A stretch of DNA of 52,791 nt. Origin: a virus. Its lineage: Duplodnaviria; Caudoviricetes. The notes under the pieces were generated by a model. It saw only the letters and a program-made list of their open reading frames with translations. It made no database searches and had not been told where the DNA came from. Of this stretch, positions 1 through 52,791 are shown one piece after another (positions within the stretch are counted from its first letter, which is position 1; each line of letters opens with the position of its first letter). The translations under genes were made by a program, and so were the position numbers. The stretch is taken from the IMG/VR virus record IMGVR_UViG_3300035150_000010, positions 1 through 52,791 of that record; one strand, written 5' to 3'.

Positions 1-22
1 CGGTCTATATCTCAGCTTAGCG

Positions 23-148
23 TCAACTGCATCAGATGACGCTAAGCTGAGATATAGACCGACATAATGTTCGCTCGGTCTTGCATCGCATTTTTTGAAC
101 GCAAATGACAAACTGCCATCTGCATCCATCAAACCCGCAAGGTATTTT
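23..148. repeat. 126-bp direct terminal repeat (identical to 52666-52791); circular assembly overlap
   Basis: tcaactgcatcagat...caaggtatttt occurs identically at both ends, and the LAGLIDADG ORF reads through the junction in frame. Confidence 0.95.
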
Positions 149-263
149 ACTAGCGTTTCATTCACAATCTCTAATCCCTTTGTGTTGTGGGATGAGAACC
201 ATCTTCCGTCGGGTCAGTGTACACCTTCCCGTTATTCAGTTCCAGTTTTACTCAGCAAAGTTT
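149..263 (-). ncRNA. Group I intron, 5' part (P1, P3-P6); continues across the contig junction
   Basis: P1 pairs exon UUCAGU with intron GCUGAG, with a U.G wobble at the splice site; P-like AAUAACGGGAA and Q-like GACCCGACGG elements. Confidence 0.88.
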
Positions 264-291
264 ACTGAATTTGAAAGGCAGTATCTGCCAT
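264..291 (-). CDS. Major capsid protein exon 1 (MADTAFQIQ + first base of a Tyr codon)
   Basis: GAGG RBS upstream of ATG at 291; exon ends in U; joins in frame with exon 2 at 51895 to give MADTAFQIQYRQEAIDTFEEGMSWLRQ... Confidence 0.9.
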
Positions 292-475
292 TTTGACACC
301 TCAATAATTGAGTGTTGAGATGCCGTTGCGTCCGGGTTAACCCTGTCCAGCACTTCAGCGGGTTGGCTTGTCTGTGACAAGTGCCGCCTATTGCTCCAGA
401 GCGCCTACGAACAGCGGGTGAAGTTGACATTTAGCCAGCGCCGCAATGCGGGTTAACCGGCTTCCTGTCGTACAA

Positions 476-1519
476 TCAAGCACTGCGTGCCTGTTGTTTC
501 TGTTGAGCGGCAATAAGTTCGCGCTCGCGTTCCTGCAATTTTACGTCCTTGTTATAGGCTTGCCTATCAGTACGACGCAAATTGCTGATTTCTTTCAGTT
601 CCTCATCGATTGTCTTGCCGGTCGCATCGGCATTATCAACGACAGTCGCAACCGGATTGACTTCCTTGGCAAGAGAAATGAGGAATTTATTCATATCGAC
701 ATCATCGCCGATGATTGTTCCATCAGCCATACGACCGGACAACAGGCGATTGAATAGCGCATTTTCGTTCTGCATATCACCGCCACCAGGCGCGTAGGCA
801 AACAGGGTTGAAATTGCATTGACGTTGCGTTGCAGCGCTGGCCCGAATTCTTCTTTCAGCGCGCGCATCGTTTCATCGCGGTTCTGATCGTCCAGCTGGT
901 CAACGTGGGCTGCTCTGGCCTCTTCGTTCTTGAAGTACCAGGACATTGCCTTGTCCATTTGGGATTGCGTCAAACCTGCTTCATGCATGTCTGTCGCAAA
1001 GTCTCCGGCAAGTTCCTTGTCCCGATCACCCAGCTGCACACCGTCAGGGAGAGAGAGATTTTCGACGTATTCTTTTGCGTCTTCGGGGACGCCGATTGCC
1101 TTGTGAAATGCTTTGACTTCTTCTTCTGAAGCACCTTCGCCGGGAACCCTGAGAAGTCCGCCTTTATCAAATTTGGCCTCAAGCTCGCGATACATGCCAT
1201 AGATTGCAGCCGGATCAGAAATCCGCTCAAGCCGTTTCATCTCGCGCTTGAATGCCTTTTCATCCCCAGCTGCGGCATGCTCGGCAATCTTCTTGCGCCA
1301 CTCTTCATTCCAGAAAGATTTCGGCTCTTCTGTCTTTTCACCGCCTTCTGTGGGCTCTTCATCACCACCAGCCGCAATGGATTTCTTGTCAGCCTTTACA
1401 GACGCCTCAGTTGAGACTTCCGTTTCCGGTTGCGCTTCGGTATTGGCTTCAGGTTCTGCCGGAGCCTCCTGATCAACAGCCGGTTCTTCTGCGCTCGGGT
1501 TTGTGTCGGATTCAGTCAT
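476..1519 (-). CDS. Capsid assembly scaffolding protein
   Basis: Acidic, helical 347 aa ORF directly upstream of capsid exon 1 and downstream of the portal. Confidence 0.8.
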   Translation of the reverse strand: MTESDTNPSAEEPAVDQEAPAEPEANTEAQPETEVSTEASVKADKKSIAAGGDEEPTEGGEKTEEPKSFWNEEWRKKIAEHAAAGDEKAFKREMKRLERISDPAAIYGMYRELEAKFDKGGLLRVPGEGASEEEVKAFHKAIGVPEDAKEYVENLSLPDGVQLGDRDKELAGDFATDMHEAGLTQSQMDKAMSWYFKNEEARAAHVDQLDDQNRDETMRALKEEFGPALQRNVNAISTLFAYAPGGGDMQNENALFNRLLSGRMADGTIIGDDVDMNKFLISLAKEVNPVATVVDNADATGKTIDEELKEISNLRRTDRQAYNKDVKLQERERELIAAQQKQQARSA

Positions 1520-1809
1520 TTCTTAATTATCTCCGCTTTCAGTGTTTGAAGTTTTGCAAAGGCACGTGCGACAGACTGACGGCCTAAAACATAGTCTCTG
1601 ACGTCACCTTGCCCCGGCCTGAATGGATCTTCCCTCAAGGCCCCGGCATTAAACATCAGCCAATTGATCATGCGTGCGCAGTCCTGCGGGCTCGGTGGAT
1701 TCTCTCCATTTGCCGCATAATCGCTGATAGCCTGGACTGCCCGGATGTCCTCAACTTCATAACTAGGCGGATGCCATACTTCTTTTTTCCGAGACTTCGT
1801 TTCCGTCAT
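1516..1809 (-). CDS. Small head-assembly protein (Bbp19-like)
   Basis: Position between portal and scaffold; FRPG...Y.LGRQSV motif. Confidence 0.6.
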   Translation of the reverse strand: MTETKSRKKEVWHPPSYEVEDIRAVQAISDYAANGENPPSPQDCARMINWLMFNAGALREDPFRPGQGDVRDYVLGRQSVARAFAKLQTLKAEIIKK

Positions 1810-3446
1810 TCGCCAGCCTCATTAACAGCCTTGGCGGCCTTGCCGCCTTGTTCAATGACCTGACCGGCCTGACCTGCGGTTTGCATCAATTCAGCCATTT
1901 GTGCTTGCTGCTGAAGCTGTTCACGGCGTTGTGTAACCGCCTCAATTGGATTGAACCAATCCGCCTTCCAGCCAATGGCGCGAAGAGCAGACCGCGTGCT
2001 TTCCGTAATGTTGACGTTTTCGACCTGCGCCTCATCGATCTTTGCAGCTGGCAGAAGGATACGGGACAGACCATCAACAAAGGTTGCCGCGTCTGCTTGC
2101 TCTGCCATTTCCGCAAGGGGAGATCTGAACGAGAATTTGGCATCGGCTCCAATCAACGTCTCCGGCATTTGATCGACCGGGAACGCGCCATGCGCCATCA
2201 GGATATTAAATGTCACTTCACACAGCGGCGAATTGTAATCCTTCTCAACAGGCTCAAAAAGTGGAGACGCAGACCGAATATGCTCCTCAATCCGCCTGCG
2301 GACTTCAAATGCCGTCATGTCCGTGCCAGCATCCGGCAGCTGGATTTTGTCAAGGAAGAACGCATGCCGGATATCTTCCCGGAGCGCCTGTGCGATTTCA
2401 AAGCCAATTGGGATAGTTCCAGAATTCTGGCTGATCGGCCGCAGGACTTCGCCAAGCCTTTCGTCGTATTCCATATCGGCAATCGTAATGCCACCAGCGT
2501 AGAGCGGAATATCACCACGGATTGCATCAGCAATCGCGATCATGGGCGGATCGACATACTTTTCGCCAGCCTCACGCAGCGTTCGGGTGACTACCTGCGT
2601 CGTCCTGCCATCCGGCAAGGAAATGTTGGTCGCCATCGAGCGTCCGTAGACCGAACCGGATACCGTCATCCAGCGCGGAATGACATAAGGAAAATACTGA
2701 AGCGGGACTTCTTCAAGAATGTTTTCAGATTCACACTCTACGTAAATAGACGTAAATGGATAATCCTTGTTTTCCTTCTTGTCGTACTTATAAACGCTGC
2801 TTGGAACGAGAATATGCCTGCAATCGAACTTCTTTTCCGGTTCTTTCTCGCAAGCTTTCTTAACTTCCTTTGATACCTCATTACCGAAAAGATGCTTTAA
2901 TTGCCTTGCGGTTGGCTTCCAATTGCGATGAAGGCAATCAATGACGCCATCAGCGTTTTCACTCCACACACAATCACGCAAATGATAGTTCCTGTAGAGC
3001 AGCCCATTCAGATTTGAGTTTGGCGTGACCAGAATAACCGCATTGCCGAACGTAGCGTAATCATGATCTGCCTGCTTGGTTGCGCGGACAAAGCCTGTTG
3101 AGGCCTCATACATCGCCATCCATTGGATATCTCTCAGATATTCGAGGTACTTCCGTTCAATGCTGTTCTCGTCAAGAACCTTTTCGCCAACGTGGAGAGA
3201 AAACCACTTCTGGCTTTGCGGTCGAAGATTAGCAGATAGCAGGTTGCCGAGTTCGCGACGCGCCAGGACCGGATAAGATGCGTAGAGGTGATCTGAGTAC
3301 TCTTCACCCTCGTTTCTTATATCCGTGAAATCTGCGCGTTCAGGATAGAAGTTAAGCGCAATCTCCTGCCACAAACTATCAACAGTTCTCCGCCTGCTGA
3401 ACATGGAATCGCCAATGCTGAGCAGGTCACGAATGCGCGATTTCAC
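1806..3446 (-). CDS. Portal (head-to-tail connector) protein, T7/BPP-1 type
   Basis: 546 aa; PYVIPRW...YGRS and MTAFEV motifs; downstream of TerL. Confidence 0.92.
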   Translation of the reverse strand: MKSRIRDLLSIGDSMFSRRRTVDSLWQEIALNFYPERADFTDIRNEGEEYSDHLYASYPVLARRELGNLLSANLRPQSQKWFSLHVGEKVLDENSIERKYLEYLRDIQWMAMYEASTGFVRATKQADHDYATFGNAVILVTPNSNLNGLLYRNYHLRDCVWSENADGVIDCLHRNWKPTARQLKHLFGNEVSKEVKKACEKEPEKKFDCRHILVPSSVYKYDKKENKDYPFTSIYVECESENILEEVPLQYFPYVIPRWMTVSGSVYGRSMATNISLPDGRTTQVVTRTLREAGEKYVDPPMIAIADAIRGDIPLYAGGITIADMEYDERLGEVLRPISQNSGTIPIGFEIAQALREDIRHAFFLDKIQLPDAGTDMTAFEVRRRIEEHIRSASPLFEPVEKDYNSPLCEVTFNILMAHGAFPVDQMPETLIGADAKFSFRSPLAEMAEQADAATFVDGLSRILLPAAKIDEAQVENVNITESTRSALRAIGWKADWFNPIEAVTQRREQLQQQAQMAELMQTAGQAGQVIEQGGKAAKAVNEAGE

Positions 3447-3458
3447 GATAGAACCACC

Positions 3459-3683
3459 TTAGTTACCGAGTTTCTGCCCGGACGAACCGGTCATGCTTTG
3501 CAGGTTTTCCGTCAGAATTGATGCCCTGCGCCCACGACGCTTTGCAGCTGCCGCACGATATTTCGCAGATGCTCTTTCTGCGTTCGGGTCTTCCGTTGTC
3601 GGCATCCTGACAACTTTAGGATCAGGGATTTTCTGAGGCTTGACCTTCCCGCCAAATAGTCCGCTCATGTTACTTCCTTCCAC
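3459..3683 (-). CDS. Small basic protein between TerL and portal
   Basis: Likely start MSGLFGG; RRGRRASILT motif typical of this gene position in podoviruses. Confidence 0.6.
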   Translation of the reverse strand: MEGSNMSGLFGGKVKPQKIPDPKVVRMPTTEDPNAERASAKYRAAAAKRRGRRASILTENLQSMTGSSGQKLGN

Positions 3684-5115
3684 GCTTGCTTTTTGAATAG
3701 CCCAGGATTGCCTTTGGCGCTGTACTGCGTCTTCTTTCCGATGATGCCATTGCAGGAAATACAGACATTAGAGCCCATACCATTGCATCCGCCCGATCTG
3801 GCGAACGAGGCCCCATATACCCGGCTGTTGTCATTGAACAAAGCTGGTCCTCCAATTCAGGGAACCTTCCGACCAGACATACCTTTTCTTGTTCAAATAA
3901 TGCCGCCACGGGCTCTGCCCTAACAACTTTCCCGCGCGATGCCTTGACCTCACGAAATGGCATCGCAAGACCGTTTGCTGTTGTCGCCGTCCGAATAACT
4001 TCACGCACCATTGCGCCGCCAAAGTTCGTTTCGGCGACGACCAAATCAGCCTCATGACGGTCAAAGGCAGATGCAACAATGTTCTTCCATTTCTCAGGAC
4101 CAAACCGCCCCGACAAGTCCTCTAGGATATAGCCCTTACCGTCCTCACCAAGACCAGCGACAATTATCCCAACTTCGTCTGATCGCTCGTCCTCATCACC
4201 AGAACAACCAGACGGGTCAACAGCAATGACAATTCGCTGCATCTGAGGTGGTTCCCGATCCAATAAACGCCCGTTATCGAGCGTCTCTTGCACCCAAAGA
4301 GCATTATCGGATTCATCAGAGAACGCACCAAGAAGGAATCTCTGCCTCTGGCGTTGCGGCAGATTTTCCAACTCTTGCAAATACGCCGCCTGCAGATTCT
4401 GCCTATTGTCGTTCGGGTTAACCAATAGCGAGGCGTAGTTATCAGCATTTGCAATTGGTTGGTTGCGTGCCGGATCCACATGCTCAATAAACATGCGATA
4501 TGTCCAGTGCCTCTTTCCCGGTGGGTTGCAGTCGTAGAATGCCCTAAGCCGCAACGCCGTGTTTTGCGCAAGACGTGTAATCGCCATGTCTCTTGAATTT
4601 TGCGGGATCTGCGAACACTCGTTCATATAGATCGTGGCAAATTCCTGCCCCAGAATTTTTTCCGTCCTTTCCTTATCATCAAGGCCACCGAACCATATTT
4701 CAGACCCGTTCGGCAGACGGTAAATCCAAAGGCTCTTGTCGAGCTTAGAGTCCGCAACAGCCCCTGGGAAACACAATTGCATGACCTTAGGAAGCGTATC
4801 CAGAACAATCGAAGTCACGACATGATTAAAGCGAAAGCGCAGAATTGCATGCCGGCTCACACAACTTAAAGCGCGCTCAATGATTTCCCTTACGATCATG
4901 AAGGTTTTGCCAGAACGGGACCCGCCAAAAAGCATTACATGGACAGCCTGCCCACGCATCAAGACCTCTGCTTCTTTCTGCTTTTCTGTTAATTCACATT
5001 CGGAACCTAGCCGCCATTTAATAGCAGGCATGTTGGCAAGTTGAGACACCTTCTCCGCAGGTAACGAACGTACCAAACGCTCGACCGCTTGAAGATCCTC
5101 TATCGTTGCCGTCAT
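3670..5115 (-). CDS. terL: Terminase large subunit
   Basis: Walker A GGSRSGKT, Walker B-like IYMNE, CNPP motif, RNase H-like nuclease (VIAVDPS...SPDRADA). Confidence 0.95.
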   Translation of the reverse strand: MTATIEDLQAVERLVRSLPAEKVSQLANMPAIKWRLGSECELTEKQKEAEVLMRGQAVHVMLFGGSRSGKTFMIVREIIERALSCVSRHAILRFRFNHVVTSIVLDTLPKVMQLCFPGAVADSKLDKSLWIYRLPNGSEIWFGGLDDKERTEKILGQEFATIYMNECSQIPQNSRDMAITRLAQNTALRLRAFYDCNPPGKRHWTYRMFIEHVDPARNQPIANADNYASLLVNPNDNRQNLQAAYLQELENLPQRQRQRFLLGAFSDESDNALWVQETLDNGRLLDREPPQMQRIVIAVDPSGCSGDEDERSDEVGIIVAGLGEDGKGYILEDLSGRFGPEKWKNIVASAFDRHEADLVVAETNFGGAMVREVIRTATTANGLAMPFREVKASRGKVVRAEPVAALFEQEKVCLVGRFPELEDQLCSMTTAGYMGPRSPDRADAMVWALMSVFPAMASSERRRSTAPKAILGYSKSKRGRK

Positions 5116-5376
5116 ACTGAGCGAATAACCTTTGCGAGATAGCCGTTTATATAGCCAGAACAGACCGTATCAGCCAACGTGGATTGCGCTATCATCGAAA
5201 CGTCCGAGTTTTTTGGAATGATGACATACGGATCCATCGCATCATGCATGTAGCCATTGACCGCCTGGTCAAGGCTTAGTTCCATGCCGACTGGCCGCCA
5301 GACTCCGCCTGAATACGCCGGATTGCGTCGTCAAGCTTTGGATCGTTATTGGCCGCACCTCCAAAAGCCTCCTCAG

Positions 5377-5859
5377 TCATTGCGCCAATCCAATCTCTTG
5401 CTTGAGTTCATCAATGATCGCCCTGTCCGCACCATTCATGATGAACCATCCCTCATCCCACGCCGGAGCCCACACGTTCTGCGGAACACTGACAGTCATT
5501 ATTGTCTCAATCTCAAGCGCCAAGGCACAGGCGACACGATGAGACCCGTTAAGCAATTCCCCAGTCGGGTCTATTGGAACCGCGCAACGTGGATCAAATC
5601 CATTCTTGTTCATGGAATGAAAAAGGGCCTTCGCGGCCCCTAGATAATCATCCGTGTTCTGTTTCCAAAAGTCTGTCGGCAATCCGGCTTCCATGCGCTT
5701 TCCACTGCGCTTCAGGATATGCCAGATATAAAGTTCTTCCGCTTCCTTATCACCACCAGACAGGAGCGCTTTGAACAGCCTCAACTTGACCGCCAAGTCC
5801 AGTCTGCGCGGGCTGACGAGGCTCCAGGTATTTCGGGCGCATGGCAGGAGCGTTGGCAT
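5377..5859 (-). CDS. ParB/Sulfiredoxin-fold protein (possible kinase or NTPase)
   Basis: GELLNGSHRVACAL resembles the ParB/Srx DGxHR motif; probable start MPTLL at 5859 within ORF 5377-5973. Confidence 0.6.
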   Translation of the reverse strand: MPTLLPCARNTWSLVSPRRLDLAVKLRLFKALLSGGDKEAEELYIWHILKRSGKRMEAGLPTDFWKQNTDDYLGAAKALFHSMNKNGFDPRCAVPIDPTGELLNGSHRVACALALEIETIMTVSVPQNVWAPAWDEGWFIMNGADRAIIDELKQEIGLAQ

Positions 5860-6472
5860 GTCCAAGTTCTTCTTCCCGCTCCTTCGAAAAGTCGATAAGT
5901 TCTTTGCGTGCAATATCGATATTCCCTGTCGTGCTGATGACCTTGACCGGTACGCCCCTGTCATCAAGAACATTCCTCGCGAATTCGATTGCCGGCTGCA
6001 TCAATGGACCCATGAAAGACCTGTTTTCATGAGCTGTCTCTTTGACCTTTTCCCGTGCAACATTCCGTTCAACAAGCGCATCCGCATCAGTCTCAAGGAA
6101 TACGACGCCAAGAGATACCGGCATAAGGCGGAAAAAATGATACAACTCCTCAACCGGCTTCCCCATATCGACAAGTCGCCAGCCAAAGCCAAGCCCCCTT
6201 TGAACAAACCCTGTTTGAATATATGGCTTGCCACTCTCCATCGCAGAGACGGAGGCCATCTTGCGCATTGATCGGCGGTTCATCCTGACCGCCGCCACAA
6301 ATGATTTATGTTCTCGGACCAATCCAAGAAGCCTGCTTACCTCGTTGCAGAAGTCATGCCACTCAATCGGCGGCTTGATTTCGCGCGGCTCGACGTCATG
6401 CGGACCCCAGAGCGGATCGCAAAGCGTTGATTTACCGACGCCCGGAGGCCCGGCTACATCACACCAACGCAT
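5750..6472 (-). CDS. P-loop kinase (nucleoside/sugar kinase-like)
   Basis: N-terminal GPPGVGKST, VVFLE...LVERN..R lid-like segment. Confidence 0.7.
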   Translation of the reverse strand: MRWCDVAGPPGVGKSTLCDPLWGPHDVEPREIKPPIEWHDFCNEVSRLLGLVREHKSFVAAVRMNRRSMRKMASVSAMESGKPYIQTGFVQRGLGFGWRLVDMGKPVEELYHFFRLMPVSLGVVFLETDADALVERNVAREKVKETAHENRSFMGPLMQPAIEFARNVLDDRGVPVKVISTTGNIDIARKELIDFSKEREEELGHANAPAMRPKYLEPRQPAQTGLGGQVEAVQSAPVWW

Positions 6473-7086
6473 TACCGACGCTCCAAAACGATCACCCTGT
6501 AGTCAGGCTCGCCACACTCGATATTCTCGACAAGCTCCCAATCTTCATTAAGCGCTGCGTGGATGTCTTCCATTGGATATGCGTATGGATGATTGGCAAT
6601 GCGCGCCGTGAAGACGATCTTGCTCTTGGTAACGCGCTGCAATTCCTTCAGGGCTTGTGTGCGCTGCTCGGGAGTGAGCCATCTGGTAAGACGGCACATG
6701 ATTGACATGTCGAAGATTCCGTCATCGAAATCAAGACAGGTCGCATCGCCAGTGCTTAGATTGATAACGTTTGGTTTTGACTTTGTTACTTTGGCGGCTG
6801 CCTCTTTCAGCATGTCCACGCTTTTATCAACACCGCGCCAATCGTGGTCATTGCGCTCATAAGCAGGAATGAAGCGGCCGGTCCCTACCGGGACGTCAAG
6901 AATCTTCGAGCCAATCTCAAGGATGTCAATAAACCCTTCGATAATGCGTTGTTCTGCTGCCCATTTAGGTGCTGCCTTACGCTTTGCATCATAGCCGGTA
7001 GCAACATCACCAACGTATTTCCGCGCCCCGTATTGTTTCTCTTGTGTCGGATTAGAGCCTGTGTAGCTCATGAGTGATTTGTTCAT
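6472..7086 (-). CDS. Class I SAM-dependent methyltransferase
   Basis: ILDVPVGTG motif I, GVDKSVDML, GDATCLDFDDGIFD, ALKELQRV. Confidence 0.9.
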   Translation of the reverse strand: MNKSLMSYTGSNPTQEKQYGARKYVGDVATGYDAKRKAAPKWAAEQRIIEGFIDILEIGSKILDVPVGTGRFIPAYERNDHDWRGVDKSVDMLKEAAAKVTKSKPNVINLSTGDATCLDFDDGIFDMSIMCRLTRWLTPEQRTQALKELQRVTKSKIVFTARIANHPYAYPMEDIHAALNEDWELVENIECGEPDYRVIVLERR

Positions 7087-7096
7087 GTCGGGTCTC

Positions 7097-7801
7097 TCAA
7101 TGGTACGCAGATTTTATCCAAGGAAACTTAGCTGCCACTTCGGGTTGATCCACCATCCGGTTGCCCGGGAAGGTGATCAGGCAAGCGTTATCGGGTAATT
7201 CGCTTATCTTGTCACTATTGTAGTCGCCAATTCGTCCGGCGCCATAAACGCCATCTCGGTGATCGACAAAAGGCAGATCCCAAGGAAGCATTTCGGAAAT
7301 CCACGCCTGTTCGGCACCACCAAAGCGCCAGTTAACCCACTTCGGCGTTTCGACTGGATCAAATTCCTCGTAAAGTTCCGGGTGCACCCCTGTACTGAAT
7401 AATTGAAAGCTCGATTGATAAAAGGCTCTACCACGCTGAGGAAATCCCGGGTTATGAAACCAGACCGAAGGCTCAGTCCTGTTTGCTATGTGATCCATGT
7501 TACCGACTATGACCATATCAAGGTCCAGGTTCATAACCCTATCACCGCCGATGATGTCGGCATAGTCAGGCCGATGTTGCATCAAGCGGATGAAAACTGT
7601 TCCGGGTACGTGCTTTGACCAATCGAGTTTGACAGTTTCCACGCCATCAACGTCATCATCCGTGACGCAAACAAACCTGTGTGGTACTGTCAGGTTGCGT
7701 TCAACCATGTTCCGCAAAATGCGTATATGATCGTGATTGAACGTGTAGTTCCTTTTCCGGCTTTTGTCCTTCCAGAAATAGGTTGTTACTATGAGCATCA
7801 A
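7097..7801 (-). CDS. GT-A fold glycosyltransferase
   Basis: MVERNL..PHRFVCVTD, LDLD (DxD motif), SSFQL, EQAWI, TFPG; pattern of phage-encoded GTs. Confidence 0.8.
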   Translation of the reverse strand: MMLIVTTYFWKDKSRKRNYTFNHDHIRILRNMVERNLTVPHRFVCVTDDDVDGVETVKLDWSKHVPGTVFIRLMQHRPDYADIIGGDRVMNLDLDMVIVGNMDHIANRTEPSVWFHNPGFPQRGRAFYQSSFQLFSTGVHPELYEEFDPVETPKWVNWRFGGAEQAWISEMLPWDLPFVDHRDGVYGAGRIGDYNSDKISELPDNACLITFPGNRMVDQPEVAAKFPWIKSAYH

Positions 7802-8534
7802 GAAGATCCATATTCTCGGTATGTCGGGTCATGCTGGTCAAAAGCACCGAGAGGCAATCGAACAGCTGCAGGGATTATATAGCCTTTCCTCTTATGAAGA
7901 GGCGGACATTATTGATATTTGCACGCCTAATTATAAGCATTTGCCTGATGCTCATCATGCATTAACGACAGGAAACGACTGCATAATCGAGAAACCAATA
8001 TGCAATTTTACCCCTGATCTTTTACATCTTTGCGATGTCGAGGACCATGAGAATGCAAGGGCTTATCCAGTCCTTCAATATCGCAACACAGATATTCTCA
8101 GCTATCATTGCATCTGGCAGCGCTCACCAGATTACTACGCTGGTTGGCGAGGCAAGTACCGAACTGCGCTCGGTGGCGTTATCCTTTCCCACGGTATTCA
8201 TTTGATCGATCACGCCATTTGCCAATATGGCCGCGTTGCTTGTGTTGAATGCGAAACCTGGTCAGATCCCAGATACGCTTGCGAAGTGGAAACCAAGGCC
8301 GAAATACAGCTGGTGTTTTCTGGCGGACGCTCACGAAGCATTCACTTGGAAATCTCCCCAGACAAACCTACTTTCGCTCCTGCTAATCCGGGCTATCTCG
8401 ATTTCTTCCGCAACCTCGACAAGGCCCCGCGCCTCTCCGAAATCTATCACCTTCAGGAAGTGCTAGATGCCTGCTATGCTGCTTCCCGTTCTTCAAGCAT
8501 CATTACGCTATCTTCAGCGGCCTTGACCGCGTGA
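7791..8534 (+). CDS. Gfo/Idh/MocA family NAD-dependent (sugar) dehydrogenase, compact
   Basis: ICTPNYKH, IIEKP, YY.GWRG...GGVILSHGIHLID motifs. Confidence 0.8.
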   Translation: MSIKKIHILGMSGHAGQKHREAIEQLQGLYSLSSYEEADIIDICTPNYKHLPDAHHALTTGNDCIIEKPICNFTPDLLHLCDVEDHENARAYPVLQYRNTDILSYHCIWQRSPDYYAGWRGKYRTALGGVILSHGIHLIDHAICQYGRVACVECETWSDPRYACEVETKAEIQLVFSGGRSRSIHLEISPDKPTFAPANPGYLDFFRNLDKAPRLSEIYHLQEVLDACYAASRSSSIITLSSAALTA

Positions 8535-9514
8535 CCGAGCTTGCCTGAGAAGATACGCAACACTTTGTCATCGATCCGTTGCACGATGGTAGGCCTTTCG
8601 TCCGTTTCATCCTTGCGCGGCAGCACAACCCTCACCGTATACATCGGGCGAACAAGCTGCGCCTGACTGACGAAGGGAAGGTACTCAGATAGAGCATCTT
8701 TCATCTTCTCAAAATTGGACCCGTCTGGGCGATATTTCGGCGCTTCATATCCTGTGACGCGCTTATGTATGGCGTGCTCAACATGCCCCATCAGGTGGAG
8801 CCCGCTACCAATCGGGTCAATGCAGCCATATGGCCCATCCATGACAACGCAACCAACGTTGGCGTATTGCTCCGGAAGCTTGACGATCGGCTTTTCTATG
8901 ACCTCGTATTGCAGTTCAATCGGGCTATAGCCAAGACCCTTCATGATTTCATTCGTCCCGGCATATCCGGCGACGATGATCTTGTCATAAACTTCGGCCA
9001 ATAGATGATAATCCCGACGCGCCTCAAATGGCGGACTGGTTTTGATCTGAACTCCACATTCACTAAGATTGTTGCGAACGATTCTTAATAGTGCAGGATA
9101 GTCTATTCGTCCCTCACTGACGAGATAAGCGGACTCAAGGCTATCATCATTGAACAGATAAGGCGCGGCAACTTCAATAACGCCGTCGCCTAGTTCATTC
9201 CTGTCCATGAACGCTTCATAGGCTTCACGTCCTGTCTTGGATCCTTTTGCGATTGCATAGAAATGCGCGTCATCATATGAGACCGCATCACCGTATTCAC
9301 GCAGAAAGCTCGCCATGCTGTTTCGGCATTCCTGCACGGTCTTGTCTGAGCGCGGGTAATGGTATCCCTTGTGCAGCCGGTATTGATTGACCTTGGTTGC
9401 TCCAAGCATGATATCTGCGGCATTGTCATAGATTGTCACGTCATGACCGGAACGCGCTGCATAAACAGCGGCAGTGCAGCCGAATAATCCACCACCGATA
9501 ATGGCAACGCGCAT
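8474..9514 (-). CDS. FAD-dependent oxidoreductase (DAO-like)
   Basis: MRVAIIGGGLFG Rossmann motif, GATKVNQYRLHKGYHYPRS, MDGPY, SGK. Confidence 0.9.
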   Translation of the reverse strand: MRVAIIGGGLFGCTAAVYAARSGHDVTIYDNAADIMLGATKVNQYRLHKGYHYPRSDKTVQECRNSMASFLREYGDAVSYDDAHFYAIAKGSKTGREAYEAFMDRNELGDGVIEVAAPYLFNDDSLESAYLVSEGRIDYPALLRIVRNNLSECGVQIKTSPPFEARRDYHLLAEVYDKIIVAGYAGTNEIMKGLGYSPIELQYEVIEKPIVKLPEQYANVGCVVMDGPYGCIDPIGSGLHLMGHVEHAIHKRVTGYEAPKYRPDGSNFEKMKDALSEYLPFVSQAQLVRPMYTVRVVLPRKDETDERPTIVQRIDDKVLRIFSGKLGHAVKAAEDSVMMLEEREAA

Positions 9515-10245
9515 CAGAATTGCTCCTCGGGCGGCTCGAACAAGCGGGACTCAGGCGGTGCGACAACCTCAATACCAAACTGTGTCGCCTGCCAGATGAA
9601 ATACTGAATACCAGGGCGCTGATATAGATACTCGCTCTTGCTGGCTTGCATAACGCCCCATATCCCGATGCGTGGGATGTTCAGGCGCTGACAATCAACA
9701 ATTGCCTTGGCGAGCATAAAGGCAATGGAAGATGTGAACATGAACGGACAAAACCGCTCTTTCATCTCCGCTTCCGGATATTCTCTTGCTTCCTTGAACC
9801 ACGCAATGTTCTGGCGTTGCAACTCTGCTTGCTCATGAAGATGCTGTATTTGTACGTATTCTTCCTGATTATTGGCCGCATCCAACGGAGGAGCCATCGG
9901 AACACGCATCCACACGCGATGCCCGAAATGCTCAATGGATCTCAGATAGTGGTAAGACCGCGTTTGATCCTGGATCGGGACATGAACCTCGAACCATTCG
10001 TCAACGCGCGGGAGACTGCGCTGTTCGATGTTATGCGGCGAGCAGGCATAGATCAGCCACTTCGGATCATTGAACGGGGCTTGATCAACCGTTGCTGGGT
10101 GCGAGCCAAGCACCGCGATTCCATCGAATTTGGGCTTGGTTTCCTTAGCGTTCGAAACGTCTTCGGCGAATTCCGCTAGATCAAACGCCTTATCCGGCGA
10201 TGTCTCAGCGATCTTATCCGCTGCTTTCTGTGCTTTTTTTGTCAT
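9514..10245 (-). CDS. Putative Maf / sialyltransferase-like glycosyltransferase
   Basis: IAVLGSHP...IYAC and TSSIAFMLAKAI...IGIWGV resemble the two conserved blocks of CstII/GT29/Maf (DUF115)-like folds. Confidence 0.5.
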   Translation of the reverse strand: MTKKAQKAADKIAETSPDKAFDLAEFAEDVSNAKETKPKFDGIAVLGSHPATVDQAPFNDPKWLIYACSPHNIEQRSLPRVDEWFEVHVPIQDQTRSYHYLRSIEHFGHRVWMRVPMAPPLDAANNQEEYVQIQHLHEQAELQRQNIAWFKEAREYPEAEMKERFCPFMFTSSIAFMLAKAIVDCQRLNIPRIGIWGVMQASKSEYLYQRPGIQYFIWQATQFGIEVVAPPESRLFEPPEEQF

Positions 10246-10272
10246 GTCGGGCCTTTGTTGGATTAATTGTAA

Positions 10273-10362
10273 TTAAGAGCGGCCATGATTCGGGTGATAG
10301 CCGTACTCAATTTCTGCATTTTTTCGTGCTGTTATTGCATCCTCGATATCAATAAATAGGCG
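10273..10362 (-). pseudogene. C-terminal remnant of an HNH-AP2 homing endonuclease
   Basis: Translates RLFIDIEDAITARKNAEIEYGYHPNHGRS*; in-frame stop immediately upstream and no start codon. Confidence 0.7.
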
Positions 10363-10686
10363 TTATTATCTTTGACACACCACGCCTTATGGGTGTGTGA
10401 TGCTCCCGTTTACAATCGGGAGGATAAGTTATGAAGCCATTTCAGAGCAAAAGCGTGTTTCATCTGCTTACAATAAAGACGCAGCTTACTTGCTAGAACA
10501 GATCCAAGCGACAAACGGAGAGGTATTACCTCCCCGTTTGTAAGAGGTACACCCGGCGCATCTTTCATGGCTTCACTCCATTAAAAAACCCGGCTCAATG
10601 GCCGGGGCGATATTCTGATTAATCATTTTTGGGCGGCGGTCGCATAAACCATAGGATCGCAGCGCCAACGATGAGAATAGAGCCAA

Positions 10687-10899
10687 TTATTCGGCCTTCA
10701 CCCGGACTAATATCAACGGGGTCAAAAAATATCCCGCTAAATCCTGGCCAAAACCAAGAGCCCAAGTCACAGATTCCCAAGCTATATAACAACCTTCCCA
10801 CTCATCGACCGCCCTGTCGAGGGCGGCTTGTACTGGGCCATCCTCGACAATCTCTAACACTAATTCAAACCTAACTCTTTCGCCCTTTTTCGCGCCCAT
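10687..10899 (-). CDS. Short ORF downstream of the Panacea gene; possible truncated toxin partner
   Basis: Overlaps the end of the antitoxin gene; ...AVDEWEGCYIAWESVTWAL... Confidence 0.35.
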   Translation of the reverse strand: MGAKKGERVRFELVLEIVEDGPVQAALDRAVDEWEGCYIAWESVTWALGFGQDLAGYFLTPLILVRVKAE

Positions 10900-11411
10900 T
10901 CAATAGCTTCGGCGCTAGGCTCTTCTTTAATCCGCGAGGTCAGAAAAGCATGAAAGGGAAGATCCTCACCTTCACGGGCAATCTCCCAACCATAATCATG
11001 GCTTTCTTCACTAATCTCGTTTGCCGTTTTGCCGTTAACGTAATCAATCCACCAATTGACCTGCTTCAATTCTTCGGTCGAGAAAAGGAGAATGTCTGGT
11101 GGCTGATTAGCTTTAAATATCCATACCTGCGGGCCGCGCTCGCCATATGTCTTATGACGTAATTGGGAAATTAAACCTGTTTGCTCAAGCTCATTCCTAA
11201 TAGGCATTATCTGATGCGGGACAGGGCCAAATTTTTCGCGGATGTAGCGAGCACCTGTAATTGATTTTCCGGTAAGCGAAAATGAGCGTGCGTCAGCGAA
11301 CCACAAAACCTTATTAAGCTTCGTAGCGCCAAAACCATCGGCAGCGCCGGCTTTCCATATGATGTAATGGACCAGCGCCTTGAACTTTTCGCGATTGAAT
11401 TTCTCGCTCAT
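10860..11411 (-). CDS. Panacea/SocA/GepA-like (DUF4065) antitoxin-domain protein
   Basis: KFKALVHYI...TKLNKVLWFAD...G.SITG..Y....FGPVP...SEESH..W; likely start MSEKF. Confidence 0.85.
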   Translation of the reverse strand: MSEKFNREKFKALVHYIIWKAGAADGFGATKLNKVLWFADARSFSLTGKSITGARYIREKFGPVPHQIMPIRNELEQTGLISQLRHKTYGERGPQVWIFKANQPPDILLFSTEELKQVNWWIDYVNGKTANEISEESHDYGWEIAREGEDLPFHAFLTSRIKEEPSAEAIEWARKRAKELGLN

Positions 11412-11597
11412 TTTCCTCCTCCTGCGCGGCAACAGAAACCCCGCGCTGGAGTTCTTTCGTCTCAATCATGCATGTTCGCTGCTGTTAACGTCAAAGTTTG
11501 CGCCCCTGTAAAGGCGCGACCCCTGGAAACCCGACAGATCCAGGGGCCGCTAATCTGCGCAGATGTTTTGTTTAAAGTCGGGTTAACTCAAACTGGC

Positions 11598-12473
11598 TTA
11601 GAGGCCAGTATCACGCGGAGCCGAGACGTTGATCCAGTCAACATCCACATACTGCGCACCACCTGTGTCACCCCATACAAGGACAGTCGGGGTTAGCGCG
11701 GTTGACATGGCGATGGGACTTGCAATCGAGCCGGCCGCAACGCCGTTGACATAGAAGGTCGCAGTGCCGCCCGTATCAGAAATGCCGTGATGCACTTCGA
11801 CTTCCAGCGTGTCATAGATGCCCATGGTAACGCCGGTGTCGAGAACGACTGGCGTCCGATCCGTATTACCGTTCACTGCATAGCCGACCCAGCCGGTATC
11901 ACCACCGCCCTTGGAAGCAAAGCCAATACCAACAGCATTGGTAGCCGGAGAGACAATCGCGCCGCCCGTATCGATGACCGGGATTTCCGTAGCGTCCAGC
12001 GTATCGGTAAAACCCATCCAGACGTTGATTGAGTTGTTGCCGGTGTCATTGGTCCAGTGCGCTTTCAGGCGAGCGCCCATGCGAAGACCGTTCTTGGTAT
12101 CGGTCGGAATAGAACCCTGATTGCCCTTCCATGCGAGGTTCTGGGTGATACCCATGCGGGCATCGGCCTTGGGCGTATCGCCGAGGCTAATGCGCAGAAT
12201 GCCGCTAGTGCCAGGAGCCACGACAACGTTGGAACCGGTATCAGTGCCGGTGTCGCCATCGACAACCCGCCAATTCGGATCGGTGTTGCCACGAATGGCG
12301 CGGCCAGTATCACCGATGAAATCGTCAAAGACAGCCACGGTGTCAGGAGAAGAGTGAACGATGACAGGCTTACCTTCGCCACCAGAGACAAAGCCCTTGT
12401 AGGCGATAACCTGATCATCCTTTGACAGGCCTAGCACCCTGCGGTGTAGACCCTTGAGGATTGAGATAGACAT
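11598..12473 (-). CDS. Probable virion surface protein, beta-sandwich (lectin-like), with 10 DTG motifs
   Basis: FDDF...ATFYVNG...VDVDWI jelly-roll pattern; located in the late operon; DTG x10. Confidence 0.65.
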   Translation of the reverse strand: MSISILKGLHRRVLGLSKDDQVIAYKGFVSGGEGKPVIVHSSPDTVAVFDDFIGDTGRAIRGNTDPNWRVVDGDTGTDTGSNVVVAPGTSGILRISLGDTPKADARMGITQNLAWKGNQGSIPTDTKNGLRMGARLKAHWTNDTGNNSINVWMGFTDTLDATEIPVIDTGGAIVSPATNAVGIGFASKGGGDTGWVGYAVNGNTDRTPVVLDTGVTMGIYDTLEVEVHHGISDTGGTATFYVNGVAAGSIASPIAMSTALTPTVLVWGDTGGAQYVDVDWINVSAPRDTGL

Positions 12474-12594
12474 GTGATTTCCTTACTGATTGCTTATTGC
12501 TTCGGATGTCAGGTTATGCCGGGTTACTAATCAAAAGTTGCGGTGGTTTATATAACCCCGTGATTTTAAGCATTTCTGCTACTTATGATTGTTT

Positions 12595-13002
12595 TTATGC
12601 AGATATGATGGTCAAATCGGCACCATTAAGCCCCTTGGTGCCATCTGCCCACTGGATTTCCCTCAAGTCGCCATCTTCACCACGCGTGTCGAACAGCTCA
12701 CCAGTAACCTGATCGGCATTGATAAGCTGCCCATCCTTGCCGCGAACAAACCCACTGCCATCGATGTAGAACTTGTGGTCGACCTTTTGAGCCTGCGCCT
12801 TCCTTGGACGTCCAGGCTTTCTCTTGACAGGTGTTGGAGCGCTGGGCTCGGTCGCGGTGTCCTCGTATCCGTAGGCTGTTTGCAGGGCCATAGCCATGAG
12901 GTTTAGCCAAGCTTCTTGCTGGCTTGCTGAGAACTTGTCGCCCTCGTTCGGGAGCTTGGAAACCAGTGCATTGATGAGGGGATCGCGCTTCTTACGGCTC
13001 AT
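12595..13002 (-). CDS. Hypothetical protein
   Basis: 135 aa ORF translationally coupled to its upstream neighbour; AT-hook-like KPGRPRK. Confidence 0.6.
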
Positions 13003-13136
13003 GACTTCTTCTTTTTCTTCTTACCGGCTTCCGACATTGCGATAGCGATGGCCTGCTTCTGAGGTCTGCCGGATTTCATCAGCTCGGAAATGTTCTGAGC
13101 GATTGTCTTGCGGCTCTTGCCTTTCTTGAGAGGCAT
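12999..13136 (-). CDS. Small basic phage peptide ([45 protein letters not shown])
   Basis: 45 aa ORF read by hand; MPLKKG..QAIAIA pattern common near phage packaging genes. Confidence 0.75.
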
Positions 13137-13139
13137 TAA

Positions 13140-13523
13140 TCACTGCCTTGTATAGAGGTGAAGGTGGACTTCCTTCCCGGTATCAGTCGCCAGCCCTTGG
13201 ACGCTGACCTTGACTTTCTCACCTGCCAGAGCAAACGGCAAGTAGGACGTCGCGGTAATTGCCCCACCAGTGTCCATCATTGGGGCCTGGATATGTCGCA
13301 TCCAGGACGTCCCATTTGGCACCAAGTGGAAGACGCTCAGAACAGGCCCACCCTCGCCGGTATCAAGCTGCATGGTGACGACAGCGCCCGTATCGGCGCG
13401 AACGCCAGTATCGGCAGCATAGTAGGAAATCTGCTCAAGCTGACCATTCAGTGTCCCGCTGACGGTGGAAGCGTTTGCCCCTGTGTCCGTTGTCAAAACG
13501 AGATGATGCCTTGTGACTGTCAT
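13140..13523 (-). CDS. Probable virion surface/decoration protein with 6 DTG motifs
   Basis: Beta-rich 127 aa ORF coupled to TerS; DTG x6. Confidence 0.6.
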   Translation of the reverse strand: MTVTRHHLVLTTDTGANASTVSGTLNGQLEQISYYAADTGVRADTGAVVTMQLDTGEGGPVLSVFHLVPNGTSWMRHIQAPMMDTGGAITATSYLPFALAGEKVKVSVQGLATDTGKEVHLHLYTRQ

Positions 13524-14035
13524 TCTTCTGTCCCTTCATCATCTATCTTGGCGTCGCCTAGCACGGAAAGAATTGCCCTTGCGAGCTGGCGCGGGTCTGT
13601 GTCTGCGTTGCTGTCGATCTTACCATCGTGCTTGATATCAAGCTTTTCGCCATATTTTTTCGGGAGCAGTTTGGAAGCAACCCACTTCCTTGAATCAACA
13701 CGAAGCTTTGAGCGCTGGATAGCTTCACCGTTAACGGACCATCCAATATTTTCGCCGTCCGCGTTCTTGCGCTCCATCCAATCATTCGAACCATCGTCTG
13801 AGATATCCATAATCTCGTCGGCCAGAACTTCGGCTTGAGCCTCACGTGATTGCGCGTATTGGTCGCGGAATTCCTCGTGTTTTGCAATCCAACGAAAGAC
13901 AGTTGCCCTGTTTGGCATGTCCTCATCGGAGCATATAGACCGCAAGCTTTCTCCATCGCAGATACGCTCACAAATGTCATCGCCGAGTTCTGGCGTGAAA
14001 TCTGTTGGTCTACCTACTTTAGCCATTGAATGCAC
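13520..14035 (-). CDS. terS: Terminase small subunit (Sf6 gp1-like)
   Basis: GRPTDFTPEL...ICERI..GESLRSIC...MP...TVFRW...RKW.ASKL.PKKYG. Confidence 0.92.
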   Translation of the reverse strand: MHSMAKVGRPTDFTPELGDDICERICDGESLRSICSDEDMPNRATVFRWIAKHEEFRDQYAQSREAQAEVLADEIMDISDDGSNDWMERKNADGENIGWSVNGEAIQRSKLRVDSRKWVASKLLPKKYGEKLDIKHDGKIDSNADTDPRQLARAILSVLGDAKIDDEGTEE

Positions 14036-14229
14036 CTTACTTTCGGGCGGCCTTGGCTTCAGCGTCAGCGAGCTTTTCCATGCGTTCCAGCTTTTCCTGG
14101 GTCTTTTTGCTCATTGTCTTTGCCATTGTATGTATCCTTGAATGAAGAAACCCACCAGACTGGTTAAGACTGACGGGCTTAAGAGGACTAGTGCGTACCA
14201 ATGGCAGTGGCACTAGCCATGTTTTGTTT

Positions 14230-14319
14230 CGGCGCTGCGGGGCGCTCATCTCCGCTGTCTGCATTCCTCAGGCGTCAAATCCTGATATTCTAGCACCGAA
14301 CTGTTTTGCCCTATTGGGC
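14230..14319 (-). ncRNA. tRNA-sized structured RNA unit plus conserved spacer (distal part of the late-leader array)
   Basis: 7-bp closing stem CGGUGCU/AGCGCCG with internal hairpins, preceded by GCCCAAUAGGGC-AAAACAGUU spacer. Confidence 0.45.
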
Positions 14320-14339
14320 TTTTAATGCTTCAGGGATCA

Positions 14340-15456
14340 CCAGAACAGGACAGCCGGTCCATTATCTGAAAGAGCCCTTCGCACCCTGTCAACGCACACT
14401 TCATAGATAACCGACTGCTGACTATGCCGTATGTGCCTCACGCCTGGGTCAGGCTTAGAAGGAGGAATCCAACCATGACGCAGCCTTTAAACATACGCTT
14501 CGCAGCCACTGACGCAGAGGTGATAGTTGTCGATGGCACCGCGCTCTTGGTCTTTGACACTGACAAGGACGGCCGGGTTGGCGTGGAAATGCCTCGGTCC
14601 GTTTGCGAGCATCTAAGCGAGCAATTGCAGTCATCTCTAATTTCCTCAATCGATCCTTCTGATCACAAGTAAAGATCGTAGTCATGTTTGACCTCACTAA
14701 TCCGATTTACTCTGACGCTGATAAAGCTCGCGAACATCTCGAAGCCATCCATTGGCCCGATGGTCCGATTTGCCCGCATTGCGGTAACTGTGACCAGAAG
14801 CGCATCACCAAGCTTCAAGGAAAGTCCACCCGACCCGGCGTGTTTAAGTGCAAGGAGTGCCGTAAGCCCTTTTCCGTGACTGTCGGCACCGTCTTTGAGC
14901 GCTCCAAAATCCCGCTCAACAAGTGGGTACTGGCAACGCATTTGATGGCAGCTTCCAAGAAAGGAATTTCAGCCCACCAGCTACACCGCATGCTTGGCGT
15001 TACCTACAAAACCGCTTGGTTTATGGCCCATCGCATCCGTGAGGCAATGGCACCATCTACGTTACTAGCTGCCCGCCAAAACGCTGAGTACCCATCAGTT
15101 AACCTTTGGCGGGCAGCTAGCCCCGCGGCACGGACCTGTTTTTGACCCGCTCAGACCGGATAACTAAAACAGCCTCTCCGTCGAGTAGCAGGGACGCACT
15201 GAAAAAAACGTCAAGCAGCTATCCAGATGATGTATGAATACGGATCAGATGGGGTTTTAGGCGAAGGAGCATCAGTTGAGCCACTTCCTTTAAGTCTATG
15301 GCCGCATCCATTTCGGGATCGCCCTGTCCTAATCCATCGCTAATCTGAAATAGTCGAAGCTGCTCCGCGAGCGCCTCTATCATCTCCGGCGTGACCTCGA
15401 TTTCCTCAAGGGAATCAGACTTATCGCAATCTTGGTACGTCACGTATATAATTCCC
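14340..15456 (+). mobile_element. IS1595-family element remnant with small passenger ORFs (left boundary uncertain)
   Basis: Truncated transposase; candidate right inverted repeat GGTACGTCACGTATATAATTCCC at 15434-15456; matching left IR not clearly found. Confidence 0.55.
14684..15145 (+). pseudogene. IS1595-family transposase, truncated (Zn ribbon and HTH only, DDE domain missing)
   Basis: WPDGPICPHCG...CKECRKPFSVTVGTVFERSKIPL...KKGISAHQLHR..GVTYKTAWFMAHRIREAM, then similarity is lost. Confidence 0.9.
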
Positions 15457-15464
15457 CCCCCCCT

Positions 15465-15990
15465 TAATCGGGCTCCAAGTGCTTACCTAATTTGCGGTCA
15501 CCGGATTGCCGTCGCACCGAACTGTTGTGCCCATTGGGCGAATGGCTACGGGGGCTTGCCTAAACCGTCGCAGATAGGAGACGCGCCCCCGTGGCGCTCT
15601 TTCTCCACTTGTTCCCCTTGAAGCGAATTCACGCATTGGGGTGATAGCGCCATTACAGCACCCGGATTGCTTTAGCCAAACCCTCGCCCTTGGTTACCTG
15701 CCGGGCCAACCCTCCATGTAGGAGGGAAGCTGCACTTAGAGCCGGGCTAAACTGTGTTTGCCTTTCGGCGAATTAATCAGGCAGGTGACTTCGCGTCTGC
15801 CGTGATCTGAACTGTCTGTCACCAACACTCAGATATTCCGACAGGGCCTATGCCTGAACTCGTTGCCATCTCTGGCTAAACTGTATTTTGCAGAGCTGCC
15901 CCGGCTCCGGGGGTGCTGATACACGCAGACGGTTAGATCCAGTGTAACGCGATGTCGGCTCTAACCAGCCGCAGCTCTGCAAAATACAAT
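15465..15990 (-). ncRNA. Array of structured, tRNA-sized RNA units separated by hairpin-AGUU spacers
   Basis: 18-bp closing stem 15882-15899/15971-15988; CAGGCA/UGCCUG unit at 15778-15856; repeated GC mini-hairpin plus A-rich-AGUU spacers; no convincing ORF. Confidence 0.55.
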
Positions 15991-16035
15991 CTCAACCGCA
16001 CTTCGTGCGACCTTACTTATTTCACAAAATCACAT

Positions 16036-16641
16036 TTATCCCCTTGCGTCAACTTCACCCCGTGGGATTTGAAAATAATCAACAAGTAGGTCTAACCCTG
16101 TCGTTAGTTTATTGATTTGATGACAGGGCCACGCGCCGCAATCAACGTCGTCTTTCACTACGTTATGAACGATTGTAGCCACGTCCCTTCCCATTGAATT
16201 TACCGCAATAAATGAATCTTGCATCTGGTTTATGATGCGACCGACAAAATCACTATCGAAATCCGCATCACTCTTTCCCCGAAGTTCGGCCATTAATTCG
16301 ACTGATCTTGGGAATGGGCTCGGAATGCCCTTAATCCTGGCAAAGGAAACGCAAACCCGCTGGTATTGCTGCCCAGCTTCGAGATGGGATTTCTTTATCT
16401 GTCCGCGTTCATAAGCTCGGCCTATCGCGCTTTCCCAATTCGCGCTCTCTACGTTGTTTGAATTTGCCCCCATTCGCCTTCTGTTGCGATGGGCTATCGC
16501 TTTTATCTCTGATACCTTCTCACGCTGTAATTGGCCGTTTGGCTCTCGTTTTCCTGCCTTACGTGCTCTTTGACGCGATCTAGCCATTGCCGCCCCTGCG
16601 TTATTTTTTTGTATCAGATGACTTCTTGCGCAATGATACAT
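16036..16641 (-). CDS. Putative late transcription regulator/antiterminator
   Basis: RKAGKREPNG N-terminus; last early gene before the late leader (Q-like position). Confidence 0.5.
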   Translation of the reverse strand: MYHCARSHLIQKNNAGAAMARSRQRARKAGKREPNGQLQREKVSEIKAIAHRNRRRMGANSNNVESANWESAIGRAYERGQIKKSHLEAGQQYQRVCVSFARIKGIPSPFPRSVELMAELRGKSDADFDSDFVGRIINQMQDSFIAVNSMGRDVATIVHNVVKDDVDCGAWPCHQINKLTTGLDLLVDYFQIPRGEVDARG

Positions 16642-16825
16642 ATCATCGATGCGTTTTCAACTGTTCGTCTATGATTTTTGTGCCTTTATACAAGGCTCTG
16701 ATGAACAGGAAAGCGACGATCCCAAGAGTGATAGATGCAAGCCACATAGTTCAATCCTCGTCTCCGCAAATTTCATGGACTGCCGTTTGCTTCTGGCACG
16801 TAAGGCCAACTTAGTTGCGATGAGC

Positions 16826-17125
16826 CTAAGCATTGTCAAACGCCAGGTTCAATGCGGATTCAATGCGATCCTTGACCCGTTTCAAATCAGCCAAGGCTTC
16901 TTCCGTCTGCTTTTTGACGTGCTCAAATTCGGCAATGTCGCTCTCGACAAGTGCCAGCTTTGATTGCAGATTGTCAATAAACAGTTGCTCTTGTGTCGGT
17001 TCCGGCTCGCGTTGTGGCAAATCTCCACTTTCAACCAGCTTTATTGCATTGAAGTCAATCGGCTCAAAACCGTCATCCTCGACTTCATCCATGTTCTTCA
17101 GGTCTTCTGCTGTTAGGTGTGTCAT
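16826..17125 (-). CDS. Coiled-coil hypothetical protein
   Basis: GAGGAG RBS; heptad pattern. Confidence 0.6.
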   Translation of the reverse strand: MTHLTAEDLKNMDEVEDDGFEPIDFNAIKLVESGDLPQREPEPTQEQLFIDNLQSKLALVESDIAEFEHVKKQTEEALADLKRVKDRIESALNLAFDNA

Positions 17126-17137
17126 ATTAAATGCTCC

Positions 17138-17683
17138 TCAAAAATAATGACCATTGCTTCTGACTTCGGCGTGCTGCCGTTCAAACTTCCATGCGTTGCG
17201 CTGTGCCGCTGCGATATTATCCGCTCCAAAACTCTCTGACCGCAGCCTAATGTTAGCCTGGATTAAATTGTGTTTGTATTCCTTGTTATGATGGTATTTC
17301 AAAGCGTTAAGGTGCCTCTTGCATTCCATCTTTAGCTTTTTTCGTTCATCGCTCATATCGACAACAGCCGCCTTTAGTGGGCCATCCGGCGCGACTGGCT
17401 CAATAAGCTCTTCGCCACGCAATCCCCTTTGCCATCTTGAAGCAACTGTCCGAGGATTTAGACCGTACTTGTCTGCAAGCATCGTGTACGTGCATTGCTT
17501 GCCATTATACTCGATTAGACCTTCATGACGAACTATATCCCTGCCGTGCTTGTTTCTGCTGATTCGCCACAAAATTACCTCAGTGGAAATTTTGAAATAA
17601 ACACTAGCTGACCGGACCGTGTACATTTTTCCAGAAACACAGAATTCAGTTTCAAGTGGTTCAAATGCATTGATGTAAGCCAT
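17138..17683 (-). CDS. DNA-binding protein with tandem HTH-like repeats
   Basis: YNGKQCT..MLADKYGLN..TV.SRW.RG repeat; GAGGAG RBS. Confidence 0.55.
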   Translation of the reverse strand: MAYINAFEPLETEFCVSGKMYTVRSASVYFKISTEVILWRISRNKHGRDIVRHEGLIEYNGKQCTYTMLADKYGLNPRTVASRWQRGLRGEELIEPVAPDGPLKAAVVDMSDERKKLKMECKRHLNALKYHHNKEYKHNLIQANIRLRSESFGADNIAAAQRNAWKFERQHAEVRSNGHYF

Positions 17684-17887
17684 TCTAGCTTGCTCCTCAG
17701 CTTTCCCTCTCGATCTCGAAGTCTTTCAGCCCGAACGCACGGGCCTTGCGCATACCGTCCCCGCGACTAGTGACACGCCACCAACGGCCGGTCTTGCAGA
17801 AGCTTAGGATGAAGTAGGTCATCGTCTGTCCTTCCAATCGCGTCCTGTTTGCGGGACGGCTTTTCTCTGCCGTCCCACACATAAAAT

Positions 17888-18238
17888 TCAGTCTGCCACG
17901 CGGCGCGCCTGCTCGGCAAACGGGTCAAACTCGCGCGACACGCGAAATTCGTAGACGCCTGGATCGAGATCATAGCCGCCGTGGGCATTTCCAGCATCCT
18001 GGATAAACGATGCTGGATCTTCCAGAATGCCATAGAAGATCTGCATACCTGCAGGAACGTCATTCATCCGCTCCATCACGTCTCCGCCTGTAAGGAGGTG
18101 GTGGTGACCACTTTCCGAATGGGAAACGATAAAACCTTTTTCCACGCGTTCAGCAGCACGGGTTTTGATATTTTCGGGCAGTGCATCGATTTTGATAATG
18201 CGGACTTCGCCCTGCTGACCAATAAGCTGTTTCATTTC
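17888..18238 (-). CDS. Conserved phage protein (QGEV...HSESGHHH...PGVYE..VSREFDP), usual partner of DUF6745-like genes
   Basis: Probable start MKQLIGQQG within ORF 17888-18391. Confidence 0.7.
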   Translation of the reverse strand, partial: EMKQLIGQQGEVRIIKIDALPENIKTRAAERVEKGFIVSHSESGHHHLLTGGDVMERMNDVPAGMQIFYGILEDPASFIQDAGNAHGGYDLDPGVYEFRVSREFDPFAEQARRVAD

Positions 18239-18246
18239 ATATCCTC

Positions 18247-19458
18247 TCAGGTTCTGACCGGCGGATGGGTATATTCGCTCTGCGGGTCGCCAATCCGCCA
18301 AGCTTGAGCCGCTATAGCGGTCTCGATAGGTAGGTTGTCGATATCTGATACACGCGGAATTCCTTCCACAATGGTACCATTGCGCGGGCACTTAGCCTGA
18401 AGAAACCGACCTGGTTCTCGTAGCCCAGGAAGAGTTAGTTCAATCAGCGCGCCCATATCGCTATCCGGATCACCGTCTATCACCTTACGCTTCAAAACCT
18501 TCACCATGCGATTCCATCCAATCATGGCGGCACCCGCAGCGCGCTGTTCGACGTTCTCGCACTTCAGTATCTCTGCCGGATCGATAGTTTCGCGGTTCTC
18601 GACCCATTCCTTAGGCAGACGGACGCCGTGCCAAGCGTGGATTTCAAAGCCGTCAGGATACCGGATTGCGGGTCCAGTTTCAGAGTGAATACGGCCGTTC
18701 TCCAGTTTGCAGATTTTATGTCTCTCAGAGACAAAGCAGACGTTTCGGTAAGGTAGACACCATCCAGCAGATTTTGACAGTTCCCACAAACCAGTAAGCA
18801 CCGCAGTCTCGTTCACCAAATCGCATTGGTCCGCAAAAAATGCGTAGAATGCTAGCCAATGGGCATCATGTTGACCATAGACGATGTCCCAGACGCTGTC
18901 CCTGACGCTGGCCCTGACGCTGGCCATGACGCTGGCCCTGGTGCTGGCCCTGACGCTGTCCCCGGCACTGGCCCAGACGCTGTCCCCGACGCTGTCCCTG
19001 ACGCTGTCCCAGACGCTGGCCCCGACGCTGGCCCCGGCGCTGTCCCAGACGCTGTCCCTGACGCTGTTCCTGACGCTGTCCCCGACGCTGTCCCCGACGC
19101 TGGCCCAGACGCTGTCCCCGACGCTGGCCCAGACGCTGGCCCAGACGCTGGCCCAGACGCTGTCCCTGACGCTGTCCCAGACGCTGTCCCTGACGCTGTT
19201 CCTGACGCTGGCCCCGGCGCTGGCCCAGACGCTGGCCCCATTTCTTACCAAATGAAAAGCAAGCGTGTTACCTAATGGGCTTTGCGTCCAAACAATGCGC
19301 GGCGCCCTCAAGCCAGCATTTTGATACATCCAATTAATCGCAGATTCAGCGCGCGGTCGGTCCGCAGGCTCAGTGGAAAGTCCTATTTTAGTCCATTTCT
19401 CCACGTACTCTGGAAACTTGGCTTCCTGCTCATAAGTGAGTTTTTCAATCTTCTTCAC
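18247..19458 (-). CDS. DUF6745-like protein with internal S-V-x-x tetrapeptide repeats
   Basis: GQHDAHWL...SAGW..PY...CFVSER...GRIHSETGPAIRYPDGF.IHAWHGV. Confidence 0.75.
   Translation of the reverse strand: MKKIEKLTYEQEAKFPEYVEKWTKIGLSTEPADRPRAESAINWMYQNAGLRAPRIVWTQSPLGNTLAFHLVRNGASVWASAGASVRNSVRDSVWDSVRDSVWASVWASVWASVGDSVWASVGDSVGDSVRNSVRDSVWDSAGASVGASVWDSVRDSVGDSVWASAGDSVRASTRASVMASVRASVRDSVWDIVYGQHDAHWLAFYAFFADQCDLVNETAVLTGLWELSKSAGWCLPYRNVCFVSERHKICKLENGRIHSETGPAIRYPDGFEIHAWHGVRLPKEWVENRETIDPAEILKCENVEQRAAGAAMIGWNRMVKVLKRKVIDGDPDSDMGALIELTLPGLREPGRFLQAKCPRNGTIVEGIPRVSDIDNLPIETAIAAQAWRIGDPQSEYTHPPVRT
18880..19238. repeat. Degenerate 12-bp tandem repeat (GACGCTG[T/G]CCCN), about 30 units
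   Basis: Directly visible; encodes SVWD/SVRD/SVWA/SVGD. Confidence 0.95.
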
Positions 19459-19528
19459 AACACGTCCTTCCTATCGCGTCTACAAATTCTAAATGCCGAT
19501 GGGGCCGCCCGGTGTTTCGGGTCTCGTG

Positions 19529-19840
19529 TTAACCGTCGCCGAAGCCGTCGCCGTTGCCGAAGCCAAAGCCGTCGACGGAGCCGTAGCCGTCGCCGTAGCC
19601 GTCGCCGTTGCCGTCGCCGTTGCCAGAGCCAAAGCCGGAGCCGGAGCCGGAGCCGTCGCCGGAGCCGTAGCCGTCGCCGTAGCCGTCGCCGTTGCCAGAG
19701 CCGGAGCCGGAGCCGTCGCCGTTGCCGGAGCCGTCGCCGTCGCCGTAGCCGAAGCCGAAGCCGGAGCCGGAGCTAGAGCTAGAGCCGGAGCCGGAGCCGG
19801 AGCCGTATTCATAATCCTCGAAATATTTTTCTTTGCTCAT
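19529..19840 (-). CDS. Gly-rich G-x dipeptide repeat protein (GSG/GDG/GYG/GNG)
   Basis: 6-bp degenerate tandem repeat GGCNNN; start overlaps the stop of the upstream gene. Confidence 0.7.
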   Translation of the reverse strand: MSKEKYFEDYEYGSGSGSGSSSSSGSGFGFGYGDGDGSGNGDGSGSGSGNGDGYGDGYGSGDGSGSGSGFGSGNGDGNGDGYGDGYGSVDGFGFGNGDGFGDG

Positions 19841-20220
19841 TATGAGACCTCCGCATTCTCAATTGAGTCGATAGCACTACCGCTCGCAGGAATGATTTCC
19901 AACGCATCTGTAATTGTCATTTCAGCAACGGACGAACAGACCTTCGATTTTTCGGCGACAATGCCGTGCACAGCAACGTCCGAAAGGCTAATTCCGGAGG
20001 CTACAAACCATTTCCACAAACGCCGTGCGTTTTTCAACTCGACACAACGACCATCTTGGCTGACCAATTCGCCGAAATGAACGCCGCTCGCATAGGTACG
20101 GATGATGCACTTCTTTCCGATGTGCGGAGATTTGTAGGAGCAATCACCAGCACCACCAAGCGCGCCAGCGATTTCAGCAATTTTCTTCAACTCTCCAACT
20201 GTCAAATCATCAATATTCAT
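19840..20220 (-). CDS. Conserved phage protein (DUF6948-like)
   Basis: MNIDDLT...IIRTYASGVHFGEL...V.LKNARRLW.W...SLS.VA..G. Confidence 0.75.
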   Translation of the reverse strand: MNIDDLTVGELKKIAEIAGALGGAGDCSYKSPHIGKKCIIRTYASGVHFGELVSQDGRCVELKNARRLWKWFVASGISLSDVAVHGIVAEKSKVCSSVAEMTITDALEIIPASGSAIDSIENAEVS

Positions 20221-20279
20221 TTCTGCATCCTTTCATGTTTGCACGTTAACATTATCACGTTCTTTGAAACGTGCAAGAG

Positions 20280-21248
20280 CTAATGACAGGCCGCTATCGA
20301 TTTTGCTTCCCGCACGATCTCATCAGGATAAACGGTCTCACGATGATCCGGCGGGTACTCGTCGCCAATCGGTCCTAGCCTCTCCCATAGCCGGCCGTTC
20401 ATCTCGCCACCTGCCTTGCGCTCGAAATACGCTGTGCATCGTCGCACTGCCAGGAGCCGAGACATCTGCTTGCCGTTCTTGAGCGTGATCTGTTCTTCTG
20501 GTGGATTATCTTGCTTGGACTGGAATTGCTCCCATCCAGCCTGGTTGAGCCATGTGACCGCCTGCTGAGTGTATTGCGCGTCCTGACCGTTGCGAGCCGC
20601 GGCATATGCCTTTGCGCCTTGAATGATCGTATCGACAGGCACACCGCCTCTTGTGAGGCCCTTCCATTTTTTGAAAGCCGGCAGCTTCGGATTGTTGCCT
20701 GTTCGCTTTGGATAGGCTTTCCAGAATGCTTCGAAATCAGGTGTGTATTTCGTTCCGGTTTGTTTATTTGGCTTTGGAGAATCATCGAGCGGAAGCTCGC
20801 CACTTTCGGGCGGCGCTTTTGCGTCGTCCAATATATATTCTTCTCTTATTCCCTTCTTATATTCTTTAGATGTTGTTGGAAGCCTGTTGGAAGCCTGTTG
20901 GAAGCCTGTTGAATGGCTGTTATCTTGCCTGTTATCTTCCTGAAATTCATCCCACTTAGCTATTGATACTATTGAGAATTTTGAGTGTGTCGTGACTGTT
21001 ATCTCGCCTGTTGATTTTAGCTTTGAAAAGACTGTGCGCACCTGTTGCACTGACAAACCGCATTCTTTTGCGAGCGCAGGATAGCCGGTGACGCGCGATC
21101 CAGGCATAACCTCGCGCCCTTCAAATCTGCTTTTTTCGTAGTTGACGGTCAGCAGTAGATGGAGCCACACGCGAACGCAATTTGCGTCGTGATACCATTC
21201 CCAATTTCTCATCTTTCGATGAATCTTAAGCCAGCCTACTGGATGCAT
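20280..21248 (-). CDS. Phage replication initiator protein
   Basis: GWLKIHRKM..WEW wHTH N-terminus, FEAFWKAYPKR...TWLNQ..W C-terminal domain; likely start at MHPVG. Confidence 0.85.
   Translation of the reverse strand: MHPVGWLKIHRKMRNWEWYHDANCVRVWLHLLLTVNYEKSRFEGREVMPGSRVTGYPALAKECGLSVQQVRTVFSKLKSTGEITVTTHSKFSIVSIAKWDEFQEDNRQDNSHSTGFQQASNRLPTTSKEYKKGIREEYILDDAKAPPESGELPLDDSPKPNKQTGTKYTPDFEAFWKAYPKRTGNNPKLPAFKKWKGLTRGGVPVDTIIQGAKAYAAARNGQDAQYTQQAVTWLNQAGWEQFQSKQDNPPEEQITLKNGKQMSRLLAVRRCTAYFERKAGGEMNGRLWERLGPIGDEYPPDHRETVYPDEIVREAKSIAACH
20830..20940. promoter_or_regulatory. Probable replication origin (iterons plus AT-rich tract inside the initiator gene)
   Basis: TGTTGGAAGCC x3 followed by three degenerate copies (20874-20940), next to a pyrimidine/AT-rich run; lambdoid ori layout. 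Confidence 0.7.
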
Positions 21249-21484
21249 TTCGGGCGTGCCTTTGCATTGGCGCAACCCATAGCGGACTCTTATTAGGGGA
21301 GCGCAGGTTTGAAGCAGGTTGAGTTGGCGGTGCCTCAATGGCTAACCTGCAATGCCTAACCCGATTGAGATAGCTAGTCTCCGGGCGGCACCGCCAATTG
21401 CAATGTCACAAAAGCAGATGCGAACGTCAACAATTTATTTCAAAAAACATGTTGCAATGCTCAACAAGACGTGCAACAAAGGTT

Positions 21485-21565
21485 TTGCCAATCGTGGTGA
21501 ATGAAACGGTTACTTCATTGGGAATGAAACCACACCGTTTCAGCTTGTTCCCGAATGGTTGACAA
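21485..21565 (+). ncRNA. Short Y-like RNA (Ro60-associated)
   Basis: Terminal stem, UGAAACGG/CCGUUUCA helix, CGGUUACUUC and (U/C)UGUUCCC motifs shared with the next RNA; upstream of the TROVE gene. Confidence 0.75.
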
Positions 21566-21706
21566 CAGCAGAGGTGGCGTAGAAGTCGGTTACTTCTCCT
21601 GCTAAGAGTGAGGTCACGGGTTCGAGTCCCGTCATCAGCGCAAGCTGATGTAGCTCAGCTGGTTAGAGCGCATACGTTATCCGGTTTCGCCTGTTCCCCT
21701 CTGCTG
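21566..21706 (+). ncRNA. yrlA: YrlA-like Y RNA with a circularly permuted tRNA domain
   Basis: CAGCAGAGG/CCUCUGCUG closing stem; T arm ACGGG-UUCGAGU-CCCGU, acceptor stem closed by GCAA, D arm GCUC-AGCUGGUUA-GAGC; adjacent to Ro60. Confidence 0.88.
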
Positions 21707-21737
21707 TTCTCTCCATTCGGCGCATAGGAGATTTAAA

Positions 21738-23042
21738 ATGCGCCTAAATGTTACTTCCAACTATGACCTCCAATATACCCATGAAGGGGCAAAGGCAAAG
21801 CGCGTGACGCCGGAACAGGCTTTGCGCCGTTCTGTGCTGTCCTGCCTGCTGTGGGAAAAGACCTTTTACGAGGACGGCAAGGACATCGCAGACCGCATCC
21901 TTGAGAACGCTGCAAAGGTCGATAAAGAAACCGTTTCAGCTCTTGCAATCGAGGCCCGCAACGTTCACGGACTGCGACACGCCCCGTTGATGCTGCTTCT
22001 CGACCTGATCCGACGTGGTGGCCCTGGCACTGCTGAAACGATCAAAAATACCCTACGGCGCGCTGATGAAATGGCAGAGCTTGTCGCGCTTTATTGGAAG
22101 GACGGAAAGAAACCGCTTTCCAAGCAGATGAAACTTGGCCTTGCCTGCGCCTTCGGCAAGTTCTCTGAATACCAGCTTGCCAAGTACGACCGCGACGGTC
22201 CGGTGAAACTCCGTGATGTTCTGTTCATGACGCATCCGAAGCCAAAGGATGCAGAGCAGGAAGCACTCTTCAAGCGTGTTGCCGATCGCGAGCTTGCTAC
22301 ACCGGACACATGGGAAACTTCTCTGTCTGCCGGATGCGACAAGCGCGAGACATTCGAGCGCATGATCCGAGAAGGCAAGCTTGGCTATCTGGCATTGCTT
22401 CGCAATTTGCGTAACATGATGGATGCCGGTTGTGACCGTGGCCTTGTTTCTGACGCCATCATTGCGCGGAAAGGAGCTGAACTGGTGTTCCCGTTCCGCT
22501 ATGTTGCCGCCGCCCGCGCGTGTCCGCAGCTTGAACCGGTGATTGATCAGGCGCTATGCGAGGCTATCGCGTCCGCGCCGCGTCTATCCGGAACAACTGC
22601 CGTTCTTGTCGATGTGTCTGGGTCCATGTTCTACGATAAGGTTTCGGCCAAGTCGGACATGACCCGTGCAGATGCAGCCGCTGCGCTTGCCTCAGTGATC
22701 AATGGCGACTTGCGTGTGTTCACGTTCTCTAATCAGATCGTCGAAGTTCCGGCACGCCGTGGAATGGCGGGTGTTGATGCTGTAATCAATTCTCAGCCGC
22801 ATGGCAGAACCTATCTAGGAGCTGCAGTGACTGCGATCAACAATGAAATCCCTTGCGACCGGCTTATCGTCATCACTGACGAACAGTCGCATGATCGTGT
22901 ACCTGACCCGGTTTCTAAGAAGGCGTACATGATCAATGTTGCTGGCTACAAGAACGGCGTAGGATATGGTCGTTGGACGCACATCGATGGCTTCAGCGAG
23001 TCGGTTATCCGGTTTATTGCAGAGGTTGAGAATGACCGGTGA
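21738..23042 (+). CDS. rsr: Ro60/Rsr TROVE-domain RNA-binding protein with vWA domain
   Basis: THEG, FYEDG, YQLAKY, TWET.LS, ALLRNLRN, PFRY, DVSGSM MIDAS, ITDEQ; AGGAG RBS. Confidence 0.95.
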   Translation: MRLNVTSNYDLQYTHEGAKAKRVTPEQALRRSVLSCLLWEKTFYEDGKDIADRILENAAKVDKETVSALAIEARNVHGLRHAPLMLLLDLIRRGGPGTAETIKNTLRRADEMAELVALYWKDGKKPLSKQMKLGLACAFGKFSEYQLAKYDRDGPVKLRDVLFMTHPKPKDAEQEALFKRVADRELATPDTWETSLSAGCDKRETFERMIREGKLGYLALLRNLRNMMDAGCDRGLVSDAIIARKGAELVFPFRYVAAARACPQLEPVIDQALCEAIASAPRLSGTTAVLVDVSGSMFYDKVSAKSDMTRADAAAALASVINGDLRVFTFSNQIVEVPARRGMAGVDAVINSQPHGRTYLGAAVTAINNEIPCDRLIVITDEQSHDRVPDPVSKKAYMINVAGYKNGVGYGRWTHIDGFSESVIRFIAEVENDR

Positions 23043-23211
23043 AGAGCTAAAAGAAGCCGGCATCAAACTTTTTGGTAGGCGCGGGTGGCAATCTGCGCTT
23101 GCCGAAAGGCTGGGCATAGACCGCACACAAGTCTGGCGATACATGCAGAACGACCGGGTTCCTGGCCCGGTCGCCGCTGCTGTTGAGTGTTGGCTCAAAA
23201 ACTCGTCTTAG
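23032..23211 (+). CDS. Small XRE-type HTH regulator co-transcribed with Ro60
   Basis: MTGEELK...WQSALAERLGIDRTQVWRY...VPGPV. Confidence 0.8.
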   Translation: MTGEELKEAGIKLFGRRGWQSALAERLGIDRTQVWRYMQNDRVPGPVAAAVECWLKNSS

Positions 23212-24589
23212 CCGCAATATGCGCCTTGCCGATCTCGCAATATGTCTTGTGCGTATTGATTGGCCCGGTGCGGTTTTTGGCGATGATCCATTCAAGATCC
23301 TTGGCGCGACTGTCGGCCTTTTCCGTGAACTCAATGTCCGTTCCGAATTTCGGATCGCGCTCGTCGTAGTAGGCAGGCCGGTATAGGAACACGACCTGGT
23401 CGGCATCTTGTTCGAGCGACCCTGAATCGCGCAGATCGGACAGCACGGGTCGCTTGTTATCCCTGCTTTCTACGGCTCTGGAAAGCTGCGACAGGGCGAC
23501 CATGCAGACGTTGAGCTTTTTTGCCAGCCCCTTGAGCCCGGCCGATATCTCACCGATCTCGTTGACCTTGCTGCCCTTGTAACGGTCTCCGGCAGACATG
23601 AGGCCAAGATAGTCAACCACGATGGCGCCCAGCTGTATGCCACGGCGCTCAAAGCTCTGCTGCATCACCCTGGCGCGCGCCTCGATCTGGCCTATGGTTA
23701 AGCCGCTGGTGTCGTCTATCTCAATCGGCAGCTGCCGCGCGGTGTCGGCATATCGCTTGTAAGCCTCGAACTGTTCCCGGGTAAGCCTACCGTTGTTGAT
23801 GTCGCCGTAATAAAGCTCCTCATGGCCCATTGCGGCCTCTGCGGCAACGAGACGGGAGAACCATTGTTCGCGGCTGATTTCGAGCGTGAAGACAGCAACG
23901 CCGAATTTCTGACGGGCGGCACGGCGGGCAATATGAACGCCGGCCACTGTCTTGCCCATGCCTGGCCTCGCGGCGATCAATAGGAGATTTGTCGGAAGCA
24001 GGCCGCCAAGGTCCCGGTCAAGCTCGCTAATGCCAATCTTCGGAACAGGCGGCGCCTTGCCTTCCATGATCATCTGAATTTTTTCGGTCAAACCCGCCTC
24101 GATGCCGTCCAGGCTGTCGTCCTTTCCGGTTTCTTCCGGTCGAAGCTGGAAAAGCCGGGCACCCAAATCGTCGATCATGGCGTTCGAGCTCGTGCCTATC
24201 GGCGCGTCATAGGCCAGCTCTGTGACAGACTGAGCCAGCGCTATCATGTTCCGGCGCGTGGCAAGGTCAACAATCTGCTGAGCATAATCTGTGGCATTGA
24301 TGCGGTTTATGCTGTCCTTGACGAGACTGAGCAGGAATTTGACTACCGACATGCCGCCCCACTGCTCGCCGTCGCTCAGATAGGTCTTGAGCGTGACTGG
24401 AGAAGCGTCCTTGCCATCATTGATCAGGGTCGCCGCCTTCTCGTAAATGGTCCTGTGTTCTTTGATGAAAAAATGCTCTGGCTTCAGGATGTCAGCGACG
24501 AGATAGAACACATCATTGCTCATCAGAATTGCGCCCAGCAACTGCCTTTCCGCCTCCGCGTTGTGCGGCGGCGTGCGTCCCTCGGTCAT
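23195..24589 (-). CDS. dnaB: Replicative DNA helicase DnaB
   Basis: PPHN.EAE..LLGAIL, AARPGMGKT, VDYLGLM, LSQLSR, LSDLRDSGSLEQDAD, KNRTGP. Confidence 0.96.
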   Translation of the reverse strand: MTEGRTPPHNAEAERQLLGAILMSNDVFYLVADILKPEHFFIKEHRTIYEKAATLINDGKDASPVTLKTYLSDGEQWGGMSVVKFLLSLVKDSINRINATDYAQQIVDLATRRNMIALAQSVTELAYDAPIGTSSNAMIDDLGARLFQLRPEETGKDDSLDGIEAGLTEKIQMIMEGKAPPVPKIGISELDRDLGGLLPTNLLLIAARPGMGKTVAGVHIARRAARQKFGVAVFTLEISREQWFSRLVAAEAAMGHEELYYGDINNGRLTREQFEAYKRYADTARQLPIEIDDTSGLTIGQIEARARVMQQSFERRGIQLGAIVVDYLGLMSAGDRYKGSKVNEIGEISAGLKGLAKKLNVCMVALSQLSRAVESRDNKRPVLSDLRDSGSLEQDADQVVFLYRPAYYDERDPKFGTDIEFTEKADSRAKDLEWIIAKNRTGPINTHKTYCEIGKAHIAAKTSF

Positions 24590-25375
24590 GGTGCCTCCCC
24601 TGTTTCAGTCGACGGTTTTCGGATCTGTTATCCACCAACGCGAACTTTGGCTCTTAGGTGGCGACGTAAGGGGGCCGATGACTACACCTGCATCATCGCG
24701 AAAAAACCCCATATAGTCTTTTTCCATTTTGGCGCAGTCAAAATCGATCTGCTTAAATCGAAAGGGGGATTGTGAAGTACCAACATGTGGATGATCCCAA
24801 GATGTAAAATCATCCTCGCTAAATGCAAATAGCGCCATCGTCCGCTCCTTCGTTTCAGTCGTCTTTTCCAAATTCATTCATGCCTTCGAGAATGATCAAG
24901 GCGAATGGCGCAAGCATCACAAAGCCTGAGATAAACCCCATTGCTGCCATCCCGGCATCATTGACATACAGCCCGGTGACGCCCATGGCGACGAGAGCGG
25001 CCCCTGTGCCGACCCATAACAAGCCAAACAAAGCTATAAGTGCTTCCATAGTCATTCGCTCCATTATTTATCCGCTTCGTTCCCGATAGCTTGGTAGAGA
25101 TTATGCAGCACACTGACTGCGTTTTCCGCCATCTTCAGCAAGTGCGGATGCGATTGGACAAAGGCGGAATCAACAACGTGATCAGCGAAAGTTTCAGTCA
25201 GCACATACGTTGTGTGCAACGCTTCATGGGCATGAAATTCATCTGGCTTTGACATTCCATCCGCTCCTCTATTTTCTGTCCATCTTTGCCCGGATCTTCG
25301 CCAACAAGGCATCGGCCGCCGTTCCTATCGGCTGCCAGTCGTCGGGCTTGGCTGGTTTTTGCTTGGTTTTTTCGG

Positions 25376-25759
25376 TCATGATGCGTCTGCGTCCAAGTGT
25401 GAGCGATACCAACTCAAAAGTTCGGCATTGACAAACTCTGTGATCCGCTCAGGCTCGTCTTCGTATGCCTCTACCATTGGCCTGATGTTTTTGTCGAAGT
25501 ACAAAGACGAGCCGTCATGCCAGCAAGGACCACCGAGCAGCCAGCATTTCTCGTGCTGCGGCTCATCTGGATAAAACTCGTAAGGCTTGGTTTTGAAATG
25601 TACTTCGCATCCCCCGTAGCACTTGGTGCCAAATACAGTATCCGAGCTAAATTGAGCCCAGATATGGACGCCGCCCTTGTCGCCTACCAGCGTCCAGATA
25701 AAACGCTTCACAGGAGTGTCACTGTCCTTGGCTTCAAATCCATACTTCAAGTCTGTCAT
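25376..25759 (-). CDS. Hypothetical phage protein
   Basis: ORF downstream of a TTGACA..TAAATT promoter; G.EVH...C.LLGGPCWHDGSSL. Confidence 0.6.
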   Translation of the reverse strand: MTDLKYGFEAKDSDTPVKRFIWTLVGDKGGVHIWAQFSSDTVFGTKCYGGCEVHFKTKPYEFYPDEPQHEKCWLLGGPCWHDGSSLYFDKNIRPMVEAYEDEPERITEFVNAELLSWYRSHLDADAS

Positions 25760-25819
25760 GATACGTCCCTTCATGTTTGCACGTTTAATTTACACCTTAT
25801 CCAGTGGATGTCAACGGGC

Positions 25820-25882
25820 AAAAGAAAAGCCCCGCAGCGGGAGGATTGCTGCGGGGCCTTGCTCCCCGAGGGAAGGGAGTTG
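25820..25882 (-). ncRNA. Hairpins with C/U-rich (anti-SD) loops ending in an intrinsic terminator
   Basis: GCCCCGCAGC-AAUCCUCCC-GCUGCGGGGC-UUUUCUUUU, preceded by a CUCCC-UUCCCUCG-GGGAG hairpin. Confidence 0.55.
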
Positions 25883-26042
25883 CAAATCGAAGGACGCGAT
25901 TGCACGTCTGTTGTCTCACGTCGCGGGGGAAAGGTCAAGGGGTGTCCGCAGCTCTCAACCGTTTTTCCAGATCCTTCCCCGGCCGCATGATCGGCAGCCA
26001 GGTTTCTAGATCGCATTTCTCTACGGTTATCTCGACGTGTTG

Positions 26043-26354
26043 TCATCCGTGAAACCAGATGCTCGTGCCGACGCAATGCCGATCATCCGGGACGCGCCCG
26101 TGCTTGCGGAGAAGATCAGGTGTTCCCTTTTCAAGATTGCCGACGTCAACCCGTGTGAATGATCTGGGCACAAGCACCGTGATCGACCAATAGCAGGGAT
26201 CCGGAAGCTTACCCGGCTGGCGGTTTAGCTCATGGCCGGCAAGTTCGAACCATGCTCGGTAAGCAGCCGACTTGATCTTGCGCCCGTTGGCTACGGTCGT
26301 TGAGTTGTTGACGCTCGGCGGCGGGGCGGACAGGGTAAAGCGGAGGGCGGTCAT
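26043..26354 (-). CDS. rusA: RusA-like Holliday junction resolvase (possibly C-terminally truncated)
   Basis: PPPSVNN...KSAAYRAW...RVDVGNLEK...DLL...V.DDR. Confidence 0.75.
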   Translation of the reverse strand: MTALRFTLSAPPPSVNNSTTVANGRKIKSAAYRAWFELAGHELNRQPGKLPDPCYWSITVLVPRSFTRVDVGNLEKGTPDLLRKHGRVPDDRHCVGTSIWFHG

Positions 26355-26767
26355 TGTTTGTCCAGAAGTTCGAGGATGGCGTCTGGCGCACCCATGGAAA
26401 CGTTTTCGTCGTAATGCCGCGCAATCTCAGCAGCTTCTCTCAGCGCCTTTTCACGGGCGTCTTTGATGGCTTTGCGGACCGGTTCTGCACCGTTCCAATC
26501 TCCGGGCTCGCCAATCGCTCCAGTGCAATCCTGGTAGATTTCATGCACAGTCGATTTCTGGGTGTCGCTTTCCGTCGAATGAATGCGCGCTTCCAAAACG
26601 AGCTTGGCGTTAATATCCTGCAGTTCCGCCACCCTTGCGGTAAGGCGTTCGATTTCGCGCGCTGCATATACAGGAATAGCCCCAGGATCACCATTTGCGC
26701 ATGTGTGTAGGCTGCCGGTTCCATCAAGGTCACGAAGCCAAGCAATAGGAAAAACAAGGTCACTCAT
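26351..26767 (-). CDS. Hypothetical coiled-coil phage protein
   Basis: ORF coupled to both neighbours. Confidence 0.55.
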   Translation of the reverse strand: MSDLVFPIAWLRDLDGTGSLHTCANGDPGAIPVYAAREIERLTARVAELQDINAKLVLEARIHSTESDTQKSTVHEIYQDCTGAIGEPGDWNGAEPVRKAIKDAREKALREAAEIARHYDENVSMGAPDAILELLDKQ

Positions 26768-26999
26768 TGTCTTTCTCCTCCAATTCCTTCAGCCGCGCAT
26801 CATAGAGCCGCTGATACTCATCCTCCGGGAACTTGTCGTCACTGAGTAGGCGCACTTCCTCGTCCTCGCACATGGCTATAAGCTGCCTAGTGCGGGTGAC
26901 TTTCTCGCCGCTTTGCATAGCCCGAGCATCGGCCAGTGCTCCAAGGCGTGCGTAGACATTTTTGCTCAGACGGAAGGTCCGGCTTGCGTGTGATCCCAT
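26760..26999 (-). CDS. Ribbon-helix-helix (Arc/CopG-like) regulator, Cro-like position
   Basis: MGSHASRTFRLSKNVYARLGALA...; first gene left of the divergent promoter region. Confidence 0.55.
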   Translation of the reverse strand: MGSHASRTFRLSKNVYARLGALADARAMQSGEKVTRTRQLIAMCEDEEVRLLSDDKFPEDEYQRLYDARLKELEEKDNE

Positions 27000-27075
27000 T
27001 GAAAAAACCTTTCTTGCACGTTGACAATTATTGTATAGCATGCCATAAACGTGCTGTAAACAAGAGGAGAGTTTA
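27000..27075. promoter_or_regulatory. Divergent early promoter/operator region
   Basis: Strand switch of gene blocks; TTGCAC/TTGACA boxes and ACGTGC operator-like motifs. Confidence 0.6.
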
Positions 27076-27077
27076 CC

Positions 27078-27398
27078 ATGGTTGATATCAATAAAGATTT
27101 CCCGATATTCAATGCGGTTGTCACCAATAAAGATGGGCGCAACATTTTCTCCGCATTCGCTCAATGGGAACTGGTTTCCAAGCTGGCGAAGGCTGGGATC
27201 TACAATGTCGATATTGCTACGGAATCAAACTCTGTCGAGCGGTACTGCATAGAAATTACAGCCGATATCAATCTCGACCTGTTCCGGATCAAGCCTAAGT
27301 TAGGATTTTCTCGCAAGCGCGACGGCGAATGCATGTATGGCGCTGATGAGCTGGGCAGAGAGAAGGGCGTTGGCAGGTTCGGTCCGTTTGGTGCGTGA
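27078..27398 (+). CDS. Hypothetical protein
   Basis: GAGGAG RBS; first gene of the rightward operon. Confidence 0.55.
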   Translation: MVDINKDFPIFNAVVTNKDGRNIFSAFAQWELVSKLAKAGIYNVDIATESNSVERYCIEITADINLDLFRIKPKLGFSRKRDGECMYGADELGREKGVGRFGPFGA

Positions 27399-27784
27399 TC
27401 TGTCCAATTGGAATTGGAGGACGCAGCATGACCGACGACATGTTCATAACCAGAATGAATCTCAAAGACTTGCGCGGCTATGAAAAGGCAATCTCAACTC
27501 GCCTTACGAATGGACGCCTTGAGGCAGAGAACGATTACAAAGGCAAGCTACATGCTCTTACTCTTCTGGAGGAGACAAAGCTTGCAGTGCAGGACAGGAT
27601 TAAGGAATTGGAGAGCAACAAATGACTGACCGCCTCATCTACACACCCACACGCGAAGGCATGACCTTGGGGCAATTCATTCTGTCCGCATTGACTGGTC
27701 TTTTCAGTCTCACAATCATTGGAACAGTTGCGTTTGGCTTTTGGGTCATGACGCCGTGAAAGGGAAGACCCATCCTAACCCCTC

Positions 27785-27852
27785 GTGCGGCTTCCTCCTC
27801 CCAGCCGTCACAGAAGCCACTGGTGAGGTATCTCCTCCCTATGCCTCACCGG
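27785..27852 (+). ncRNA. Cuckoo/alpha-r14-like sRNA (two hairpins with CCUCCUCCC / CUCCUCCC loops)
   Basis: CGGCU-UCCUCCUCCC-AGCCG and GGUGAGG-UAUCUCCUCCCUAUG-CCUCACC, intergenic. Confidence 0.65.
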
Positions 27853-28257
27853 GGAGAGATTGAAAGGAAAGAGAAATGCCAAAATGGTTTGACAACGCAG
27901 TCGAAGGACTTGAGCGCGACCTTGAAGAAGGCGCGATCAGTCAAGAGGAGTTCAAAACCTTGATGCGCGAGCTTCAGAAGGAACTTCGCGAAGGTGCCGA
28001 AGAAGCGGCAGAACAGGCCCGTCAAAATTATTACGACGACTGGTAAGATAACCCCACCACTTGGCCGGTCTGGCGGACCTATAAGACCGGCCTCTTATCC
28101 GCTCTTGCAGGTTGGTTACCTGATTAAACCCAAGAGCAGTCGAGGTGAAGTGGCCCCGCGTCACCTCTGGATTAACAGACCGCAGAAGGATGCGGGAGCG
28201 GGGCCCTTTTTCAAAGCTCATCCAGTGGGCTTCGGAAAGGAACGAAAGGGAAAGATA

Positions 28258-29079
28258 ATGACAGCATTGAAGACAATTGATGGGGCTCATACAAACATTC
28301 ACGCGGCCCTTTGCGCCGCTCAGTCGGAGATAAAAAACCCGCCCAAGGAACGCGAGGCGGAAGTCTACAGCAAGCGCACCAACGCTAAATTCAATTACAA
28401 ATATGCCGACATTTCTGATGTTCTGGAAACCATCCTACCGGTACTGACAAAGCACGGGATTGCCGTTGAACAATCAACGCGAATTGAAAAGGAATCCATG
28501 ATCTTAACGACGACCTTGGCGCATGGCGCCTCCGATACGCACATATCGTGCGATTACCCGGTCTGCTCTCTGAACGGTGATCACCAGCAAATGGGCGGCG
28601 CTCTCACATATGCTCGCCGATATGCTCTCTGCACCATGGCAGGCGTAGCCCCGGCCGAGGATTTGGACGGAGCCGACGCGGCTAAGTCAGGTGATGGTGA
28701 TCGGAAACAGATGTCTGCCCAGCAGGCAAAGAAGGAAATCAACTGGGACGCCATCATTACCAGGATCAGAAACGCGCCATCTCACAAGGTTCTCGATGAG
28801 GCAAAAGCCTTCGTTGAATCGAACAAGGGCTATTGGCCGGCGTCTTTCGTGTCCAGCGCATTGGAGGAGATCAGTACACGCCGCGGTGAGGTTGATTATC
28901 AGGCGCGTGCATCCGAGGCGAAGGATGATCCAAGCATCATAGCTGATCTTCTTCGCGAATGCCGGACAGTCAGCGGCGTTGAGCATCTTCGGGCGACGTT
29001 GATACAAGTTGGCGTTTCAACTGACGCCGTCGAGGATGAATTCGACTTTCGTAAGGCGGAAATAGAGGCTGGACAATGA
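28258..29079 (+). CDS. erf: ERF-family ssDNA annealing protein
   Basis: AL..AQ.EI.NP.K...YKYAD...QQMGGALTYARRYAL....G.A..EDLDG. Confidence 0.9.
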   Translation: MTALKTIDGAHTNIHAALCAAQSEIKNPPKEREAEVYSKRTNAKFNYKYADISDVLETILPVLTKHGIAVEQSTRIEKESMILTTTLAHGASDTHISCDYPVCSLNGDHQQMGGALTYARRYALCTMAGVAPAEDLDGADAAKSGDGDRKQMSAQQAKKEINWDAIITRIRNAPSHKVLDEAKAFVESNKGYWPASFVSSALEEISTRRGEVDYQARASEAKDDPSIIADLLRECRTVSGVEHLRATLIQVGVSTDAVEDEFDFRKAEIEAGQ

Positions 29080-29408
29080 GACTGATAACCGACAAGCACG
29101 TTCATGCAGCGTTTGAATGGCTTGAGGCCCACGCCAATTCGGCAGCCAAGGCGAAGGCTGATCGCATCCTTGCGGAACATGCCGTCAAGAAAACAAAGGC
29201 GAGACTGTTCAAGGACGCTGATGGATCTGTCGGTTTTCGTGATGCCTATGCGGATGCACATGAAGACACGCAAAAGGCCGTAGATGCGCTTGCGGAATCC
29301 GTGGAGCGCGATGAATGGCATAGGGCTCACCGCGCAAAGGCAGAGGCCATCATTGAAGCCTGGAGGACGGAACAGAGCAATTTCAGGGCAATGGGAAAAG
29401 TTGGATAG
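29076..29408 (+). CDS. Helical recombination-associated protein (UvsY-like)
   Basis: Follows ERF; ...IEAWRTEQSN.R C-terminus. Confidence 0.55.
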   Translation: MRLITDKHVHAAFEWLEAHANSAAKAKADRILAEHAVKKTKARLFKDADGSVGFRDAYADAHEDTQKAVDALAESVERDEWHRAHRAKAEAIIEAWRTEQSNFRAMGKVG

Positions 29409-29417
29409 GGAAACTGC

Positions 29418-29639
29418 GTGATGAAGTGGCAACCGATAGAAACAGCGCCGAAGGATCGCTCGTTTCTAATAGCTGAAAATATGGGAAGCGACAAAAAGCC
29501 AAACTGGTTTTTTGATGTTGCATGGTGGGAAGGTGCTTTCTTTTCTTACATTATTGACTCGCGCGGACCAGATCACTTTATAGCGGTTGAACCTGATGCT
29601 ATGTGGTGCGAATTGCCAAACCCTCCGGAGAGTGCGTAA
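29418..29639 (+). CDS. DUF551-like small phage protein
   Basis: WQPIETAPKD...W.ELP.PP. Confidence 0.75.
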   Translation: MMKWQPIETAPKDRSFLIAENMGSDKKPNWFFDVAWWEGAFFSYIIDSRGPDHFIAVEPDAMWCELPNPPESA

Positions 29640-30007
29640 TGTCCAGACGTGAATTCAGCCGCAAGCTTCGCGCCCAGATCATCCTACGCGCAACGAACGA
29701 AAACGGACAGATAGTCTGCGAAAATTGCGGATTGGTTCTCGGGAAGAAGCCGTACCAGGTAGACCACATCCTAGAAGAAGGGCTTGTCATTGATCAGAGT
29801 GCGCCCCTGACGATTGAAGACGGGCAGCTCTTAGGACAGGACTGCTGCCATAAACCGAAGACGCGTGAACGTACCAGAATGATCCGCAAGGCAGATCGAC
29901 AGCAAGACAAGTCTACTGGCGCATTCAAGAAAAGCTCGCGCCCGATGCCGGGGACAAGGCGCAGCGGGTGGAAGAAAAAGCTATCAGGTGAGGTCGTCAG
30001 ACGCTGA
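29639..30007 (+). CDS. HNH-type endonuclease
   Basis: MSRREFS...CENCG...VDH...CCHKPKT. Confidence 0.75.
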   Translation: MSRREFSRKLRAQIILRATNENGQIVCENCGLVLGKKPYQVDHILEEGLVIDQSAPLTIEDGQLLGQDCCHKPKTRERTRMIRKADRQQDKSTGAFKKSSRPMPGTRRSGWKKKLSGEVVRR

Positions 30008-30017
30008 CTGGTGATCC

Positions 30018-32022
30018 TTAAAATGGGAATATTTCTCGCATAATCCGCTCCTTATGAGTCACGTAGTTGCCGCCAAACTGACTGCAACTGTTACAAATCC
30101 AATTGCCTCGTAACCAGATAGGAAAGAGGCCGAAGCTCCGAACAAAACAAAACCGACATACAAACGCCATTTCCACATGTCCGGCTCCTCTGTTTATGAG
30201 ATAGTTTTCGAAACCGTTGTCTCGATAGTTATGCGAACGGGTTTTAGGGTGCGCATGTCTGGTTGGTAGTACCACGGCATCCCGTTATTATTTCGAGCTG
30301 CCTCAATAGCTTCATCTGCGGACTTGAAATACCCGTGCTCCGGTTCTTTGCTTGTCCAGCTTGCATACCCAAACTCCGGCTCGATTGTCAGCCATATGTA
30401 TTCTTCTGGCTTAGGGCCGACACCACGCGTATCGCGCTTCGATTGTTTTGCCCGACAAGTCCACCTATCATCCATCGTTGTCGTCATGCCAGCGCTCCCT
30501 ATAAGTCACGTTCGATTTTTGGAACTTCTCGAATATCCAACACCCTGACGGTGCCGTCTGGCAGCATCTCGACTTCGCACTCTGTTGTTATGTCGTCGCG
30601 CCCGTAATCGACGCCGACGAATATCGGATTGCCGTCCGAGGTCAGCTTATACACCATGCCGTCGTTCCGCCTGGACATCGACATCCGCTCCTTTATTTTA
30701 TTCTATATCTGACTTTTTCAGCTTCCTGCTCAACTCGTTTTGCCCATTCAATCGTAAACCCATGACCAGAAGTACAATCCTTGTGACTTGCAAGAAGGCT
30801 ATCGAAAGCCTCTTCGAGTTCGCGTATTCTCATTTCTAAATCAGCTTTTGTTTGGCGCATGTCGGCTCCTTAGTTTATCGACGGCTTCTCGGACATATAT
30901 CCATGAGCGAAGGCTACAGCCTCAGCTATGCTACCGAATGAAGCGACGATTTCAGCAACTCTTTTTTCGATTGCAGATTGTGTCATTTGAAGCGGATAAG
31001 CATCTTGGATGACCATCATTTCCAAGACCTCTTCATCCGTGACACCATCATAGAGATCAGGCATATCCGTTCCTTATTTTTTATCTAAATTTTCGAATTT
31101 AGCTTTCAGACGCTCATATTGATCCCGCTCAAGTTTATCACGTTCTCTTTCTTGAGCTACTTGCCTACGCTCTTCCGCATCCCAAATGCCCTCCTTGACG
31201 TTCAGATACCCCTCTAGAAAACACTTCTTGATCCAGTTTGCTACACGCTTGTCAACGAACTCAATATCGTCGTCTTCTTCGAGATTTAATGAACAATCAT
31301 ATGCGTCCTCAAATCCGCCCATTGAAAACTCAGCTTTGAAATGGAAACGAAAATCTCCCATTGCAGTGGCTCCTCTAGTCTCGATCCATTTTCCAAAATT
31401 TCTCAGGAGCCGGACCGATACGGGCTAATCCACCTGGCTCCTGCTGTTCAAGATGAACAGTAAGATTGAAACGGGACTTCGCTTCGAGAACAGAAATCCC
31501 TTGCGCACATATATCGTGCTCCAATCCTTGCACTATCCAATGCTCGCCTTCTTTAAAGGTGACGGTTTGCATAGTCTCGGCGCTCCCTATGAGTCACAGT
31601 TGAATTTCCGCCAACCGGTGAACCGGCCGCACAGTCCATGCCAGGTCCAGCCGCCGCTGTTGTGGTCGATCCAGTGGGCTCGCACTGGGGCAATCCAACC
31701 GTCACGAACCGGCCGATCAGAGAATTGAGCGTTCAAGTGCTCGCACTTGGCAATGATCGGTGTTCCATCCTTCGGCGCTGTTTCCATTGGCTGCCAGTCC
31801 ATGTCGGCGCTCCTTATTTTGTTACCGAATTCTCAAACGGCTTAAAAATCAATTCGCAATATTCAATGGTGCTGGCATCTTCAAATCCGTCATCATCCTC
31901 GCTTGCGTCAGAGAACCATGTGCGGTGAACTACGACGCGCTCACCAATCCAAAGGACGCGGGCAATCTCATCACCTATGATGTATGTTTTGCCGACCTCA
32001 AGGCTCATTTCCGCCGCTCCTC
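30018..32022 (-). other. Leftward block of about 8-10 small accessory ORFs (includes DUF551-like 31587-31802 and a weakly HicB-like 31375-31572)
   Basis: Tightly packed 60-100 aa ORFs with GGAGCG-type RBSs. Confidence 0.65.
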
Positions 32023-32567
32023 TATCTTCGACCCGGTTTCCGACCGGATTTTCCAAGATGCTCCCTGATCCTGGAATCGGACCACTTGTAAGCACACTTG
32101 GCTTTGACGGCGTTCCGCGCGTCTCGGTCAGTCCTGTAAGATACCGTGTCGCGCCAGATTGCCAGCGCCTCTCTGATATCCTCTTGCGAGGGCGGTGGTA
32201 TCTGTGGCCGGCCGCGCCCTTGCTTCACCTGTCGAACGCCGGCAAGGGCGTCCAGAACGTCACGAGACAGCCTGCCTGCATCCTTCATCATGTCATACTG
32301 CGCCCCGGAGTTCACTACGTGGATCGTCGTTCCCTCGTGCTCCAGAAGCTCCAGAAGCTGCATTGCGTTCTTACGTGGCTGGTAGCCATTCGAGCGCTCA
32401 TAAGCGAAACACTTGAGGGAATAGACCGTGAGAGACTGACCAGCCCTGACACTTGACACGTATTCATGTGTCGGCTCTTTCAGTATGCGGTCGCATTTCT
32501 TCAAGAATTCCAACTGCTTGGAAGGTGGCGGCAGGTCACTGCGCTTTGTCGTCAATCCGTATTTCAT
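32022..32567 (-). CDS. Degenerate serine resolvase-like protein with C-terminal HTH
   Basis: Q...L..C.RI..E and VRAGQSLTVYSLKCFA resemble resolvase RPGDTLVV.KLDRL; canonical Y.RVS catalytic motif not evident. Confidence 0.45.
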   Translation of the reverse strand: MKYGLTTKRSDLPPPSKQLEFLKKCDRILKEPTHEYVSSVRAGQSLTVYSLKCFAYERSNGYQPRKNAMQLLELLEHEGTTIHVVNSGAQYDMMKDAGRLSRDVLDALAGVRQVKQGRGRPQIPPPSQEDIREALAIWRDTVSYRTDRDARNAVKAKCAYKWSDSRIREHLGKSGRKPGRR

Positions 32568-32867
32568 ACTGTCTTGTAATATTTCAAAAAATGTTTGTCA
32601 ACATCATTGACACGAATATATCCAGGCATTAATATTTGGTCATTGACTAGGAAATGAGTCAAGCATTTTGCTGATAAAATGGAGGCGGAAATGACCCGTA
32701 CGGCGAGCTGGTTGCAGACCGAAAGGGGTTAGAGGGTCCAGGGAATGCCGCCAGCAATCTTGGCATCGGGCCAATGCCCTAGAGCTACTTATGTGTGAAT
32801 GAAGATTGTGGCCCTGAGCATGGCTCTAAAAGGCTCACAGAATTTAGAAAAAGGACGCCCGGAAGTT

Positions 32868-33793
32868 ATGACGTACTGGACCGATTATCCATTTGTTGAG
32901 CTTGGAGACGAGCCCGGAAAAGAAGCGCCTATTCGGAAATGTGACTTGATCAGCTACGATCAGGACAAATACGTCATGTTGCGGGTTGAAGGCGTCACAA
33001 CGGACATCAAATCTGGTTATGTCTACACACGACCAGGGCGTTGCGGTGAAGTCCCATCGGTCAGCCGAGATGTCCTTCACTCGCTACCTGTCACAACCTA
33101 TGAAAACTGAGGCCCGTCTGGGCAGGAAGGATTGGAAAATGGAACTTCCTCTGATTGTAGAAACCCGCGATCTGAAAACGGGTGAACTGGAAAGCTCTAA
33201 GACCATTGATCACGCTGATCGTGATGACCGCGTTTGGCTCGGTCGCCACTGCTTTTGGGCGTTCCGTAATGGCCGCTCTGTCACTACCTATGCGAAGCAG
33301 TAAGGAAGGCCCGTTATGGACTGGCGAACAGACATGAAAAACGCACCTACTGACACGCCGCATCTTCGTGGCGTTTGGGTGATCAATGCGCGAACTCAAC
33401 AGCCCACTTATTTCGAGGCAAACTCTGGCTACATAGACGATAGCGGCGAGTTCGTGAGCTTTAACGGTGACGAGTTCGGCTGGCATCCGAGTGAATATAC
33501 TCACTGGTCTCCGCTGCCCGATACGCCAGCCCCGCCAACCCGTGACTTTTGAGGCCCGGCAGATCATGACTGAGAAAGACTACAATCAAGTCATCAAAGA
33601 CGGCAAAGCCGTGATCGTAAATTGCGACTTTGGTTTCATGACCAGGGTAACACCCCTCGAAAATGGTAGAGCAAAAATTGAATGCACTGTCGACGCTTGG
33701 GAAATTCGCGGACAAGCAGAGGCCGAGTACGTGCGCAAAGCAGTCGATAGTTGGTCAAAACGGCTGGCAGAATACGACAACCGCAAACCATAA
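32868..33793 (+). other. Rightward block of four small accessory ORFs
   Basis: ORFs starting MTYWTD, MELPLI, MDWRTD (DUF551-like) and MTEKDY. Confidence 0.6.
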
Positions 33794-33847
33794 CTACAAA
33801 GGCCCCAATGAGCGCATACACCGAAGACGCTAAGGACCGCATCAATT

Positions 33848-33890
33848 ACAGGTGTAACACTCAGGGAAATCCCCTGAGTGTTACACCTGT
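33848..33890. repeat. Perfect 19-bp inverted repeat with 5-nt spacer
   Basis: ACAGGTGTAACACTCAGGG-aaatc-CCCTGAGTGTTACACCTGT. Confidence 0.95.
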
Positions 33891-33978
33891 GGTTTCTTTA
33901 GCAATATCAAAATAAGTTGCTACCTTATCCATGTAACCAAACCGCAAACCGATATGGCTTCAATTATAGGGAAATCAG

Positions 33979-34341
33979 ATGAATACGCAGACATCACAGA
34001 CGGTTGAGACAACGGGCAATATTTCGCAAAAACTGGAAAAGGCCCTTGCCCGCATCGAACGGATGACGGCAACGATGCAAGGCCTGATTGAACCGGAAGT
34101 TTCCCCAAACCCCGGCCAGATTCAAAAGGCGGCTTATTCCATTAGCGAGGCAGTGAAGGTTTCCGGTTTCGGCAGATCGAAACTGTTTCAGGCGATCCAC
34201 AACGGCGAATTACAGGCGCGCAAGAATGGGAAAAAACTCATCATACTGCATAGCGACCTAATGGATTTTCTGGAAAATCTGCCGGTTGCTTCCCCGAAGT
34301 TGGGTGACCGCCTAACAACGGCAGACCAAAAAAGCTATTAA
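33979..34341 (+). CDS. Excisionase-like HTH_17 DNA-binding protein
   Basis: AYSISEA...SGFGRSKLFQAI..GELQARK.GKK.II...DL..FLENLP. Confidence 0.85.
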   Translation: MNTQTSQTVETTGNISQKLEKALARIERMTATMQGLIEPEVSPNPGQIQKAAYSISEAVKVSGFGRSKLFQAIHNGELQARKNGKKLIILHSDLMDFLENLPVASPKLGDRLTTADQKSY

Positions 34342-34396
34342 ACGCTTGATACATCTGTAGATAGCGTTAGCAACAATAGTAAATGTGATACCGCGT

Positions 34397-34861
34397 TTAA
34401 ATCGCAGAACGTATAAGATTATAAGCGCGTCGATAAAAAGGGATGCGGCCAATAAATTTTCTTTTGGCAGCATCTCCAATAAAGTCATCAGTCACCAAAA
34501 GAATCTGGATCAAGAGAAAAAGTTCTGTCCACGCCCACATTACCCCTTCTGCGATTATTCCATACGATGCAGTGACAGCAACCAGAATGCGTAGAGCATA
34601 ACAAAATGCAATCAAATTTGTAATTGTCGAATTTGCATAAACGCACACGGCCGCCGCAATAACTGTTCCGACACCTGAGTAAATTACGTCACCGGTTATC
34701 GTGACAAGTTGAGCACCAATCCAGCTAATCGCGAACGCAGCAGCAACAAATTTCCCATCATGTCGCCCCGACAGGATTGCGGTTAATGACGACGCAAGAA
34801 TAAGAACAAGAAAGAAGATGTTCCACGGCCCCAACGTCCAATCACTAACCGCAATTTCCAT
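34397..34861 (-). CDS. Multi-pass membrane protein
   Basis: 4-5 hydrophobic segments. Confidence 0.65.
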   Translation of the reverse strand: MEIAVSDWTLGPWNIFFLVLILASSLTAILSGRHDGKFVAAAFAISWIGAQLVTITGDVIYSGVGTVIAAAVCVYANSTITNLIAFCYALRILVAVTASYGIIAEGVMWAWTELFLLIQILLVTDDFIGDAAKRKFIGRIPFYRRAYNLIRSAI

Positions 34862-34864
34862 GTG

Positions 34865-35278
34865 CTATCGACCCCCGCCGCTTCCATATTGTTTGAAATC
34901 TTCATTGGTAATTGTACGGTATCCAAGATGTTTTATCAAGATCCGCAATTGATCGTGTCCCGCTGCAATGGTCCAAAGAATGCGCCGCCTTTTCAGGAAC
35001 GGCATTGCGCCCTTCACGTCCTGCAATTCTTCCGCAGCAGAGTAGAGCAAATGCATACCCTGCCCAGGTTCCATCATAAACATGTCGGTGTCCTTGGCGA
35101 CAATATCGATGGCCTTTTCGATATAGCGCAGCCCATCTGCCATGAAGAAATAAGCGTGCTCAAGCGACGTGTCTTTGTATTTGTCATGACCACGTAGCAG
35201 AAGCCGCGCCTGTGTAATCCAGTATCCGCCTTTAATTGCTTCAACGGGCGGTTCTTTATGGTCGTGATGGTGTGTCAT
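34865..35278 (-). CDS. Hypothetical protein
   Basis: ORF at the end of the lysis block. Confidence 0.5.
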   Translation of the reverse strand: MTHHHDHKEPPVEAIKGGYWITQARLLLRGHDKYKDTSLEHAYFFMADGLRYIEKAIDIVAKDTDMFMMEPGQGMHLLYSAAEELQDVKGAMPFLKRRRILWTIAAGHDQLRILIKHLGYRTITNEDFKQYGSGGGR

Positions 35279-35383
35279 TTTACTGCCTTTATGATTGCTT
35301 CTGATACGTGAATGTCGGTGTCTTTTGTCACCGTGTCTATAATGCTAAACAGGGATAGAGCCAGCAGGAGATATGCTAATGCC

Positions 35384-35593
35384 TTACTTACCAAGACCGC
35401 CCCCACTCCAAATGCGTGAAAACGCGTCCAATAGCTGTGCAAGGATAGCGGCACCAACGGCGAGGTAGATTTTCCACCTTGTCGATTTTTCTTCTTTTCT
35501 CGAAACCTCAACCTGAGTTACGCGATAATCAAGGATTCGATTATCTGACTCAAGTTTTGAGATCCTGTCGCCGTGGTGGTCGTCTTCTATCAT
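35384..35593 (-). CDS. Small coiled-coil plus TM protein (holin/XhlA-like)
   Basis: RISKLE...C-terminal TM segment; lysis block. Confidence 0.5.
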   Translation of the reverse strand: MIEDDHHGDRISKLESDNRILDYRVTQVEVSRKEEKSTRWKIYLAVGAAILAQLLDAFSRIWSGGGLGK

Positions 35594-35601
35594 AACCTTG
35601 C

Positions 35602-35962
35602 CTAACGCTTCTCAAACGGCCTCGTAAGGAAGTACGCGCCAATGGTGGCCGTGACAACCCACCTGACAAGTTCACCAGGCTCGGGCGTTATGCCCCAACC
35701 TAGAACGGTATCCCATACGAGAATCTTCCAGACAAAGATGACAACAGGCGCAGCGAGTGCAGGGCGAATCCAACGGGTCATCCAACTGCCTTGCTCGGCA
35801 ATCAGGATATCCCGGCGCGCTTCAAGCTGAGCAATCTTTTCCTCGGCTTCGATACGCCTTGCGTCATTCTGAGCCTCGGCCTTGATCCGCTGCCAATCGT
35901 TAATCTGTTTCCCGATGGCAGCAATGCCGCCACTAGTAAGCCATGAAAGGATACGCCCAATC
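35602..35962 (-). CDS. Holin-like membrane protein (3TM type)
   Basis: W.TRWIRP...KILVWD.VLGWG.T...IGAYF..R.FEKR. Confidence 0.65.
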
Positions 35963-36161
35963 ATTCCCGATGTCCGATCCTGGTGGTCGTCACGCTGCGG
36001 AGCCACATGTTAACAAGGGCCATGCCTAGCGCATACCAAGGAAGCCACTCTTGCGGCATGACTTGGGTAAGTTCCGTTAGCTCCATAACCGGCATAACCG
36101 ACAACAGGATGTTGATGATGATCGTACGATATCCTTTAAGCTTCTGAGTAAACCACTTCAT
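35961..36161 (-). CDS. Small two-TM lysis-module protein
   Basis: LKGYRTII.N...N.WLRSVTTT. Confidence 0.6.
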   Translation of the reverse strand: MKWFTQKLKGYRTIIINILLSVMPVMELTELTQVMPQEWLPWYALGMALVNMWLRSVTTTRIGHRE

Positions 36162-37360
36162 TAGAACAGGCTCCCTAGCCAAGTTGTGAATTGATCCCAA
36201 TACCGGGCGGCAATCGCGCCGACTGAGACGGAGACGACGCCGACGACGGCAGGGGCTGTCTTGCCGGAAAGTTCTTTCGGCAATGAGACGGGTGGATTGT
36301 CGCCGCCGTATTCAAGCAGGGTGACGTAAAACGTTTTTTGCTTGTGCCGGTCCAGGAGTCCTTTAACGAGCTTGTAAAACTCGTCCCACTGGTGCGGTGG
36401 TATGGTGAGACATCCGAGAGACGATGTGCCGTTGACGCCGCCCCGGTGCAGATTGACGTAGAACATGCCGGTATCGTCGCCGACCCCGTCACGGACGACC
36501 GTGCAAACCTCGTCTTGCCGGAAGGCTGGATACCCCTTCCCACGGCTGATGCCGTGCAACCCGGGCCGATATCTGATCGCCTGGGGCGCCTTGATCGTCG
36601 CGACACGCGACTTGTAAACGGCCGGATCGGAGTTGCCATTGAACGCTTGGACGCCATCAGGTGAGGCAACAAAAACTGCATCATCATACATGGCGCGATC
36701 GTTCTCGCCCTTGCGGCCCATTGAGTTTATGAAATAGCCGCGGACGATCAGAACCTTGACCGGATCGTTCCGGTATTTTTCCGGCGTCAGGTGGGAGAAT
36801 TTTTTGAGGACCACGCGCGTCACATCGTCCGCCTGCTTGGGCCGGTAAAGTGGCAGGATCTTGGATGCCGGGTTTTTCTCAGCATTGCCCGGCGATTGCT
36901 CTGGCATACCCTCAAAAGCGGCACGCGCGGCGCCGGCACGTTTTTTGGCCGTGACAAGCACCTTATCTGAATAGTCCGGATCGGTCGCGTATCGGCCGTG
37001 AACGCCATTGTCGAGGCCTTTGGCTGCTTCGGCGATGGTCTTGGCGTTGTAGGTGTCCGGCCATTTCGCCTTGATCGTGGCGAGGTGATCGCGCACGCTG
37101 TCCTTGCGGTCGTCGTAGGCCCGGAACTTGTCAACAATCTTCTTGCGCTTCCCGTTGATCACCTCGTGCGTGACGAAATCGACCGTCTCACCCTTCCAAG
37201 ACGGGCCAGCCTTGATGCCGAAATAAGAGTTGCCCTTGATGGACTTGCCCCATCCGGTCTCGATTGCCGACTGCGCAGCCGCAATTGACGCCTGGACATG
37301 ATTTGCTTCAGCGCCGCGCGCATCCAGGTAAACTTGGTTGAAGTAATCTTGTGCGGTCAT
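36161..37360 (-). CDS. Modular endolysin: GH73 glucosaminidase + YkuD-like peptidase domain + C-terminal TM
   Basis: AAQSAIETGWG, N.YFGIKA, FRAY, YATDPDY; NLHRGG...SSLGC; hydrophobic C-terminus. Confidence 0.85.
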   Translation of the reverse strand: MTAQDYFNQVYLDARGAEANHVQASIAAAQSAIETGWGKSIKGNSYFGIKAGPSWKGETVDFVTHEVINGKRKKIVDKFRAYDDRKDSVRDHLATIKAKWPDTYNAKTIAEAAKGLDNGVHGRYATDPDYSDKVLVTAKKRAGAARAAFEGMPEQSPGNAEKNPASKILPLYRPKQADDVTRVVLKKFSHLTPEKYRNDPVKVLIVRGYFINSMGRKGENDRAMYDDAVFVASPDGVQAFNGNSDPAVYKSRVATIKAPQAIRYRPGLHGISRGKGYPAFRQDEVCTVVRDGVGDDTGMFYVNLHRGGVNGTSSLGCLTIPPHQWDEFYKLVKGLLDRHKQKTFYVTLLEYGGDNPPVSLPKELSGKTAPAVVGVVSVSVGAIAARYWDQFTTWLGSLF

Positions 37361-37416
37361 GATTCCACCTTTCAGGCATAATCTGAACCCTCGACGACAG
37401 CGTCGTCGGTTGGAAC

Positions 37417-39045
37417 TTAGTAATCCACGTAAGCGATGTTGTTATTTGAACCATTGTCAGTGACCGGTGTGGCATCGCCGATGGATGCAAACAAATTGCC
37501 ATCCCCGTCGCACTGATTACAGTTGGCTGCAAGTGTGATTGCAGTCTGAAGCCCAGACATTCGGTTGTGACCGATAATGGATTGTCCGCAATAAGCGGCC
37601 AACGCTATGCCGACTGTGTTCGTACCGGACACATATTCAATGTTATTACCAACAATAACGTGTGCGCCCACCCCGGAACTAGCAGCAGAGCGCGCCATAT
37701 CAACACCAACGGCACTGTTGCCGTTGAGATATATATTCATCCCCTGCATTAGCATTTGAGATAGGTTGTCTGCACTAATTCCAGCAACCTTCGCATTAAT
37801 ATGACCTCCATGGACTTGCATCCAGGGCTCATTAGCTGTGCTATTCCAAAGAATACCCTCGTTACAGTTCACAAACAGCGGGTTTTGAACCATTAGACCT
37901 TCATACGCACCGACTACTTCAATACCGGTCTCAATAACTGATGCTTTACATGCTCGTATTGTGTTATCTACACTGCTTTTGGAGCCTTCGAGGTATACGA
38001 AAACGCCAGTATTAGCGCCTTCTATTCCACGCATAAGGCATTTTTCGATATCGAAATAACTTCCATTTGTAATTCTAATTCCTTTAGCCCATCCAGCAGA
38101 TGTCGTTTCTCCAGCGAACGAGCAATTTTCTATTGTTCGGTTTATGCTTGATCCTGCATCTGAACCGCTCAATGCATCGGCATAATAAAGATGGATTCCC
38201 GATCCAGAGCCTGTATTGGCGGTTCTGAACCCAATACCCTTGATTAGCACATCTTGCTTGTCCGCCTGCATCTGCGTCGCCGCAGTATCAAAAACGGCCC
38301 GCAACCCGTAGGTTTCGGTGCCAAAATTCAGAATTGTTGATTGAGGCCCGGCCCCTTCAATCACGAAATCGTCAGGCACAGCAATCGTAACACTAACCGA
38401 ATCACAGTCGAACTCCCCGGCCGGCAAAATCACCCGCTTCCCGGTTTCAATTGCAGCGACAATTGCCGCAGCGTTTTGAGCCGCCGTATTCGACGTGCTA
38501 ATCGCAGCGATTGCAAACGGCGCGTTGCCGGTGTGAATTACATCTTCCCACGCGCCGCCAAAGCGGACTTTAAATTCGTCGATATCAGCCGCACCCCATC
38601 CGGACACGTAATACTTGCCGGAACTAGATGCTGGCCCAGAGCCGGATGCCCCTACTTGCGTGTAAAAAATGCCACCGCTCAGGAGGAGCTTTGCGCTTGT
38701 CGTCGTATCTGATTCCGTAAACGAGCCAGTTGGGGCTGTTCCAGAGATATCGATATCGGTTGTGAAATTTGGACTATTAATCGAGGCTTTCTCTGTATCA
38801 AGTTCTTCTATTGCTGACTGCGTATCGCTGGATGAAAGATTTCCTGCAGGAGTGAACGGCGTATTTGTCGCGCTTATTCCTATCGCAGTTCTTGCATCTG
38901 CTTCAGATGCACTAGACAATATTTCAGCAGAGGTCGTACTAAGCAAAAATTGACGGCTATTCCCACCCTGCTCTACGTATAAAGACTCACCTCCTGTCAA
39001 ATTAGCCGTTGTTGTTATGTCAGATAATTTTGCATTAACACCCAT
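37417..39045 (-). CDS. Tailspike / receptor-binding protein with right-handed beta-helix
   Basis: NAAAIVAAI..G..V.LPAG.F...IEGAG..STIL pectate-lyase-like start followed by parallel beta-helix repeats. Confidence 0.85.
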   Translation of the reverse strand: MGVNAKLSDITTTANLTGGESLYVEQGGNSRQFLLSTTSAEILSSASEADARTAIGISATNTPFTPAGNLSSSDTQSAIEELDTEKASINSPNFTTDIDISGTAPTGSFTESDTTTSAKLLLSGGIFYTQVGASGSGPASSSGKYYVSGWGAADIDEFKVRFGGAWEDVIHTGNAPFAIAAISTSNTAAQNAAAIVAAIETGKRVILPAGEFDCDSVSVTIAVPDDFVIEGAGPQSTILNFGTETYGLRAVFDTAATQMQADKQDVLIKGIGFRTANTGSGSGIHLYYADALSGSDAGSSINRTIENCSFAGETTSAGWAKGIRITNGSYFDIEKCLMRGIEGANTGVFVYLEGSKSSVDNTIRACKASVIETGIEVVGAYEGLMVQNPLFVNCNEGILWNSTANEPWMQVHGGHINAKVAGISADNLSQMLMQGMNIYLNGNSAVGVDMARSAASSGVGAHVIVGNNIEYVSGTNTVGIALAAYCGQSIIGHNRMSGLQTAITLAANCNQCDGDGNLFASIGDATPVTDNGSNNNIAYVDY

Positions 39046-39299
39046 TAATAGACTCCTTCAAGTTTCAGATATCCGTTGTATTCTGATCCAAGCCTAAGCG
39101 CGCCCTCATAATCACCTTCAAGAAGAAGGAATGGGCCTAACCCAATAACTTCTGAAGGCTGTCTGTATGTCGTGTCTTCTGTTATCGTGCTCGTATCTTC
39201 TATTCTCTGGGTCGCGTTAATGCCTGCTTCACTGGCAATACGCGATGTCGCATTAACGCTAACCAAATTAATAATGCGCTTGGTTACATCTGTTGTCAT
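39045..39299 (-). CDS. Small tail-associated protein
   Basis: LLLEGD...L.L..E...YLKLE motif; coupled to the tailspike gene. Confidence 0.55.
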   Translation of the reverse strand: MTTDVTKRIINLVSVNATSRIASEAGINATQRIEDTSTITEDTTYRQPSEVIGLGPFLLLEGDYEGALRLGSEYNGYLKLEGVY

Positions 39300-39491
39300 T
39301 TTTGATTAACCCGCATGCTTATGTTTCCATAAATAAATATCAGCATGAATCATAATCTGATCTTGTGGAGTAGCACGGTCCTAAAAATTCTCCTCCGTAC
39401 CATTCACCAGTTAGAAAGAATAGAGACACCTTAATAAGCATGAACAAAGCAATTGTTCCGCCAACCCATTTTAATATCTGGACAGATTCCA

Positions 39492-42400
39492 TTATCTCAC
39501 TGCCTCACGAGCTTCAGGGAATGCATAATATTCAAGGAGAGACCTTAAGATCGGCAATGACCTCCCTGGCATTAAACGACCTATCGCATTGATATCAGAC
39601 TCGGTAAAATCGCCACGTGAGGCCGAACCAACAAGACCGACAATATCCGTTGCCGCGCCAAACGATGGGCCTAGAACAGAACCAACAGTAGAGCGGATTG
39701 CATAGCGCGAAGCTGGTCCTTTTTTAGACCCGGCAAAAGGCGCTTGTAGTGCGGAATAAAGCCCAACGCCCGTCACCTTCTCTCCGATGTTGTTAAACTC
39801 CATCATCGGCCCAAGAATACCGGACCTGTCAACGCCTTCAGCGAGCCACCGGCCAGGATTGTCAGGAATCTCCCGATTGCTTTCCATTTGCTTTGCAGCA
39901 AAAACCATCATGCCAATGCCCATGGAAACCATAAGACCAGAAAGCATTCCGGCTGCATCCTCCTGCACGCCACGCATTAACATTCTTTGATGGGATGCCA
40001 GCATAAATGACTTGAATTGAAGTAACATTCGGCCAGTATTTGTATCCGCCAGCAACGGAGTATCGCCAATCCCCTTGGTCACAATGATGCTGTCAACGTC
40101 CTTATTGACAGCGGCCATATAAATACGCTTGGCATATTCCGCCTTTGCGTCTGCGCCCCAATCGCTCATATGAGCAATACGAATGCTACTGTTTCTGGTC
40201 TCTCCGGCCTCGTTGAATAACTTTCCGATTCTCTCCGCATCGCCCTCGCCGAGTCCTAGAAATGCCATATATTTGCGTTCTTTAGGTGGAAGAGATTTGA
40301 ATCCTTTTTTAAATGCTTGCTCGGCATTATCCAGAATGCGGCTTTGTGTGATCACAGAGGCAAATGATTTTTGAAAATCGTTCCAGTAAACCATGCCATT
40401 CAGTTTTGAAAACCCGGTTGAAGTATTATGAAGAAACCGCTCGAATGGATGGCCGAATGCATATGGGTCTGTCAACTCCGCCAAAGTTGCCATGCGGGAA
40501 TTATTGACCAACTCTGCCGCTGCTCCTGCAAGTTTCGCTTCTTTCACCGAAAGCTTGAAACCCTTCAGATCGGAGATAAGAGGAACGATACCATCACGCA
40601 TCCATCTTCCGACACCATGCACCATGATTGCCCTACCCACATCCGGTAAGCTGGACAAGGTAACGCCGCCCATGGCACGCAGATAATTGAACGTATTCAC
40701 CGCGTTTACGAACCGGCCTGGGCCTGAAATTCTGTCTTGCAAAAGATATGTTCCGCGCAGCCGATCACGTAGCGCTTCAATATCACGTTTGTCTGCTTTT
40801 TCGGAGTCGTTCAGGGCCTTGAGTTGCTTGCGCTTGGATTCCGGTGACAGTTTGCTGTCGGCCTCGACCTTGGCCCGCATCTCGGTATATTCGCGCTGAA
40901 GCTTGGTAATCTGGTCCTTCATGTCGGCCTTGCCGAATTTGCGCGTCATTTCAACATCAGCACCCATGACACGGGCATAACGCCTGCCGACCATCTCGAC
41001 ATCGCTTTCAAGGTAATCTTCGATTAGCTCGTCACTGATATTGAACGTGCGCTCTTTCAACGGGCCGCGCTTGTTGGAAACAATGCCGATAGGCACATCA
41101 ACGTTTTCGCGCCCGGTGATCTTGTTGAAGATTTCGTCAGCTACTTCGTTGATGTAATCTTCGCCCTCAGGGCCGTCCAGGCGGAAGGATTTGATATCGT
41201 CCAACTGGCGCTGTAGATCAGCCACCTTCTGCGCATCATTCGCAGCGTCCGCAATTTCCCTTTGTAACCGGTAGAACTGCTCGTTTGCTGTGTCGCGCGC
41301 CCATTTCCTTACAATGCCCTTAAAAGCCTGCTCGTTGGCCTCAATCTTGTTCCGGTTATACATGCGGGAGAAATAGGACATTGCCGTATCGACGCTGACG
41401 TCTTCCGGCAAAAGACCAGCGTCAATCGCTTCTTTTTTCAGTGGATCAAACACCGTCTCGCGCCACTTGCGCGCGGCCCGGCTGACAAATTCATTGCCAT
41501 CAGGATCAATGTCGCCACGGCGCATGGCCCGCCCGACACGCTCGGAAAACTCACGGCGTGGCATGCGAATGCCTGACTTTTTCATTTCCTTGAAAATAGT
41601 GTCTTGTGCAGACAGGGAGTCACCAACAGCGCCAAGCGTCCAGCGTTTGACGTAAGTCTCAACAGCTTGCGGCTGCGAAATGTCATCACCGGTCATCTTG
41701 AGGTAAACTGACATTTCCGGCAGGTTCGCCGCGACTTCCTTTGCCGCCTTCGACGGAGACCTAGAAAGCCTGATCATCGGATTAAACCCGACATTTGAAA
41801 GCGCCTGTGCGGCCTTTCCATCAATACTAAGCTGTTCCTTAGTCAATCCTTGAACACGAGCAGCACCAACATCCGCGCCATCCTGAAGCCCTCTGGCAAC
41901 ACGGGCCATATCATCGGCACTTGGGCCAAGGTCAGGGTCGGCCACTCTAATTAGGTCGTCGCTGAATTTTGCTTCTAGAGCAGCGCGTTCGGTCACGCTC
42001 ATGAGCTTTGACGTCCCGGCACCGATCAGACCGCCAAGCACGGTTGATGCGGCAATGTTGATCGCGCTTTCTTGTGGCGTCCTCAATTCCTGCGTTGCCT
42101 GTAGGCCAATCTCGGATACGGTCGCATCAAGAGCTGCGGCTCCTGCAACGGACAACGCAGCCTTGCCAACTGCAAAGCCGCCTTTAGCACTGGTCGCAAC
42201 GACACCACCCGGAATAAGGGTCGGCAAATCAATAACGCCAGCCGCCATTGAAGCCAGGAACCCAACACCCCCAGCGGCCTCAAGTGTACGCCTGTCCTGC
42301 GCTTCTCTCTTTATCTGCGCTTTAAGTGCATCAGCATATTTGCGATTTCTTACGTCCTGGAATTTTTCCCAAAACTGGTCATACTCACCGCCAATGATGT

Positions 42401-42629
42401 CAGGGTCTTGCGCTGCATTATACTCCCCGTCATCTGTGTATGGTGAAAACTCCGCAGCTTCGCTTGCAAGGTATGACCCGACAATGTTTTCAGTCCGGAA
42501 AGCAGCGCCAAGCGTCTCCGAAAGTTTAGGTGATGGTTGTTCCGGTAGGTCGTCATAAGTCGTCGTCACCCTGAAGTCATCGGGCAACCCTATGTCTTGT
42601 GGCAAGTTTTCAACTTTGACGACCGGCAT
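39492..42629 (-). CDS. Large internal virion (DNA ejection) protein
   Basis: 1045 aa, helical; YFSRMYN, LLQFKSF motifs; podoviral ejection gene position. Confidence 0.8.
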   Translation of the reverse strand: MPVVKVENLPQDIGLPDDFRVTTTYDDLPEQPSPKLSETLGAAFRTENIVGSYLASEAAEFSPYTDDGEYNAAQDPDIIGGEYDQFWEKFQDVRNRKYADALKAQIKREAQDRRTLEAAGGVGFLASMAAGVIDLPTLIPGGVVATSAKGGFAVGKAALSVAGAAALDATVSEIGLQATQELRTPQESAINIAASTVLGGLIGAGTSKLMSVTERAALEAKFSDDLIRVADPDLGPSADDMARVARGLQDGADVGAARVQGLTKEQLSIDGKAAQALSNVGFNPMIRLSRSPSKAAKEVAANLPEMSVYLKMTGDDISQPQAVETYVKRWTLGAVGDSLSAQDTIFKEMKKSGIRMPRREFSERVGRAMRRGDIDPDGNEFVSRAARKWRETVFDPLKKEAIDAGLLPEDVSVDTAMSYFSRMYNRNKIEANEQAFKGIVRKWARDTANEQFYRLQREIADAANDAQKVADLQRQLDDIKSFRLDGPEGEDYINEVADEIFNKITGRENVDVPIGIVSNKRGPLKERTFNISDELIEDYLESDVEMVGRRYARVMGADVEMTRKFGKADMKDQITKLQREYTEMRAKVEADSKLSPESKRKQLKALNDSEKADKRDIEALRDRLRGTYLLQDRISGPGRFVNAVNTFNYLRAMGGVTLSSLPDVGRAIMVHGVGRWMRDGIVPLISDLKGFKLSVKEAKLAGAAAELVNNSRMATLAELTDPYAFGHPFERFLHNTSTGFSKLNGMVYWNDFQKSFASVITQSRILDNAEQAFKKGFKSLPPKERKYMAFLGLGEGDAERIGKLFNEAGETRNSSIRIAHMSDWGADAKAEYAKRIYMAAVNKDVDSIIVTKGIGDTPLLADTNTGRMLLQFKSFMLASHQRMLMRGVQEDAAGMLSGLMVSMGIGMMVFAAKQMESNREIPDNPGRWLAEGVDRSGILGPMMEFNNIGEKVTGVGLYSALQAPFAGSKKGPASRYAIRSTVGSVLGPSFGAATDIVGLVGSASRGDFTESDINAIGRLMPGRSLPILRSLLEYYAFPEAREAVR

Positions 42630-45292
42630 TATCTATAAAACTTCCCTGACTTGATCGTGTCGCGCATTATCTTTTCAACATCGATTTTCTGTTGTTTTTG
42701 AATTTGATTTTCAGAACCGAATTCTTCGGCAGGCTCGTCTGGTTTATTAAAAGCGGCCCCCCTCACGGACTCGATCTGGGACGCAATCGCTTCTGCCGGA
42801 GTTGACTCCTCTGCAATTGTTCTTTGTTCCTCGGTCGCTGCTCGGCTTTCTTCGATAATCATTCTTAGTTCGTCCTGCGCAGAAGAAATATCCGGAACAA
42901 AATATTCATCCGCCTCGCCAGCACGGTTGAGATTTCCTTTTTCATCAAGATACCAGATCTGATACCTCGGCATTTTTCCGGAAGAAACATCTTTCGACGT
43001 TTGAATATCAGGAACCAAATAGACGCTGCTGTCTGGATATTTTTTACCAGTAATATCTTCTACAGCTGCGCCAACCTGACTACGCACATAGTCATGCGCA
43101 CCACCGACAGGAGGATAAAAGTTTTGCGGCGGGTATTTCGTCACAACAGATGCATCAAGGAAGATATCAGAGACGCCATAAAGCTTGCGCATTTGTGCCT
43201 GTGCCCTTGCCTTTGCAAGTTCACCGTCACCATCTTTTAGATATTCATCGACAAAAATTTCCCTGAAATCCCCAATAATTGCAGCATTCCTCGCATTATC
43301 ATATCCAACTTCAGGACCTGTGAATCTCTGCCCTACGAAACCATAATCAAGAGCTTCCAACACGTCGGAGTTGTTTATATCTTCGGCAAGTTTCCGACCT
43401 TCTTTGACCAGCGTTTCATAGCCCGGCTTTTTAGAATTTTCTCTGTTGTCAATAAATCTCTTAGCCGCCTGTTCCGGAGTGTATCCCTTGTCAATCGTCA
43501 ATGTTTCGAAGTCGGTCGCGGCCTTCATAATCTCAGATGACCCTTCCACGCCTTCGAGTGCGGCTCTATTAATGGTCTTCAGACGTTGCGCGCGCTGCAT
43601 TGCATCAGCGACAGCCTCTGCATTGTTGCTGTTAAGATTGTTCCGAATGTCGTTTGCATATGGTTTTGGCACAACACCTTTTTTCTCTGTTATGCTTTCC
43701 CCAATTTGCTGAGTTCGATCAAGATCGCCACCTTCCGTCAGCTCTTCATAGGCAAGCGTTGCCCGCTTCTTATCATCGGAGTCGTATGGATTTGCAGCGT
43801 TATCATTGGCAGACCATGAAACCGCACCCTGCCTTTCAAGAACTTCTTTCGTTGCGCTCTTTAAAGAATTAATTAGAGCTGCTTTATCGCCATCATCAAG
43901 ACGAGTGTCCGAAAGAATCGTCTTTTGATTAAGGGAAAGCGGATCAGTTGCAATATCAAGAGAATAGGATTCCCTGACATCAGCAGAAACAAGACTTTCT
44001 GTTTTGGAAATTTCCCTTTGTGCGTTTAAAATGATCTTATTCGCATCAACATAATTGATATCAGCGAATCTCGGATCGGCGCGCTCCGGATCAAAATTTC
44101 CGCCACCTGAGCCTTCGACACCAAGTAGAGCAGCCGCTTTTCTCCGGTGGCCGCCCATCTGCTTTTCTACTTTGTCACGAACCGTACCAGGAGCCCCGCC
44201 CGCCGCCGTATCTGACGCATTGTAACGGCCGACACTCCCGGCATTAATCGCTGAATAAACATCAAGAAGACCCATGCCAGGCTGAACGCCAGCGTCACGC
44301 AAATAGCGCACAATCGCACCGTTTGCACCTAGTTGCGAACCTGCCGGGTTTTCCCAATCAACCCCATATTTCCGCGCCTGCGGTTCTCCAAATTGAATGA
44401 GACCCTTATGCCTACCCCACTTTGTTTTCGGTCCTTTTTGGCTAGGGTTGAACGTTCCGCCCGTTTCATAGGAAATAGCCGTCGCCAAGTCCAATGGGTC
44501 AATGCCGAGTGCATTTGCGGCTTCGGTAATACCTCTCGCCAAGATGGGCGATTTTGGGCGCGATTTAGTTGGAGCACTTGCATCCGCGCTTTGAGTCTGG
44601 CGAGTCCCGCCAAGAAGCCGAATACGTTCTTCAGGTGATACGCCATTCAGTGCGGCAAGCTGAGCCTTGCGTCGCCATTGCTTTTTGAGAACGTCCTTTT
44701 CAATATCGGAGATGTTTTCGTCAGGGACAGAATCAATATAGTTGACGCCCTCGGCGTAGTTCTCATCAAAATTATGCGGGTTTGCGTAGAGGTTATTTTC
44801 AATGACGCCCAGACCCTTGTTAAGTTCGTCACCAAAATAACGCCGACGTTCCTTGTGTTCGAATGAACCTGCCCGTCCTGCCAGCCTGTCTTCAACCGCG
44901 AATAGCTTCGCATCATATTGCGGTTTCAACGCTTCCGGCACCGTCGCAAAGAATTCGCGCGCTGCCTTGTCATATTGGCTCGTCGTTACCTCGCGGAATC
45001 CAACCGCACCAGGATCAACGGACTGCTGGCGTTCTTCAAGGGCGCGCTCCTGCTCTGAAACAAATTCAAGAAACCGTCTGTTTGTTTCGAACTGCTGCGC
45101 CTTTGGGACTCTGGTGGCAGATGACGTCAAAGACCCGCCTATGTTCGCGATAGCGCTTCCGGCTTGCTTGATCCCTTGCCCATAGGCAACCATGCCACGA
45201 CCGATTGCCGATGTGTCATAGCTCGCAATCATGCGATTTGAACGGCCGGATGGAAGCCCGCCAAGATCACGATAGGTCGGTAACTTAGCCAT
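42629..45292 (-). CDS. Internal virion protein with lytic transglycosylase-like domain
   Basis: A..LGIDP.DLATAISYETGG...GLIQF...Y.AINAG. Confidence 0.8.
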   Translation of the reverse strand: MAKLPTYRDLGGLPSGRSNRMIASYDTSAIGRGMVAYGQGIKQAGSAIANIGGSLTSSATRVPKAQQFETNRRFLEFVSEQERALEERQQSVDPGAVGFREVTTSQYDKAAREFFATVPEALKPQYDAKLFAVEDRLAGRAGSFEHKERRRYFGDELNKGLGVIENNLYANPHNFDENYAEGVNYIDSVPDENISDIEKDVLKKQWRRKAQLAALNGVSPEERIRLLGGTRQTQSADASAPTKSRPKSPILARGITEAANALGIDPLDLATAISYETGGTFNPSQKGPKTKWGRHKGLIQFGEPQARKYGVDWENPAGSQLGANGAIVRYLRDAGVQPGMGLLDVYSAINAGSVGRYNASDTAAGGAPGTVRDKVEKQMGGHRRKAAALLGVEGSGGGNFDPERADPRFADINYVDANKIILNAQREISKTESLVSADVRESYSLDIATDPLSLNQKTILSDTRLDDGDKAALINSLKSATKEVLERQGAVSWSANDNAANPYDSDDKKRATLAYEELTEGGDLDRTQQIGESITEKKGVVPKPYANDIRNNLNSNNAEAVADAMQRAQRLKTINRAALEGVEGSSEIMKAATDFETLTIDKGYTPEQAAKRFIDNRENSKKPGYETLVKEGRKLAEDINNSDVLEALDYGFVGQRFTGPEVGYDNARNAAIIGDFREIFVDEYLKDGDGELAKARAQAQMRKLYGVSDIFLDASVVTKYPPQNFYPPVGGAHDYVRSQVGAAVEDITGKKYPDSSVYLVPDIQTSKDVSSGKMPRYQIWYLDEKGNLNRAGEADEYFVPDISSAQDELRMIIEESRAATEEQRTIAEESTPAEAIASQIESVRGAAFNKPDEPAEEFGSENQIQKQQKIDVEKIMRDTIKSGKFYR

Positions 45293-45295
45293 TTA

Positions 45296-45841
45296 TCACC
45301 CGTACTTGTAAGCAGAACTGCTTGTTGGATACGTACTGGCAAAAGAGCCTATGCCCGAGGCGAACTTGGAAAACCCGCTGGCAAGCGATCCAATCATTGC
45401 ACCTTGCGCAGCGTACTTTGCACCCTGAACAATTGCCGCGCCCTGTGCCCGGTTCCCGACAGCTTGCGCATCGAGGCCTGCGCGCCTTGACGATCCGCCG
45501 TAAGAGGCCATCATTTCTTGAAGCGTCCCGTATTTTTCGATATCTGATCCGATTTGCAAAACTGTCGGATCTGTCGCTGTGAACCCGCTTGCAGCAGATC
45601 TCGCCTGAAGCGCAGACAGAGCAAACTCTTTTTCCCTGCGCTTCTGAAATGCTTCATACTGCGCGGCCGCCTGCTCTTCCTTACCCTTGATCTCAAGCTG
45701 TTTTGCCTGATACTCAAGGTTTGCCTGTTGCGCTGCCGCTTGTTGTTTGATCCCCTGCGCCTGAGCCGCGCCGCCAGCAATAGTGGCAACACCGCTGACA
45801 AGAGAGCCAATCGCACCGGCCGCCGCCGCTAATCCAGCCAT
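45296..45841 (-). CDS. Internal virion protein (T7 gp14-like)
   Basis: Ala/Gly-rich hydrophobic termini around a Gln-rich coiled coil. Confidence 0.75.
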   Translation of the reverse strand: MAGLAAAAGAIGSLVSGVATIAGGAAQAQGIKQQAAAQQANLEYQAKQLEIKGKEEQAAAQYEAFQKRREKEFALSALQARSAASGFTATDPTVLQIGSDIEKYGTLQEMMASYGGSSRRAGLDAQAVGNRAQGAAIVQGAKYAAQGAMIGSLASGFSKFASGIGSFASTYPTSSSAYKYG

Positions 45842-45847
45842 ATCAGA

Positions 45848-46216
45848 TCACCCGTTTTCCCAGCGCATTAGAACGCCTGATCTTTTGTCTGTCTTAAAAC
45901 CAAGTCGCTCAAGCCATTTCCTAGCCATTGGTTCTTCTTCATCAGGAACGGCATAGACAAAACGAAGCCCCATCTTTCTTGCCTCATCCATAATTTTTCT
46001 TGCCGTCTTGGCAATCGTCACCTTATATGGCCTGGCTTCGTCCGTAATATCAAAGAAAGCATACCATCTTCCATCCAATTCACGCGCAAGACCGAATAAA
46101 GCTATAGGTTTCCCATCTTTTTTTGCTACAAATGCCTTCATTGTTGGCTTCGGTGCGTCGTTGGAAAAAAATTCGACGTCTTCTTTAGTCGCTTTTTCTA
46201 TGGAATTAACGCTCAT
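45848..46216 (-). CDS. GNAT-fold internal virion protein A (T7 gp13-like)
   Basis: DGKPIALFG...ARKWLERLGF. Confidence 0.7.
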   Translation of the reverse strand: MSVNSIEKATKEDVEFFSNDAPKPTMKAFVAKKDGKPIALFGLARELDGRWYAFFDITDEARPYKVTIAKTARKIMDEARKMGLRFVYAVPDEEEPMARKWLERLGFKTDKRSGVLMRWENG

Positions 46217-49200
46217 TCGTGGTCACCCTTGGGAGAAGTGCCATAATTGTCGCTGGTCTTGGGGCTTTTGCTCTTACGTATATTCTTGAATCCTCGTCGT
46301 AATCTCCGTCAAATGCATGCGCGAACTTGTCGTATTCAGAGAAAATCTTGTCAGCATCGACAGTTGAACCATTATCAATGACTCTTGGCATTGGGTCTAG
46401 ATGACCTGTATCAGATCCCATAAATAATGCGTTGTTGTGTGTCTGGCTCAGAATAAGCGCAATTCTGTCAATGCGCTTGACCATGGTCATCGCTGTCGAA
46501 CCCTGCACGCCATAGGCAAGCTTTGTCGATTTATAGTCAGCCCTATATGGAAGCCCGCCAACGACATGCTTTACACCGCTATCGGTCATCGTCAGGTCGC
46601 CGCCAGTATCGAGTGATAACAGAACTTGGTCACCACCAGTGTCGTCAGGCGTAAGGTCTTTCCCGTAACTGTTTGATTGACCGGTATCATTCCCCCATGC
46701 CGCAATTGTCTGCCCGCCGATATGCTCGGCAAAGTCAGGGATTAAAGCGGTTGCCCCTGTATCCGTGTAACTGACAGCGCAATCCATCAGCCATGACAGT
46801 CCCGTGTCGCCTTGGCATTCAGATTCCATCGCCCACTTTTCCAAAAACCTCCGCGTTACTCCGTTGATTGTTCTTCTGACATGATAATAAACGTTGTCTT
46901 CCACATCACCCGGAAGCACCATGGCACGCTCGACGGCGCTATCTGATCCGGTATCGGTAACCCATTTAGACCATGCGAGAACCTCTTCTTGAGGCTCATA
47001 CGTCAAAATTGCCACGGTCCCGTCAGCCAAGACGCAATGAATCCTGGTATCCGGTTGCCTTTGTATGGCGATTGAGACGACGCCGGTCCTCAATACATCC
47101 GGAGTAAGAATCGTTAGTTCCGTTGACTCATATTCATTGAATGAACTTGCGCTCGTACCAATTCCGAACAAATAAAGCCGTTCTCCGCTGCGCTGTATGA
47201 AAAGCCCTCTATTGTCCATTTTCATCGCTCGCAAAGTCGCTGACCCTTGCGTCGAGAATGCATTGGCTGAGGCGTTTGTAGGGGTTAGCGTTTCATCGAT
47301 GGAAGATGACTTGATTGCGATTTCGCTTCCAGAAGTTCCGGCAACAAGACGCAACAGGGAAAGAAGATATTGAATCGCGTCAACCGGGCCAGAGCCAAGC
47401 GTTCTGGAAATTGGAGCCGATTCACCTTCAAGGGTAGCGTCGAAGTTTTCATAGTCATCAGAGACACTGCCCCATACATTCGCAGCCCCGGCATGCCACA
47501 AGCGGCCCTCGTGCAGGGCAACTGCTGTCGGGTATCCGCGACGTTCCGACCACGCCCCCTCGCGCCAAACTTCAGAGCCGCCCGTATCTGAAAACTGATC
47601 GATAACCTCTACGTTTACCTGTTGATTGGTGACATAGTCAGTAACTTTAGCGCGGCCGGTAACGCTACCATTCTTATAGGTGATGGAAACAATGGCCGCA
47701 CCACTTGTATAATTCGACATTCTCACACGATAAAAGACGGTGACATTGTCATCTTCATCGTCAATCGTCGTCGTAAACGTTCCAGTATCCGTCGCGTTTC
47801 CTGAGGTCACATGTGATTTTGTAACTTTCTTGTAACCAAAATCAGGGCTGTCAAATGATCTTTCTATTGTCAACTCGCCTGTATAGCTGCCACTGGCAGA
47901 AACGACCAAACGACGTTCGTTTTCCGCCGTCGGTGTTCCAGTGTCATTGATACCGGTTACCTCAATTACATTTGTTTCCGCATCTGTGTAACCAAGCGCA
48001 AACTCTCCAGATTGACCATTGTGCGTGATCTCAAACAGGGACCCGACCTGTGAACTGCGAAAGAATGGAATATCTGAATACAAAACGGTGTTACCGTATT
48101 TGCCGGCAATACTGAGTTTCGCGTTCGATGTACGTCCGGCAAGGAATGGACCGTTATCAGGTTCATACTTTACAACCGACCAGCTGCGCCCCGTCCCACG
48201 CCTCTCGATCTTGTATGGAGATACCCCAACGCAATCCGCGTAAACAATATCAGCCGATTGATCGTATCTTATGGAATCAAGATTAGAGGCGGCCCACGGC
48301 GTTTTAATCTCAACCGTTCCAGAATCACCAATAGAGAGAGATTCAACAATTCGGCTTACGTCATTCGCTGTTTGTAATGTAATATAAAACGTCCCGGATG
48401 GCACGAATGCCAGGTTATGATATCCTGTCCCAATGGATGTCTCGGATACATAATCATCATCACCATCCGTTGAGCCAACACGAATCGTTACAGGCCCACG
48501 ACCGACGTGAATATCTAGTGAGTGCTCAACCTCACTGTCTCCGGTATCAACTGTTACGGTCTTTTTCGCTCTTGCTGTTGACCCAATCGCCCCGGAATTC
48601 AGAACGAGTTTCTGGTTTACAGCATTTGTTGAAAGAAGTTCAATTTCAGCCAGTTCAACGGCTGCACCTGAACCATCACCAGCCGCGTTTCCGGTGTCAG
48701 TCGAAACCACCAAAAGACGCCAATGTCGCCGCGCCTCAACAGTCCCTGTATCAGATCCAGGAAGGGTATAAGTCCTTTGCTCGCTTACCCCCCAATCGAT
48801 TTCAGAGGTGCGCTCATCTTCAAGCGTCCACTTGCCCGTATCCGTGGCGTATGTTCCAGTGTCATAGTCCCCAGTGATAAGCCTCCACGCTCTTGGCGCA
48901 TTGTCCAGAAAGGTTGCTGCATTTGCGCTTCGGATTGTGTAGGAGCCAACGGCAACGTAGTTTTGTGTTTTCGCACCGGTATCAAGATCAACATTCAGCC
49001 AGCTTGGAGTTGCTGGTGTCGTCGGGCTTCCGGTATCTCTCCAGAAAGTTCCAAAATTTCCATCTGCGGCATTCCACGGAAGACCACCAAAAGCCCCGGC
49101 ATCTGTCGATGATGACGCTGTAATTTTAACGCGGTTGGTCGTCTCCGAAACCATCATTGGAATTATTGAACTTGTTGTCGTTGCCGCATTCCCGCCAATG

Positions 49201-49592
49201 GAGTCATCGTACCAACCAGTGTCGGAAATAGAGACAGCAGTGCCAACGGAAGGTCGTGCCATTGGGACCAGAAGGCCAGTCTGATTAGGAGTCTCCCATG
49301 TATTGCCGGTATCACTCGGAAGCCAGACGCGCATTTTCTGATTGGTCAATTCGAGCAGCGCTGTCTCTGTAGTAGACGCAACAAACTCGACCCATGCTGC
49401 TCCGGTATCATTTATGGAGTTGCCGACATACTTTGTGCCCGGACGCAAGATCATGGGACCCTGCGTCTTGGGCAGGAAGTTCGTCATGATTTCCGCAGAA
49501 AGACGCGTCCTGTCCAAATCTGTTCTGGCAAGGGTGGTCTTGGAGATGATCCCGCGATTAAAGCTAAGTAATGGAGCATATGTCGTTGCCAT
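46206..49592 (-). CDS. Tail tubular protein B (nozzle), enlarged, with 20 DTG and 2 DSG motifs
   Basis: SFNRG, RPGT.YV, QSAD, GYP.AVALHEGRLW, EEVLAWS, VGGLPY motifs. Confidence 0.9.
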   Translation of the reverse strand: MATTYAPLLSFNRGIISKTTLARTDLDRTRLSAEIMTNFLPKTQGPMILRPGTKYVGNSINDTGAAWVEFVASTTETALLELTNQKMRVWLPSDTGNTWETPNQTGLLVPMARPSVGTAVSISDTGWYDDSIGGNAATTTSSIIPMMVSETTNRVKITASSSTDAGAFGGLPWNAADGNFGTFWRDTGSPTTPATPSWLNVDLDTGAKTQNYVAVGSYTIRSANAATFLDNAPRAWRLITGDYDTGTYATDTGKWTLEDERTSEIDWGVSEQRTYTLPGSDTGTVEARRHWRLLVVSTDTGNAAGDGSGAAVELAEIELLSTNAVNQKLVLNSGAIGSTARAKKTVTVDTGDSEVEHSLDIHVGRGPVTIRVGSTDGDDDYVSETSIGTGYHNLAFVPSGTFYITLQTANDVSRIVESLSIGDSGTVEIKTPWAASNLDSIRYDQSADIVYADCVGVSPYKIERRGTGRSWSVVKYEPDNGPFLAGRTSNAKLSIAGKYGNTVLYSDIPFFRSSQVGSLFEITHNGQSGEFALGYTDAETNVIEVTGINDTGTPTAENERRLVVSASGSYTGELTIERSFDSPDFGYKKVTKSHVTSGNATDTGTFTTTIDDEDDNVTVFYRVRMSNYTSGAAIVSITYKNGSVTGRAKVTDYVTNQQVNVEVIDQFSDTGGSEVWREGAWSERRGYPTAVALHEGRLWHAGAANVWGSVSDDYENFDATLEGESAPISRTLGSGPVDAIQYLLSLLRLVAGTSGSEIAIKSSSIDETLTPTNASANAFSTQGSATLRAMKMDNRGLFIQRSGERLYLFGIGTSASSFNEYESTELTILTPDVLRTGVVSIAIQRQPDTRIHCVLADGTVAILTYEPQEEVLAWSKWVTDTGSDSAVERAMVLPGDVEDNVYYHVRRTINGVTRRFLEKWAMESECQGDTGLSWLMDCAVSYTDTGATALIPDFAEHIGGQTIAAWGNDTGQSNSYGKDLTPDDTGGDQVLLSLDTGGDLTMTDSGVKHVVGGLPYRADYKSTKLAYGVQGSTAMTMVKRIDRIALILSQTHNNALFMGSDTGHLDPMPRVIDNGSTVDADKIFSEYDKFAHAFDGDYDEDSRIYVRAKAPRPATIMALLPRVTTNER

Positions 49593-49598
49593 TGATGC

Positions 49599-50237
49599 TT
49601 AACCAGTCAGATTATTGCGAGAGCCACGATCACCGGAACCTGTCTTTCCGGATCTGGATTCCGTCCATGCTCCCGGAGGTTTGAATTTCGGGTTTGGTTC
49701 GTTCATCGCATCATGGTTGAGAGCCTTCCTCCGATATTTGTCCCGCTTTGCTTCAAGCTCTTGTCTAAGCCCCCTGTCTTGCGTAAGACTCATGCAGACA
49801 CGACAGGCAAGTTCAAGTTCTACATATCGTGTAAAAGCGGCTGTCCAGCGGTTAAGTTCAAGCCCGAGGCCAGTATCATTCGAGACATACCGAACATAAA
49901 GCGGCGTCGTGTCGGAAGACCAGTAATTGACATCATCATAGTAATGCATCAGCGGATGCGAAAAATATTCATCCGCTGAAATCGCATGTGTACGAACCCA
50001 ATCAGCAGGCTTGGCGAAGACTTCCGTATAGCCAAAGTTAGGTGTTACACCCGTGTCCGCATCAACCTTGACTGTTTCCATGGCAAAGTTCCAGGATCCT
50101 GCCTCAAGGCATTCTTCCAGAACCTCGTCATAGACATCATCAAGCGCGCGTCTGGCCTTGACATTTTCAGTTGTCAAAACCTTCCGGCTACCAAGTTCAT
50201 ACAGGGCACCGGTGAACAAGCGCTGCTTTGTGGTCAT
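49599..50237 (-). CDS. Tail tubular protein A (adaptor)
   Basis: AL.ELG, WNFA, P.DWVR, LYVRYV; DTG x2. Confidence 0.85.
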   Translation of the reverse strand: MTTKQRLFTGALYELGSRKVLTTENVKARRALDDVYDEVLEECLEAGSWNFAMETVKVDADTGVTPNFGYTEVFAKPADWVRTHAISADEYFSHPLMHYYDDVNYWSSDTTPLYVRYVSNDTGLGLELNRWTAAFTRYVELELACRVCMSLTQDRGLRQELEAKRDKYRRKALNHDAMNEPNPKFKPPGAWTESRSGKTGSGDRGSRNNLTG

Positions 50238-50240
50238 TGG

Positions 50241-50747
50241 TTATCCTTTCAGGACGTCCTCGATATATTGCAACGCGTCTTCCTTGAGACGGAAATCAGA
50301 GGCTTTGCCTACGATTGCGCCATCAGATGAGCGCACGATATCGAAACCACGCGCGCCAACATTCCAGCGCGTCTCATACTTATCGTTTTTGGTTTTGGCC
50401 GTCTTGGGGCCGAAGTAGGTCGGCTCTCCGACCAGCGCGACATCAAGTGCCGCATCGCGAACCGCGCGGACATAGAGTTGTGCAAAGAAGGCATGGTCTT
50501 CAGAGCGAAGATTAATAATCGCGCCGGAACGATCCGGTTGACCATTGTTGACATTCTTTTGGAGGCGGTAGGCAACCTGTGACCAATACTCAGGCTTAAG
50601 CGCATCTTCGATTGTATGGCCTATCGGCATGGTCACCGAAATGTCGGCGTAAGCATATTCGGACTCGATGAAGTCGCGATTCGGAAGCTTGCGAACTTCT
50701 TTTTTTGCATCAGGTTTGATCGTCGGATTTTCAAGTACAGCAGTCAT
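50241..50747 (-). CDS. Conserved virion-module hypothetical protein
   Basis: Between the capsid-downstream terminator and the adaptor gene. Confidence 0.65.
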   Translation of the reverse strand: MTAVLENPTIKPDAKKEVRKLPNRDFIESEYAYADISVTMPIGHTIEDALKPEYWSQVAYRLQKNVNNGQPDRSGAIINLRSEDHAFFAQLYVRAVRDAALDVALVGEPTYFGPKTAKTKNDKYETRWNVGARGFDIVRSSDGAIVGKASDFRLKEDALQYIEDVLKG

Positions 50748-50767
50748 GTTGTTTCCTTACAATGAGA

Positions 50768-50793
50768 AGCGGGCGACCGAAGCCGCCCGCCTT
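50768..50793 (-). terminator. Hairpin after capsid/decoration genes
   Basis: AGGCGGGCGGC-UUCG-GUCGCCCGCUU. Confidence 0.6.
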
Positions 50794-50797
50794 GTTG

Positions 50798-51076
50798 TTA
50801 AAGTACGCCGCCAGTATCATTGGCGAGCGCGATGGTGCCGGTCGTTCCGCCGGTATCCTGAACAACGGTAAACTGGCCGCGATAGACCAGATCAGCGTTG
50901 CGGTCGATAACCGTGATGGAGTCCCCGACAGTGACGCCGTAGTTCTTGGCATCTTCGATAAAGCCGGAACCCTCGTAAGTCGCAAGGGTTTCACCGCCGG
51001 TATCATCATATTGCCAGCTTTTGGCACCAGCAATCGGCTGGCCGCAGAGTTGCAGTCCTTTGGAATCATAGCCCAT
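50798..51076 (-). CDS. Probable capsid decoration/cement protein with 3 DTG motifs
   Basis: 92 aa ORF directly after the capsid gene; GGAGG RBS; DA...G..VGD.I.V. Confidence 0.65.
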   Translation of the reverse strand: MGYDSKGLQLCGQPIAGAKSWQYDDTGGETLATYEGSGFIEDAKNYGVTVGDSITVIDRNADLVYRGQFTVVQDTGGTTGTIALANDTGGVL

Positions 51077-51089
51077 TGGTCAACCCTCC

Positions 51090-51895
51090 TTAGATTGCGG
51101 AAGCATCATGCAGGATCTGCACAATACCGTCCTGTTGAAGAAGCTTCGAACCGGTGAACGAAGACGTACGCGCATAGCTGTAATCCTGCTCTTCGTCGTA
51201 ACCAACGGCAGTATTAAAGCTTTCGCCCATGTCAAACGCGGAACCGATTGCATCCTGGTGATAAATGTAGCACTTCTCGGACGCAGTGCCCTTGCCGGTC
51301 AGGCGGTGATGCCTGATCCAGTTGATGCCTGCCCAACGGCGGACACGACGAGTCGGGCCGGCCATAGGCTTCATTTCCACGTAATCGGCAGATGCGAATT
51401 CAGGGATCTGTTCCAGATAACCCATAAAGGCATCCGTCACTACACCCCACATCTTGTCTTCTTCTTCAAGGGGAACTTCGTTTTCCCCAAGAGTTGTTTT
51501 TGCCTTCTGGACCAGAGCCAGAGAAGCAGTTTGCGCAGCACCAAGATTGGTGGTCGCCGTATCGAGCTGAGCGATAATGTCAGCATCAACACGACGATTC
51601 ATGACCTTCATGCTGGTACGCTGCATGATTGCGCGTTGGTCGCCCTGAGAGGCAAAGATATTGAACCGGGTCTTGCGAACCAGGTCGTGCCACTCGACCA
51701 GCGTGCAAGTGTTCTGGGTAAGATCGTCGGTACGAGCCGGGATCAAACCATTGACGCCGCGCGTGACGGCGCTTGCATTGCCAGAGCCGGCAACGAGAAA
51801 TACCGCTTGATTACCTTTGATTACGGATTCGGTCGTTGTAGTCTGACGGAGCCAGGACATACCTTCTTCGAAAGTATCAATCGCTTCCTGGCGGT
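51090..51895 (-). CDS. Major capsid protein exon 2 (spliced product 277 aa)
   Basis: Open frame from 51895 after the terminal intron G; A.TRG.NG.IP, MNRR.D..II..L, HK97-like size and position. Confidence 0.9.
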
Positions 51896-52791
51896 CAACG
51901 TGATGAAAACCACGTTAGACTGTCGCTTGCACTTTTCGATAATCTCTAAGGTAATGCATGTTGCATAGACCATTCCCATGAGCGGGTCTTTCGCATCCAT
52001 CTTCCTTACAGAAATTCTTTTCAGTGCCCGGAACACTCAGTCGTTGCCGGTGATGGTGAATGATCGCATCGATTTTTTTACGCTTTAACCTTGAATGTTT
52101 TGCCACACGAGGCAAAAAATCCAGAGCAAACGAACGATTTTGATATCCTAAACTGCGCTTCCATACATAAACATCTGGCGCTTGTCCTTGTAATCTGACG
52201 TATCCACCAAATGCATTTTGCAGAAACAAAAGCACAGACATATCGTTCTTATGCGCAACCGCACCGCATGAAATAGTGAATTGTCGATATCCATTATAAA
52301 CGCCTGAGCGATATGAATACCAACCATCACCATCTAAATATCCGGCAACCCATGCCCATGTTGGATGATTTTTGGGCTTTATAGGACCTACGCGGCTCTT
52401 TCTCGAATCCTTGCTGCTCTGCTTAAGTTCATCCATGATGCCAGTTGATACAGTGTTGCTTTTAATTCGAAGCTTTCGCCACTCATCTAGCAACCACTGC
52501 CAATGTCTCGCCTTAATAACCATATGTTTGATTAAACGCGGCAACAACATTTCCAAATCAGAACGCTTTGAAACAACCCAAGATTTGAATTGCTTGCGCG
52601 CCCCGTATCTGTTCAACGAACCCATCTTTGTGAGTTCTGGCAGATCATCGATAAACCCTTGATCATCAACTGCATCAGATGACGCTAAGCTGAGATATAG
52701 ACCGACATAATGTTCGCTCGGTCTTGCATCGCATTTTTTGAACGCAAATGACAAACTGCCATCTGCATCCATCAAACCCGCAAGGTATTTT
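51896..52791 (-). ncRNA. Group I intron, 3' part (total about 1011 nt with 149-263)
   Basis: R-like GCAACGACUGAG (within 52034-52049), S-like AAGCGACAGUCU (51917-51928), P7 GACUG/CAGUC, P9 hairpin, terminal G at 51896. Confidence 0.9.
51915..52791 (-). CDS. Intron-encoded two-motif LAGLIDADG homing endonuclease with C-terminal Zn finger (probable start GTG at 165, 297 aa)
   Basis: YLAGLMDADG across the junction, WVAGYLDGDG, CKEDGC...GLCNMHY. Confidence 0.92.
   Translation of the reverse strand, partial: KYLAGLMDADGSLSFAFKKCDARPSEHYVGLYLSLASSDAVDDQGFIDDLPELTKMGSLNRYGARKQFKSWVVSKRSDLEMLLPRLIKHMVIKARHWQWLLDEWRKLRIKSNTVSTGIMDELKQSSKDSRKSRVGPIKPKNHPTWAWVAGYLDGDGWYSYRSGVYNGYRQFTISCGAVAHKNDMSVLLFLQNAFGGYVRLQGQAPDVYVWKRSLGYQNRSFALDFLPRVAKHSRLKRKKIDAIIHHHRQRLSVPGTEKNFCKEDGCERPAHGNGLCNMHYLRDYRKVQATV

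Follow-up and report, generated by a model that had tools for sequence, protein, structure and literature searches.

A D-[T/S]-G tripeptide as a candidate acceptor motif for a putative O-glycosylation-type modification of tail and fibre proteins by a phage's own enzymes

Freeman et al., writing in Cell Host Microbe in 2023, reportedly proposed that mycobacteriophage glycosyltransferases, some with methyltransferases alongside, modify the phages' own structural proteins in the cytoplasm, and capsid and tail-tube subunits are said to be modified. To our knowledge, no short sequon has been defined for mycobacteriophage virion glycosylation. General protein O-glycosylation in Bacteroidota is periplasmic, draws on lipid-linked glycans and uses the sequon D-(S/T)-(A/I/L/V/M/T). 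The Maf flagellin O-glycosyltransferases belong to the MptE-like fold group. They are described as cytoplasmic, acting on surface Ser/Thr residues of the folded protein before assembly and using CMP-activated nonulosonic or ulosonic acids (PMC12645811, PMC11339370), and according to a review no Maf has a known sequon (PMC12645811). Another source refers to 'extensive glycosylation' of mycobacteriophage virion proteins (PMC12582341), and large DNA viruses such as chloroviruses are described as glycosylating their capsid proteins autonomously and independently of host pathways (PMC4691112).

The stretch of DNA analysed here, referred to as the window, is the IMG/VR record IMGVR_UViG_3300035150_000010 (52,791 nt, 52.8 kb), from an uncultured phage of the Caudoviricetes. 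From motif statistics, conservation, gene neighbourhood, folds and family matches we infer a modification, its chemistry, its acceptor atom and the enzyme that would read the motif; on balance, the tripeptide D-[T/S]-G probably marks the acceptor sites at which the phage's own enzymes modify tail and fibre proteins by an O-glycosylation-type reaction. No prior description of such a phage D-T-G (DTG) sugar-tagging motif was found in the literature and, if true, this would be an undescribed route for sugar-tagging virus particles at a defined three-residue site. As in mycobacteriophages, the glycosyltransferases would be phage-encoded and serve the phage's own structural proteins. However, the capsid protein here is without the motif, the putative targets, marked by a bare tripeptide, are the nozzle, the adaptor and fibre-like proteins, and the enzyme families differ (sialyltransferase-fold and GT-A-like, neither with a Pfam model). 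Chloroviruses offer a parallel in their virus-encoded glycosylation machinery for their own structural proteins, although they are viruses of eukaryotes and it is their major capsid protein that is glycosylated. The Bacteroidota sequon likewise has three residues, with Asp first and a hydroxyl acceptor second, but the third residue is Gly at 41/41 sites in the window, outside the Bacteroidota set, and the proteins of the present cluster look soluble.

The 41 DTG tripeptides fall in five proteins, all encoded on the minus strand, and a recount agreed exactly with the initial annotation, including six in 127 aa and ten in 291 aa. The 127-aa protein (13140-13523) lies directly downstream of terS, and the 291-aa protein (11598-12473) has a concanavalin-A-like jelly-roll fold. 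The others are the nozzle, a tail tubular protein B-like protein of 1128 aa (46206-49592; PHROG 376 at 7.6e-126; 20 DTG and two DSG), the adaptor, a tail tubular protein A-like protein of 212 aa (49599-50237; PHROG 394 at 6.4e-33; two DTG), and a 92-aa protein adjoining the capsid gene (50798-51076; PHROG 18004; three DTG). PHROG 18004 is of unknown function, and 'decoration' as a name for the 92-aa protein was a guess of the initial annotation. When each protein was shuffled 20,000 times and its DTG count compared with that observed, no shuffle of the 291-aa, 127-aa or nozzle protein reached the observed count (0/20,000 each), while 64/20,000 did so for the adaptor and 17/20,000 for the 92-aa protein. 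Seventeen different codon triplets spell the 41 sites, and the minus strand has 44 copies of GAYACNGGN versus six on the plus strand, against about 6.4 per strand expected of random sequence by simple arithmetic. Among the 28 other minus-strand genes examined in the window, 27 encode no DTG and one (36161-37360) encodes a single copy; none is present in the internal virion proteins (PHROG 418 and 342), in the scaffold and terminase or in any of the enzymes. Also free of DTG in the window are the portal and two exterior proteins, the major capsid protein and a 542-aa protein resembling tail fibres, and the earlier suggestion of a glycan coating the particle was thus overstated.

The motif and the enzyme genes are found together across related phages. 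The window and 13 related contigs all combine an orthologue of a 243-aa protein, a module of GT-A-like, methyltransferase, P-loop and 198-aa genes, and DTG-rich proteins. The 13 contigs share a layout of a DTG-rich gene, the 243-aa gene, one to three GT-A-like genes and then genes for the methyltransferase, the P-loop protein and a 160-200-aa protein, with variable sugar-tailoring genes too, the whole array lying ahead of terL and portal. In a comparison that had been proposed from the window alone, DTG-rich nozzle, adaptor and 92-aa proteins were found in cluster carriers. Nozzles have 13-20 DTG in cluster-positive phages versus 0-2 in relatives without the cluster, adaptor homologues 29 DTG in 11 sequences from positive phages versus one DTG in four sequences from negatives, and 92-aa homologues 32 DTG in 11. 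As nozzles of non-carriers have only 0-2 DTG, nozzle homologues equally rich in the motif but lacking the enzymes were not seen among these relatives. Overall, the target families contain 267 DTG versus 12.6 expected in cluster-positive phages (15,529 aa) and two versus 2.5 expected in phages without the cluster (4,743 aa). The non-target proteins of positive phages (n=206; 61,593 aa) contain one DTG versus 15.1 expected, and the cluster-negative loci in this comparison contain five versus 4.3 expected. The Poisson P of 4e-6 for the depletion in positive phages is overstated, because homologues of one clade are not independent samples, and the figure to use is the empirical rank, DTG being the third most depleted of 946, or the sixth of 1,624, tripeptides with similar expectation.

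Such depletion would not be predicted of a neutral structural motif, and this bears on a rather unlikely alternative, in which D-[T/S]-G has a structural or binding role, for instance as a turn or as a loop that holds a metal or ligand, and has spread in the clade's tail proteins, its linkage to the enzymes reflects shared ancestry, and the neighbouring enzymes do other work such as modifying DNA, a small molecule or the envelope of the host. The DNA-hypermodification version is weakened, since a Pfam scan of 30 ORFs of the window found no thymidylate-synthase-like or TET-type gene. Judged from portal sequences, all DTG-positive phages are one clade (at least 51% identity to the window's portal, versus 32-44% for negatives), so that the co-occurrence may represent a single evolutionary event. 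Moreover, the more distant L057 and L062-L067 possess the GT-A/methyltransferase/P-loop/198-aa module, but within the retrieved flanks (at most 10 kb on either side) neither a relative of the 243-aa or 291-aa protein nor a DTG-rich ORF is present; in one of these module-only phages, L066, the adaptor has no DTG and the nozzle two in 890 aa. The four-gene module is therefore not in itself tied to DTG, as a structural role for the motif would allow.

The 127-aa, 291-aa and nozzle proteins are the predicted modification targets, and the behaviour of their sites can be read in more than one way. In the 291-aa family, each of 120 sequences listed among 157 homologues has 4-10 DTG, and occupancy at six motif columns ranges from 101 to 120 of these sequences. 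At columns with full or near-full occupancy DSG is the sole recurrent alternative (for example 117 DTG and three DSG, or 115 and five; n=120), which suggests that it is the hydroxyl that is retained. The near-invariance of the six columns is in favour of a structural motif, and a Thr-to-Ser exchange would also suit an ST/Asx-type turn. Nevertheless, DTG occurs in unrelated families and folds (jelly roll, nozzle, adaptor, small proteins and repeat fibres), the residues flanking it are close to background composition (369 sites), and its sites lie in loops or clade-specific insertions, some displaced by a few residues, all of which argues against a common structural role. In an alignment of 12 nozzle sequences, those of the clade (n=8) have 30 motif columns, 12 of them occupied in 8/8, and the remainder come and go or shift inside a loop (396/399, 243/247, 601/603/613); at almost every one of these columns the aligned outgroup nozzles (n=3) have either a gap or an unrelated residue. 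The AF2 model of the 291-aa protein (pLDDT 79.1) places 10/10 DTG between predicted strands, in keeping with the loop positions for which an AlphaFold check had been suggested. Foldseek matches of the model include legume lectins and SO2946, and its BFVD matches are SO2946-like C-terminal and Mtd-N-terminal-domain proteins and a minor tail protein; as modelled, the jelly roll resembles the domains at the distal end of tail fibres in phages. The 127-aa protein matched no family in Pfam or PHROG, and its counterparts (124-130 aa) at the same position in six loci have 23-29% identity, with the DTG columns among the few conserved in the alignment. In repeat fibre-like proteins of relatives, DTG starts every repeat of 9-20 residues; two such proteins, of 680 and 656 aa, have 32 and 29 DTG respectively, and a fragment of 923 aa has 35.

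The best candidate for the enzyme that would read D-[T/S]-G is the 243-aa protein (9514-10245, minus strand). Its orthologue adjoins a DTG-rich gene in 12/13 related contigs, the thirteenth locus starting inside the 243-aa gene, and in the 12 contigs the DTG-rich gene is directly upstream, an arrangement that again speaks against a purely structural motif. The protein has no Pfam family, and a profile search of PDB sequences found nothing. Foldseek matched its AF2 model (pLDDT 77.9) to Cst-II (1ro8_B, E 5.9e-4), and VIA aligned it with Cst-I/Cst-II at Z 8.6-9.0 over 150-162 residues (rmsd 3.9-4.2), with thiamine pyrophosphokinase at Z 9.1 over 123 residues and with the MptE-type HPPK of M. jannaschii at Z 8.2. 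The GT42 enzymes Cst-I/Cst-II of Campylobacter jejuni are thus the closest solved fold over the longest alignment, although sequence identity is 12-13% and the Cst substrate is lipooligosaccharide, not protein. The resemblance to Maf enzymes lies in the MptE-like fold; however, Mafs are much longer, a strict tripeptide and phage protein targets are implied here, and PF01973 (Maf/DUF115) was matched neither by the 243-aa protein nor by 53 superfamily members. Of the original label 'Maf/sialyltransferase-like', the sialyltransferase/MptE-like fold is borne out by Foldseek and VIA, and the Maf family assignment is not. Lone distant relatives of the protein, without DTG enrichment, occur in L029/L030 and in Microcystis phage Mvi-Yong1342-1.

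The remaining cluster genes, all but one on the minus strand, comprise a core and an accessory set. The core consists of a class I SAM-dependent methyltransferase (6472-7086; PF13649 at 1.7e-14; in 8/8 loci L002-L009), a P-loop kinase-like protein (5750-6472) and a 198-aa protein (5377-5973), and these are present in every locus where their stretch is in view. In the P-loop protein, the Walker A motif G-P-P-G-x-G-K-S is invariant in 14 sequences and upholds the P-loop part of its annotation as a kinase, while AAA_18 (6.9e-6) falls below the cut-off (27 versus 29.4 bits). The 198-aa ORF overlaps that of the P-loop protein, covering the 3' end of its gene, and the conserved part of the family begins near residue 52; of the columns in alignment A6 (15 sequences), 32 are invariant, among them H145 and R146 within G-E-L-L-x-G-x-H-R. 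A ParB/Srx fold, once assigned to it, was not confirmed: Pfam matched 0/15 members, no PDB profile match was better than E 0.69, and an Atlas neighbour, ParB_N, scored only 0.87. The GT-A-like glycosyltransferase (7097-7801) matches PHROG 1962 at 3.5e-8 and has an invariant D-x-D (D93 and D95 in 22 sequences), which sustains its GT-A annotation in part, there being no Pfam or PDB sequence match; ESM Atlas neighbours with PF03407/GT8 are a lead only. The FAD-dependent oxidoreductase (DAO; 8474-9514; PF01266 at 5.6e-20), found in 6/8 of the loci L002-L009, is an accessory member. A short Gfo/Idh/MocA-like oxidoreductase (7791-8534) lies on the plus strand, apart from the seven-enzyme series in which it had been counted; its Pfam scores are marginally above cut-offs (28.4 versus 27 bits and 25 versus 24 bits), and it is specific to the window, with no homologue in L002-L036. 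The FAD and methyltransferase assignments in that series hold, and by a crude test the cluster enzymes look soluble, since mean Kyte-Doolittle hydropathy does not exceed 1.69 over any 19-residue window.

The constancy of the core is a point in favour of another, improbable, explanation, namely that D-[T/S]-G is a phage modification motif at which something other than a glycan is added, perhaps by phosphorylation of Thr/Ser or as a small group that is phospho-linked or methylated. The P-loop, 198-aa and methyltransferase proteins would carry out this modification, and the GT-like proteins would have another part. The nearest PDB profile matches of the P-loop protein are nucleotide kinases, weakly (UMP-CMP kinase at the top, E 0.059), and the fold group of the 243-aa protein includes the pyrophosphokinases mentioned above. 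However, the same trio occurs without DTG in L057 and L062-L067, the longest structural alignments of the 243-aa protein are with sialyltransferases, and the one to three GT-A-like copies in relatives, with a varying epimerase/dehydratase, FkbM and SDR complement, are as in glycan loci. An NDP-sugar epimerase/dehydratase (1.6e-49) is encoded in related clusters, together with FkbM methyltransferases, SDRs and a B12-radical-SAM enzyme. These sugar-tailoring genes, the 243-aa fold and the position of DTG between strands fit a glycan.

Under the favoured O-glycosylation-type reading, a cytoplasmic, late-expressed phage enzyme set would use the D-[T/S]-G sequon on exterior tail and fibre proteins. 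The 243-aa protein would recognise the motif in exposed loops and attach a first sugar supplied by the host as a nucleotide-sugar, for which the fold makes a CMP-activated ulosonic acid the obvious guess. One to three GT-A-like transferases would then lengthen the glycan, and the SAM methyltransferase and P-loop kinase-like protein, with the variable FAD, SDR, Gfo, FkbM, epimerase/dehydratase and radical-SAM enzymes, would tailor it. Host metabolism must contribute in any case, because no sugar-nucleotide synthesis genes were found by Pfam in the window's cluster. This could accommodate the very improbable possibility of a reader supplied by the host in place of the phage cluster, whether an enzyme or a defence or receptor system (for example host glycosylation, a kinase or a tail-bound factor). 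Such a reader would leave unexplained the strict linkage of the motif to the phage's own enzyme genes, and a search of 185,579 species genomes with the 291-aa profile turned up neither a prophage copy nor a host one. In addition, general O-glycosylation of Gram-negative bacteria is periplasmic, whereas virions assemble in the cytoplasm.

Two more minus-strand genes lie inside 5377-13523. The SocA/Panacea-domain gene (10860-11465; PF13274 at 5e-14), with no homologue in L002-L009 or L010-L036, is probably an unrelated insertion outside the system. The other encodes a 135-aa protein (12595-13002) that has no DTG and matched no PHROG family; its homologues by tblastn/blastp (L003, L004, L007, L014, L024, L035 and L040) sit within the enzyme cluster in several relatives.

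The tripeptide D-T-G is heavily over-represented in five proteins of the window, all of them encoded on the minus strand. The counts in the initial annotation are exact, namely 10 DTG in the 291-aa protein (11598-12473), six in the 127-aa protein (13140-13523), 20 in the 1128-aa nozzle (46206-49592), two in the 212-aa adaptor (49599-50237) and three in a 92-aa protein (50798-51076), giving a total of 41, and the enrichment is real and far beyond chance, as judged from shuffling and codon diversity. In composition-preserving shuffles (20,000 for each protein) the observed number was never reached for the 291-aa protein, the 127-aa protein or the nozzle, whereas 64 shuffles reached the adaptor count and 17 that of the 92-aa protein. 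Every T-G dipeptide in the 291-aa and 127-aa proteins is preceded by D, and 28 other minus-strand genes examined hold a single DTG between them. The 41 sites are spelled by 17 different codon triplets and the degenerate DNA pattern encoding DTG occurs 44 times on the minus strand versus six times on the plus strand, and this codon diversity and strand bias argue for selection on the peptide and not on the DNA. A DNA-level repeat or methylation-type motif is ruled out by the same number of triplets, together with the strand- and frame-specific nature of the excess. A longer sequon was also rejected, with positions -5 to +8 near background at 369 pooled sites and a largest single-residue enrichment of 2.7-fold.

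Related viral contigs were gathered through the 291-aa family (8 loci), the portal (27 loci) and the 198-aa protein family (36 loci), many of these fetched loci (numbered with the prefix L) being overlapping views of the same contigs. In addition to the window, 13 distinct related contigs carry an orthologue of the 243-aa protein (9514-10245, minus strand), one to three GT-A-like genes and genes for the methyltransferase, P-loop and 198-aa proteins, located upstream of terL/portal. DTG-rich ORFs are present in all 13. Directly upstream of the 243-aa gene there is a homologue of the 291-aa protein in most contigs and a 101-aa protein with three DTG in L044 and L061, and the L043 locus starts inside the 243-aa gene itself. 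The terL gene has been exchanged among the related phages (22-68% identity to that of the window), while the cluster stays put. It had been proposed from the sequence that DTG enrichment should co-occur with the cluster in relatives, and comparison of full-length or near-full-length nozzles bears this out, with 13-20 DTG in the phages of the positive clade versus 0-2 in the others. In the positive clade, the 20 DTG of the window nozzle are accompanied by 17 in 1125 aa (L010), 13 in 1092 aa (L014), 14 in 1100 aa (L020), 14 in 1109 aa (L023), 17 in 1122 aa (L024), 17 in 1109 aa (L035) and 19 in 1038 aa (L025, in which the cluster region lies off the contig). Where the 10 kb ahead of the portal gene hold no cluster, the nozzles have one DTG in 916 aa (L027), none in 1242 aa (L029, with L030 identical) and none in 897 aa (L032); there are none in the 698 aa of L026, for which the upstream region is outside the view, and two in the 890 aa of L066, which has only the four-gene module of GT-A-like, methyltransferase, P-loop and 198-aa genes. 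When the five putative target families were pooled, excluding second views of a contig or near-identical copies (L004, L007, L019, L021, L022, L030 and L033), positive phages had 267 DTG against 12.6 expected and negative phages had two against 2.5 expected.

All of the positive phages belong to one clade, with portal proteins at least 51% identical to that of the window, compared with 32-44% for the negatives, and the linkage of DTG to the cluster could therefore reflect a single event. The four-gene module is also carried by the more distant phages L057 and L062-L067, whose fetched flanks (up to 10 kb per side) contain neither a DTG-rich ORF nor relatives of the 243-aa and 291-aa proteins, so the module alone does not predict DTG. 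DTG is likewise not enriched in L029/L030 or Microcystis phage Mvi-Yong1342-1, each of which has a distant relative of the 243-aa protein (~30% identity) on its own. Taken together, these exceptions indicate that DTG tracks the 243-aa orthologue in company with the module. In the phages with only the module or only a distant 243-aa relative, no other tripeptide stands out as DTG does. The module of L066 lies at 9983-13532, between the capsid and adaptor genes.

Within the predicted target proteins the motif is retained, exchanged and shifted in characteristic ways. The 291-aa protein has 157 homologues in a collection of 5.8 billion proteins, and the 120 homologues listed each contain 4-10 DTG and 0-3 DSG, with DTG the commonest tripeptide by a wide margin. 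Alignment of these 120 members gives 23 motif columns, six of which are occupied in 101-120 sequences, and at the columns of full or near-full occupancy DSG is the sole recurrent alternative to DTG. The AF2 model of the 291-aa protein places all 10 of its DTG between predicted strands; the predicted fold is a concanavalin-A-like jelly roll, and in BFVD it most resembles distal domains from phage tail-fibre-type proteins. An alignment of the nozzles (12 sequences) contains 30 motif columns, of which 12 are occupied in all eight positive sequences. The other columns are gained, lost or moved by a few residues inside one loop (396/399, 243/247, 601/603/613), single sequences have DSG in place of DTG at the same column, and the three outgroup nozzles have unrelated residues or gaps at nearly all motif columns. 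DTG columns are also kept in the 127-aa family despite identities of only 23-29%. In the fibre-like repeat proteins of the relatives, DTG forms the constant head of each 9-20-residue unit, amounting to 32 DTG in 680 aa, 29 in 656 aa, 18 in 390 aa and 35 in a 923-aa fragment. However, the capsid protein and the 542-aa fibre-like protein of the window are devoid of the motif, and thus the earlier description of a modification 'coating the particle' does not hold.

The motif also appears to be avoided elsewhere. The 206 other proteins of the positive phages (61,593 aa), comprising enzymes, terminases, portal, scaffold, capsid and internal proteins, contain one DTG against 15.1 expected from composition, compared with five against 4.3 expected in cluster-negative loci. 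A Poisson P of 4e-6 for this deficit is overstated, since the 206 proteins are homologous families, and was set aside for an empirical rank, by which DTG is the third most depleted of 946 tripeptides of similar expectation, or the sixth of 1,624. Such a combination of enrichment in some proteins and depletion in all others would be expected of a motif that is consequential wherever it is present.

The 243-aa protein had been labelled 'Maf/sialyltransferase-like', and this label stands at the level of fold but not of sequence. The AF2 model (pLDDT 77.9) aligns in VIA with the Campylobacter sialyltransferases Cst-I and Cst-II and with a Pasteurella sialyltransferase, with 150-162 residues superposed at Z 8.6-9.0. 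The Cst-I/Cst-II alignment (rmsd 3.9-4.2, model residues 37-238) supports a fold shared over most of the catalytic domain, and Foldseek likewise pairs the model with a GT42 sialyltransferase (E 5.9e-4, TMq 0.44). Comparable VIA matches are given by the MptE-type HPPK of M. jannaschii (8sd5; Z 8.2, 140 residues, rmsd 3.6) and by a thiamine pyrophosphokinase (3lm8; Z 9.1, 123 aligned residues, rmsd 3.0), both above unrelated rows at 6.5 or less, and the predicted fold is of the MptE-like Rossmann type. Z values of 8-9 exceed only moderately the background of 7-8 given for the tool. At the sequence level, PF01973 (DUF115) gave no match to the 243-aa protein at E up to 0.1, or, at E up to 0.01, to any of a diverse set of 53 members of its superfamily, and the best PDB chain against an 11-sequence family profile reached only E 1.3. 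Membership of the Maf family is not established. The superfamily comprises 462 proteins at 90% clustering, or 2,611 representatives at 50% clustering (E up to 0.001), and the 53 members scanned gave no relevant Pfam match. One distant relative, in Mvi-Yong1342-1 (PP496355.1 34781-35584, the same gene as L037 7899-8702), lies directly upstream of terS and shares 30.5% identity with the 243-aa protein (81% of its length aligned); its annotation as a 'type 11 methyltransferase' may be wrong. The family seems to favour a site beside the packaging genes.

The remaining enzymes are supported to differing degrees. Pfam gives good support for the DAO-family FAD oxidoreductase (8474-9514, minus strand) and the class I SAM methyltransferase (6472-7086, minus strand). 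The Gfo/Idh/MocA-like ORF (7791-8534) has Pfam matches just above cut-off; it is encoded on the plus strand and is unique to the window. The GT-A-like protein (7097-7801, minus strand) matches PHROG 1962 'glycosyltransferase' (3.5e-8, residues 19-109) and has a D-x-D motif, with D93 and D95 invariant across 22 sequences, as in a metal/nucleotide-sugar motif. It has no Pfam match and no PDB profile match, and its Atlas neighbours carry PF03407/PF01501 at a score of 0.93-0.94, which is a lead only. The P-loop protein (5750-6472, minus strand) has an invariant Walker A, sub-threshold Pfam matches and weak PDB matches. PDB profile searches with the 243-aa, GT-A-like, P-loop and 198-aa proteins returned nothing significant. 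For the 198-aa protein (5377-5973, minus strand), initially considered ParB/Srx-like, none of 15 family members matches any Pfam model at E up to 1, the family profile finds no PDB match better than E 0.69, and an Atlas neighbour in which 16% of members have ParB_N scores 0.87, under the tool's 0.9 mark. Strongly hydrophobic segments are absent from all of the enzymes, in agreement with their description as 'soluble-looking'. The P-loop and 198-aa genes overlap in different frames at 5750-5973 (minus strand), the 3' end of the former lying over the 5' part of the latter, and the same junction is found in 14 loci. As the P-loop protein ends in an invariant W-W and the conserved part of the 198-aa protein begins at about residue 52, upstream of the P-loop stop codon, at least ~70 nt are apparently conserved in two frames in all loci examined.

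The accessory genes vary from cluster to cluster and include the FAD oxidoreductase (6/8 loci), SDR enzymes, methyltransferases of the FkbM type, an NDP-sugar epimerase/dehydratase (1.6e-49), a B12-binding radical-SAM enzyme and a marginal sulfotransferase-like match. A constant core with varying tailoring enzymes is typical of glycan loci. Phage DNA hypermodification clusters of the hydroxymethyl-pyrimidine kinase type occur in genomes with a pyrimidine hydroxymethylase (thymidylate-synthase-like) or a TET/JBP dioxygenase, and no thymidylate-synthase-like or TET/JBP gene was found among 30 Pfam-scanned ORFs of the window (25-36 kb and shorter ORFs partly covered). The stretch is interrupted in the window, and in the window alone, by a pair of genes between those of the 291-aa and 243-aa proteins. 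The first is a SocA/Panacea gene (10860-11465, minus strand; 5e-14) and the second a 60-aa ORF that has a single hydrophobic segment (10619-10801, minus strand; Kyte-Doolittle 1.71), and the pair may be a toxin-antitoxin-type insertion.

The initial proposal that a phage-made glycan is attached to the Thr of D-T-G is partly supported, on comparative evidence, by the co-occurrence in relatives, the exchange of Thr for Ser, the sliding of sites within loops, the avoidance of the motif elsewhere and the variable tailoring genes, and is weakened by the restriction to a single clade. At somewhat better than even odds, D-[T/S]-G would serve as the acceptor motif, in exposed loops of tail and fibre proteins, for an O-linked modification that the phage itself encodes and that takes place late and in the cytoplasm, a chemistry that we infer. 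The 243-aa enzyme, with its predicted sialyltransferase fold, would be the most likely reader of the motif and primer of the chain, possibly using a host CMP-activated ulosonic acid as first donor, at a guess from the fold. GT-A-like enzymes could then lengthen the chain. A glycan that differs between phages might be completed by the methyltransferase, the P-loop protein and variable redox/tailoring enzymes. A broader and more tentative reading, put a little short of even, is that a clade of uncultured podophages possesses self-contained cytoplasmic protein O-glycosylation, in which a strict sequon, D-[T/S]-G, would be read by an undescribed family of small sialyltransferase/MptE-fold enzymes. 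The sequon would be seeded in nozzle, adaptor and fibre loops (up to one per 20 residues in repeat fibres) and purged elsewhere, and the glycan would be diversified by swaps of tailoring enzymes, as in O-antigen loci.

The Bacteroidota O-glycosylation sequon, D-(S/T)-(A/I/L/V/M/T), functions in the periplasm. It has the same D-(S/T) start as the present motif, but the third residue here is Gly, at 41/41 window sites and at all 369 pooled sites, and falls outside A/I/L/V/M/T. Virion glycosylation of mycobacteriophages was reportedly described by Freeman et al. in 2023. Phage-encoded virion glycosylation is known in mycobacteriophages, and PMC12582341 refers to virion proteins as extensively glycosylated. 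Maf enzymes glycosylate flagellin in the cytoplasm, transferring CMP-activated nonulosonic acids to Ser/Thr. According to a review (PMC12645811), no sequon is known for any Maf, unlike the strict tripeptide implied here. One Maf is reported to take Kdo instead of the nonulosonic acid native to it (PMC11339370). The limited literature searched describes neither a DTG motif nor any other sequon for phage virion proteins. Relative to known systems, we rate the targets, the strict tripeptide and the enzyme families as new. If the reading is correct, a virion modification directed by a defined, portable tripeptide sequon, with a compact soluble reader enzyme, would be a first for phages and would bear on the unsettled question of how Maf-type enzymes choose their sites. 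On tails and fibres, glycans acting as shields or ligands could influence adsorption, stability, and escape from host or environmental proteases and from immune recognition, and a three-residue tag with a cytoplasmic transferase could be of use in glyco-engineering. The combination of enrichment in targets and depletion elsewhere also offers a computational route to other sequon systems in viral metagenomes.

As a record the window is linear and looks complete, with 52,791 bases (estimated completeness 93%) and an even GC content of ~0.50. Its structural genes follow a T7-like order on the minus strand, from terS (Sf6 type, PF20901, 1.6e-46) through the flagged stretch to terL, portal (PF12236, 2.8e-73), a scaffold-like gene and the major capsid protein, and then the 92-aa and 168-aa genes, the adaptor (PHROG 394), the nozzle (PHROG 376, 7.6e-126), internal virion proteins (PHROG 418 and 342) and the tail-fibre-like 542-aa protein. 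No close cultured relative was found: a set of 50,697 phage records returned no match to 25 kb by megablast or to the 291-aa protein by tblastn, and the nozzle matched 130 of the records at less than 60% identity, none reaching 80% coverage. A profile of the 291-aa protein found no prophage or host copies in a collection of genome contigs, and the only hint of a host is 'Aquamicrobium sp.', given as the source of a single 243-aa homologue; an alphaproteobacterial host is a guess from this name.

Several other features of the window were observed. Just past terS, on the opposite strand, ORF 14684-15145 (plus strand) contains an IS1595-type transposase zinc ribbon (1.8e-11) and looks like a transposase fragment. 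A 403-aa protein in the early/replication region (18247-19458, minus strand) has a DUF6745 domain (1.8e-24). ARAGORN calls a 74-nt tRNA-Ser(GCT) at 21568-21641 (plus strand), ~100 nt upstream of a gene (21738-23042, plus strand) with TROVE and Ro60-vWA domains (2.1e-11), and Rfam has no match in the window at gathering thresholds. Serine tRNAs normally have a long variable arm, for which 74 nt is short, and the call could alternatively be the tRNA-like module of a Y-RNA-type partner of the Ro60-like protein. In the capsid gene (51090-51893, minus strand), similarity to the capsid protein of relatives starts at a point matching L010 residue 14; the 13 initial codons were looked for without success. 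A LAGLIDADG/HNH-like ORF (51915-52775, minus strand) ends 22 nt upstream of 51893, where the capsid similarity starts, and the capsid gene is split into two or three separate ORFs in L011, L023 and L040, which suggests homing-endonuclease or intron-type insertions in the capsid genes of this clade.

What the first reader, a model, noticed from the sequence alone, without database searches (positions are those of the whole stretch)
21508..21676. Both Y-like RNAs display canonical anticodon stem-loops (GGG and GCU)
At the shared UUACUUC motif, RNA1 forms UUCA-[UUGGGAA]-UGAA and RNA2 forms CUC-[CUGCUAA]-GAG. Both are 7-nt loops with the Y32-U33-NNN-R37-A38 pattern (anticodons Pro-GGG, Ser-GCU). 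In RNA2 this continues into variable loop AGGUC, T arm, GCAA-capped acceptor stem and D arm, giving an unchargeable full tRNA mimic opened at the anticodon stem. The YrlA model as I know it emphasises only D, T and acceptor arms. Inference: these are Ro60-presented anticodon decoys for tRNA anticodon nucleases or toxins, or ribosome/T-box ligands.
Basis: partly seen in the sequence, partly recalled or inferred. Interest (0 to 1): 0.72.

Follow-up and report, generated by a model that had tools for sequence, protein, structure and literature searches.

The report
Phage Y RNAs carry anticodon arms
Two small RNAs encoded just upstream of a phage Ro60 gene are Y RNAs, and the larger one is a rearranged tRNA look-alike that keeps a complete, evolutionarily conserved anticodon arm, a part that the published model of these RNAs calls a variable arm or says is missing.

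Summary
The window is a 52.8-kb phage record. Upstream of its Ro60/Rsr gene (21738-23042) lie two Y RNAs that share GGUUACUUC.

RNA2 (21566-21706) is a YrlA-type circularly permuted tRNA mimic.
- 105 of 145 unique relatives have a 7-nt loop on a 5-bp stem.
- In those 105, U33 is present in 100, R37 in 102 and A38 in 96, with 30 different anticodons.
- Rotated back to tRNA order, 105 of 105 are called tRNA by ARAGORN.

The stem needs refining. Pairs 29-41, 30-40 and 31-39 form in cis. Pairs 27-43 and 28-42 form in trans with the two bases after G26. The 5' strand is therefore split at 28|29, where the Ro60-binding handle leaves.

RNA1's UUCA[UUGGGAA]UGAA is also present but weaker. Only 35 of 71 small relatives allow a 7-nt loop, and a 6-bp/GGG-triloop fold competes.

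Chen et al. 2014 drew this hairpin as a variable arm "V". Wang et al. 2018 say YrlA lacks an anticodon loop. Bacterial YrlAs beside distant rsr genes show the same arm (8 of 12).

The decoy function is untested, and "unchargeable" is not secure. Earlier notes of this scan describe only anticodon-less mimics on other DNA.

The parts
21487..21559 (+). RNA1, small Y RNA (YrlB-like). Outer helix 21488-21494 / 21552-21558; UGGUGAAUG 21495-21503; helix AAACGG 21504-21509 / CCGUUU 21535-21540; 3' motif CAGCUUGUUCCC 21541-21552.
   Evidence: Sequence, fold, conserved motifs in alignment A1, motif counts.
21514..21528 (+). RNA1 hairpin UUCA[UUGGGAA]UGAA. The competing fold is UUCAUU[GGG]AAUGAA.
   Evidence: In relatives, 35 of 71 allow a 7-nt loop and 21 have U33+R37.
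21566..21706 (+). RNA2, YrlA-type Y RNA. Terminal helix 21566-21574 / 21698-21706.
   Evidence: All pairs checked. Rfam YrlA scores 37.8 bits, below the gathering score of 69. Own model R1 scores 132 bits.
21576..21582 (+). GGCGUAG, the likely Ro60/Rsr-binding 5' motif. GGCG pairs with CGCC 21688-21691.
   Evidence: Conserved GUGGYG..UAG in A1 and A2. It resembles the GNCGAAN0-1G motif of PMC4201824 section 6 with one deviation. Binding was not tested.
21584..21589 (+). Handle helix, 5' strand AGUCGG; pairs with CCGGUU 21681-21686.
   Evidence: Covarying in RNAalifold on A2, columns 18-25 with 124-131; pairs checked.
21590..21596 (+). Invariant UUACUUC (the YUAY motif plus UUC). Its last C is position 29 of the anticodon stem.
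   Evidence: Invariant in A1 and A2. 29-41 is paired in cis in 90% of 105.
21596..21610 (+). Anticodon arm: C29 U30 C31, loop C32 U33 G34 C35 U36 A37 A38 (21599-21605), then 3' strand G39 A40 G41 U42 G43.
21611..21615 (+). Five-base variable loop AGGUC (positions 44-48).
   Evidence: AGGUC in 53 of 105; variable loop of 4 or 5 nt in all 105.
21616..21632 (+). T arm ACGGG-UUCGAGU-CCCGU.
21633..21650 (+). Seven-bp acceptor stem closed by a GCAA tetraloop (3' strand first).
   Evidence: covariation in all seven pairs.
21651..21669 (+). U8 A9 and D arm GCUC-AGCUGGUUA-GAGC.
21670..21672 (+). G26, then C27 and A28, which pair in trans with G43 (21610) and U42 (21609).
   Evidence: Trans 27-43 and 28-42 are each paired in 96% of 105, with four Watson-Crick types at 28-42. 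Two or more contiguous trans pairs occur in 131 of 145, against about 48 with permuted partners.
21673..21680 (+). A/U-rich single-stranded linker back to the handle helix.
   Evidence: Linker of 5-8 nt in 84 of 102 relatives.
21687..21699 (+). Conserved 3' motif UCGCCUGUUCCCC.
21738..23042 (+). Ro60/Rsr gene, 434 aa.
   Evidence: Pfam TROVE E 2.1e-11 and a weak Ro60 vWA match. PHROG 850 'RNA-binding protein' E 1.6e-50.

Best explanation
RNA1 and RNA2 are the Y RNAs of this phage's Ro60/Rsr protein.

RNA2 is a YrlA-class Y RNA.
- Its two ends form the handle: terminal helix, GGCG/CGCC, AGUCGG/CCGGUU, and the conserved UUACUUC and UGUUCCC strands. By homology this handle holds Ro60.
- Its middle folds as a complete L-shaped tRNA in rotated gene order.
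- The acceptor end is sealed by a tetraloop.
- The chain enters and leaves through a nick in the 5' strand of the anticodon stem, between positions 28 and 29. Three cis pairs (29-41, 30-40, 31-39) close a canonical 7-nt U33...R37-A38 loop. Two trans pairs (27-43, 28-42) stack it under G26 and the D stem.

Shown here: the arm and its U-turn-type loop are kept by selection while the anticodon triplet is free to change.

Inferred: the arm makes the Ro60-bound RNA a full-length tRNA look-alike for proteins that read the anticodon loop together with the tRNA body. I think competition with, or capture of, tRNA-targeting nucleases of the host is the likeliest use (about 1 in 4). General recognition by tRNA-handling enzymes and stabilisation is the next likeliest.

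RNA1 is the small companion Y RNA. Its hairpin on the UUC of the motif has an anticodon-like loop in this phage, but that is not a constant feature of small Y RNAs.
For: Context: TROVE/Ro60 gene directly downstream. Rfam YrlA is the best family match, E 8.5e-7.

Family statistics on 145 unique relatives. These were parsed from 228 motif-plus-T-arm matches, of which 154 had a sealed acceptor stem and a D arm.
- The 7-nt-loop composite stem occurs in 105 of 145, against 4-26 for other loop lengths.
- In the 105: U33 100, R37 102, A38 96, and 30 different anticodons.
- Trans pairs next to N26 occur in 131 of 145, against about 48 with permuted partners.

Pair counts on alignments built with a model that contained no anticodon-stem pairs.
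- Covariation score in Rsr-anchored loci (A3): composite 0.347, all-cis 0.247, all-trans 0.199.
- In motif-anchored loci (A4): composite 0.509, all-cis 0.307, all-trans 0.387.
- 0 of 500 shuffles reach the observed score. Versions slid by 1-3 columns score at most 0.104.

Other tests.
- After rotation ARAGORN of 105 tRNA, 104 with the expected anticodon.
- 23 of 105 carry Ser or Leu anticodons on short-variable-loop bodies (that bacterial tRNA-Ser and tRNA-Leu have long variable arms is textbook knowledge). They are therefore not fresh copies of real tRNAs, and the loop architecture has been kept in place.
- 15 of 21 identical arm frames hold different triplets.
- All 17 loci with two or more such RNAs carry different anticodons.

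Same architecture elsewhere.
- Actinophage Y RNAs next to 'Ro-like' genes.
- 8 of 12 bacterial hits, several beside 23-26%-identical rsr genes.

For the functional guess.
- Hughes et al. already proposed YrlA as a competitive inhibitor of an anticodon nuclease (PMC7790460).
- Phage tRNAs are thought to counter tRNA-cutting defences (PMC10264068 abstract).
- Lys-UUU, Thr-UGU and Asn-GUU, the three targets of PARIS AriB (PMC12409363 abstract), make up 33 of 105 anticodons.
Against: - No expression, probing or binding data exist for this RNA. Ro60 binding is by analogy only.
- Single-sequence folding prefers another structure: MFE -56.2 kcal/mol against -40.7 for the proposed fold, and the z-score of the whole RNA is only -3.0.
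- The Rfam YrlA score is below the family cut-off (37.8 against 69).
- 40 of 145 relatives lack the arm. At least 10 of these are the classic all-trans form, so the arm is not needed for a Y RNA as such.
- Most of the 145 come from a scan that fixed GTTACTTC, a spacing of 11-16, and GTC before the T arm. This favours this architecture. The set anchored on Rsr alone is smaller: 17 of 24 parsed, 39 of 58 by model.
- The sequences are related, so counts are not independent events.
- The two outer pairs can also form in cis with the invariant UU (84% and 73%), and RNAalifold on the 17-sequence seed chooses the all-cis hairpin.
- The anticodon bias toward NNU-AA may reflect ancestry rather than nuclease targets.
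- Salmonella YrlA was not cut by the damage-induced anticodon nuclease. That fits an inhibitor but proves nothing.
Confidence: 0.7

Rival explanations
1. The hairpin is a variable-arm mimic, the published 'V' stem-loop. The true anticodon-stem equivalent is the handle helix AGUCGG/CCGGUU, so there is no anticodon arm.
For: This is the model of Chen et al. [quoted passage not shown] In the Salmonella crystal structure the stem that leads to the handle occupies the anticodon-stem position and there is no loop (10.1101/312249). The Rfam consensus has this layout.
Against: - The hairpin is followed by 5 (88 of 105) or 4 (17 of 105) bases, mostly RGGUC, before the T stem, like positions 44-48 after an anticodon stem.
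- Its loop is 7 nt with U33, R37 and A38.
- The bases right after N26 pair with its 3' strand, with covariation.
- In the published layout 7-11 unpaired bases would separate the D arm from the 'anticodon stem'.
- ARAGORN accepts the rotated form as class I tRNA in 105 of 105.
Confidence: 0.1
2. The arm is an evolutionary leftover of the tRNA from which the Y RNA arose, or of repeated recombination with tRNA genes, and has no role of its own.
For: The whole domain is plainly tRNA-derived. Anticodons are diverse and show no link to the body type; for example, GUCU-type D arms occur with Glu, Gly, Pro and Arg triplets (listing). 40 of 145 relatives do without the arm.
Against: Loop length, U33, R37, A38 and stem pairing are kept across phages of proteobacteria and actinobacteria and in bacterial loci whose Rsr proteins are only 23-26% identical. 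Meanwhile the triplet, the stem sequence and the acceptor cap change freely. Ser and Leu triplets on class I bodies argue against recent capture.
Confidence: 0.12
3. RNA2 is a processed, usable tRNA. RNase P opens the sealed acceptor end, CCA is added, and the two base-paired pieces act as a chargeable split tRNA tethered to Ro60.
For: M. smegmatis YrlA is cut by RNase P in vitro, is found in vivo as 82-nt and 65-nt halves bound to Rsr, and gains CA to make a CCA tail. The authors ascribe this to its 7-bp acceptor stem and note possible aminoacylation (PMC4201824 sections 8 and 10). The window's acceptor stem also has 7 bp, and the arm supplies an anticodon.
Against: The cap is only a 4-nt GNRA loop, and caps show no encoded CCA (listing). 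The handle projects from the anticodon stem at 28|29, where a decoding tRNA meets the ribosome (my inference). Ser and Leu triplets sit on bodies that lack the long variable arm those synthetases use (textbook knowledge). There are no RNA data.
Confidence: 0.05
4. For RNA1 only: the hairpin is simply the UUC/GAA-closed stem-loop that small Y RNAs carry after the motif, and its anticodon-like loop in this phage is incidental.
For: Loop length after the motif varies among 71 small relatives. Best-stem loop lengths run from 3 to 12, with no hairpin in 10, and only 35 allow 7 nt. The window's RNA1 folds best as 6 bp plus a GGG triloop. The whole RNA1 has z = -1.5.
Against: Seven is still the commonest loop length (35 against 5-26 for the others). 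Within those 35, 26 have U33 and 27 have R37. Both together occur in 21, a result with chance 2e-9 at the local base composition. Several loops are textbook anticodon loops, such as CUGCUAA, CUGUUAA and CUUUUAA.
Confidence: 0.5

Closest known systems
YrlA (Y RNA-like A; Rfam RF02553; Chen et al. 2014; Salmonella structure PDB 6CU1, as named in the Wang et al. 2018 preprint)
   Same: - Lies next to rsr.
- The 5' and 3' ends form the Ro60-binding handle, with a GNCGAA-like motif.
- Has the YUAY motif.
- Rotated order: T arm, sealed acceptor stem, D arm.
- It is the best Rfam match.
   Different: Salmonella YrlA has an all-trans anticodon-like stem with a kink and 'lacks the anticodon loop'. Here three cis pairs close a canonical 7-nt loop and only two pairs are trans. 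The score is below Rfam's cut-off (37.8 against 69). The acceptor stem has 7 bp, against 6 in Salmonella.
M. smegmatis YrlA, and the R. etli, P. fulva and mycobacteriophage YrlAs of Chen et al. 2014
   Same: These carry the extra stem-loop 'V' upstream of the T arm. A primer printed in the Methods for M. smegmatis YrlA contains a CUUCUAA loop flanked by complementary bases and followed by UGGUC. Hyphomicrobiales hits with the GGCGAAUG motif have the same composite arm.
   Different: The authors read the hairpin as a variable arm. I could not see their figures or supplements, so I cannot say whether the loop's likeness to an anticodon loop was noted there.
D. radiodurans Yrn1
   Same: A Ro60-bound Y RNA with tRNA-like features. 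Chen et al. note a potential 'anticodon arm' with a 5-bp stem.
   Different: That loop has 6 nt, the arms lie in the other orientation relative to the RNA ends, and the D arm is doubtful.
Phage-encoded tRNAs that resist host anticodon nucleases (van den Berg 2023; PARIS and T5 tRNAs, Belukhina 2025)
   Same: Phage-borne RNAs with tRNA bodies and anticodon loops. The anticodons overlap known nuclease targets: Lys UUU, Thr UGU and Asn GUU make up 33 of 105.
   Different: Those are decoding tRNAs that replace cleaved host tRNAs. These RNAs have a sealed acceptor end and a Ro60 handle, and would act, if at all, by binding or competing.
Circularly permuted tRNA genes of the red alga Cyanidioschyzon (recalled; no call)
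   Same: The 3' half is encoded before the 5' half, and the acceptor ends are joined by a short linker.
   Different: Those are matured through a circular intermediate into ordinary tRNAs. Here the break carries a conserved protein-binding handle.

Membership tests
YrlA-type Y RNA | Encoded next to a Ro60/Rsr (TROVE) gene | tested here: met
   RNA2 ends 32 nt upstream of a TROVE/Ro60 gene.
YrlA-type Y RNA | 5' motif GNCGAAN0-1G near the 5' end (PMC4201824 section 6) | tested here: inconclusive
   RNA2 has GGCGUAG and RNA1 has GGUGAAUG, each one base off the motif. The variant GUGGYG..UAG is conserved in relatives. Bacterial relatives have GGCGAAUG.
YrlA-type Y RNA | T arm, closed acceptor stem-loop and D arm in that order, with a YUAY motif upstream | tested here: met
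   UUAC is at 21590-21593.
YrlA-type Y RNA | Reaches Rfam RF02553 gathering score | tested here: not met
   37.8 bits against 69. The outer stems of the Rfam model align poorly.
YrlA-type Y RNA | Bound by Rsr; carries tRNA modifications (psi55, D) | not testable with these tools
   No RNA or protein data. No RNA run is listed for this sequence.
tRNA (cloverleaf) | Four arms with 7-nt anticodon loop, U33, purine 37, short variable loop, T and D loop consensus | tested here: met
   After rotation in silico, ARAGORN of 105 relatives, the window's included.
tRNA (cloverleaf) | Free 5' end and 3' CCA acceptor end; continuous anticodon stem | tested here: not met
   The acceptor is closed by GCAA (21640-21643). 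The 5' strand of the anticodon stem is interrupted at 28|29 by the handle. Opening by RNase P is possible but untested.
Class II tRNA variable arm (the published reading of the hairpin) | Hairpin placed between the anticodon stem and T stem, with only one or two bases before the T stem (textbook knowledge, recalled) | tested here: not met
   Five or four bases follow the hairpin, and its 3' strand pairs with the bases after N26.

The most novel reading that the evidence does not exclude
Ro60-bound Y RNAs of phages, and of many bacteria, display real anticodon arms as bait. Each Y RNA of an array mimics a different tRNA species. It binds or is cut in place of the host or phage tRNA by anticodon-loop-directed defence nucleases (PARIS AriB, PrrC and colicin-type enzymes, VapC-like toxins). 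The fast turnover of the triplet inside a fixed U33/R37 frame would then record an arms race with those nucleases. This would give the long-sought job of the YrlA tRNA-like domain and a new class of RNA anti-defence.
Probability: 0.25. Interest if true: 0.85.

Novelty: new variant of a known kind. Interest (0 to 1): 0.62.

Why it matters
The role of the tRNA-like domain of bacterial and phage Y RNAs has been open since 2014. The reference structure, Salmonella YrlA, has no anticodon loop, and the field describes the domain as D, T and acceptor arms.

This work shows that about two thirds to three quarters of the phage relatives, and bacterial YrlAs beside distant rsr genes, keep a complete anticodon arm. 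The arm has a canonical loop, a split 5' strand and a freely changing triplet.

That changes what partners one should look for: proteins that read the anticodon loop, such as anticodon nucleases, loop-modifying enzymes and synthetases. It also makes the published 'competitive inhibitor of an anticodon nuclease' idea directly testable with defined loop mutants.

It has a practical side too. tRNA finders and GenBank records label these Y RNAs as tRNA genes, which inflates phage tRNA counts.

Tried and rejected
- Rfam at gathering threshold: no hit in the window.
- Single-sequence folding does not recover the tRNA-like fold. I set it aside because comparative data are stronger. I do not count it as support.
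- Public sequencing runs: no RNA holder listed, and only one DNA run that may be the source.
- Genome-contig scan with the Rsr protein gave only 4 loci.
Both score lower than the composite. All-trans rotation is accepted by ARAGORN in only 90 of 105, with the expected anticodon in 80.
- The idea that body type matches the anticodon, meaning captured real tRNAs. One Xanthomonas-phage RNA looks Glu-like throughout, but GUCU-type D arms go with several other triplets (listing). Rejected as a rule.
- An encoded C74 or CCA in the acceptor caps: none consistent.
- Pairing of RNA1's GGGAA loop with the conserved UUCCC 3' motif: possible in this phage but not general, and not pursued.
- The U36-A-A-U-C motif that AriB needs is present in 17 of 105 arms. 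This is a lead only.
- Two reviews (PMC10870794, PMC6047535) are not held. Figures and supplements of Chen et al. 2014 could not be seen. My statement that the anticodon reading is not in print rests on two searches and the passages read, and could be wrong there.
- Earlier notes of this scan describe only anticodon-less permuted mimics in other phages.
Full report
WHAT IS THERE

The window is a single IMG/VR virus record of 52,791 bases, estimated 93% complete. At 21738-23042 on the + strand lies a 434-aa Ro60/Rsr gene: Pfam TROVE E 2.1e-11 and a weak Ro60 vWA match, and PHROG 850 'RNA-binding protein' E 1.6e-50. The cassette points against its neighbours, a DnaD-like/replication-initiator gene (20280-21338, minus strand) and DnaB (23195-24589, minus strand).

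The 250 bases upstream of rsr hold two RNAs. They share GGUUACUUC (21508-21516 and 21588-21596; 2 matches against 0.19 expected) and a 3' YUGUUCCC (21545-21552 and 21691-21698). Rfam finds nothing at its gathering scores. At a relaxed threshold the best match is YrlA, RF02553, at 21586-21696: 37.8 bits against a cut-off of 69, E 8.5e-7. ARAGORN calls 21568-21641 'tRNA-Ser (gct)'.

THE OBSERVATION

Both hairpins are in the sequence as described.
- RNA1: UUCA (21514-17), UUGGGAA (21518-24), UGAA (21525-28).
- RNA2: CUC (21596-98), CUGCUAA (21599-605), GAG (21606-08).

RNA2 then continues with:
- U42 G43
- AGGUC (21611-15)
- the T arm (21616-32)
- a 7-bp acceptor stem capped by GCAA (21633-50)
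- UA
- the D arm (21653-69)
- G26 (21670).

Every pair of the full model was checked.

RELATIVES

I gathered relatives in four ways.
- 59 IMG/VR loci found with the Rsr protein.
- 4 genome contigs.
- Named phages of Xanthomonas/Xylella, Brevundimonas, Caulobacter, Gordonia, Microbacterium and Mycobacterium.
- 119 IMG/VR stretches from a DNA pattern: the motif, 11-16 free bases, GTC, then the T arm.

A script parsed 228 motif-plus-T-arm matches. Of these, 154 also had a sealed acceptor stem and a D arm, and 145 were unique.

THE ANTICODON ARM IS REAL AND CONSERVED

I anchored on the T stem and allowed a 4- or 5-nt variable loop. A 7-nt loop closed by at least two cis pairs, with five stem pairs in all, occurs in 105 of 145. 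Every other loop length from 3 to 11 gives 4-26 of 145.

In the 105 the loop reads as follows.
- Position 32: C 57, A 26, U 21.
- U33 in 100.
- Purine 37 in 102 (A 75, G 27).
- A38 in 96.
- Positions 34-36 vary, giving 30 different triplets. The commonest are GUU 16, GCU 12, UGU 12, UGG 10 and UUU 5.

Entropy is 0.32 bits at position 33 and 0.51 at position 38, against 1.5-1.9 at positions 34-36.

Of 21 arm 'frames' (identical stem and loop flanks) shared by two or more RNAs, 15 hold more than one triplet. One frame holds five triplets in ten RNAs. All 17 loci with two or more such RNAs carry different triplets.

THE STEM IS COMPOSITE

In the 105:
- The 3' strand positions 42 and 43 pair with the two bases that follow N26 after the D arm in 96% each. 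Pair 28-42 uses U-A 42, C-G 33, G-C 18 and A-U 8.
- Pairing of 42 and 43 with the invariant UU of the motif reaches only 73% and 84%, and it fails whenever 42 is a pyrimidine, as in the window (U-U).
- Pairs 30-40 and 31-39 are cis and covary.
- Pair 29-41 is cis in 90% and uses the last C of UUACUUC.

Two or more contiguous trans pairs occur in 131 of 145, against about 48 when partners are permuted.

To avoid fitting the alignment to my idea, I built a covariance model whose structure held only the handle helices and the T, acceptor and D stems. I aligned its hits and counted pairs.

Covariation scores:
- Rsr-anchored loci (A3, 67 distinct rows): composite 0.347, all-cis 0.247, all-trans 0.199.
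- Motif-anchored loci (A4, 124 distinct rows): composite 0.509, all-cis 0.307, all-trans 0.387.
- No shuffle in 500 reaches the observed composite score, and versions slid by 1-3 columns score 0.104 or less.

On those same alignments a 7-nt loop closed by two cis pairs is present in 39 of 58 T-arm-bearing hits (37 with U33+R37) and in 93 of 124 (86 with U33+R37).

Against my reading, RNAalifold on the 17-sequence seed chooses the all-cis hairpin. Nearest-neighbour energies for the window do not separate the three layouts (-40.7, -43.8 and -41.4 kcal/mol), and all are worse than a non-tRNA MFE of -56.2.

ROTATION TEST

I rotated each of the 105 domains in silico into normal tRNA order, using the two trans bases and three cis bases as the 5' strand. 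ARAGORN then calls a tRNA in 105 of 105 and puts the anticodon at my positions 34-36 in 104. With an all-trans strand it, with the expected anticodon in 80.

RESULTING ANATOMY OF RNA2

- Terminal helix 21566-74 / 21698-706.
- GGCG / CGCC (21576-79 / 21688-91).
- Handle helix AGUCGG / CCGGUU (21584-89 / 21681-86).
- Single-stranded UUACUU.
- Positions 29-31, the loop, and positions 39-43.
- The variable loop, T arm, sealed acceptor stem, D arm and G26.
- C27 and A28.
- An 8-nt A/U-rich linker. In relatives the linker is 5-8 nt in 84 of 102.

Topologically this is a three-way junction. The small cis hairpin and the trans stem are adjacent with no base between positions 41 and 42, so they can stack into one anticodon arm under the D stem. 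The coaxial stacking is my inference.

NOT ALL RELATIVES HAVE THE ARM

Forty of 145 do not fit. At least 10 of these have four or more trans pairs and no hairpin (the classic YrlA layout), and 7 have too short a segment. The Xanthomonas phages carry both kinds side by side.

RNA1 AND THE SMALL Y RNAS

Among 71 unique small relatives, a 7-nt-loop hairpin that uses the motif's UUC is possible in 35. Other loop lengths give 5-26. Of the 35, 26 have U33, 27 have R37 and 21 have both; the chance of 21 or more at the local composition is 2e-9. Some are perfect anticodon loops, such as CUGCUAA, CUGUUAA and CUUUUAA.

The remaining relatives have other loop lengths or no such hairpin. The window's RNA1 folds best as 6 bp with a GGG triloop. 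I treat RNA1's anticodon likeness as real in the sequence but only weakly supported as a selected feature.

COMPARISON WITH THE LITERATURE

- Chen et al. 2014 (PMC4201824). I read sections 6, 8 and 10 and further passages. I did not see the figures or supplements. They describe YrlA as mimicking the D, T and acceptor arms. [quoted passage not shown]
- The Wang et al. 2018 preprint (10.1101/312249; passages) states that Salmonella YrlA 'lacks the anticodon loop' and has a kinked stem leading to the Ro60 module.
- So the hairpin is known, but it is filed as a variable arm. Searches found no paper calling it an anticodon arm. Two reviews were not held.
- A primer printed for M. smegmatis YrlA contains a CUUCUAA loop in the same frame.

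The arm is not phage-specific.
- Y RNAs next to 'Ro-like' genes of Gordonia phage BearBQ and Microbacterium phage FuzzBuster, and one inside the tRNA array of Mycobacterium phage Phabba, have three cis pairs, two trans pairs and the loops CUGCUAA, CUGUUAA and CUGUCAA (read by eye).
- In 151 genomes of one bacterial order, model R1 found matches at E <= 1e-6 in 34. Many of the partial matches (model positions 32-115) look like neighbouring ordinary tRNAs.
- I examined 12 of the hits closely. All 12 have the two trans pairs, 8 also have the three cis pairs and a 7-nt loop, and 7 of those 8 have U33+R37.
- Five of these loci carry an rsr relative within 1.5 kb. One is 52% identical to the window's protein and four are 23-26% identical.

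HOW IT LIKELY WORKS

Established for the family:
- Y RNAs bind Ro60/Rsr through the end-proximal motif and tether or gate it (introduction passages).
- YrlA is modified by TruB and DusA, and M. smegmatis YrlA is opened by RNase P and receives CCA.

Shown here: the anticodon arm and its U-turn-type loop are under selection while the triplet is not fixed. In addition, 23 of 105 carry Ser or Leu triplets on bodies with short variable loops, so they are not recent copies of real tRNAs.

Inferred: the arm lets the Ro60-bound RNA pass for a full-length tRNA to proteins that read the anticodon loop.

Literature bearing on the nuclease idea:
- Hughes et al. 2020 (passages) already suggested that YrlA might competitively inhibit an anticodon nuclease.
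- Phage tRNAs are proposed to counter tRNA-cutting defences (abstract).
- PARIS AriB cuts Lys-UUU, Thr-UGU and Asn-GUU tRNAs and needs U36-A-A-U near its cut and contacts to the D loop (abstract and sections 22-23).

In my set those three triplets make up 33 of 105, and U36-A-A-U-C is present in 17 of 105. This is suggestive only, because the sequences are related and the NNU-AA bias may be inherited. I put the decoy or competitor reading at about 0.25.

'Unchargeable' is not safe, given the 7-bp acceptor stem and the M. smegmatis precedent. A decoding role nevertheless seems unlikely to me (0.05).

VERDICT

- The sequence observation holds. For RNA2 it is strongly supported by comparative evidence and refined to a split-strand anticodon arm. 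For RNA1 it is weak.
- The RNAs belong to the known Y RNA/YrlA kind.
- New is the reading of the 'V' hairpin as a conserved anticodon arm with a hypervariable triplet, present in most phage members and in bacterial ones.

Earlier notes of this scan on other phages describe only anticodon-less permuted tRNA mimics.

Noticed in passing
L064 601-668 (Xanthomonas phage 10KY502B); L068 565-632 (Caulobacter phage CcrColossus); window 21568-21641: GenBank 'tRNA-Thr' and 'tRNA-Gln' features, and ARAGORN's 'tRNA-Ser' in the window, coincide with Y RNAs found by model R1 (L064 593-729, L068 557-726). tRNA finders read the handle plus anticodon arm plus T arm as a tRNA, so phage tRNA counts include Y RNAs.
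   Followed up: partly
window 20280-24589: The + strand Y-RNA/rsr cassette is inserted between minus-strand replication genes, the DnaD-like/replication initiator (20280-21338) and DnaB (23195-24589), like a separately transcribed accessory module. No sigma-70-like promoter was found upstream.
   Followed up: partly
window 21442-21501, minus strand: Hairpin GUUGCA...UGCAAC followed by a U run on the minus strand, just upstream of RNA1. It gives a weak Rfam ES205 match (21.5 bits, cut-off 86). Possibly a terminator for the minus-strand genes.
   Followed up: no
L062 1-1200: A metagenome-assembled contig carries eight motif-bearing Y RNAs in tandem within 1.1 kb upstream of its rsr gene, a mix of small forms and tRNA-like forms with anticodon arms (UGU, GCU).
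   Followed up: partly
L190 1479-1613 (Mycobacterium phage Phabba): A Y RNA with an anticodon arm (loop CUGUCAA) sits inside a long tRNA array next to a tmRNA gene, unannotated, with no Ro gene within 1.5 kb.
   Followed up: partly
L007 1406-1483: A normal-looking tRNA-Pro(UGG) with a CCA end lies directly upstream of rsr, after two small Y RNAs. It takes the place that the tRNA-like Y RNA holds in other loci.
   Followed up: no
L023-L059 (about 100-kb phages), around 2900-3300: In this clade (Rsr about 35% identical) the Y RNAs lie downstream of rsr, with loops such as CUUUUAA after GUUACUUCAAAAG. tRNA-Arg genes and a tmRNA gene lie nearby.
   Followed up: no
loci (model positions 32-115): Model R1 also matches junctions of neighbouring ordinary tRNA genes in bacterial genomes: the 3' part of one tRNA followed by the 5' part of the next. 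This shows how a tRNA tandem resembles the rotated layout.
   Followed up: no

Follow-up and report, generated by a model that had tools for sequence, protein, structure and literature searches.

The window (the whole stretch of 52,791 nucleotides, from an uncultured tailed phage) contains five open reading frames (ORFs), with a total of 1,850 aa, in which the tripeptide Asp-Thr-Gly (DTG) is strongly enriched:

46206..49592, (-) strand: nozzle (tail tubular protein B type), 1128 aa; PHROG 376 tail protein, E 7.6e-126
49599..50237, (-) strand: tail adaptor, 212 aa, 2 DTG; PHROG 394 tail protein, E 6.4e-33
50798..51076, (-) strand: 92-aa protein, 3 DTG, between the capsid and adaptor genes; PHROG 18004, unknown function, E 1.3e-11
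13140..13523, (-) strand: p127, 127 aa, 6 DTG, directly after the small terminase gene (terS); defined as an ORF and by its DTG count
11598..12473, (-) strand: p291, 291 aa, 10 DTG, ConA-like lectin/glucanase jelly roll; assigned from an AF2 model and Foldseek

Together the five ORFs contain 41 in-frame DTG compared with a summed expectation of 1.70, approximately 24 times above chance, where the expectation was derived from the composition of each protein itself (2000 shuffles per ORF). The nozzle accounts for 20 DTG and two DSG (0.92 DTG expected), and the maximum in any of its 2000 shuffles was 5. No shuffle (0/2000 in each case) reached the ten DTG of p291 (0.42 expected), the three of the 92-aa protein (0.18 expected) or the six of p127 (0.09 expected), in which each of the six Asp residues falls within a DTG; the two DTG of the adaptor (0.09 expected) were reached in 5 out of 2000 shuffles. 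A proteome-wide scan, based on a crude gene caller that lost some of the sites, placed DTG at rank 1 of all tripeptides (z = 13.7). Eight proteins with a total of 3,336 aa are free of DTG (summed expectation 1.07), namely the 168-aa ORF, the capsid, the 542-aa tailspike, the 1045-aa and 887-aa internal proteins, the 181-aa protein, the GNAT protein and the 135-aa ORF. No ORF with a DTG was found at the coordinates of the portal, the scaffold-like protein and TerL, and the single DTG of the lysin corresponds to chance (252/2000 shuffles). The enrichment is real and withstands the control for composition in all five ORFs. The hand counts of a first-pass annotation agree with these numbers for the nozzle, the adaptor and the 92-aa ORF, for the absence from the capsid, portal, scaffold, tailspike and large internal proteins and for the single copy in the lysin, as does its estimate of one to two copies expected by chance. 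Its total of 41 DTG in approximately 1850 aa was recovered as well, but only with the inclusion of p291 and p127, which lie outside the interval 46206-51076 to which the total had been assigned.

At the DNA level the corresponding motif GAYACNGG is six-fold over-represented in the window (50 sites compared with 8.41 +/- 2.83 expected), as it would be if DNA duplication or a site for methylation, restriction or recombination lay behind the signal. However, the whole excess is in frame and on the coding strand: 42 of the 50 sites are the in-frame sites of the five ORFs and the lysin, and the remaining eight are background, close to the shuffle expectation of 8.4. DTG is at background on the opposite strand and in the other frames, both Asp, all four Thr and all four Gly codons are used, the flanks of the motif are weakly conserved and its spacing is irregular. 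Because all synonymous codons are used and the DNA motif is at background outside the five ORFs, selection acts on the protein and not on the DNA, as had been proposed from the varied codons, and an origin as a DNA motif or duplication is refuted by the strand, frame and shuffle counts to the point of being scarcely conceivable.

The carriers represent unrelated folds (T7-type nozzle and adaptor, ConA-like jelly roll and small beta proteins), in agreement with the first-pass annotation, and none of them matched any Pfam family. The nozzle matches PHROG 376 over its full length (residues 2-1127 against positions 2-711 of the 712 positions of this T7-type nozzle profile) and shows tblastn matches to annotated tail proteins of KL4 and HTVC010P. 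A lineage-specific insert at approximately residues 90-425 holds 10 of its 22 D-T/S-G sites. The adaptors of two relatives (G010 and G006) contain three DTG each, and the ORF at the position of the 92-aa gene in G010 encodes 106 aa, likewise with three DTG; in the 92-aa protein itself the last DTG is located near the C-terminus. No match to p127 was found in Pfam, PHROG or NCBIfam, and its DTGs are kept within the family alignment at 25-30% identity. The AF2 model of p291 (pLDDT 75.7) has its best Foldseek matches among legume lectins and 1,3-1,4-beta-glucanases (E ~1e-7); the Thr and Gly of all ten DTG are placed in loops between strands in this model, and the final DTG is found at the C-terminus (RDTGL). 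Among the relatives DTG is also carried by long, fibre-like proteins, in as many as 35 copies that recur every ~11 residues; like p127 and p291, these fibres are encoded within an enzyme cassette. The earlier description of the carriers as outer virion proteins does not hold: the capsid and the tailspike are both exposed yet DTG-free, so that exposure alone is insufficient to explain the choice of carriers, and p291 and p127, encoded inside the cassette, are at most putative virion proteins. The term decoration protein for the 92-aa ORF, a member of a family of unknown function, is without basis.

Hundreds of clustered homologues were found, in genomes with a GC content of 0.51-0.68. DTG is the commonest tripeptide in 120 out of 120 nozzle homologues (10-22 copies each, median 17) and in 120 out of 120 p291 homologues (4-10 copies each, identity down to 37%). 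At 16 conserved nozzle sites D is kept in 97.6%, T in 87.3% and G in 95.9% of cases, where ordinary columns with a majority of D, T or G reach 78-84%, and Ser makes up 62% of the T replacements at DTG sites compared with 31% at background T columns. Within p291 the Gly of the DTG is kept in 92.0%, and Ser constitutes only 24% of the T replacements, behind Leu (32%). The position of the motif is flexible in the nozzle, where it is spread over 92 alignment columns, only 12 of which are filled in at least 90% of the sequences, and where one loop carries it in either of two mutually exclusive registers (43 and 66 of the 120). DTG-positive nozzles are at least 53% identical to that of the window and nozzles outside this clade at most 40%. 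DTG is absent from the nozzles of the sister clade (38-40% identity) in five out of five records, two of them near-identical, and from the nozzle, adaptor and neighbouring proteins of KL4 and HTVC010P (9/9); distant p291 homologues (30-34% identity) contain 0-1 DTG (6/6). The motif is thus lineage-specific and not a fold-required, Asp-box-like turn, which answers the concern that the sites might be conserved propeller-blade turns. About half of the nozzle sites of the window lie in loops that can be aligned with the outgroup, which carries other residues there, and the remaining sites lie in insertions.

The enzyme cassette is located between the terS and large terminase (terL) genes and contains, in addition to p127 and p291:

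13520..14035, (-) strand: terS, upstream border of the cassette; PF20901 Sf6_terminase, 1.6e-46
9514..10245, (-) strand: p243, 243 aa, no recognised fold, candidate tag reader; from co-occurrence with p291
8474..9514, (-) strand: FAD-dependent oxidoreductase (DAO family); PF01266, E 5.6e-20
7791..8534, (+) strand: GFO/IDH/MocA-type (sugar dehydrogenase-like) oxidoreductase fragment; PF22725 1.8e-6, PF01408 3.4e-5
7097..7801, (-) strand: p234, 234 aa, GT-A fold glycosyltransferase; AF2 and Foldseek, PHROG 1962 glycosyltransferase 3.5e-8
6472..7086, (-) strand: class I SAM-dependent methyltransferase, cassette core; PF13649 1.7e-14
5750..6472, (-) strand: P-loop (AAA_18/nucleotide-kinase-like) protein, cassette core; PF13238 6.9e-6, below Pfam's cut-off
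5377..5973, (-) strand: p198, 198 aa, cassette core, no family matched; from co-occurrence
3670..5115, (-) strand: terL, downstream border of the cassette; PF04466, PF03237, PF17289

By its predicted fold p234 is a GT-A glycosyltransferase, and its activity is predicted on this basis. The AF2 model is of high quality (pLDDT 92.9, pTM 0.91), the Foldseek matches listed belong mainly to GT6 (GTA/GTB, BoGT6a), GT8 (LgtC, glycogenin) and UGGT (E 1e-6 to 7e-6, TM 0.44-0.61), and a putative DxD motif (D93, D95) is invariant in 46 sequences. Ten out of ten members of the family showed no Pfam match at E <=5, GT6, GT8 and Nucleotid_trans included. Atlas feature matches of p234 serve as leads only. In each DTG-positive locus with coverage of this region, the gene after p291 encodes a close form of p243 (41-50% identity). 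The protein has 2,574 distant representatives and no sequence match in Pfam or PDB, and distant homologues (31-34% identity) are present in DTG-negative phages. An assignment of p243 as an MptE-like/Maf-type transferase was rejected, as no PF01973 match was found in the window at E <=10 while control genomes do match; the hint towards MptE consists of an Atlas feature score of 0.83, a level often due to chance. The remaining content of the cassette varies. The FAD oxidoreductase is found in most but not all DTG-positive relatives, the GFO/IDH/MocA-type fragment was found in none of the relatives compared, and one locus (L004) encodes a B12 radical-SAM enzyme, such that neither the FAD nor the radical-SAM gene is universal among DTG-positive genomes. 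Relatives carry one or two extra glycosyltransferase paralogues (paralogue number 1 to 3) and a NAD sugar-nucleotide epimerase/dehydratase (PF01370, 1.6e-49) in the cassette. Glycan loci typically combine a constant core with sugar chemistry that varies; phage cassettes of glycosyltransferases, kinases and oxidoreductases can also modify DNA or host glycans.

The presence of the cassette follows that of the motif. Homologues of p243, p234, the methyltransferase and the P-loop protein, and of p198 where covered, were identified in seven out of seven DTG-positive p291 loci and in a further locus (L033), and none of these homologues in seven out of seven DTG-negative p291 loci. Profile searches of whole records detected p243 and p234 in 5/5 DTG-positive and 0/5 DTG-negative records (completeness of 90% or more for four of the latter), and the cassette is missing from complete DTG-negative sister genomes. 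The DTG-positive relative G010 shows 51 motif hits compared with 3-14 in the complete DTG-negative genome G004, and its carriers occupy the same genome positions as those of the window. DTG-rich proteins are embedded in the cassette across genomes that range in GC content from 0.51 to 0.68 and encode two TerL types. Two phages that are not enriched in DTG also carry the four-gene core, in a diverged or relocated form: in G011 (57% complete, 40 kb read) the backbone is different, p234 is 43% identical and the 4+4 motif hits equal the control, and in G014 (51% complete) the core shows 29-36% identity and the 891-aa nozzle homologue contains only two DTG. No DTG-rich ORF is present in six loci that extend 6.8 kb or more upstream of the glycosyltransferase gene. 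The DTG-positive genomes look like one clade and probably have one evolutionary origin, and the link between DTG and the cassette may therefore rest on a single evolutionary event.

The first-pass annotation had suggested an enzyme recognition tag, which is consistent with a GT-A glycosyltransferase cassette that travels with the motif, although the reader p243 is a candidate only. That D-T/S-G is a putative tag of the O-glycosylation type, read by a phage enzyme, has in our judgement an even chance of being correct; the fuller proposal, a sequon written by phage-encoded cytoplasmic enzymes onto the tail hub and accessory fibres, falls slightly short of that. DTG, with DSG as a minor variant, would be a lineage-specific tag, maintained by selection in surface loops of a defined group of proteins, and would mark the Thr/Ser hydroxyl as the acceptor for O-linked glycosylation. 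Soluble enzymes from the terS-terL cassette (the GT-A glycosyltransferase, the methyltransferase, the P-loop protein, two unassigned proteins and variable sugar-nucleotide enzymes) would act in the cytoplasm with nucleotide sugars as donors and folded or assembling tail proteins as substrates. We infer covalent attachment, Thr as the acceptor, a sugar as the attached group and the identity of the reading enzyme from the evidence above.

A possible though unlikely explanation is that DTG is a non-covalent motif. It would form a turn with affinity for a metal ion, for a component of the host surface or for a phage protein such as p291, and would have arisen once in the clade and spread over the tail proteins independently of an unrelated cassette. 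The loop positions in the p291 model, the best-kept positions D and G, which are typical turn and capping residues, and the ~11-residue recurrence in the fibre-like proteins, which resembles a structural repeat, would all agree with such a motif, as would the core without DTG in G011 and G014 and the DTG-free capsid and tailspike, expected if the carriers are partners of one assembly. A lone Asp is insufficient to chelate a metal, which speaks against the metal-binding version on grounds of coordination chemistry, and the occurrence in at least five unrelated folds, the shifting register and the absence from sister loops are better accommodated by a trans-acting reader. The preference for Ser as the replacement of Thr in the nozzle and the location of p127, p291 and the fibre genes inside an enzyme cassette likewise speak against it.

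A covalent modification need not involve a sugar: the P-loop protein might phosphorylate the tagged sites, the SAM or B12 radical-SAM enzymes might methylate them, or the FAD enzyme might oxidise them. In favour of such a tag are the P-loop protein and the methyltransferase in the conserved core, the radical-SAM enzyme in L004 and a tag reader that is so far a candidate. We regard this as distinctly unlikely: among the core enzymes a fold was assigned with confidence to the glycosyltransferase only, its paralogues vary in number and are joined by the epimerase/dehydratase in relatives, and the FAD and radical-SAM genes are missing from some DTG-positive genomes. It is very unlikely that the cassette instead modifies DNA or host envelope glycans and that DTG, with another cause, is linked to it by shared ancestry only. 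Phage glycosyltransferases that glucosylate DNA or alter the host serotype are reported in an excerpt of PMC12619734, and both the probable single origin of the DTG clade and the core of G011 and G014 would fit, but a search of the 50 larger window ORFs against Pfam identified no base-hydroxymethylase or other base-modifying family, and the DTG-rich proteins sit inside the cassette irrespective of GC content and TerL type.

If D-T/S-G is indeed a glycosylation signal, phage particle glycosylation would gain its first short, predictable sequon, and the sequence alone would reveal the glycosites of phage particles. A large, widespread clade of uncultured, podophage-like environmental viruses would then glycosylate its tail hub and fibres and coat the host-recognition end with its own glycans, and this coat would differ between lineages according to their transferase and sugar-nucleotide genes, which vary. 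Such a coat is relevant to adsorption, to the resistance against proteases and grazing and, should these phages ever be used, to immune recognition. The compact system of enzymes and a three-residue tag would also be a candidate for protein glycoengineering, and since the 92-aa and 127-aa carriers are small, the idea can be tested by co-expression without the host.

Several known motifs and systems invite comparison. The catalytic D-T/S-G triad of aspartic proteases, which have one or two of them within a pepsin or retropepsin domain, was rejected as an explanation, as the carriers match no Pfam family, up to 20 copies occur per protein and the p291 sites are placed in lectin-like loops. The BNR/Asp-box repeat (consensus S-x-D-x-G-x-T-W) is also a short Asp/Gly turn motif in beta-rich proteins, and one nozzle site reads SDTGNTW, but DTG is one residue shorter and lacks the flanking consensus, and the five sister-clade, KL4 and HTVC010P nozzles contain no DTG. 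In other respects the nozzle and adaptor are ordinary members of PHROG 376/394 and of the families of the KL4 and HTVC010P tail proteins, with the conserved GNAT gene downstream; from these named relatives the nozzle of the window differs by the 330-residue insert and the 20 DTG sites.

Phage-encoded glycosyltransferases of mycobacteriophages have been proposed to decorate the proteins of their own particle (Freeman et al. 2023, as cited in the excerpt of PMC12619734), and the same excerpt places the glycans at the C-termini of capsid and tail-tube subunits. A phage-encoded glycosyltransferase with its own particle proteins as proposed targets is common to both, as far as this source describes the mycobacteriophages. 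The described pattern itself does not recur here: the capsid has no DTG, the podophage-type tail has no tube protein, and the candidate sites, known from sequence, are a tripeptide spread over many loops of tail-hub and accessory proteins. A DTG does stand at the end of p291 and of the 92-aa protein, which may be set beside the C-terminal glycans of that source. The general O-glycosylation sequon of the Bacteroidetes is given as (D)(S/T)(A/I/L/V/M/T) in an excerpt of PMC8550257. As described there, it likewise comprises three residues, Asp followed by a hydroxyl residue, at many sites on unrelated proteins. The third residue in the phage motif is Gly (95.9% in the nozzle, 92.0% in p291), outside the A/I/L/V/M/T set of that excerpt, and the Bacteroidetes sequon was rejected as an identification. 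The Bacteroidetes system acts outside the cytoplasm. It belongs to the host cell, going by the excerpted description, whereas the enzymes here are phage-encoded and their substrates assemble in the cytoplasm. The HMW1C-type N-glycosyltransferase and the Aah/TibC heptosyltransferases are soluble, cytoplasmic enzymes that modify dozens of short-motif sites on folded adhesins, surface proteins that are modified before export or assembly. The enzyme families, acceptor residues and motifs differ from those of the phage and the likeness is one of mode of action, in which the proposed phage system would work alike.

A total of 41 DTG (Asp-Thr-Gly) tripeptides are carried by five ORFs of the window, where composition predicts 1.70. 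The first-pass annotation had put 41 copies in ~1,850 aa, and its hand counts for the nozzle (20 DTG and 2 of the minor variant DSG), the adaptor (2) and the 92-aa ORF (3) are exact; the total is reached only with two ORFs far outside the interval 46206-51076 to which it had assigned the motif. These encode a 291-aa ConA-like protein (p291, 10 DTG) and a 127-aa protein (p127, 6 DTG, which account for every Asp of the protein). The record (52,791 bases, estimated completeness 93%) codes for nearly all genes on the minus strand, in the following order:

Small terminase (terS; PF20901), first in minus-strand order
Accessory gene block of 8.4 kb between terS and the large terminase gene (terL), beginning with:
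13140-13523, 127-aa DTG protein (p127)
135-aa protein
11598-12473, 291-aa DTG protein (p291)
10860-11465 (-), SocA/Panacea-domain protein (PF13274, 5e-14)
9514-10245 (-), 243-aa protein (p243)
FAD oxidoreductase and, on the other strand, a GFO/IDH/MocA-type fragment
7097-7801 (-), 234-aa protein (p234), followed by a SAM methyltransferase, a P-loop protein and a 198-aa protein (p198), last in the block
Large terminase, portal, then scaffold-like protein
LAGLIDADG endonuclease, then capsid (PF19821), spanning the record ends
92-aa protein, 168-aa protein, tail adaptor (PHROG 394) and nozzle (PHROG 376)
45848-46216 (-), GNAT acetyltransferase, directly downstream of the nozzle
Internal virion proteins, 542-aa tailspike-like protein and lysin

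The LAGLIDADG-type homing endonuclease ORF (51915-52790, -; PF00961 at 1.1e-5, below the cut-off) is open at the record end, and the related record G010 has its scaffold-like and capsid genes ~235 bases apart without such an ORF. The SocA/Panacea-domain gene separates the 291-aa and 243-aa genes, which adjoin in most relatives, and none of the related loci yielded a homologue of it. Just beyond terS, on the opposite strand to most genes, lies an ORF carrying a zinc-ribbon domain of the IS1595-type transposases (14684-15145, +; PF12760, 1.8e-11). The sole tRNA-like gene (21568-21641, +; called tRNA-Ser(gct) by ARAGORN) is followed 97 bases downstream by the start of a TROVE/Ro60-like, vWA-domain protein (21738-23042, +), an arrangement that recalls bacterial Rsr and its tRNA-like Y RNA; an Rfam check gave no family at or above its cut-off. 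The nozzle-GNAT gene order is common to the window, Burkholderia phage KL4 and HTVC010P-type pelagiphages. The GNAT family, labelled "internal virion protein" by PHROG, is conserved in these phages and in relatives both with and without DTG enrichment (DTG-positive and DTG-negative, respectively) and is thus not tied to the motif.

The enrichment persists after control for composition. Among 2,000 shuffles per protein, the observed count was never reached for four of the carriers and was reached by 5 for the adaptor. DTG is absent from eight further late proteins (3,336 aa), among them the capsid, the tailspike and the two large internal proteins, for which four this had been noted before, and the single copy counted in the lysin is at chance level. 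In tripeptide scores of the whole predicted proteome, made with a crude gene caller that loses some sites, DTG ranks first in the window (z 13.7) and has a z of 19.7 in G010. The second most enriched tripeptide, SVW, owes its rank to a DUF6745 protein (18247-19458, -) with a long tandem array of [D/A/N]-S-V-[W/R/G] units at about 18890-19240. The earlier proposal of selection at the protein level also stands: 50 copies of GAYACNGG are present where 8.4 are expected, 42 of these in frame on the coding strand and the other 8 at background. A DNA-level motif as the cause was rejected based on this restriction and on the use of every synonymous codon at DTG sites. The flanks show weak preferences for Val at -3 and Gly at +1.

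The motif is conserved within the families of the carriers. Homologues were sought from seeds of five identical residues, which could favour DTG-containing relatives, although the alignments extend over the full length; among the matches listed, DTG is the commonest tripeptide in 120/120 p291 homologues (4-10 copies, identity down to 37%) and 120/120 nozzle homologues (at least 53% identical) carry 10-22 copies, with a median of 17. In p291, D[TS]G occupies reference positions 74, 168, 192, 233, 269 and 288 in 101-120 of 120 sequences, and the 127-aa family keeps its DTGs despite an overall identity of 25-30%. At 16 conserved nozzle sites, retention is 97.6% for D, 87.3% for T and 95.9% for G, compared with 78-84% in ordinary majority columns. 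Ser makes up 62% of Thr replacements at the nozzle sites against 31% at background Thr columns; at the p291 sites its share is 24%. No relatives of p291 or p127 in named phages were found among 50,697 phage records.

The folds can do without the motif. The nozzles, adaptors and neighbouring small proteins of the outgroups KL4 and HTVC010P are free of DTG (9/9), as are the nozzle homologues (38-40% identity) in five of five records of the DTG-negative sister clade, two of which are near-identical. These five records hold p291 homologues of 30-34% identity, which themselves contain 0-1 DTG. At about half of the 22 nozzle sites of the window the sister-clade loops align with other residues (e.g., DLA, GAG, DVE, STT, ATT, SAG, and TPT), and the remaining sites are within insertions. 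Ten nozzle sites fall within an insert of ~330 residues that precomputed Pfam labels in some relatives describe as F5/8-type-C or laminin-G-like. The sites also shift: the motif is spread over 92 columns of the nozzle alignment, 12 of which hold it in at least 90% of sequences, and in one loop it follows one of two registers that exclude each other (43 and 66 of 120 sequences). The p291 model is a jelly roll of the ConA-like type (pLDDT 75.7), with Foldseek matches to legume lectins and beta-glucanases, and places both the Thr and the Gly of each of the ten DTGs in loops between strands. Absence from homologous sister loops, shifting sites and loop placement together rule out a fold-required Asp-box-like turn, the outcome by which the first-pass annotation would have been refuted, and point to a tripeptide recognized by a putative trans-acting reader.

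The motif is accompanied by the terS-terL block. Homologues of p243, p234, the methyltransferase and the P-loop protein are present at 7/7 DTG-positive p291 loci and at one further locus (L033), with p198 where covered, whereas 0/7 DTG-negative p291 loci hold any homologue of these five. In profile searches of whole records, p243 and p234 were found in 5/5 DTG-positive versus 0/5 DTG-negative records, four of the latter being 90% complete or better. G010 carries the motif at window-equivalent genome positions (nozzle 16, adaptor 3, small post-capsid ORF 3, p291 homologue 10) and in two extra ORFs upstream of the p291 homologue (a small ORF with 3 DTG and a 371-aa ORF with 13); its capsid, 80% identical to that of the window, has none. 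The complete DTG-negative record G004 contains no ORF with two or more DTG. The association persists over a GC content of 0.51-0.68 and two TerL types.

The limits of the association were surveyed at 49 viral loci that hold a relative of p234. At 15 of them, all with a p234 at least 40% identical, an ORF has three or more DTG, and 22 loci with a p234 of at most 33% identity have neither DTG-rich ORFs nor other core genes (0/22). The remaining 12 have the four-gene core (p234, methyltransferase, P-loop protein, and p198) and no DTG-rich ORF; six of them are truncated no more than 3 kb upstream of the glycosyltransferase gene and are therefore uninformative, and the other six extend at least 6.8 kb upstream. 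The core lies upstream of a large ORF in G011 (L095, L096; about 6800-9100) and at L066, L067, L069 and L070, on unrelated backbones without DTG enrichment, and in such loci it behaves as a mobile cassette. G011 and G014 represent two of these six longer loci. G011 (different phage backbone, 57% complete, 40 kb read) has 4 + 4 motif hits, equal to the control, and G014 (51% complete, core 29-36% identical) has a nozzle homologue with 2 DTG; no other tripeptide is enriched at a comparable z in either. Distant p243 relatives (31-34% identity) adjoin TerL in DTG-negative phages. The four-gene core is thus not sufficient for enrichment, and the close form of p243 is the best tracker of the motif among non-carrier genes. 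All DTG-positive genomes are probably members of a single clade, and the association may then statistically represent a single event.

By its predicted fold p234 is a GT-A glycosyltransferase (pLDDT 92.9), with the top Foldseek matches displayed being mainly GT6, GT8 and UGGT chains. An invariant DxD is present, and PHROG gives a "glycosyltransferase" match. Profile searches with Pfam and the PDB came back empty, and its identity is settled only by the fold search. For p243, Pfam, PHROG and NCBIfam gave nothing, and against PDB sequences its profiles matched at no more than chance level. A search with PF01973 failed to confirm an MptE-like identity (Atlas lead, 0.83), and for kinship with the p234 family hhalign gave a probability of 0.2%. 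Two runs predicting a complex of p243 with p127 scored 0.00, a value that by itself speaks neither for nor against the pairing. The enzymes vary among relatives: glycosyltransferase paralogues number one to three, and a B12 radical-SAM enzyme and an NAD sugar-nucleotide epimerase/dehydratase occur. In relatives the block also takes up fibre-like proteins with 13-35 DTG. Those at L004, L053 and L064 (657-923 aa, 29-35 DTG) lie inside the cassette, match no Pfam family and have no counterpart in the window; the L004 protein (6076-8118, +; 680 aa) carries 32 DTG, partly at an 11-residue period (xDxDTGLxxxI).

The best-supported reading, to which we give an even chance, is that DTG is a putative acceptor tag for Thr/Ser O-glycosylation by phage enzymes. 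Soluble enzymes would glycosylate the Thr or Ser of the tag before or during tail assembly, and the carriers are perhaps set by the assembly intermediate that the enzyme meets rather than simply by exposure; neither the capsid nor the tailspike carries the motif. Rival readings are a non-covalent binding or turn motif, which we consider unlikely, and a tag for a modification other than a sugar, which appears more doubtful still. A cassette acting on DNA or host glycans would leave the motif to another cause and is the most improbable of these readings; against its DNA-directed form, a Pfam scan of 50 window ORFs turned up no family of base-modifying enzymes.

Glycosylation of the tag would be comparable in its mode of action to the way bacterial adhesins are glycosylated at many sites in the cytoplasm. 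Full-text literature searches found no account of DTG as a motif of phage proteins. The Bacteroidetes sequon, D-(S/T)-(A/I/L/V/M/T), is similar, but DTG does not fit it (PMC8550257). Closest in kind is the glycosylation of mycobacteriophage virions (PMC12619734). The finding would belong to an already known kind, the glycosylation of phage particles, of which the window holds a putative case.
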